A DNA stretch of 26,351 bases from Nitrospira sp. GTDB taxonomy: Bacteria; Nitrospirota; Thermodesulfovibrionia; Thermodesulfovibrionales; UBA6898. The stretch covers positions 1-26,351 of the forward strand of contig JBBIUL010000001.1 of NCBI GenBank assembly GCA_037440265.1. The letters run 5' to 3'. The notes beneath the pieces were generated by a model that was given only the letters and a program-made list of their open reading frames with translations, had not been told where the DNA came from and searched no databases. A program made the translations under genes and the position numbers. Below are positions 1 through 26,351 of this stretch, piece by piece (positions within the stretch are counted from its first letter, which is position 1; every line of letters starts with the position of its first letter).

Positions 1-3000
1 ATACAGGTGAAACAGGAAGGATGGCCTGACATAACCGGCGATGCTGATGCAAACCTTACCGTACATGAAGGCACTATTACAGTAAACAAGCTGGTTTTGA
101 AATCGCTGGGGTCTGAATTATCAGGCAAAGGAGAATATAAAGACGGCAGTGCTGATTTCAAAACAGATCTCCGGCTTCTGCTGATGTCGGCAAAGCAGAT
201 GTTCGGCCTTGCTAACAGCGGTGAAGGGAAGATACAGGCAAGCGGAGGAGTAACATACCGTGATAAAACCGTATCCGTTGATCTTGATCTGAACGGCGGG
301 CTTTACCTGCAGACATTGATGGAGCTTCTGAAAGTGAAAGAGAAACTCGAAGGGTTTGTTGAAGTGAAGGGGAAGCTGCAGGGCCCGCTCCACGATCTCA
401 AAGGGAAGGCTGTCGCATCCTTGCAGAGCGGAAATCTCTTTAATGTCGCTGTTGACCGGCTGAACTGCAGAATTTCCTATGAAAACGGCAGAATGGACTT
501 TATGGACGGCGAGGGAAGACTTTACAACGGGTCTGCCAGGGCGTCTGCATCTATCACTCTCCCGGTAGTCGACCATTTCAACCTCGATATAACCGTATCG
601 GATGTTGACAGCGCACCGGTGTTCCACCTGATACAATGGGATCCGGGCATAGCACACGGCAAGGTTAACGGGAGTGTTTCAAGCTCGGGGGAGCATTTCA
701 ACCCTCGCGGCTGGTTTGCCTACACCAGCAGGAAAAAAGGGGACGATATTCTTGGAAGGGTCAGCGACATTACAGGGAAATATTCGATGCACGGGTCCCG
801 ACTTGAGCTTGCAGACCTGAAGCTTTCAACAGCGGTATCTTTTCTCAGTGCTGATGGCAACGTGGACATCGACAAAAAGGCATTGAACCTTAACGCTTCC
901 ATGAAGACTTCGGACATTACCGACCTTTCTTCGCCCTACTATATAAAGCTGAGGGGCTCTGCCGAATATGCCGGAAGGGTAGAAGGTTCATTTGATGATC
1001 CTGTTTTGAAGGGCAGGATCAGTATTGCCGATCCGGTGGTTGAAGAGTATGCTGCAGACCTGATTGACGCTTCGTTTCTCTACAGAAAAGAGAGCCTGAA
1101 CGTCACTGAGATGATTGTGAAGGATAAGAATGATGTGCACAGGCTCTCCGGTTCGATTCATTTCAAAAATGCGAATCATCTTTTTGACATTGCCTTGCCA
1201 GAGTATCGGCTGCAGGCCTCACTGAAAAACGCTGATCTCGGACGGTTTGTAAAAATATTCTACAAGGATTTTGAAGGCACCGGCCGCCTTACCGCCCAGC
1301 TCAGACTCAGCGGGACAGCAGAGACCCCGCTCATTACTGCGGAAGCTGCTGTTGACCAGGCTGAATTCTATAACGTCCCAATCGATGCCGCTGCTTTCAG
1401 GTTCGGGTTATCCGGCAGGAAAATGACCTTCTCGGACATGAAGATCAGGCGAGGCACAACAGTGATACATGTCGATTCGTCTCTCGATACGGACGGGAGG
1501 TTTGCGTACCGGGCATCTTCCGACAAGGTAGTGCTGAGTGATATCATCCAGAGACCGCTGAAGGGTGATATTATCTTCAGCGCTAAATCAAGGGGTGAGG
1601 GGACCTTTGATGATCCCCAAATTCAGCTGGATGCAAAAATCATCAACTGGCTGTTCCGCGGAAAGAACATAGGCACCGGGACGTTGACCGGCACGGTCAA
1701 AAACAGGGATTTTGCAGTGAAAGCAGGTCTGATGAACCAGAGAATAAAAGTGGAAGCAAAGGGAAAGCTCCTGAAAGATATCCCCTGGGAAGCAAAAATC
1801 GACATCGAGTCCGGAAGGTATGATGCAATACTCGCCACGGTTCTGAAAGACGTCCCTGAAGATTTGATCCTGAGCCTGAATGGTACGGCAGCGCTGAAAG
1901 GCGACAGGAACCATATCGAGGGCAGTTCTGTTATCAGGCATCTTGTTCTCTCGATGTACGGATACAGTTTTTCCAATGAGAACGAAATCAGGCTCGACCT
2001 GAAAGACCGGGTGCTTGACCTCAACAGCATCTCGATGAGAAGCGGAAACACCTTGCTGAGCATCAACGGCTCGCTTGAAATAGGCAGGCAGTATGATCTT
2101 ACCCTGGAAGGAAATTCTGCGCTTTCGCCGTTCAAGAGCCTGTCTGCCAGGATCGGCCACCTCAGGGGAGATGCCGAGTTTGTGCTTTCAATTGCCGGCG
2201 ACTGGGAATCACCTCGCCTGAACGGAGGGCTGACGCTCACCAACGGGTCCTTCGGACTGAAGGACTACTATTACCGCATCAGCGCTGTAAACGGCTACAT
2301 GTATATCGACAATGACAGGATAGTGCTCGAAAAACTGAACGGAAAGATCGGCGGCGGGGATGTTGATATCAACGGGATATTATATCTGAAAAAATTTTCG
2401 TTCAAACGGTTCTATCTTGAATCACGCCTGAAAGACATCAACGCCTCGATATCAGACGATTTCGACGTCAACTTCGGGGGAAATATTCTCTATAAGGGCA
2501 CCCTTGACGCGCAGACTGTTTCCGGAGACATCATCATCAACCGGGCAAGATACCGGGAACGGGTGGAATGGAAGAGCTGGCTGTTGAAGGCAAAGAAAAC
2601 TGAGACCCACAGGGCTGAAATATCGCGTTTTGAAAAGGCCGGGCTGAACATAAGCATAACCGGAAGGAACAACATTCATATTGACAACAATGTCGCAAGG
2701 GCGACGGTCACTGCAGATATGGTGCTGCGGGGGACTATTTACCGCCCGATACTCTTCGGAAGGCTTGAGACAAAGGAAGGAAAGGTGTTTTTCAGGAACA
2801 ATGAGTTCAGGATTATACAGGCAAGCGCTGATTTTTCCGATCCCCACCGGATCAATCCTTTTATGGAGATTGCATCAGAGACACTTATCAAGGGATACAA
2901 GATTAAGATGAACCTTGAAGGCCAGGCAGAATCGTTCAGTCTGGCTCTTTCATCCGATCCGCCGCTCAAGGAGATGGATATCCTCGCGCTGTTGACGGTC

Positions 3001-3366
3001 GGCCAGACAGGAGGGGAACTGAAGGGGCTTGAAGGCGGCATCGGGGCAGGAGAGGCAACATCCTTTGTGACCGGCAAGCTGCAGGATGTTCTGGAAGAGC
3101 GCCTGACGTCGATTACCGGTCTTGACCGGCTGCAGATTGACCCGTATGTGTCAAAGACGACCGGCGCCGTTGAACCACGGGTGACGGTATCAAAAAGGCT
3201 GTTAGGCGACAAGATGTTTGTAACCTATACAGCTTCTGTCGGTTCTGTTGAGGAACAGATAATCAAGCTGGAGTATTTCCTGAACAAGCGGGTCTCTTTC
3301 GTCGGTGTCAGGGATGAACGAGGCATACTCGGAGGAGATGTGCGCTTCAGGTTTGAATTCAAATGA
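1..3366 (+). CDS. tamB: TamB / translocation-assembly module protein (AsmA-like, DUF490 C-terminus), 5'-truncated
   Basis: Frame is open from base 1 (ATA CAG GTG AAA...), so the real start lies outside the window. Long Gly/beta-strand-rich taco-like repeats, DUF490-type C-terminus (DMVLRGT...LFGRLE...SSDPPLKEMDILALL...GLDRLQIDP) ending in amphipathic strands (LGGDVRFRFEFK). The stop overlaps the Omp85 start (ATGA at 3363-3366). Confidence 0.9.
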   Translation: MQVKQEGWPDITGDADANLTVHEGTITVNKLVLKSLGSELSGKGEYKDGSADFKTDLRLLLMSAKQMFGLANSGEGKIQASGGVTYRDKTVSVDLDLNGGLYLQTLMELLKVKEKLEGFVEVKGKLQGPLHDLKGKAVASLQSGNLFNVAVDRLNCRISYENGRMDFMDGEGRLYNGSARASASITLPVVDHFNLDITVSDVDSAPVFHLIQWDPGIAHGKVNGSVSSSGEHFNPRGWFAYTSRKKGDDILGRVSDITGKYSMHGSRLELADLKLSTAVSFLSADGNVDIDKKALNLNASMKTSDITDLSSPYYIKLRGSAEYAGRVEGSFDDPVLKGRISIADPVVEEYAADLIDASFLYRKESLNVTEMIVKDKNDVHRLSGSIHFKNANHLFDIALPEYRLQASLKNADLGRFVKIFYKDFEGTGRLTAQLRLSGTAETPLITAEAAVDQAEFYNVPIDAAAFRFGLSGRKMTFSDMKIRRGTTVIHVDSSLDTDGRFAYRASSDKVVLSDIIQRPLKGDIIFSAKSRGEGTFDDPQIQLDAKIINWLFRGKNIGTGTLTGTVKNRDFAVKAGLMNQRIKVEAKGKLLKDIPWEAKIDIESGRYDAILATVLKDVPEDLILSLNGTAALKGDRNHIEGSSVIRHLVLSMYGYSFSNENEIRLDLKDRVLDLNSISMRSGNTLLSINGSLEIGRQYDLTLEGNSALSPFKSLSARIGHLRGDAEFVLSIAGDWESPRLNGGLTLTNGSFGLKDYYYRISAVNGYMYIDNDRIVLEKLNGKIGGGDVDINGILYLKKFSFKRFYLESRLKDINASISDDFDVNFGGNILYKGTLDAQTVSGDIIINRARYRERVEWKSWLLKAKKTETHRAEISRFEKAGLNISITGRNNIHIDNNVARATVTADMVLRGTIYRPILFGRLETKEGKVFFRNNEFRIIQASADFSDPHRINPFMEIASETLIKGYKIKMNLEGQAESFSLALSSDPPLKEMDILALLTVGQTGGELKGLEGGIGAGEATSFVTGKLQDVLEERLTSITGLDRLQIDPYVSKTTGAVEPRVTVSKRLLGDKMFVTYTASVGSVEEQIIKLEYFLNKRVSFVGVRDERGILGGDVRFRFEFK

Positions 3367-6131
3367 ACATGCAATGCAAGAGAGAAAATACATCTGTACT
3401 CCATGGAAAGAATGCTTTCCCGGAATTGCAGATCTCCCTGTTACAGCATGAAACGGCACCCCTTGCAGTGATTTCGTTCATTCTGGCTGTTTTTCTCATC
3501 CTTGCAGCAACTGCTGCCCCGTGTAATGCTGCAGTTGTCAGCAGCATTGAGGTGAAGGGTCTCCATTCCATTGATGAAGACGAATTCCTCAGTATATTTG
3601 GTGTAAAAGCCGGGGACACAATAGACGGTGAGAAGGTCAGGGCCGGGATAAAAAGGGCATTCCTGAAGAATATTTTTGACGATATATCGGTGCATGTCCC
3701 TGACGGCGAATCGCCGCAGGTAATTATCACAGTCAGGGAGAAGGACTATATAGACAAGATCCAGATAAGCGGTTCGTATGAGGTGTCCCGAAAAACGCTT
3801 GAAAGGCTTTTTCTCTTTAAGGAAGATACGGTCATGAGGTATGACCTCATCGGGAAAGCAAAGTCCGATCTCGGGAATGCGCTCATACAGCACGGATTCC
3901 CGGACTCTGAAATAAATATTAAGACTGAGCCTTCGAAAGCCCCCTACCGGATAACCCTGCACCTTGAAGTACATACCGGAAAACCGCTGGTGGTAAGGAA
4001 GATCGTCATCTCCGGAGCAGAACAGGATATCAAGGGCGAAATGAAGCTCTCGGAGGGCGACATTTATGATCAGACCCTTCTTTCGAAAGACCTCAAACGC
4101 ATAAAGGATTTTTATAAGGAGAACCGTCATTACAATCCGGTTGTCGGGCCGTATACATTCAAAGACGGCGAACTTACTGTCCAGGTAATGCCCGGGAAGC
4201 GGCTCAATCTTGCGGTCAACGGAAATAACGCGCTGTCGGGAAAGACGCTGCTGAAGGAGGGGTCCTTTTTTGAACTTGATGAGTTCAGTGATGACCTCGT
4301 CGGCGAGACAATAGAAAGGATGCTGTCTGCTTATCATGAAAAAGGATATGCGTCCGCCCAGATTGCACCGGTGCTGGAAGAACGCGATGAAGAGATTACA
4401 GTAACATTCTTTGTCTTCGAAGGTGAAAAAATAAAGGTCAAAACGGTCCGGTACGAAGGAGTAAAACTTCCGGTAAAGACGCTTGAAGAGATTATGCTCT
4501 CCAAGGCAGGGGGGATCTATAACCCTGCTCATCTTGAAAAGGACAGGGAGACAATCAGGGAATTTTACGTTGCTCTCGGCTACCTTGAAGTTGGGGTTGA
4601 TGCGATCGAGGTGAAGATTGACGAAGCAGCATCTGCAGCCGAACTGACGGTGACCGTTCATGAGGGTGAACGGACGCTGATTTCTTCTGTCGATATTACC
4701 GGTACCACCCCTGAGATCAAGAAAGACCTGCAGTCCCTCTTGGGGATCAAACCGGGGGACCCGTACAATGAGGTTGATATTTCCGATGCACGGTTCAGGA
4801 TGCTCGATTATTACAACAACAAGGGATATCCTTATATTGATGTAACCGTATCCCGCACACTTGAAGACAGAAATGCCACTGTTGTCTTCAATATTGAGGA
4901 AGGAAGGCGGAGCAATTTCGGCAAAACGATTATCGTCGGCAACAAAAAAACCAGACATGAGGTAATAACGAGGGAGCTGGTGCACCGGGAAGGCGACCCG
5001 TACAGTTTTCGCGTACTGGCAACCGAACGCCATAAGTTATACAAGCTTGGACTGTTTACCGATGTGGATATTGAGCCCCTTGACACGGGCAATGATGATA
5101 AGGATGTCCTCATAAAAGTCAGGGAGGCAAACGCAGGTTCGCTGGAGTTCGGATTCGGCTATGCCGAGTATGAGCATTTCAGGGGATTTGCAGAACTCAG
5201 CTACAGGAATTTCTGGGGCATGAACCGGCAGGGGGTCCTCAAGGTGGAGATGAGTTCACTTGATAAAAGATATGTTTTGCAATATCATGAACCCTGGTTT
5301 TTGGGCAGACCGCTCCCTTTCAGGGCGTTCTTTATGTTTGAGGACAAGAAAGAAGTCAACGTTGACAGCAGGGAGACCAGGTACCGGCTTGAGAGGTATA
5401 CGGCAACAGCCGGCATTGAGAAAAAAATAAGCGAAAATATCAGGGCAGAGCTGTATTATGAGTTTTCACTCATCAGGACATTTGACGTTCTTCCTGATGT
5501 GGTGTTGAGCCGGGAAGACCTGGGAACGCTGGCAATCAGCAGTATCAGGACATCGCTGGTTTATGACACAAGGGACAACCCCTTTGAGCCGAGAAAGGGG
5601 ATACTCGCCGGCATTACTCTGAAGATCGCATCCCCTTTCCTGTTTTCTGAAGCTGATTTCAAAAAGCTGACGATCTACGGCAGCACCTTTCACCGGCTGA
5701 CCAGGCGGGTAATACTGGCACTTTCGCTTAGGGGCGGTGTGGCATATGGTGCGAGCAAGGATGAAGAACTGCCGATTGTGGAAAGGTTTTTCCTTGGCGG
5801 CAGGTCTTCTGTGAGGGGATATGAACAGGATACCCTTGGTCCGAAGGGCGCAGACGGGAATCCCACGGGAGGGAATGCCTATCTTGCCGGGAACGTGGAG
5901 TTCAGAACATCCCTGCCAAAGGGTTTCGGGGTGGTAGCCTTTCTTGATGCCGGGAATGTTTGGGTGACTGCATCAGATATAAAAAATCCAGGGATCAGGT
6001 ATACAGCCGGTCTTGGTCTGAGATATGTTACTCCGGTCGGACCGCTCAGGGTCGACTACGGGCATAAACTGAACAAGGAACGAGGTGAGAGTCAGGGTGA
6101 AGTGCATTTCAGCATCGGACATGCCTTTTGA
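3363..6131 (+). CDS. bamA: Omp85-family outer-membrane protein assembly factor (BamA/TamA type) with about 7 POTRA repeats
   Basis: Signal-peptide-like hydrophobic stretch (LAVISFILAVFLILAATAAPCNA), repeated POTRA units, last POTRA 'GKTIIVGNKKTRHEVITREL', barrel motifs 'YDTRDNPFEPRKG' and 'RFFLGGRSSVRGY', C-terminal 'FSIGHAF'. The true start could be downstream of 3363. Confidence 0.9.
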   Translation: MNMQCKRENTSVLHGKNAFPELQISLLQHETAPLAVISFILAVFLILAATAAPCNAAVVSSIEVKGLHSIDEDEFLSIFGVKAGDTIDGEKVRAGIKRAFLKNIFDDISVHVPDGESPQVIITVREKDYIDKIQISGSYEVSRKTLERLFLFKEDTVMRYDLIGKAKSDLGNALIQHGFPDSEINIKTEPSKAPYRITLHLEVHTGKPLVVRKIVISGAEQDIKGEMKLSEGDIYDQTLLSKDLKRIKDFYKENRHYNPVVGPYTFKDGELTVQVMPGKRLNLAVNGNNALSGKTLLKEGSFFELDEFSDDLVGETIERMLSAYHEKGYASAQIAPVLEERDEEITVTFFVFEGEKIKVKTVRYEGVKLPVKTLEEIMLSKAGGIYNPAHLEKDRETIREFYVALGYLEVGVDAIEVKIDEAASAAELTVTVHEGERTLISSVDITGTTPEIKKDLQSLLGIKPGDPYNEVDISDARFRMLDYYNNKGYPYIDVTVSRTLEDRNATVVFNIEEGRRSNFGKTIIVGNKKTRHEVITRELVHREGDPYSFRVLATERHKLYKLGLFTDVDIEPLDTGNDDKDVLIKVREANAGSLEFGFGYAEYEHFRGFAELSYRNFWGMNRQGVLKVEMSSLDKRYVLQYHEPWFLGRPLPFRAFFMFEDKKEVNVDSRETRYRLERYTATAGIEKKISENIRAELYYEFSLIRTFDVLPDVVLSREDLGTLAISSIRTSLVYDTRDNPFEPRKGILAGITLKIASPFLFSEADFKKLTIYGSTFHRLTRRVILALSLRGGVAYGASKDEELPIVERFFLGGRSSVRGYEQDTLGPKGADGNPTGGNAYLAGNVEFRTSLPKGFGVVAFLDAGNVWVTASDIKNPGIRYTAGLGLRYVTPVGPLRVDYGHKLNKERGESQGEVHFSIGHAF

Positions 6132-6678
6132 AAACAGCGATGATTTGCTGAAAAGGCGTAACCAAAAGAGCAAAAACCTCACATGTGCGATTTGTTATTT
6201 TTTGCTTCTTGTTTATTGCCTGGTGTTCGGTGCTCGTTCAAGTTATGCAGAGATCATCGACAGGGTTGTTGCATTTGTTGACGACCAGGCGATCACCCTG
6301 AGTGAACTGAGAGAAGAGCAAGAGGATGTTGTAAAGGTGGCACCAGGCATCACCGAGGAGGAAGTGCTTAACACCATAGTAAACAAAAGACTTCTGCTGA
6401 GAGACGCCAAAAGATACAGAATCGAGGCCCCGACAGAAGAGGAGATTCTGCGGGACTACATCGACCTGAAGGTGAGGGCTTTCATAAGGATCAGCGAGGG
6501 ACAGGCAGAGGAGTTCTACCAGCAGAACGCTGATGGATTTTCCGGGAAACCGTATGATGATGTCCGTGACGAAATTGAGGAATATCTGACTGAGAAGGAA
6601 GTGAACCTGAGGCTGAAGGAGTTGGTGAAGGAACTCAGGGAGAAGGCATACGTAAAGATTCAGTTAAAGGCAGAATAA
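6121..6678 (+). CDS. SurA N-terminal-domain chaperone lacking a parvulin PPIase domain
   Basis: Signal peptide then 'AEIIDRVVAFVDDQAITLSEL', typical of the SurA N-domain, and a C-terminal helix 'LKELVKELREKAYVKI'. No parvulin motifs. ATG 6121 (overlapping the bamA end) is preferred to the GTG at 6085; the exact start is uncertain. Confidence 0.75.
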   Translation: MPFENSDDLLKRRNQKSKNLTCAICYFLLLVYCLVFGARSSYAEIIDRVVAFVDDQAITLSELREEQEDVVKVAPGITEEEVLNTIVNKRLLLRDAKRYRIEAPTEEEILRDYIDLKVRAFIRISEGQAEEFYQQNADGFSGKPYDDVRDEIEEYLTEKEVNLRLKELVKELREKAYVKIQLKAE

Positions 6679-6707
6679 TTCTATCGATTATTGACCCTCT
6701 GTCCTGC

Positions 6708-7379
6708 CTACGTCCTTTTTCTGATGAATTCCTCTATTGCGGCCTGTGTTTTGCTGTCTGCATTTGCAAATGAAATGCCGTACTGAAAGAGCCCCTCATC
6801 GCTTTTGGCAGTTCTGACAACCTTTCCGGTCACCGTCATCTGGCCCGAACCCGGCAGAAAGAACGAGCAGGAGATCAGGCTGTTTACCTTCAGCGGCTTG
6901 TCCGATTCAAGGAGCAACCCGGAAGTGCTGATATCAAGAGATTTACAGAAGAACTGGTCCTTCACGTGCATTCCTTCGACAGATAACTTAAGGAGAACCC
7001 TGACGGACTTCCTTGTCGGTATGTCAAGGAGTCTGCTGATCTTTTCAAGAAAGAGGTCCGATTTTACCGGTCTGGTTATATACGCATTGGCCTTGCAGTC
7101 CTGACATCTTTGTATCTCTGTCCTGCTATTGTTGCAAACCATGAGAACTGATACTTTTTTCAGCGAATCATTTTTTCTTACGATAGAACAGAGCTCATCT
7201 CCCGGGGTTCCCGGTATGTCAAGGTCAATAACCATGAGGTCAACGGGATGGTTCCTGTGAAGGTCAAGGGCCTCCTTGGTGTTCATCGCCGTGAATATCT
7301 GTATGTCTGCCCTGTTGAGGGTGCCTGTCTGCCTTGCAGCGCTATGGACTGATTCAGCAACAATAAGGATTTTTTTCAT
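6708..7379 (-). CDS. Response-regulator receiver + PilZ domain protein (atypical receiver)
   Basis: N-terminal REC fold (KILIVAE..., DLMVIDLDIPG, AYITRPV). C-terminal PilZ with RxxxR (RKSVR) and DxSxxG (DISTSG) c-di-GMP-binding motifs. Confidence 0.85.
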   Translation of the reverse strand: MKKILIVAESVHSAARQTGTLNRADIQIFTAMNTKEALDLHRNHPVDLMVIDLDIPGTPGDELCSIVRKNDSLKKVSVLMVCNNSRTEIQRCQDCKANAYITRPVKSDLFLEKISRLLDIPTRKSVRVLLKLSVEGMHVKDQFFCKSLDISTSGLLLESDKPLKVNSLISCSFFLPGSGQMTVTGKVVRTAKSDEGLFQYGISFANADSKTQAAIEEFIRKRT

Positions 7380-7386
7380 CCTGTTA

Positions 7387-7416
7387 TTTATAAGGCGGGG
7401 CCAAATGTTTTGTCAA
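7387..7416 (-). promoter_or_regulatory. Sigma70-type promoter of the REC-PilZ gene (TTGACA-N18-TATAAA)
   Basis: On the minus strand, TTGACA at 7416-7411 and TATAAA at 7392-7387 with an 18-nt spacer, 7 nt before the ATG at 7379. Confidence 0.6.
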
Positions 7417-7550
7417 GTTGGCGAACAGCAGAACAATTGTATGACAAAAGCTTGCTTCAGATTATTCAGCAAAACAGGCCGAACATATTTTGTATTTTTT
7501 CAGTGTGATTCCATAATAATAAATCAGTGAGTTTCAGGGCTGGCTTCGGG

Positions 7551-7556
7551 TATAAT
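7551..7556 (+). promoter_or_regulatory. Consensus -10 element (TATAAT) of hypC
   Basis: Perfect TATAAT 5 nt before the hypC ATG, no Shine-Dalgarno, only a weak -35 (GTGAGT at 7527-7532). Confidence 0.45.
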
Positions 7557-7561
7557 AAACC

Positions 7562-7810
7562 ATGTGTCTGGCAATACCTTCGAAAATTATCAGCATAGAA
7601 AACCTGATGGCAACGGTAGACGTCTACGGTGCACGCAGGGATGTGAGCCTCCTGCTTATGCCGGATGAGGTTGGCATAGGAGACTATGTCCTTGTGCATG
7701 CCGGATTTGCAATACAGAGGGTCGAGGAGGATATTGCCCATGAATCTCTGAGGCTGATAAAGCAGGTGCTTGATGAGACCGAAGATTCCTATCAGTCAGA
7801 CCCGGATTGA
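7562..7810 (+). CDS. hypC: HypC/HybG/HupF [NiFe]-hydrogenase maturation chaperone
   Basis: Diagnostic N-terminus MCLAIP (Cys2) and 'GDYVLVHAGFAI' with the conserved His; 82 aa. Confidence 0.95.
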   Translation: MCLAIPSKIISIENLMATVDVYGARRDVSLLLMPDEVGIGDYVLVHAGFAIQRVEEDIAHESLRLIKQVLDETEDSYQSDPD

Positions 7811-7863
7811 ACTGCCGTATCTTTGCAAATAACGTATGAAATGACAACGATTGGAGTGACCAT

Positions 7864-8412
7864 TTGATTAAGAACGACCGGTGGATAAGGGAGATGGCGA
7901 GGAAGGGAATGATAGAGCCGTTTCATGATGATCAGGTCAGAAAAGGGGTAATCTCATACGGGGTCAGCTCCTACGGGTACGATATCAGGGTGTCTGACAC
8001 GTTTAAGATCCCGCGTTACGGCGAAGGCATGATAATTGATCCCAAGAACTTTGACGAACGAAATTTTACCGACTTTAAGGGTGGAATATGCGAAATCCCT
8101 GCCAACTCCTACGTCATCTGCCATTCTGTTGAATACCTGAGGATCCCCAGAGATGTGCTTGTGATCTGTTTTGGAAAATCTACCTATGCGCGGAGCGGGG
8201 TAATTGTGAATATCACCCCTCTTGAACCTGAGTGGGAGGGTTCGATTACCATATCTGTTTCTAACACTTCACCCTTCCCCGCAAGGATATATGCCAACGA
8301 AGGGATCGCGCAGATTGTTTTTCTTGGGGCAACTGAGATGTGTGAAACGTCCTATGCCGACAAGAAAGGCAAGTACCAGGCCCAGAAAGGTATCGGCCTC
8401 CCGAAAATATAA
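7864..8412 (+). CDS. dcd: dCTP deaminase homolog (catalytic Glu position occupied by Ser)
   Basis: '[14 protein letters not shown]', 'DPKNFD', 'GKSTYARSG', 'TPLEPEWEG', 'IYANEGIAQ' and '[15 protein letters not shown]' match the short proteobacterial-type Dcd. TTG start with GGAG 7 nt upstream. Activity is doubtful (see findings). Confidence 0.85.
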
Positions 8413-8416
8413 CCTG

Positions 8417-9130
8417 ATGAAAGAAAAACTTATACTTGCCCTTGATGTCTCAGAGCCTGATTATGCTTTAGAAATAGTCGACAAATTCAGTGGTTATGTC
8501 GATACATTTAAAGTCGGACTTGAGCTTTATACTATCGCTGGTCCTTCGATAATCGAAGAGATACACAAGAGAGGGAAACGGGTTTTTCTTGACCTTAAGT
8601 TTCACGATATCCCAACTACTGTTTCAAAGGCAGGCATCGCTGCAGCACGTATGGGAGTTTATATGTTTAACCTGCACGCCTCTGGCGGCTTCGATATGTT
8701 AAGAAAATGCAAAGATGACGTAGTAAATGTCTGTCTGAAGGAGAACATAAACAGGCCGAGGATACTCGGGGTGACTGTCCTGACCAGTATGTCACGTGAT
8801 GTGCTCAGGGACGAGGCCGGTATTCACCACAGCCTGAATACCCATGTCAAACATCTGGCAGGGCTTTCACTGAAAGCAGGGCTTGACGGCGTGGTTGCAT
8901 CTGCCAATGAGGCTGCCATGATACGGGGCCATTGCGGGAGGGGGTTTCTGATCGTAACTCCAGGCATACGTACGTCATGGACCCCTGTCGACGACCAGGT
9001 GAGGACAATGACTCCAAAGCAGGCAATACGCGAGGGGGCCGACTATCTTGTCATGGGGCGCGCAATCATGAACCAGAAGGACCCTTTGAAGGCAGTAGAA
9101 CTCGTTCAGGCAGAGATTGCTGCTGCCTGA
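8417..9130 (+). CDS. pyrF: Orotidine-5'-phosphate decarboxylase
   Basis: 'LILALD', 'FKVGLELY', catalytic 'DLKFHDIPTTV', 'VTVLTS', 'IVTPGIR', 'GADYLVMGRAI'. Start placed at ATG 8417, 4 nt after the dcd stop, not at 8222. Confidence 0.95.
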   Translation: MKEKLILALDVSEPDYALEIVDKFSGYVDTFKVGLELYTIAGPSIIEEIHKRGKRVFLDLKFHDIPTTVSKAGIAAARMGVYMFNLHASGGFDMLRKCKDDVVNVCLKENINRPRILGVTVLTSMSRDVLRDEAGIHHSLNTHVKHLAGLSLKAGLDGVVASANEAAMIRGHCGRGFLIVTPGIRTSWTPVDDQVRTMTPKQAIREGADYLVMGRAIMNQKDPLKAVELVQAEIAAA

Positions 9131-9149
9131 TTCAGCTGGAACCTGACGC

Positions 9150-10616
9150 ATGCCGGAATACACTGCAACCAACCTGTCAGCTGCAAAGACCTATGCTCCC
9201 CTCTACAGGGAGATTCCCTTTGAATCACCTTTTGAAATCTACAGCAGGCTGAGATCGGAAAACAGTTTTCTGTTCGAAAGCGTCAAAGGATCTGAACATA
9301 CTGCACGCTATTCCTTTATCGGGATCGACCCGTACCTTGTCTTTAGGGCAAAGAACGGACTGGTAGAGATCAGTATCAGCGGGAAAAGGACGATATCTTC
9401 AAGGAAGCCCCTCGAAAGACTGAAAGAACTTGTTTCTGCATACCGGCAGGAACCGGCAGCTGAACTCCCTCCTTTCCAGGGAGGTGCGGCAGGGATGTTC
9501 GGTTATGACTTTGTCCAGTACCTTGAAAAAATCCCGCATAATGCCCTTGATGACCTTGATATCCCTGATGCACATTTTTTCCTGATAGACAGGCTTGTGG
9601 CATTCGACCATGTCCTCAGAAAATGCTGGGTGATTGTCTGTCCCGGCGCACGGGAGACCGTGCTCGGCTATTCCGAGGTCGGTCATAACGAAAAGGAAAT
9701 CATCGCAGAAGCAGAGGCTGCTCTGGAATCATTGCTTGATAGGATGAATGCTGCCGGAGGGACAGCAGAACAAGACTCACCAAAAGAAAACATTAACGTT
9801 GTTCTCGATACCGACAAAGACCATTATATCGACATGGTGAAAAAGGCAAAAGAATATATTGCTGCCGGTGATATTTTCCAGGCAAACCTTTCGCTGCGTC
9901 TCTCCGCTGAGATAGGCAGCGTCCAGCCCTGGCGGATTTATACGGTCCTGAGGGGTGTCAATCCTTCCCCCTTTGCATCCTTTGTCGATTTTGGAGACTA
10001 TCAGATTGTCAGTTCTTCGCCTGAAAGACTTGTACGGGTAATCGGAAGGACAGTCGACACGAGACCGATTGCCGGCACGAGGCCACGGGGGAGGGACATC
10101 GCAGAGGATGAGAGCATGCGCGCTGAACTCCTGCTCAACGAAAAAGAGCGGGCTGAGCATATCATGCTCATAGACCTTGAGCGAAACGATCTCGGCAGGG
10201 TTTCTGATTACGGGACTGTAGAGGTGGACGAACTCATGGTTACTGAAGACTATTCACATGTGATACATATTGTTTCGAATGTAAAAGGCATTCTGGCTGA
10301 GGGAAAAGACGCCTTCAGCGTCATAAAGTCAACCTTTCCCGGTGGAACCATAACCGGCGTCCCGAAGGTCAGATGCATGGAGATCATTGACGAGATAGAG
10401 CCGACAAGAAGGGGCCCCTATACCGGGTCAATGGGCTATATCGGGTTCAACGGCAACATGGATTTAAACATCATCATACGTACGATGCTTGTGAAAGAGG
10501 GCAGGGCCTATGTGCAGGCAGGCGCAGGCATTGTTGCAGACTCTGACCCTGAGCGTGAATTCCATGAGAGCCTGAAGAAGGCAGAGGCGCTTATTAAAAC
10601 CCTCGGGCGTTTGTAG
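9150..10616 (+). CDS. pabB: Chorismate-binding MST enzyme, most like aminodeoxychorismate synthase component I (Bacillus-type PabB) rather than TrpE
   Basis: 'FLFES...RYSFIG', 'GDIFQANLS', 'NPSPF', 'SSSPERL', 'PIAGTRPRG', 'DLERNDLGRV', 'FPGGTITGVPK', 'QAGAGIVADS'. The DLERND, PGGTITG and NPSPF variants are PabB-like; TrpE usually has DLGRND, PAGTxSG and NPSPYM. Family is certain, subfamily is likely. Confidence 0.75.
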   Translation: MPEYTATNLSAAKTYAPLYREIPFESPFEIYSRLRSENSFLFESVKGSEHTARYSFIGIDPYLVFRAKNGLVEISISGKRTISSRKPLERLKELVSAYRQEPAAELPPFQGGAAGMFGYDFVQYLEKIPHNALDDLDIPDAHFFLIDRLVAFDHVLRKCWVIVCPGARETVLGYSEVGHNEKEIIAEAEAALESLLDRMNAAGGTAEQDSPKENINVVLDTDKDHYIDMVKKAKEYIAAGDIFQANLSLRLSAEIGSVQPWRIYTVLRGVNPSPFASFVDFGDYQIVSSSPERLVRVIGRTVDTRPIAGTRPRGRDIAEDESMRAELLLNEKERAEHIMLIDLERNDLGRVSDYGTVEVDELMVTEDYSHVIHIVSNVKGILAEGKDAFSVIKSTFPGGTITGVPKVRCMEIIDEIEPTRRGPYTGSMGYIGFNGNMDLNIIIRTMLVKEGRAYVQAGAGIVADSDPEREFHESLKKAEALIKTLGRL

Positions 10617-10781
10617 ACAGAAAGAGTTTGTATGTAAAAACGCATCACATAATCAACAAGGTATGATGTCATTTAAAAGTTGTTGTAATTAGTGCTCCAA
10701 ATCAGTATCATTCAATTGCTATTAAGCATCCTGATTTTTCATGTCTTAATATTACATTTCATACTATAGGGGCCAAATTGC

Positions 10782-11309
10782 ATGAAGGGTATCATCCCAA
10801 TCTGTCTGAAAGAGATGGTCATTGAGAAATACGGCATTGAGGCCTGGGGCAAATGCCTGCTCAGCACAGGTGCGACCAGCGATATGAATTTCGTTGCAAC
10901 AAGCGATATCGATGACAATGATGTGGTCAAACTGATTGATGCCCTTTGCGCATCTCTTTCAATTTCCCGGCAGGAAGCGGCTGATGCATTCGGGGAATAC
11001 TGGGTATGCAGCTTCTCACAGAGGGTGTACAGCCATTATTATCGTAAATACAAGAATGCCAGAGAATTTATCCTTGCCCTTGACAGCGTTCATGTGGATT
11101 CCACGCGGACCATTGAAAAAGCCAGTCCTCCCCGTTTTGACTATGCCTGGAAAGACGGCAGGACGCTGGTGGTGACATATAAGTCAAAACGAAACCTGAT
11201 CGATTTATTCATCGGGCTGGCAAAGGGTGTCGGCAAACATTACGGCGAGTCGCTCTCCGTGAGAAAGATCGACAGTAACAGCTTTCAGATTGTATTTGAA
11301 AAACAGTAA
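10782..11309 (+). CDS. Stand-alone H-NOX (heme NO/O2-binding, HNOB) protein
   Basis: 'MKGII' start, 'AFGEYW', proximal His in 'LDSVH', 'SPPRF' (Pro115 equivalent), heme-propionate YxSxR motif 'YKSKR', 'GLAKGVGKHY'; 175 aa. Confidence 0.9.
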   Translation: MKGIIPICLKEMVIEKYGIEAWGKCLLSTGATSDMNFVATSDIDDNDVVKLIDALCASLSISRQEAADAFGEYWVCSFSQRVYSHYYRKYKNAREFILALDSVHVDSTRTIEKASPPRFDYAWKDGRTLVVTYKSKRNLIDLFIGLAKGVGKHYGESLSVRKIDSNSFQIVFEKQ

Positions 11310-11312
11310 GGA

Positions 11313-14171
11313 TCAGTGCTGATCCTGCAATTCAATCAATGCCAGGTCGTGGGTGAAGAAAATAAATGATTTTGTGAAAAGGGAGAACAGCTTGGAGCAT
11401 GCTTCGCTGTACAGGCTCATCTGGACCCGGTATTGCTCTGCTACCCCGGCTCGTTCATCCTCTTTCACCGGAAAAGTCTTGTAGTCGTAAATGAATGCAG
11501 TGCCGTTCTCAATGATTACCCTGTCGATTCGCCCTTTATATATCCTGTCACCTTTGTCCAGTATAAACGGCAGTTCAGAATAGGCAACAGGCTTCGGAAG
11601 AATGATGCTGTCAAGATGTCCGGAGTCTCTGAGTTTAGCAAAATCTCCCAGTACCATGGCATGGATCCTTTCCCGATCATCCGGGGACATGAATTCGTTG
11701 AGAAGGAGGATTTCTACACGTTCTGCCAGACGGCTGTAGTCTGTTATGCCTTTGGACAATTCATCAAAGAGCCTGTGGAAAATGATGCCGGGCAAAACCC
11801 AGTCCTGGCCGTGACGGGTCGTCGTCTCGAAATCCTCTGTAACCGTGACCCAATGCCGGGCTTCAGCGGGAAATGCAACTGTTTCCGTATAGGAAGGCCC
11901 GGAAAAAAATCGAGACGAATCAGGGGCCAGAATCTCAGGCGACTTCCTGCATGAAGCGAGAAAATCATGCTCAGATATGAGGTCAAAGAATTCGCTGACT
12001 GATTGTGGATCTGAAAGCATTCCGGGGAAGGCCTCCTCAAGGAGCCCGAACTTCCCTTTCATTTTGACCCTGTCGCTGCTGCTCTTTACCCCGGCCGACA
12101 TGAACAGGTGGTCCATGGTCCTGGTCACCGCAACATAAAAGAGACGCTTTTCCTCTTCCTGTTCTTTTTCCCTGCGGAGCTGGTGGAGCGCGCTCTTTGC
12201 CCTTACGGCGTAGTCCTCCTCGTAAGCGAACCTGACAGTGTTATCGATTTCATCGAGAAACACCGCATCATTTCTTGGTGCCTTTGCCTCATCAAGAGAC
12301 GGCAGAAACACCACAGGGAACTGAAGTCCCTTTGAACCGTGTACGGTCATTATCCTGACTGCATCGAGGCCTTCGGCATTAACATTTGCCTTTGATTCAT
12401 TGCCATCACTTGCACGAATGAGGTCTTCTCGTATCTCTCCGGGAGACAAACCCTGTGCCTCATAATATTCAATGATGCCCAGAAACTTTTTGATGTTGGC
12501 GAGCCGCTGCATCTCCCAAAAGATTTTCCAGCCGCCGGTTTCGGTGAGGAAATCCTCGATGAGGACGGCAAGGGGAAGGCTGTTTTTCAGTGAAAGATAT
12601 CTACGGAGCAGCGTGACGGCTTTCACAGCATGGGTTGCACCGGAACTTCGCAGATTTTCATAGAGGGATATTCGTCTTCGTGAAAGGAGGCTGTAGAGAC
12701 GGGAATCATTCATTCCAAAAAGCGGGCTTCTCAGCAGCACAAAGAGACTGAAGTCGTCATGAGGGTCAGCCAGGAATGATACAAATGCTTTCAGGAGGGC
12801 AACCTCGGGTTCACCATAGAACCCTATGCCTCCGACTACGATATACGGGATCTTATATTCGAGGAGTGAGCTCTCGAATGATTCAAGGTGTGTCCTGCTC
12901 CTCAGGAGTATCGCTATGTCGCCGTACCGGCATTTCCGCGGGAACGCATCAGTATAGATGTCTGTCGCGCCTGTCATGGAGACGATCCTGCGGGAGATGA
13001 GGGAGGCCTCTTTGAGGCGGGTCATTTTGGCGCTCGGTTCAGCTTCGAAAACGAGGAGCTGAACACTTCCTTCTCCTTCCCTCGTCGGCTTGAATGGAGA
13101 ATACGTGGTGCGCCAGGGCTCTGCAAGGGAGCCGTGCATGAGGGATCCGAACAGCCTGTTTGAAAAATGGATTATTTTCGGCAGGCTCCGGTAGTTGTCT
13201 TCTGCCTCGATGTAGACAGATTCTTTACCGAGCCAGTCATGCAGGCGGTCTTTTACTTCATGGAACACCGAGACATTTGCACCCCTGAACATGTAGATAG
13301 ACTGCTTTTCATCACCCACAAGGAAAATCGTTGGGATTTTTCCCCGGGACCGCTTTGCCCCGATACCGGACCGCCACTCTTCTGTGAGCTTGTCTATTAT
13401 TCTCCATTGAAGTGAACTCGTGTCCTGGAACTCGTCAACCAATATGTGGTCGGTATGTTCATCGAACGCATAGAGTATATTCAGCCACCCGGGGTTTGAC
13501 GTCAGGGCGCTGTATGCAAGCGTTTCCATGTCGGAAAAGTCAATTGCGCGGATAACAGATTTTTTCTGTCGGTATTTTTCGTAGCACCGGCCGTACAGTT
13601 CGATGAGGCGGGCTTCTTCAGAATCAGGCATGTTGTCCTTTTCCTCGAGGATGAATTCGGCATAGGGTCTCCGTGCATGGATTGCATCAAGGGTGCGGAA
13701 GAGCAGTCCCCATCCTTTGAGCCCTTTCTCTTTGAGATAATCAAAGAAGACAGACGGACGATCTTTCTCCTCTCGTACAGCATCATAGACAGACTCTGAC
13801 CAGAGCTGGGAGGCCATGGATTCATCAAGCACCTCGAGCGACGGATCAAGGTTGAGTTCCAGTGCAAAACGCTGGATCAGCTTTCTGCAGAAGGCATGTA
13901 TTGTGGTAATGCGCATGAGGGGGCTTTTTTCCTTGATCTTATCAAAAAGGGCGCTGTTTTCTTTCTGGAGAATATTGAGTATGCGGTCCTTCATTTCAGC
14001 AGCGGCCTTTTCAGTGAAGGTGATCGCAAGGATTTTCTCGATCTCTGAACCGTTTTCAAGGAGGCTTATATATCTGCGTGCGAGCTTTTCGGTCTTCCCT
14101 GAACCCGCAGGAGCAGAAATGATGATGCTCTTTTTTGTGTCAAGGTATGCGTCCACGTTCCTGCTGCTCAT
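11313..14171 (-). CDS. addA: AddA-type UvrD-like helicase-nuclease subunit
   Basis: Walker A 'APAGSGKT', 'ILAITFTEKAAAEMK', 'ILVDEFQDTS', 'VGDEKQSIYMFRGA', 'NYRS', 'IAILLRSRTH', 'MTVHGSKGLQF', 'EEKRLFYVAVTR', and C-terminal RecB-type nuclease 'GRIDRV...YDYKT...QMSLY'. Confidence 0.9.
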   Translation of the reverse strand: MSSRNVDAYLDTKKSIIISAPAGSGKTEKLARRYISLLENGSEIEKILAITFTEKAAAEMKDRILNILQKENSALFDKIKEKSPLMRITTIHAFCRKLIQRFALELNLDPSLEVLDESMASQLWSESVYDAVREEKDRPSVFFDYLKEKGLKGWGLLFRTLDAIHARRPYAEFILEEKDNMPDSEEARLIELYGRCYEKYRQKKSVIRAIDFSDMETLAYSALTSNPGWLNILYAFDEHTDHILVDEFQDTSSLQWRIIDKLTEEWRSGIGAKRSRGKIPTIFLVGDEKQSIYMFRGANVSVFHEVKDRLHDWLGKESVYIEAEDNYRSLPKIIHFSNRLFGSLMHGSLAEPWRTTYSPFKPTREGEGSVQLLVFEAEPSAKMTRLKEASLISRRIVSMTGATDIYTDAFPRKCRYGDIAILLRSRTHLESFESSLLEYKIPYIVVGGIGFYGEPEVALLKAFVSFLADPHDDFSLFVLLRSPLFGMNDSRLYSLLSRRRISLYENLRSSGATHAVKAVTLLRRYLSLKNSLPLAVLIEDFLTETGGWKIFWEMQRLANIKKFLGIIEYYEAQGLSPGEIREDLIRASDGNESKANVNAEGLDAVRIMTVHGSKGLQFPVVFLPSLDEAKAPRNDAVFLDEIDNTVRFAYEEDYAVRAKSALHQLRREKEQEEEKRLFYVAVTRTMDHLFMSAGVKSSSDRVKMKGKFGLLEEAFPGMLSDPQSVSEFFDLISEHDFLASCRKSPEILAPDSSRFFSGPSYTETVAFPAEARHWVTVTEDFETTTRHGQDWVLPGIIFHRLFDELSKGITDYSRLAERVEILLLNEFMSPDDRERIHAMVLGDFAKLRDSGHLDSIILPKPVAYSELPFILDKGDRIYKGRIDRVIIENGTAFIYDYKTFPVKEDERAGVAEQYRVQMSLYSEACSKLFSLFTKSFIFFTHDLALIELQDQH

Positions 14172-16867
14172 GATTGTGTCTTTCCCGGTCCAGCATGGAT
14201 GAAGGGGCAGAACGGCGCCTCAGGACAGCTGTTGCAGTAAAACTCCTCAAGGGGATGTGCGAAGAACTGTCCGTCGGCCATGAAGGTTGCAGTGTCTTTC
14301 AGGAATCTGAGAGCGGCCTTGATGTAATCATCGAGAGCGTATTTGTCCCTTTTTGTCGGGATCCATTTTACGTCTATGTCCTTCATGGAATAAATCCCTG
14401 CCTTATCCACATGCATGCCGTATGTACTCAGTATTGCCGAGTAGAGGGGCAGCTGAAGTTCAGTGCCCTTTCTGATGATATCCGCACCGATGGTTGCCGT
14501 CCCTGTTTTATAGTCAATGATCCTGCAGGTGCTGCCGCTGCAGTCGATCCTGTCGATCTTCCCCTTCAGCGAAATGCCGGGGAGTACCTCTGCATTGACG
14601 TTCATCTCAAGTCTGTACGGTGAGAATCCCTCGTCTCTCAGGTTTGCTTCAGTTTCGATGATATCCGGGAGCAGTTCCATGAAGGAGGTCCTGAGAAGCT
14701 GTTTCCAGTATGGTTCCATTACGACTTCATCGAGGACTGCATTGACCGAAGACAGGGCCTTTTCCTGGAAGCGGCTTGTACTGTCAACAGGCTCCTTCAT
14801 GAGGAGTTCCATTATCCTGTGGACAATCGTGCCGAGGGTTTTCGCCTCGGGTTCGTATGCGGCTATTTCAGATGCCTCAAGGTTCAATATCCTTGAAAGG
14901 AAGAACCTCCTGGGGCATTTTCTGAATTGGTCAATATCGGTTACACGGAGAGGCATCGCGAGGTCTTTCACTGCAATTGCAGCTTTTGATTTTTTATCGA
15001 GGGCAACCTCTGTCATAGTGTTTGAGAACAGGTTCCCGCCCTCTCTTGACTGCTGTTCTGCCACTGAAAAAATGCCGAAAATATTTTCAGTACGTTCACT
15101 GCCCCAGGGGAGATATGGTGAGGGCAGGAAAACCTTGTCCCCTTCCATTGCAGGATATGAGAGATGTCGGTTGGCCGAAGCGCCTGCGAGTCTCAGGAGG
15201 TTCAGTTTTTGTATTAGGAGGTACTGGTTCAGGCTGATGAGGCCGAAATCTGTCCTGACCGTATCAGGGAGGATATGATCGATAGGAGGCTTCGAAGGCA
15301 TATCACCGTCCTTCAGGCCGCAGAAGTAGAGGTAATCAGGCTCAAGCCCTCTTGCTTCAAAGAAGTCCATCACCTGGATCCCTTCGCCTTCCTCAACATG
15401 TATTTCTGCGTTAAGAACATGTCTGAGGTAATCGGTGAATTTTTTGAGAGAAACAGTTTTCCTGTCAAAAAGGTCGGAGAGGAGGCTCATGCGGTCAAGC
15501 GCCTTGTTAAGAATGTCTGCATCGCTTTCATCGGCATCGAAATGCAGGGCAGACAGCAATGTTTTCACCGCAGCGCTCAGGGTGTCGAAACCGGAGGAAT
15601 CCCTGATCGTTTCAAGGCCGGAAAGCATGCCAAAAACAACTGAGAAGGCCTCCCGGACATCGTCTTTGAGGTGTTTCAGCCGATCGGGAATGAAAAGATT
15701 TTCCCATGAGGCCCTGCTGTTGAGAATGCCGGATCTTAATGAGAGGGAAGGGATATATTCCCTGAGCACCGCAGGGATGCTCCTGAAATGAGGAGAGGAG
15801 AGCACAGCGGTAAATGGCAGTCTCGGGTAATCATTTGAAACAGATTCCAGAAGCTGAAGCACATCCCGGAAAGGCGCCTTTCCTGCAGCCGGCTTTCCGG
15901 AGGAGAAAACACACGGCAGACCGTATCTCCTGAAAACACGTCCCATGAGCTGTTCGTATGAAGCAATCCTGGGCGCAGTCACGAGGATGAAGTCTCCTGC
16001 CCTGAATCTTCCTGATACAAAGTAGTTTTTTATATGCCGTGCTGTACCTTCTATTTCTTCCTCCGCGCTGCTGTATGAAACATAAGAAAGATCAGGGGGG
16101 GGATGCTCCTCCATCGTTATCTCGGTTGCATGGAACTGATTTTTTATATAGTCGGGAAAGCCGGTTGAGAAGGCCGCCGCATAAGGGACCGCAATCAGCG
16201 TTGTCCCTGATCTGCTGACGAGCACTTCAAGAATGTTCTTTTCCGCTGTTGTCATATCATAAAACCCGTCGGCTATCAGCACTGAAAATTTGCTGAGGCT
16301 GTGCTCCATGGTGTTCCTGCCGAACTGCAGGATGTCATTATCGTCAAAGAGCTTCTGTCTGCTGAGCAGGTCCTGGTAAAGCTCGAAAACATCCAGTGCA
16401 TCATGAAGTCTTTTTAAGGCATCCTCATGCAATCCTTTATTGCTGAATGTCTCTGTGAGTTCTGCACGAATCTGAGGAAGTGGTTTAAAGGGATGATACT
16501 GCTTGAGCTCCTTGAGCAGTTCCGAGAGCACTGCAGCATATCCTGTGCTGTGACCTGATAGTTCGGATATGACCAGCGGAACAAATACTGACGGCAAATG
16601 CCTTGCGGGCATTTCAATCCTGAAGAAATGCTGTGCTATCCGGCTGAAGGTAAAAAACCGCGGCGGTATATACGGGCTCCTGGCTCTGGCGTGAAAAATC
16701 TTCTGGGCAGCCATGAGTTTCTGTTCGGTTGGCGCAAGGTAGATGATTTTTGAATAGTCTGGCCAGGGCACTTTCCCGAGGGATTCTTCTGCGAGAAAGT
16801 CAGTAGATCCCCGGTGAGAGAAGGGCACTGTATACATAACAACCGGCTTCTGCGTTTTATCAGCCAT
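14168..16867 (-). CDS. addB: AddB-type PD-(D/E)XK nuclease subunit with a 4Fe-4S staple
   Basis: Degenerate helicase-like N-terminus ('IADGFYDMT', 'GIQVMDFFEARGL...YFCGL'), nuclease 'GKIDRID...IIDYKTG...LQLPLY', four Cys ('CPRRFF' plus 'CNSCPEAPFC'). ATGA overlap with addA at 14168-14171. Confidence 0.88.
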   Translation of the reverse strand: MADKTQKPVVMYTVPFSHRGSTDFLAEESLGKVPWPDYSKIIYLAPTEQKLMAAQKIFHARARSPYIPPRFFTFSRIAQHFFRIEMPARHLPSVFVPLVISELSGHSTGYAAVLSELLKELKQYHPFKPLPQIRAELTETFSNKGLHEDALKRLHDALDVFELYQDLLSRQKLFDDNDILQFGRNTMEHSLSKFSVLIADGFYDMTTAEKNILEVLVSRSGTTLIAVPYAAAFSTGFPDYIKNQFHATEITMEEHPPPDLSYVSYSSAEEEIEGTARHIKNYFVSGRFRAGDFILVTAPRIASYEQLMGRVFRRYGLPCVFSSGKPAAGKAPFRDVLQLLESVSNDYPRLPFTAVLSSPHFRSIPAVLREYIPSLSLRSGILNSRASWENLFIPDRLKHLKDDVREAFSVVFGMLSGLETIRDSSGFDTLSAAVKTLLSALHFDADESDADILNKALDRMSLLSDLFDRKTVSLKKFTDYLRHVLNAEIHVEEGEGIQVMDFFEARGLEPDYLYFCGLKDGDMPSKPPIDHILPDTVRTDFGLISLNQYLLIQKLNLLRLAGASANRHLSYPAMEGDKVFLPSPYLPWGSERTENIFGIFSVAEQQSREGGNLFSNTMTEVALDKKSKAAIAVKDLAMPLRVTDIDQFRKCPRRFFLSRILNLEASEIAAYEPEAKTLGTIVHRIMELLMKEPVDSTSRFQEKALSSVNAVLDEVVMEPYWKQLLRTSFMELLPDIIETEANLRDEGFSPYRLEMNVNAEVLPGISLKGKIDRIDCSGSTCRIIDYKTGTATIGADIIRKGTELQLPLYSAILSTYGMHVDKAGIYSMKDIDVKWIPTKRDKYALDDYIKAALRFLKDTATFMADGQFFAHPLEEFYCNSCPEAPFCPFIHAGPGKTQS

Positions 16868-16873
16868 TATTGC

Positions 16874-16903
16874 TTTATAGAATAATGCATTTCCGGAAGT
16901 CTA
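16874..16903 (-). promoter_or_regulatory. Candidate sigma70 promoter of addBA (TAGACT-N18-TATAAA)
   Basis: Minus strand TAGACT at 16903-16898 and TATAAA at 16879-16874, 6 nt before the addB ATG; no SD. Confidence 0.4.
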
Positions 16904-17005
16904 TACAACAGACTCTGACCGCAAAGCAATGAGAAATATGTTTGTCTGTAGTGTATCAGGATAGCGCAGGGCTGTTTGAAAAAGCCTGTCAAATCTGTAT
17001 CAAGG

Positions 17006-17818
17006 TCAATCTTTCAAGGTAATTGCCGGTGCAGTAACATGCGAAACGCCGAGCCCTGAGAGAGCGGATTTTCCCCTGACTGTCAGATCAGTTGTGAAAT
17101 GGAATTCATCCCTGCCGTCAACTGGATAAGCCTTTATGCGATAATGGGTCCCCCACGGTTTTTCAGATACCATGACATTTACCGGTCGGTCCAGCTGCAG
17201 GTAAGGACTGGTCAGTGCAACGTCAAGGAGCCTGCGGCGGACTGCCTGCGCGTCATGCCGGGGGTCCAGAAAAAAATCAGCAATGCACAGGTGGGTGTGT
17301 TTTCCGGAATTGGCATTCGAAATACTGGAGTTCCATATTTTCGAATGAGGAATGTTGACCAGCGTGTCATCAGGGGTCAGTACGAGAACGGAGCGGAGGC
17401 CAAGAGACTGTACCTCCCCGTAGACTTCATCAACGGTTATCCAGTCGCCGGGACGGTAGGGCTGTTCCCATACGGCTACGATGCCGGCGATGAGGCTGCT
17501 GAAGTAATCCTTGAAAGCAAACCCCAGCGTCAGTCCGACAGCACCGAAGATTGCAATGAAGTTCTGGACGGTAGGTTTGATAATAAGAGGAACAATGCTG
17601 AAGAAGGCGGCAATCAGGATGGTCAGGCGGAAGATAGGTATCATCGGAGGAAGGATGAGTCTGAATTTGCCGGGGACCCGTTTTGCAAGTGCAAGGATCA
17701 GCCGCTGCAGGATATAAATCATCAGGAAAGCACCTGCAATGATCGATGCGATCAGCAGAAAACTGATGTTCTGGAATTCATGGAATACCTGATAAAAATT
17801 ATTGCCGCTGCCGGTCAT
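17006..17818 (-). CDS. mscS: MscS-family small-conductance mechanosensitive channel
   Basis: Three N-terminal hydrophobic segments, TM3 signature 'GAVGLTLGFAFKDYFSSLIAG', 'YRPGDWI', 'GEVQSLGLRSV', 'IPHSKIWNSSISN'. Strong SD GGAGG upstream. Confidence 0.9.
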   Translation of the reverse strand: MTGSGNNFYQVFHEFQNISFLLIASIIAGAFLMIYILQRLILALAKRVPGKFRLILPPMIPIFRLTILIAAFFSIVPLIIKPTVQNFIAIFGAVGLTLGFAFKDYFSSLIAGIVAVWEQPYRPGDWITVDEVYGEVQSLGLRSVLVLTPDDTLVNIPHSKIWNSSISNANSGKHTHLCIADFFLDPRHDAQAVRRRLLDVALTSPYLQLDRPVNVMVSEKPWGTHYRIKAYPVDGRDEFHFTTDLTVRGKSALSGLGVSHVTAPAITLKD

Positions 17819-17827
17819 ATATGCCTC

Positions 17828-19054
17828 CTAAAGCATATCCGTCAGATAATCCTCTGCAGCCAGATATTTTTTTACTGCAGGATATCCTGAAAGGGTTGTG
17901 CGCCAAAGTCCGTTTTCTTCCTTGATCAGTCCTGCCTGAAGCAGTCTTTGCAGGCTCTTGACGGCGGTTGACTGCTGAATCGAGAGCATCATCGGAAGAA
18001 CATCTTCGTGAATGCCGCCATGGAGGAGCACGGCGTGGAGAACAAAAACATCTGTTTTGGATATCTCATGCGGGATCGCCGGCAGTTCAGTCTGTGCCCA
18101 TGGGCGGACCCAGATAGTGAGCCCCTGATCCATTTTTGCAGCCCTCTGTGCTTCGTCTTCGATGATTGCATCGGCTGATATCTGAAGACAGTTCCTCCAT
18201 ATTGCCCAAGCCACAAGGGGGATGCCGTTGCTCCGCGCAGCGATTATCTTGAGTAAATCGGAAGATTCTTTGTCCCTGTATGTTTCGGACTTTTCCTTCT
18301 TATTGCCGTCTGCCTGATTTACCGTAAGGATCGCCTCTCCGTTGTCAGATTGCCTGAAGATTAAGGTATGTTTGCAGGTTGTCTGTGCCATTGATCTGAA
18401 CCAGTGCTCAAGGCGCTGGCCGTCGAACGGTCTGAGAATAAGCGGGTTCCGAAACTGAGAATCAATGGACAGAACCCTGCTCAGATAGGACCAGGCCCAG
18501 CTGTTGCAGCCGATGATGTAGCGTTGATTCCTTTCCCATACAAAATCGAGGAAATCACGGACAAGCGTCAGTCCGTCAGTGTGCCGGATAAAACACCGTT
18601 CAAGTTCAGGTATTACAACCACCGTGTTTTCGCTGTCTTTGATCACCGAGAGCCATTCTTTGCCTCCGGTGAGTATCTCGGTAGGAGAAGGAGGCTCAAT
18701 GAATTCCCATTTGTGGCTGAGAGAGAGCTGCTCCATGGTCTGTCTCGTGCCGCTCCCGGGAGCCCCGATGATAACCTGGGATGTGTATTCGGGCTTTTCA
18801 GCGTTGATCCATGGCAGGACCGCATCATGCAGCGCAACCGTTTTATCCTCCCAATCAGGTGGCGGTGCTACGGTATCAAGCATCTGCTGGGGGATTGAAC
18901 GAAGTTCTGCATGGATATCGACAGAAACTCCAGCAGGCTTTCGGCGTCGTAGCCAGTCCATGAAGGCCTTAGCCCCTTTGCGCGCGATCTCCGATTTCGG
19001 CTCTGAAAGCCGTTCATAACTGCCCAGCGGGATGAATTGCCAGAGGTCTTTCAT
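17828..19054 (-). CDS. Hypothetical protein with a degenerate P-loop NTPase (AAA+/STAND-like) core and a probable C-terminal winged helix
   Basis: Walker-A-like 'VIIGAPGSGTR' without the Lys, Walker-B-like 'VVVIPELE', 'SNGIP' GxP-like lid, C-terminal 'AVKSLQRLLQAGLIKEENGLW' resembling a wHTH. The stop codon overlaps the mscS SD. The CDS is well supported; the fold is inferred. Confidence 0.65.
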   Translation of the reverse strand: MKDLWQFIPLGSYERLSEPKSEIARKGAKAFMDWLRRRKPAGVSVDIHAELRSIPQQMLDTVAPPPDWEDKTVALHDAVLPWINAEKPEYTSQVIIGAPGSGTRQTMEQLSLSHKWEFIEPPSPTEILTGGKEWLSVIKDSENTVVVIPELERCFIRHTDGLTLVRDFLDFVWERNQRYIIGCNSWAWSYLSRVLSIDSQFRNPLILRPFDGQRLEHWFRSMAQTTCKHTLIFRQSDNGEAILTVNQADGNKKEKSETYRDKESSDLLKIIAARSNGIPLVAWAIWRNCLQISADAIIEDEAQRAAKMDQGLTIWVRPWAQTELPAIPHEISKTDVFVLHAVLLHGGIHEDVLPMMLSIQQSTAVKSLQRLLQAGLIKEENGLWRTTLSGYPAVKKYLAAEDYLTDML

Positions 19055-19161
19055 GGTTCAGTTAAATACACATTTGCCGTTTTGATAGAGTATACAGTAT
19101 TGAGAACGAATAAAGTCATTACATATATGGTACTAAAAACAGGATGCCAATACAAAAGAAA

Positions 19162-20319
19162 TCAATGCTGCAGGATAAATCTTTTTCTGATACGGGCTGC
19201 GACTGTCAATGTGAAAAATAGAATAAACGCACCGTTGATAACAAGCGAGAGGTCATAGGACAGAAATTGATTGGAAAATCCCGAGCCGATATTGCCGATG
19301 AAAATGCCCAGGGTCCTGGTTATGTTGACCACCCCGTTGAACCCGCCCATCTGGTGCTCCGGAAAAAATTCCGAGGTCAGGATGCCTATGGAGAGGATTA
19401 CGAGGGCGTCCCCAAGGGTGTGGAGCACCCGTATGGCAATCATCTGCTCGAAAGAGGAAACGAACCCAGTTGCAATCTGAAAAAGGCTTGATGACGCGAG
19501 CCCGGTAATGAGGAGCATGGTGATGTCCCGTGATTTATCAAAACGGTGACCGGCGACCGGCGAAAGGACAGCCATCCAGGTTCCGAGAATGAAAAAGACC
19601 AGGCCGATCCGGTTTCCGTCAAACCCGAGTTTCTCTTTCATCAAGAGAGAGAACGATATCTGCTCGACGCCGAAATGGGTGGCATATACCAGGGAAATCG
19701 AAAGGAGGAGGAGTATTTTGCCGTCTTTCAGGCTCGCATTTTGAACAAGGGACTGCCGTGACTTAAACGGCTCGCTGTCCTTTAACAGGAAAGTCATGGC
19801 AAACAGCACAAAGGCGAACAATATCGCCGTTGTAAATAGCGCATCGAAGGAATAATGCTGAATGATCAGGCCGCCTGCGAGCGGGCCGCATCCGAATCCG
19901 ATATATGCTCCGGCCTGAAAAAAAGCTATTTTTTTTCCGCGCAGTTCAAACCCCATTACCTTTAGAAAGAGTGAGAAAAGAACGATATTCAGGGCAGAAT
20001 ATCCTATCCCGCCGACAAGGGCAAGCATGATGAGCTGGTAATACCCGTGGAACCTGGAAAGGCCGGTGATATAGAGAACGAGCAGTAATGCGCTTGCGAT
20101 CGCAATTTTTTTCGGAGATACGACATCCGAGAGAAAGCCTGCAGGAAGAACCACGAGTATTGATGAGATTGAGAAAACACCGATGATAATGCCGATATGG
20201 TAATCACCGAAGCCGGCTGATTTCAGGAATATTGGAAGAAATGCGAATATCATCCAGTGCAGAAAAAGCAGCAGGAAGGAGCAGATGAAAAACGGCACGA
20301 GATCTCTAATGTTCTTCAT
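19162..20319 (-). CDS. MFS transporter (about 12 TM)
   Basis: Twelve hydrophobic segments in two halves; motif-A-like loops 'GFLSDVVSPKK' and 'AGHRFDKSRD'; 'FGCGPLAGG'. Start placed at ATG 20319 (MKNIRDL). Confidence 0.88.
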   Translation of the reverse strand: MKNIRDLVPFFICSFLLLFLHWMIFAFLPIFLKSAGFGDYHIGIIIGVFSISSILVVLPAGFLSDVVSPKKIAIASALLLVLYITGLSRFHGYYQLIMLALVGGIGYSALNIVLFSLFLKVMGFELRGKKIAFFQAGAYIGFGCGPLAGGLIIQHYSFDALFTTAILFAFVLFAMTFLLKDSEPFKSRQSLVQNASLKDGKILLLLSISLVYATHFGVEQISFSLLMKEKLGFDGNRIGLVFFILGTWMAVLSPVAGHRFDKSRDITMLLITGLASSSLFQIATGFVSSFEQMIAIRVLHTLGDALVILSIGILTSEFFPEHQMGGFNGVVNITRTLGIFIGNIGSGFSNQFLSYDLSLVINGAFILFFTLTVAARIRKRFILQH

Positions 20320-20330
20320 ACTATTTCCAT

Positions 20331-20351
20331 ATCTGTCATCAGCTGACAGAT
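20331..20351. promoter_or_regulatory. Perfect 8-bp inverted repeat ATCTGTCA-N5-TGACAGAT (candidate operator or hairpin)
   Basis: 20331-20338 is the exact reverse complement of 20344-20351. It lies 11 nt upstream of the MFS start, in the MFS/VOC divergent intergenic region. Confidence 0.4.
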
Positions 20352-20422
20352 GGTCGGCGCTGTACAACCTCCTTATGGTGCACAAAAAAAGGAACTTTGA
20401 GCGAATTTATCATTTTCCTACA

Positions 20423-20492
20423 TTGGGAACAGTTTTTTCAATGCGTTATAATAATATAAAAGCTTTTCCGCCTGCCGGATCTTAACAGGAGG
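20423..20492 (+). promoter_or_regulatory. Promoter and RBS of the VOC gene
   Basis: TTGGGA (20423-20428)-N18-TATAAT (20447-20452); AGGAGG at 20487-20492, 8 nt before ATG 20501. Confidence 0.55.
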
Positions 20493-20500
20493 TATGTAAA

Positions 20501-21082
20501 ATGAAATATACAGGGATAAACCATCTTGCAATGGCGACCGGTGATATGGACAAAACAATACGGTTCTGGCGTGATCTCCTCGGTATGCGTCTTGTTGCCG
20601 GACTTGGGGAGCCGGGCTACCGGCACTACTTTTTCGAAATTTCGGAAAATGACTTTCTCGCTTTTTTTGAATGGCCCGATGCCCTGCCTGCAAAGGAAAA
20701 GGAGCACGGCAGACCGGCGAAGGGCCCTTTTATCTTTGATCACGTTTCATTCGGTGTCGCGTCAGAGGACGAACTCTTTGAGCTGAAAGACAAGCTGAAT
20801 GCAGCTGGTCTATGGGTTTCTGAGGTGATTGACCATGGGTTCATCCACTCGATCTATGCATTCGATCCGAACGGCATACCGATAGAATTCAGCCACACCG
20901 TTCCTGGCGTTGACATCAGGATAAACCCCGCGATGCGTGATGCATCACCTTCAGCAGTGGCGAAAGAGGGTCCTGATCAGATCCCCGGCAGGTGGCCTGC
21001 GGTGTCGCAAAAGACACGAGATGCCAAAAGACAGGTCTATCCCGGAGCTGGCAGTGAATTCTTCCACGGGAAAAGACAATGA
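20501..21082 (+). CDS. VOC (glyoxalase/bleomycin-resistance/dioxygenase) family protein
   Basis: 'GINHLAMATGDMDKTIRFWRDLLGM', 'FDHVSF', 'SIYAFDPNGIPIEF', with His/His/Glu metal ligands; strong RBS. Confidence 0.9.
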   Translation: MKYTGINHLAMATGDMDKTIRFWRDLLGMRLVAGLGEPGYRHYFFEISENDFLAFFEWPDALPAKEKEHGRPAKGPFIFDHVSFGVASEDELFELKDKLNAAGLWVSEVIDHGFIHSIYAFDPNGIPIEFSHTVPGVDIRINPAMRDASPSAVAKEGPDQIPGRWPAVSQKTRDAKRQVYPGAGSEFFHGKRQ

Positions 21083-21120
21083 ATGACACTCTGATAACTA
21101 ATAACTAAAGGGAAAAGCAG

Positions 21121-22914
21121 ATGAAACAGATAACATGGAACTTTGCTCCACTTTTTCAGAGCGGCGATGATCCGCAGATCGAGAAGCACCTGCAGCATAT
21201 CGAAAGAAAGAGTTATCAGTTTATCAACACCTGGAAGGACCGTACAGACTATACGAAGATGCCTTCCGTGCTGAAAACGGCACTATCCCAATATGAAACC
21301 TGGAGGAGATTGTACTCGACCGACGGGGCCCCCGGGTATTATTTCTGGCTCCGCACCCAGCAGGACCACAATGATCCTGAGCTGAAGGCCCGCTTCAACA
21401 AAATCGATGAATTCAGCCGCAGGATAGGCAACGATATCCGTTTCTTTGAAATGAGAATTGCAAAGATCCCCCGAAGCCGGCAGAAAAGATTTCTTGACTC
21501 CCGGGAGTTAAAAAGATATCGCCACTTTCTGGAGAGGATTTTTGCCGAGTCTCAGTATTTGCTGAGTGAACCGGAAGAGAAAATACTGAACCTGAAATCA
21601 TCGACATCGTATGCAAACTGGGTGCGGATGACCAATGATTTCTTGACCCGCGAGGAAAAAGAGGTTCTGCTCGAAACAGGCAGGAAAGGAACAAAGACCT
21701 TTTCAGAAATCCTGAGCATGGTGAGCCACCGGAAGAAAAAGGTGAGAGACTCTGCGGCGCGCGCGTTCAATCAGATCCTCACAAAACATGCCGATGTCGC
21801 TGAAGCCGAAATCAATTCAATCCTTGCGAACAAAAAAACAGATGATGAACTCCGGAAGGTCCTGAGGCCTGACCTCACCAGGCACATCAGTGACGATATT
21901 GATACTGATACGGTTGATGCACTGGTGGAATCGGTAACAGAACGGTTCGACATCTCCGGGAGGTTTTATGCGTTGCTTGCGGGGCTTATGGGGAAAAGGA
22001 GACTGCAGTATCACGAACGGAATGTCGAGTATGGCAGGATCGTAAAAAAATATGCCTTTGGCGATGCCTGCCGGCTTATCAGGAAAGTTTTCAGCGGGCT
22101 TGACGCTGAATTTTCAGATATCTTTGACGGTTTTCTGAAAAACGGTCAGTTTGACGTCTATCCGCGCAAGGGCAAAGGGAGCGGAGCATTTTGTGTGTAT
22201 AACCTCATTTCACAGCCGACGTATATCCTCCTCAATTATACGGACAAGCTCGGTGATGTCCTCACGATGGCGCATGAGCTGGGACATGGAATAAACAATG
22301 AATTGATCAGGGCAAAACAGCATGCGCTGAATTTCGGCACCCCGGTATCAACTGCCGAGGTTGCAAGCACCTTCATGGAAGATTTTGTGCTTGAAGAAAT
22401 CCTCTCGACCGCTGATGATGAACTGAGGCTCTCGATTATGGTCAGGAAGCTGCATGATGATGTTTCTACCATTTTCAGGCAGGTCGCCTGCTATCGTTTT
22501 GAACAGGAATTGCATCAGGCATTCAGGGAAAAAGGGTACCTGTCAAAGGAACACATCGGAACAATATTTCAGAGGCATATGGCTGCCTACATGGGAGATG
22601 CGGTGGAGCAGTCGCCGGGCTCCGAAAACTGGTGGGTCTACTGGAGCCATATCCGCATGTTTTTCTATGTATACTCATATGCGGGAGGGCTCTTGATATC
22701 AAAATCACTTCAGCGTTCAGTCAAGGACGACCCTGAATTTATCGGCAAGGTAAAGGAATTCCTTGCCGCAGGACTCTCCGATTCACCGAAAAACATATTC
22801 ATAAAACTCGGGATTGATATCTCGGACAGAGCATTCTGGTCTAAAGGCATGCAACAGGTGGATGCGCTTTTGCAGGAGACTGAAACGCTTGCTGCACGAA
22901 TGGGCAGGATATGA
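21121..22914 (+). CDS. M3 family oligoendopeptidase (PepF-like zinc metallopeptidase)
   Basis: HExxH 'AHELGHG', third-ligand motif 'TAEVASTFME', 'DVYPRKGKGSGAF', 'HIRMFFYVYSYA'; 597 aa. Confidence 0.92.
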   Translation: MKQITWNFAPLFQSGDDPQIEKHLQHIERKSYQFINTWKDRTDYTKMPSVLKTALSQYETWRRLYSTDGAPGYYFWLRTQQDHNDPELKARFNKIDEFSRRIGNDIRFFEMRIAKIPRSRQKRFLDSRELKRYRHFLERIFAESQYLLSEPEEKILNLKSSTSYANWVRMTNDFLTREEKEVLLETGRKGTKTFSEILSMVSHRKKKVRDSAARAFNQILTKHADVAEAEINSILANKKTDDELRKVLRPDLTRHISDDIDTDTVDALVESVTERFDISGRFYALLAGLMGKRRLQYHERNVEYGRIVKKYAFGDACRLIRKVFSGLDAEFSDIFDGFLKNGQFDVYPRKGKGSGAFCVYNLISQPTYILLNYTDKLGDVLTMAHELGHGINNELIRAKQHALNFGTPVSTAEVASTFMEDFVLEEILSTADDELRLSIMVRKLHDDVSTIFRQVACYRFEQELHQAFREKGYLSKEHIGTIFQRHMAAYMGDAVEQSPGSENWWVYWSHIRMFFYVYSYAGGLLISKSLQRSVKDDPEFIGKVKEFLAAGLSDSPKNIFIKLGIDISDRAFWSKGMQQVDALLQETETLAARMGRI

Positions 22915-22942
22915 ATGAACGGATATGCCGCCAGATGCAGTA

Positions 22943-23638
22943 TTATTCTTTCTGTTTTATATTGCGCTTCCGGGGAGACTTTTTTTTCTCAGGTTTGACA
23001 CCCCCGAAAACCCTGTAGTGTTCGTTGATGAGTAAGCGGATCTCTTCAGGGGAATTTACTATAGAGAATAAGGCAAGATCTTCTCTTCCAATGGTGCCGC
23101 TGGACACCAGAGTCGTCTTCATCCAGTCTATCAGCCCTTTCCAGTATTCAGAGCCATACAGGATGATCGGAAACGATTCTATCCTCTTTGTCTGCGCAAG
23201 GGTGAGCGCTTCAAAAAGTTCATCCATGGTGCCGAACCCTCCCGGAAAGATGATGAAGGCCATTGCGTATTTTATGAACATGAGTTTTCTGATAAAGAAA
23301 TAGCGGAACGACAGGGGAACGTCCTGGTATTTATTGGGCATCTGCTCTGTCGGGATTTCAATGTTTAAGCCTACAGAAGGTGCCTTGCCTTTTTTTGCAC
23401 CTTTGTTGGCCCCTTCCATAATGCCAGGGCCTCCTCCGGTGATGACCGCAAACCCGTCGTCTGCGAGCATTTTTGCGACAGCAACGGCAGCCTCATAGCA
23501 TTTATGACCCGGCTTCAGGCGTGCACTTCCGAAGATTGTTACTGCAGGACCGAGGTCATGCAGGGTTTCGAAGCCTTCCACAAGTTCAGACTGAATACGG
23601 AATACACGCCATGTTTCAGAGGTTTTAAGATCTTCCAT
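22943..23638 (-). CDS. LOG-family nucleotide phosphoribohydrolase (TIGR00730-type Rossmann-fold protein)
   Basis: 'VTIFGSAR', 'ITGGGPGIMEGANKGA', 'FRYFFIRKLMF', signature 'FPGGFGTMDE'. SD AAGGAG upstream. Confidence 0.92.
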   Translation of the reverse strand: MEDLKTSETWRVFRIQSELVEGFETLHDLGPAVTIFGSARLKPGHKCYEAAVAVAKMLADDGFAVITGGGPGIMEGANKGAKKGKAPSVGLNIEIPTEQMPNKYQDVPLSFRYFFIRKLMFIKYAMAFIIFPGGFGTMDELFEALTLAQTKRIESFPIILYGSEYWKGLIDWMKTTLVSSGTIGREDLALFSIVNSPEEIRLLINEHYRVFGGVKPEKKKSPRKRNIKQKE

Positions 23639-23691
23639 AGTACAACAGCTCCTTTATCAATATTTGCTGACAAACCGGTTCCGGCAGATGT

Positions 23692-24756
23692 TTATTTTTT
23701 CAGTCCCAATGTACTCAGCAGCTTGGTCATGTCGAATTCATTGCCGACAATCTCTTTGGTCTTGAGGACTTTTTTCTGTTCTCGTATCCGTATCTTGCCG
23801 AGTACTGACTCAATTTTTTCAACGGTGGTATAGGTGTCTTCGCTGGTTGAGATAACCGGGACCCCTTGCAGTTTCGCCTTGCCGATAATTACATCGTTCG
23901 TATACATACCGCCGGTAAGGACAATGCACTTTGTTGAAGTTTCGAGGGCAGCAAGCTGTATGTCAGAACGGTTGGCGCCGGTGATGACCGCCTTGTTTGC
24001 AGTCCTTCTGAAATATTTGAGCGCATTGTCAACATCCATGGCGCCGATTGAGAAATTCTCGATGAATTCATCAATGTGGTCTTCACAGCAGAGCAGTTTC
24101 CCGTTGAGGACCTCATTGAGCTGGCGCACCGTGATTGAGTCAAGCAGGATGTCTCTGTGCAGCGCAGCATAGACCGGTATGCCCAGTTTTTCGAGAAATG
24201 GCCTTACGGACTTTTTTATGAAATCATGGGCATGTTCGGGTATTTTGTTTATGACTACCCCGATGAAACTCTCTCCGAGGAGTTCGCGTGCCCCCAGAAC
24301 AGAGTCGATCGAACTTTCTCCGTTCCATGGCTCAACCACTATTGTTTTGGCATGAAGGTGGCTGATGATCCTGAGGCTGTTTATGCCGAATACTGAACCT
24401 TCAAACAGGTCTGCTGCCCCCCCGACCAGAACGATGTCCTTGTCAGCAATCGAAGCAGCAGCAGTTTTTATCTTTTCAAGATTGTCCGATGGACTGCCGG
24501 AGAGTACACTGTTCTGCAGCTCAAAGGTCAGCACAAAAGGCGAGACAACCTCAGGGGGTTCACTGACAGAGAGCGATTTCCGCATAAATTCAGCATCAGC
24601 GTCTATTATGCTGTCATTGTGTTTCATAGGGATCTTGCCGAACGGCTTGATATAGCCTAAGCTGTAACCGGCTTCCTTAAGCAGTAGGCCGAGGCCAAGG
24701 GTAATCAGGCTTTTCCCTGAAAATCCGGTCATGGAAGCAATGTATAAGTAGTGCAT
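23692..24756 (-). CDS. Phosphotransacetylase-family protein made of only the BioD-like N-terminal and DRTGG domains
   Basis: 'YIASMTGFSGKSLITLGL...GYIKPFG' (BioD/AAA_26-like P-loop) and DRTGG region 'FSIGAM...AVITGANRSDIQLAAL...IVLTGG'. No PTA_PTB catalytic domain. Confidence 0.85.
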   Translation of the reverse strand: MHYLYIASMTGFSGKSLITLGLGLLLKEAGYSLGYIKPFGKIPMKHNDSIIDADAEFMRKSLSVSEPPEVVSPFVLTFELQNSVLSGSPSDNLEKIKTAAASIADKDIVLVGGAADLFEGSVFGINSLRIISHLHAKTIVVEPWNGESSIDSVLGARELLGESFIGVVINKIPEHAHDFIKKSVRPFLEKLGIPVYAALHRDILLDSITVRQLNEVLNGKLLCCEDHIDEFIENFSIGAMDVDNALKYFRRTANKAVITGANRSDIQLAALETSTKCIVLTGGMYTNDVIIGKAKLQGVPVISTSEDTYTTVEKIESVLGKIRIREQKKVLKTKEIVGNEFDMTKLLSTLGLKK

Positions 24757-24759
24757 TGA

Positions 24760-26349
24760 CTATCCTCCTTTGTCTGTATGGCTTATTATAATCCTTGCGT
24801 CGAGTGCAATTGAACCTTTTTCGTGAACGACCAGTGGATTTATGTCCAGTTCCTCTATGGCAGGGAAATCAGAAGCTAGCGCTGAAAGTCTCAGAATGCT
24901 TTCGGCAATCGACTCAATGTCGGTAGGCTTTTCTCCCCGGACGCCCTCAAGGAGGCTGTAGGTCCTTATCTCAGTTATCATCTCATATGCATCAGCAGTG
25001 CTGAGCGGGACTATCCGGAATGCAACATCTTTCAGAAATTCGACGTAAATGCCGCCGAGACCGAACATAATCATCGGACCGAAAGTCCGGTCGCGGGTTA
25101 TGCCGAGAATCACCTCTTTTCCCTTCCGAACAGTCTCGTATACCAGTATTCCGCTGATGAACGCGGACGGGACAAACCTTTTTGCATTCATGGTGATCTC
25201 AGTGAAGGCATCTTCAGCCTCCCGGGCCGAGTTTATTCCCAGCCTCACTCCGCCGATGTCGGTTTTATGGAGGATGTCAGGAGAGGATATTTTCATGACA
25301 ACAGGGAACCCGATCCGTGCTGCAGCCTCTGCAGCCTCTGAGGGTGTTTTTACAAGCTGTTTTAAAGGAAAGCTGAACCCGTAGCTGGTAAGTATTTCCC
25401 TTGATTCGTCTTCGGCAAACTGCAGTTGTTTTTTCGATAGTGCGGCACGGATTTTCTCTGATACCGGCTCCCGGTCGGCCTGCACATGAGAAATGGTCTC
25501 TGCCGGTTTATTCTTCCATGAACGATAATCGTAAAGCCTTTTAAACGCCTTTACCGCAGGCTCGGGATAGGGGAAGTTCGGAATTGATGATGACTTGAGC
25601 ATCTCAATTGATGAGCGGACCCGTGCTTCACCCATAAAGCTTGTAATAAAGGGTTTAGGAGATGAGGTCGAGGCATTTATTACTGTCTGTGCTGCATCAT
25701 TTGCATCGATCATGGCCTGAGGTGTAAGGATAACAAGAAATCCGTCTACTGCAGGGTCGTGAAGCGCATGCTCCAGCACAGCAGCATATCTGTCAGCGGT
25801 AGCATCGCCGAGAATATCCACAGGGTTATAGAGCGACGCGTGTTTCGGAAGGAGAGATGCAAGGGTATTAATATTTTCCCTGGACAGATGGGGAAGGGTT
25901 AGATTGAAGTTCTCGGCAGCATCTGCTGCTATGATGCCGGGACCGCCGGCATTGGTAATGATAAGCAGGCGGTTGCCCTCGGGCAGTTTTCCGGAACTGA
26001 AGGCAAGTGACGTCTCAAAGAGGTCTTCAATCCCTTGTGCACGTATGACGCCGGTCTGTCTGAACGCTGCACTGAACGCGTGCTCGGAGCCGGCAAGGGC
26101 GCCGGTATGCGATGAGGCAGCGCGTGCCCCTGCCTGTGTGCCGCCTGCCTTCACCAGTATTATCGGTTTTATCCGTGTTGCCTTCTTTGCAATATCGAGG
26201 AACCTTCTGCCCTCAACGACGTCCTCAATATAGCCGAGAATGATATCTGTTTCAGGGTCGTCGATAAAATATTCGATAAAATCTGTTTCATTGAGGTCGG
26301 CCTTGTTGCCGAGGCTGATGAACTTTGAAAAACCTATGTTGTTGCCGAT
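24760..26349 (-). CDS. ADP-forming acetate/acyl-CoA ligase (fused alpha-beta ACD), 5'-truncated
   Basis: The frame stays open past 26154 to the window edge (IGNNIGFSKFISLGNKADLNETDF...GYIEDV). Phospho-His motif 'SSHTGALAG', 'ITNAGGPG', ATP-grasp 'PVVMKISSPDILHKTDIGGV', 'FGPMIMFGLGG', 'ELDINPL'. No C-terminal GNAT domain. Confidence 0.9.
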   Translation of the reverse strand: MGNNIGFSKFISLGNKADLNETDFIEYFIDDPETDIILGYIEDVVEGRRFLDIAKKATRIKPIILVKAGGTQAGARAASSHTGALAGSEHAFSAAFRQTGVIRAQGIEDLFETSLAFSSGKLPEGNRLLIITNAGGPGIIAADAAENFNLTLPHLSRENINTLASLLPKHASLYNPVDILGDATADRYAAVLEHALHDPAVDGFLVILTPQAMIDANDAAQTVINASTSSPKPFITSFMGEARVRSSIEMLKSSSIPNFPYPEPAVKAFKRLYDYRSWKNKPAETISHVQADREPVSEKIRAALSKKQLQFAEDESREILTSYGFSFPLKQLVKTPSEAAEAAARIGFPVVMKISSPDILHKTDIGGVRLGINSAREAEDAFTEITMNAKRFVPSAFISGILVYETVRKGKEVILGITRDRTFGPMIMFGLGGIYVEFLKDVAFRIVPLSTADAYEMITEIRTYSLLEGVRGEKPTDIESIAESILRLSALASDFPAIEELDINPLVVHEKGSIALDARIIISHTDKGG

Positions 26350-26351
26350 GG

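Follow-up and report, generated by a model that had tools for sequence, protein, structure and literature searches.

The window analyzed here, a stretch of 26,351 nucleotides from Nitrospira sp. (contig JBBIUL010000001.1), contains a gene for an MscS-family channel that is immediately preceded by a gene for a soluble protein with the outline of an ATPase. The question raised by this locus is what such a protein does next to a mechanosensitive channel. MscS is among the best-studied ion channels and is seen as a homo-heptamer that works on its own and is gated by tension in the membrane. Both genes are translated ORFs on the reverse strand: the first encodes a protein of 408 aa (17828-19054), further called the partner, and the second (mscS; 17006-17818) a protein of 270 aa that matches PF00924.

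The two genes meet in a junction (17819-17830, reverse strand) consisting of the TAG stop codon of the partner gene, a GGAGG motif and a spacer to the ATG of mscS, with the sequence ATG CTT TAG GAGGCATAT ATG. The stop occupies 17830-17828 and is overlapped by GGAGG (17828-17824), and nine nucleotides separate it from the mscS ATG at 17818. A first-pass annotation, made from the sequence alone, had given both ORFs, the stop, the overlap and the 9-nt gap exactly, and had also assigned the pair its own intergenic regions on both sides. These indeed measure 107 nt upstream (19055-19161) and 138 nt downstream (16868-17005). The upstream stretch (reverse strand) is AT-rich and a possible promoter region; it contains no consensus sigma-70 site on the strand of the pair, and a promoter and terminator scan around the pair gave scores at the level of shuffled sequences. 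The neighbors of the pair in the window are housekeeping genes. We propose that partner and channel are produced together via translational coupling.

No Pfam or NCBIfam family matches the partner above its cut-off, and only winged-helix families give sub-threshold matches. The AlphaFold2 model of the protein (pLDDT 83.7, pTM 0.85) is composed of N-terminal helices, an AAA+ alpha/beta core, a lid, a winged helix and a conserved C-terminal tail, together spanning the entire gene (17828-19054, reverse strand). The alpha/beta/alpha P-loop core followed by a helical lid is characteristic of AAA+ proteins, and the addition of a C-terminal winged helix gives the layout of the Orc1/Cdc6 type. Foldseek returned AAA+ matches at a probability of 1.00 (RuvB, Orc1/Cdc6, p97, NSF-D2, Pex1/6, and TnsC), with E-values of 1e-6 for RuvB and 4e-6 for Orc1/Cdc6, and the AAA+ matches found with VIA-align reach Z 10-12.3 across 200-245 residues (Pex1/6, Z 12.3; TnsC, Z 11.7).

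The residues that ATP hydrolysis relies on are lost from this fold. The degenerate P-loop GAPGSGTR (residues 97-104; 18743-18766, reverse strand) departs from the Walker A consensus GxxxxGK[ST], as it reads G97-APGS-G102-T103-R104 with Thr103 at the position of the Walker A Lys. Across 210 relatives, the six commonest residues at position 103 are T, V, L, N, I, and H, with K not among them, and Pro99 is conserved in 197. Similarly, the Walker-B-like strand VVVIPELE (residues 145-152; 18599-18622, reverse strand; strand 145-148 in the model) deviates from the consensus hhhhDE: Pro149 replaces the Asp, with Pro at this position in 188 of the 210 relatives, and E152 is kept in 180. The motif SNGIP, noted earlier as a lid element, comprises residues 275-279. 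The P-loop order of motifs that had been read from the sequence is exact in its positions and borne out by the predicted fold, and the suggestion of a catalytically dead NTPase gains strength from the family-wide absence of both the Walker A Lys and the Walker B Asp. Among the best conserved positions are those of the motif R157-H158-x-x-G161-L162 (18569-18586, reverse strand), which forms the core of the predicted channel-binding surface and retains R157 in 209, H158 in 195 and G161 in 207 of the 210 relatives.

The winged-helix domain (residues ~326-400; 17855-18079, reverse strand) has a MarR-like fold. VIA-align matches it to MarR-family chains at Z 10-11.4 (rmsd 1.3-2.5 Å, 68-80 residues), and partner residues 327-407 superpose on MarR-type winged helices at Z ~11. 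At the sequence level, a PDB profile search with the partner yielded the winged helix of TFIIE-alpha alone (E 0.003), and the family matches stay below their cut-offs (TrmB 16.3 bits against 25.6, MarR 12.7 against 24.6, Sta1 29 against 80, and a weak match to Lrs14); the likeness to MarR and TrmB is one of fold only. The domain is acidic, with a median net charge of -2 (-1 for the recognition helix and -1 for the wing), and the median pI of the whole partner is 5.6. The protein terminates at residue 408, right after the winged helix, with the tail E-[GD]-Y-L-x-D-x-[FL] (residues 401-408; 17831-17854, reverse strand). This tail is part of the predicted interface, and its residues D406, L404 and Y403 are conserved in 197, 184 and 149 of the 210 relatives, respectively.

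Judged by its predicted fold and its motifs, the partner is an AAA+-derived protein of the core-lid-winged-helix type without the residues for ATP hydrolysis. The earlier comparison with a STAND- or Cdc6-like core is retained for its second half, with an AAA+ core, lid and winged helix as in Cdc6/Orc1 and RuvB. A STAND identity was rejected, as classical and initiator-type AAA+ proteins head the match lists and no sensor or repeat domain is present; STAND chains rank far lower (NRC4 at Foldseek rank 36; AVAST5 at VIA rank 20 with 121 aligned residues). The partner has the three-domain order and fold in common with Orc1/Cdc6 and RuvB (VIA Z 10.5 for 2qby_B across 245 residues), but identity is only 10-15% and these relatives do not share its loss of the Walker residues. 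It further differs from them in having no family-wide link to replication or recombination genes, in an extra conserved N-terminal segment and C-terminal tail, and in its predicted target, which is a channel and not DNA. We should note that the partner is not assigned to the Orc1/Cdc6 initiator clade, given its lack of catalytic motifs and its acidic winged helix. Archaeal proteins of the ATPase_2/DUF234 type (PDB 2fna, 2qen; Foldseek E 8e-5) are likewise stand-alone proteins (~350 aa) that combine an AAA+ core with a winged helix at the C-terminus. Unlike the partner, they keep their Walker motifs (2qen is titled ‘Walker-type ATPase’), and they have no known channel linkage.

The downstream gene (17006-17818, reverse strand) encodes a three-TM MscS-family channel of canonical size, which belongs to a distinct, partner-linked subfamily. 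The protein matches PF00924 with an E-value of 5e-19 and 68.5 bits (cut-off 20.2), and its profile matches to the MscS structures of E. coli and H. pylori (PDB 2oau, 4hw9) have E-values of 4e-20 to 4e-18 (residues 14-254). In its model (pLDDT 90), three long helices are accompanied by a beta domain and an alpha-beta domain. Like both structures, it thus combines three TM helices, the third lining the pore and carrying the GFAxKD kink, with the beta and alpha-beta domains of the family. In contrast to them, it is a member of a private subfamily whose genes follow a partner gene: a subfamily HMM gives 330-490 bits for the linked channels versus 33-82 for other MscS proteins. Motifs particular to this subfamily (DVALTSPYLQ, EKPWGTHYRLKAYP, and DLTVRGKAAL) are found in the cytoplasmic alpha-beta domain (residues ~174-255; 17054-17299, reverse strand), which also contains the predicted partner-binding helices 190-202 and 235-255. 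No other MscS was found in the genome of the window, which is 90% complete; MscL is present elsewhere in this genome.

The partner family counts 505 representatives at E<=1e-30 and occupies at least 258 loci in GTDB species-representative genomes. Carriers span Desulfobacterota, Chloroflexota, Nitrospirota, Planctomycetota, Gammaproteobacteria and others, and the pair is present in three cultured strains (Desulfosediminicola flagellatus IMCC35005, Desulforhopalus vacuolatus DSM 9700 and Desulfoferrobacter suflitae DRH4). An mscS gene of the subfamily lies directly 3′ of the partner gene on the same strand in all 89 loci read, and mscS adjoins the partner gene in nine out of nine metagenomic contexts. 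The linkage to one MscS subfamily, for which the first-pass annotation had proposed a neighborhood check, is thus strictly kept. The spacing between both genes is mostly <=26 nt, with 9 nt as the commonest value (23 of 89 loci) and an 11-nt overlap in seven loci; such tight translational coupling suggests matched amounts of partner and channel. The partner occurs in one copy per genome. In four genomes, the only MscS of the subfamily adjoins the partner, next to one to seven other MscS paralogs that score <=78 bits, and in one order of 151 genomes the partner was found in two, both with the subfamily MscS adjacent. We found one incongruence, a genome (G464) with a subfamily MscS without partner; TM1 and the loop between TM1 and TM2 are missing from this copy, which may be a remnant. 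Partner and channel are also co-inherited, as their pairwise identity matrices correlate with r = 0.86 (Mantel 0/999).

The pair has no constant third member: after clustering of 1353 flanking ORFs from 87 loci, no family was present in more than 11 loci, and the flanks vary between sensor kinases, ABC transporters, other MscS paralogs and CLC/CBS channels. A search of 40 relatives of the genome of the window gave no partner, which occurs in two out of 301 genomes of the phylum. The second carrier in the order (G260) has the pair in a different context, with 43% and 63% identity. The relatives retain addB-addA, but nothing resembling the pair or the MFS gene lies in the 1.5 kb upstream of addB; the pair is therefore an accessory insertion in the genome of the window. 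The pair is best explained as a self-contained operon spread by gene transfer.

Modeling of both proteins together predicts that the partner binds the cytoplasmic domain of the channel. The complex was modeled 1:1 with a monomeric channel, and in this form it beats the controls, with an ipSAE of 0.73 (0.73, 0.73, and 0.72 in the separate runs) versus 0.00 for the best control. That mark is reached by 58 of 80 solved complexes and by 2 of 110 mismatched pairs, which are rough counts obtained with own alignments. At least 95% of the contacts agree between the runs, with a partner pLDDT of at least 76. With no sequence relative of the partner in the PDB, there is no solved homologous complex that the modeling could have reproduced.

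In the model, the partner contributes R157, H158, G161, the first helix of the winged helix and the C-terminal EGYL to the interface, while the channel contributes residues 174-175, 196-210, 233-237 and 244-252. The R157-H158-G161 motif touches MscS residues 199-205 with an expected error of 1.5-2 Å, and partner residues 401-404 touch MscS residues 208-210 and 233. The recognition helix and the wing lie outside this interface. The predicted interface coincides with the most conserved residues of the partner (3.14 vs 2.07 bits), a value reached by none of 10000 random sets, although the input alignments of the model also carry conservation signal. On the channel side, conservation of the interface shows no excess (2.98 bits vs 3.12 for the rest of the cytoplasmic domain).

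With moderate confidence, and leaning on the modeled complex, we consider the MscS channel to be a dedicated one, with the partner as its cytoplasmic, non-catalytic subunit that probably tunes gating. The partner would bind the two helices of the alpha-beta domain through a cleft lined by the loop on the former Walker B side (R157, H158, G161), the EGYL tail and the first helix of the winged-helix domain. Assuming an outward orientation of these channel helices like that in E. coli MscS, the heptameric cage could carry up to seven partners. As an auxiliary subunit, the partner might tune the opening, adaptation or inactivation of the channel, or solute access through the cage, and it may respond to a signal from the cytoplasm that its remnant nucleotide pocket senses. 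More tentatively, the pair could represent a widespread class of hetero-oligomeric channels, in which a ring or collar of at most seven pseudo-ATPase subunits clamps the exterior of the cage and either gates or inactivates the channel on a cytoplasmic cue or reports its state. Against an auxiliary subunit, the winged helix is primarily a DNA-binding module, and the partner may have a regulatory role on DNA.

Such a role is part of a rather unlikely alternative that shares the modeled binding with the auxiliary subunit. In a mechanosensory signaling pair, the channel would be the sensor and the partner, released or reshaped upon gating or inactivation, would act on DNA or on another protein. 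The recognition helix and wing are indeed free of the modeled interface, the cytoplasmic region of MscS reshapes upon activation and inactivation, and PamA binds PII (PMC4440785). Against this stand the acidity of the winged helix, the lack of a conserved third gene as a target and the lack of a common upstream motif: among 88 loci, the regions upstream of the operons share no 7- or 8-mers beyond close kin, which is a weak test, and upstream palindromes barely exceed those in shuffles (5.73 vs 5.27). The charge and upstream data weigh equally on the pure transcription-factor reading, with the partner as a MarR-like regulator that has a degenerate ATPase-like sensor and controls the mscS operon without contacting the channel. 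The MarR-like fold at the C-terminus, the weak matches to Sta1, Lrs14, TrmB and Csa3-HTH, the position as first gene of the operon, like many autoregulators, and one Atlas cluster auto-named ‘putative MarR family transcriptional regulator’ all agree with it. However, every HTH family match falls under its curated cut-off, and a transcription factor would not be expected to adjoin one private channel subfamily in 89 of 89 loci across phyla, nor does it call for the matched amounts that the coupling suggests. In addition, the top-conserved residues lie in the modeled channel interface instead of the recognition helix, and we regard this reading as unlikely.

The partner could also act before the channel works, by aiding its folding, heptamerization or insertion or by protecting it from proteolysis, without being part of the working channel. 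Such an assembly or stability factor fits the obligatory linkage and the predicted binding, as well as the partner-first translational coupling, and AAA+ folds are frequently chaperones; the present data do not separate it from an auxiliary subunit. It appears quite improbable to us, as the partner is without the ATPase machinery to do work and the predicted contact is the surface of a folded alpha-beta domain. Finally, the first-pass annotation had raised an anti-phage sensor-pore module, in which the NTPase-like partner would detect infection and open the channel, with death or arrest of the cell as the outcome. A layout of sensor plus membrane effector recalls abortive-infection systems, and the patchy, transfer-like distribution (2/301 genomes in the phylum of the window, 2/151 in another order) would suit it. 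PADLOC, however, gave no match for the channel and only weak CasR/Csa3 HTH matches for the partner (E >1e-3), and no recurrent defense genes occur in the flanks of the 87 loci, which hold housekeeping, ion-channel and signaling genes. Moreover, the channel keeps the full canonical MscS build and is the sole MscS found in the genome of the window, making a defense role very unlikely.

If the partner is indeed an auxiliary subunit, it would add a new layer of control on bacterial turgor and ion homeostasis through a co-inherited cytoplasmic protein, and prokaryotic mechanosensitive channels would have their first described example of such a dedicated subunit. An unnamed protein family without Pfam or NCBIfam model, on which we found no literature, would thereby receive a clear function. 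The partner would further illustrate how an AAA+ ATPase can lose catalysis and become a binding module, the side of the old active site being reused as a protein interface. The linkage and the predicted binding together suggest a dedicated auxiliary subunit for some mechanosensitive channels of bacteria. The idea is testable, as the interface residues are named and both E. coli channel-less strains and patch-clamp assays exist.

Cytoplasmic proteins that bind MscS-family channels are on record. FtsZ attaches to E. coli MscS at the outer bottom of its alpha-beta domain (K258/R259), slightly slowing adaptation and recovery of the channel, and PII binds Synechocystis PamA, an MscS-family protein (PMC4440785). 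Both cases resemble the pair described here, where a cytoplasmic protein is likewise predicted on the cytoplasmic domain of the channel. They differ in that FtsZ and PII are general cell proteins encoded elsewhere, whereas the partner is dedicated, co-encoded and co-inherited, with no other known role. These were the only precedents that full-text searches of the literature returned, with no AAA+ or winged-helix partner of MscS among the results. The earlier statement that no soluble pseudo-ATPase subunit of MscS is known consequently needs to acknowledge both binders, but it stands for a dedicated, co-encoded subunit.

Regulatory parts fused to the channel are known from MscK, MscM, YbiO, YnaI and the bCNG (cyclic-nucleotide-domain) channels. 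These also have a regulatory module added to the MscS core, but their extras are mostly N-terminal or periplasmic, whereas the partner is a soluble protein of its own. A search for longer forms (777-2215 aa, 78-row alignment) turned up no fusion of partner and channel, which is weak evidence. Such a fusion would be topologically awkward in any case. A fold search in the Atlas returned proteins of ~1000 aa, of which a part superposes on the whole partner model with a TM of 0.68-0.72.

The 408-aa partner ORF (19054 to 17828) and the 270-aa ORF of an MscS-family channel (17818 to 17006) follow each other on the reverse strand of the window and form a genuine two-gene module that is widespread and so far undescribed. 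The sequence across their junction is ATG CTT TAG GAGGCATAT ATG, with GGAGG (17828-17824) overlapping the partner stop codon and 9 nt between stop and start, which confirms the tight coupling reported in the first-pass annotation. Intergenic stretches of 107 nt upstream, on the side of the gene for an MFS transporter, and of 138 nt downstream, on the addB-addA side, flank the pair. The downstream protein is assigned to the MscS family by PF00924 (5e-19, 68.5 bits versus a cut-off of 20.2) and is the sole MscS detected in this genome, which encodes MscL on another contig. In the partner, the motifs GAPGSGTR (residues 97-104), VVVIPELE (145-152) and SNGIP (275-279) were found where that annotation had placed them. 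We found no description of a partner-MscS pair in the literature.

No Pfam, NCBIfam or PADLOC family matches the partner above its cut-off, and the only hits in these collections are weak winged-helix matches (residues ~323-385). The AlphaFold2 model is confident (pLDDT 83.7, pTM 0.85, 18-sequence alignment) and predicts N-terminal helices, a five-stranded alpha/beta core in which strand 92-97 precedes the P-loop-like segment, a helical lid, a brief disordered insertion at 249-261 and, at the C-terminus, a winged helix. In the PDB, Foldseek matches the AAA+ fold, returning RuvB (1e-6), Orc1/Cdc6 (4e-6), ORC subunits, p97 and NSF-D2 with probability 1.00 throughout. An independent structure search gives Pex1/Pex6 (Z 12.3 over 225 residues), TnsC (Z 11.7) and NSF-D2, and residues 327-407 match MarR-type winged helices (Z 10-11.4, rmsd 1.3-2.5 A). 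STAND proteins rank far down in both searches and a sensor-repeat domain is absent, which argues, at the level of the model, that the partner is AAA+-derived with the domain order common to Orc1/Cdc6 and RuvB; the STAND identity proposed earlier was rejected.

The loss of catalytic motifs is a property of the family. In an alignment of 210 sequences, the Walker A lysine position is occupied by T, V, L, N, I or H and 188 relatives have Pro in place of the Walker B aspartate, with R157, H158, G161, W186, W188, G277, H345, Y391 and D406 being near-invariant. Judged from these sequences, the pseudo-ATPase state holds across the whole family, and we reject recent decay of one copy.

A word-based search recovered only 19 partner relatives; a full profile search over 1.84 billion representatives yielded 1787 at E<=1e-3 and 505 at E<=1e-30. 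Scanning one genome per species across GTDB gave 258 partner loci, located in Desulfobacterota, Chloroflexota (Anaerolineae, Caldilineaceae, Promineifilaceae), Thermodesulfovibrionales/Nitrospiraceae, Planctomycetota, Competibacteraceae and other Gammaproteobacteria, and Ozemobacteraceae. Three carriers are cultured (Desulfoferrobacter suflitae DRH4, Desulforhopalus vacuolatus DSM 9700 and Desulfosediminicola flagellatus IMCC35005). Inside lineages the gene is sporadic: it occurs in none of 40 close relatives of the window's genome, in 2/301 genomes of its phylum and in 2/151 of the D. flagellatus order, and each of five genomes examined for copy number has only one. Many unnamed clusters in the ESM Atlas have the partner's shape. 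The Atlas also lists ~1000-aa proteins that superpose on the whole model; a sequence search for longer forms recovered none.

Linkage to one MscS subfamily is strict. In all nine metagenomic contexts obtained by exact protein look-up, an MS_channel gene lies directly 3' of the partner on the same strand, while the remaining neighbors vary. An HMM built from these nine channels and scanned against six-frame ORFs of all loci places the subfamily channel immediately after the partner at 89/89 loci (330-490 bits, versus 33-82 bits for other MscS paralogs there). The gap is most commonly 9 nt (23 loci) and mostly <=26 nt, with an 11-nt overlap in seven pairs. Four whole genomes each encode exactly one subfamily channel, adjoining the partner, alongside one to seven ordinary MscS paralogs. 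Conversely, among 151 genomes of one order the subfamily channel occurs in three, and the partner adjoins two of them. The third copy (L092:2760-3485, at C185 of genome G464) shares 55% identity with the window's channel over residues 64-263 and is missing both TM1 and the TM1-TM2 loop; its upstream side is occupied by GGDEF and DUF2391-like ORFs in place of the partner. It may be a decayed remnant, or it may hint that the N-terminal channel part and the partner go together. Pairwise identity matrices of both proteins are correlated (r = 0.86, Mantel 0/999, 78 pairs), which indicates that the genes are inherited jointly; the channel is the more conserved protein (mean identity 52% versus 36%). 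Fold, family-wide motif loss and linkage support and refine the core of the earlier proposal, in which MscS is coupled to an AAA+-like protein that is catalytically dead.

We also found support for binding in a predicted complex. With paired 78-row alignments of partner and channel, the complex scored 0.73 (runs 0.73, 0.73 and 0.72; at least 95% of contacts shared, partner pLDDT >=76) versus 0.00 for the best control, in line with the interaction suggested earlier; this mark is reached by 58/80 solved complexes and 2/110 mismatched pairs, a benchmark that is rough here given our own alignments. Sequence comparison finds no PDB relative of the partner, so that no solved complex is related to this one, and the score therefore does not reflect a structure already known to the model. 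On the channel, the predicted interface comprises residues 174-175, 196-210, 233-237 and 244-252, which a model of the channel by itself (pLDDT 90) assigns to helices 190-202 and 235-255 and their connecting loop in the cytoplasmic alpha-beta domain; its conservation does not exceed that of the remaining residues in this well-conserved domain. The partner contributes residues 157-162 (the invariant RH..GL motif directly after the Walker-B-like strand), 190-194, 333-341 (winged-helix helix 1), 356-358 and 401-404 (the conserved C-terminal tail). These partner residues are far more conserved than those elsewhere (3.14 versus 2.07 bits; 0/10000 random sets as high), and such an interface would explain why invariant residues are kept there despite the dead catalytic motifs. 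Known MscS structures have the alpha-beta domain helices on the cage exterior, which would leave room for one partner per channel subunit.

Most probably, the partner is a non-catalytic auxiliary subunit that would sit on the cytoplasmic cage of MscS, its binding being predicted from the model and its functional effect inferred. The same predicted binding would also suit a partner that may serve as output of release-type signaling with the channel as sensor, or one that may be an assembly factor for the channel; this evidence is common to both and to a gating subunit, and computation cannot separate the three. A plain transcription factor is a weakened alternative, as net charge is negative in the acidic winged helix (median -2 for the domain, -1 for the recognition helix and -1 for the wing), the median pI of the whole protein is 5.6, no motif is common to the regions upstream of the operons, and the gene strictly adjoins a private channel subfamily in all phyla where it occurs.

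The closest precedents are FtsZ-MscS and PamA-PII. FtsZ binds the outer bottom of the alpha-beta domain of E. coli MscS (K258/R259) with a small effect on adaptation and recovery, and PamA, an MscS-like protein, binds the signaling protein PII (PMC4440785). Unlike the partner here, FtsZ and PII are neither channel-dedicated nor co-encoded with the channel.

The loci share no conserved third gene (best family 11/87). A defence role, as raised in the first-pass annotation, finds no support in PADLOC, which returned no family above its cut-off, or in the flanks of the 87 loci, which point to no defence island. Recurrent neighbors are sensor kinases, ABC transporters, CLC/CBS channel genes and further MscS paralogs. 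The latter often adjoin the pair, giving two different MscS genes side by side at ~16/87 loci; these second paralogs score 33-82 bits against the subfamily HMM, are ~300-335 aa long, have the 1st, 2nd and 3rd MS_channel domains, and lie just upstream of the partner (L045, L060, L063, L065, L066, L078, L088) or nearby (L023, L030, L044, L053, L062). Downstream of the pair, ~6 loci (e.g., L010:6249-10347 and L026:6036-9041) encode an M50 peptidase/CBS protein and a CBS-domain CLC chloride channel, L010 additionally having a TreT-like glycosyltransferase; these neighbors hint at an ion and osmolyte context. The metagenomic locus L003 has a LemA gene upstream (3157-3717) and a DUF2207 membrane-protein gene downstream (5870-7708).

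In the window, the neighbors are housekeeping genes (TamB, Omp85/POTRA protein, PyrF, TrpE, H-NOX, AddAB, PepF). Directly downstream of mscS and on the same strand, addB-addA (11313-16867, reverse) encodes a PD-(D/E)XK and UvrD-type helicase-nuclease; relatives keep this order (AddB 49-54%, AddA 69-73% identity), with the MscS pair missing upstream. A stand-alone H-NOX gene (HNOB, 2e-36; 10782-11309, forward) ends head-on against addA, with no signaling partner gene beside it. A TamB-like gene, its 5' end near the window edge, overlaps by 4 nt the gene of a 922-aa Omp85 protein (together 7-6131, forward) with seven POTRA stretches per Pfam, and a small SurA_N-like or Skp-like gene comes next. 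A single gene at 6708-7379 (reverse) encodes a response regulator with receiver and PilZ output domains. The dCTP-deaminase-like ORF (7864-8412, forward) and the PyrF ORF listed with a TTG start (8222-9130, forward) overlap by ~190 nt, and the true PyrF start probably lies further downstream.
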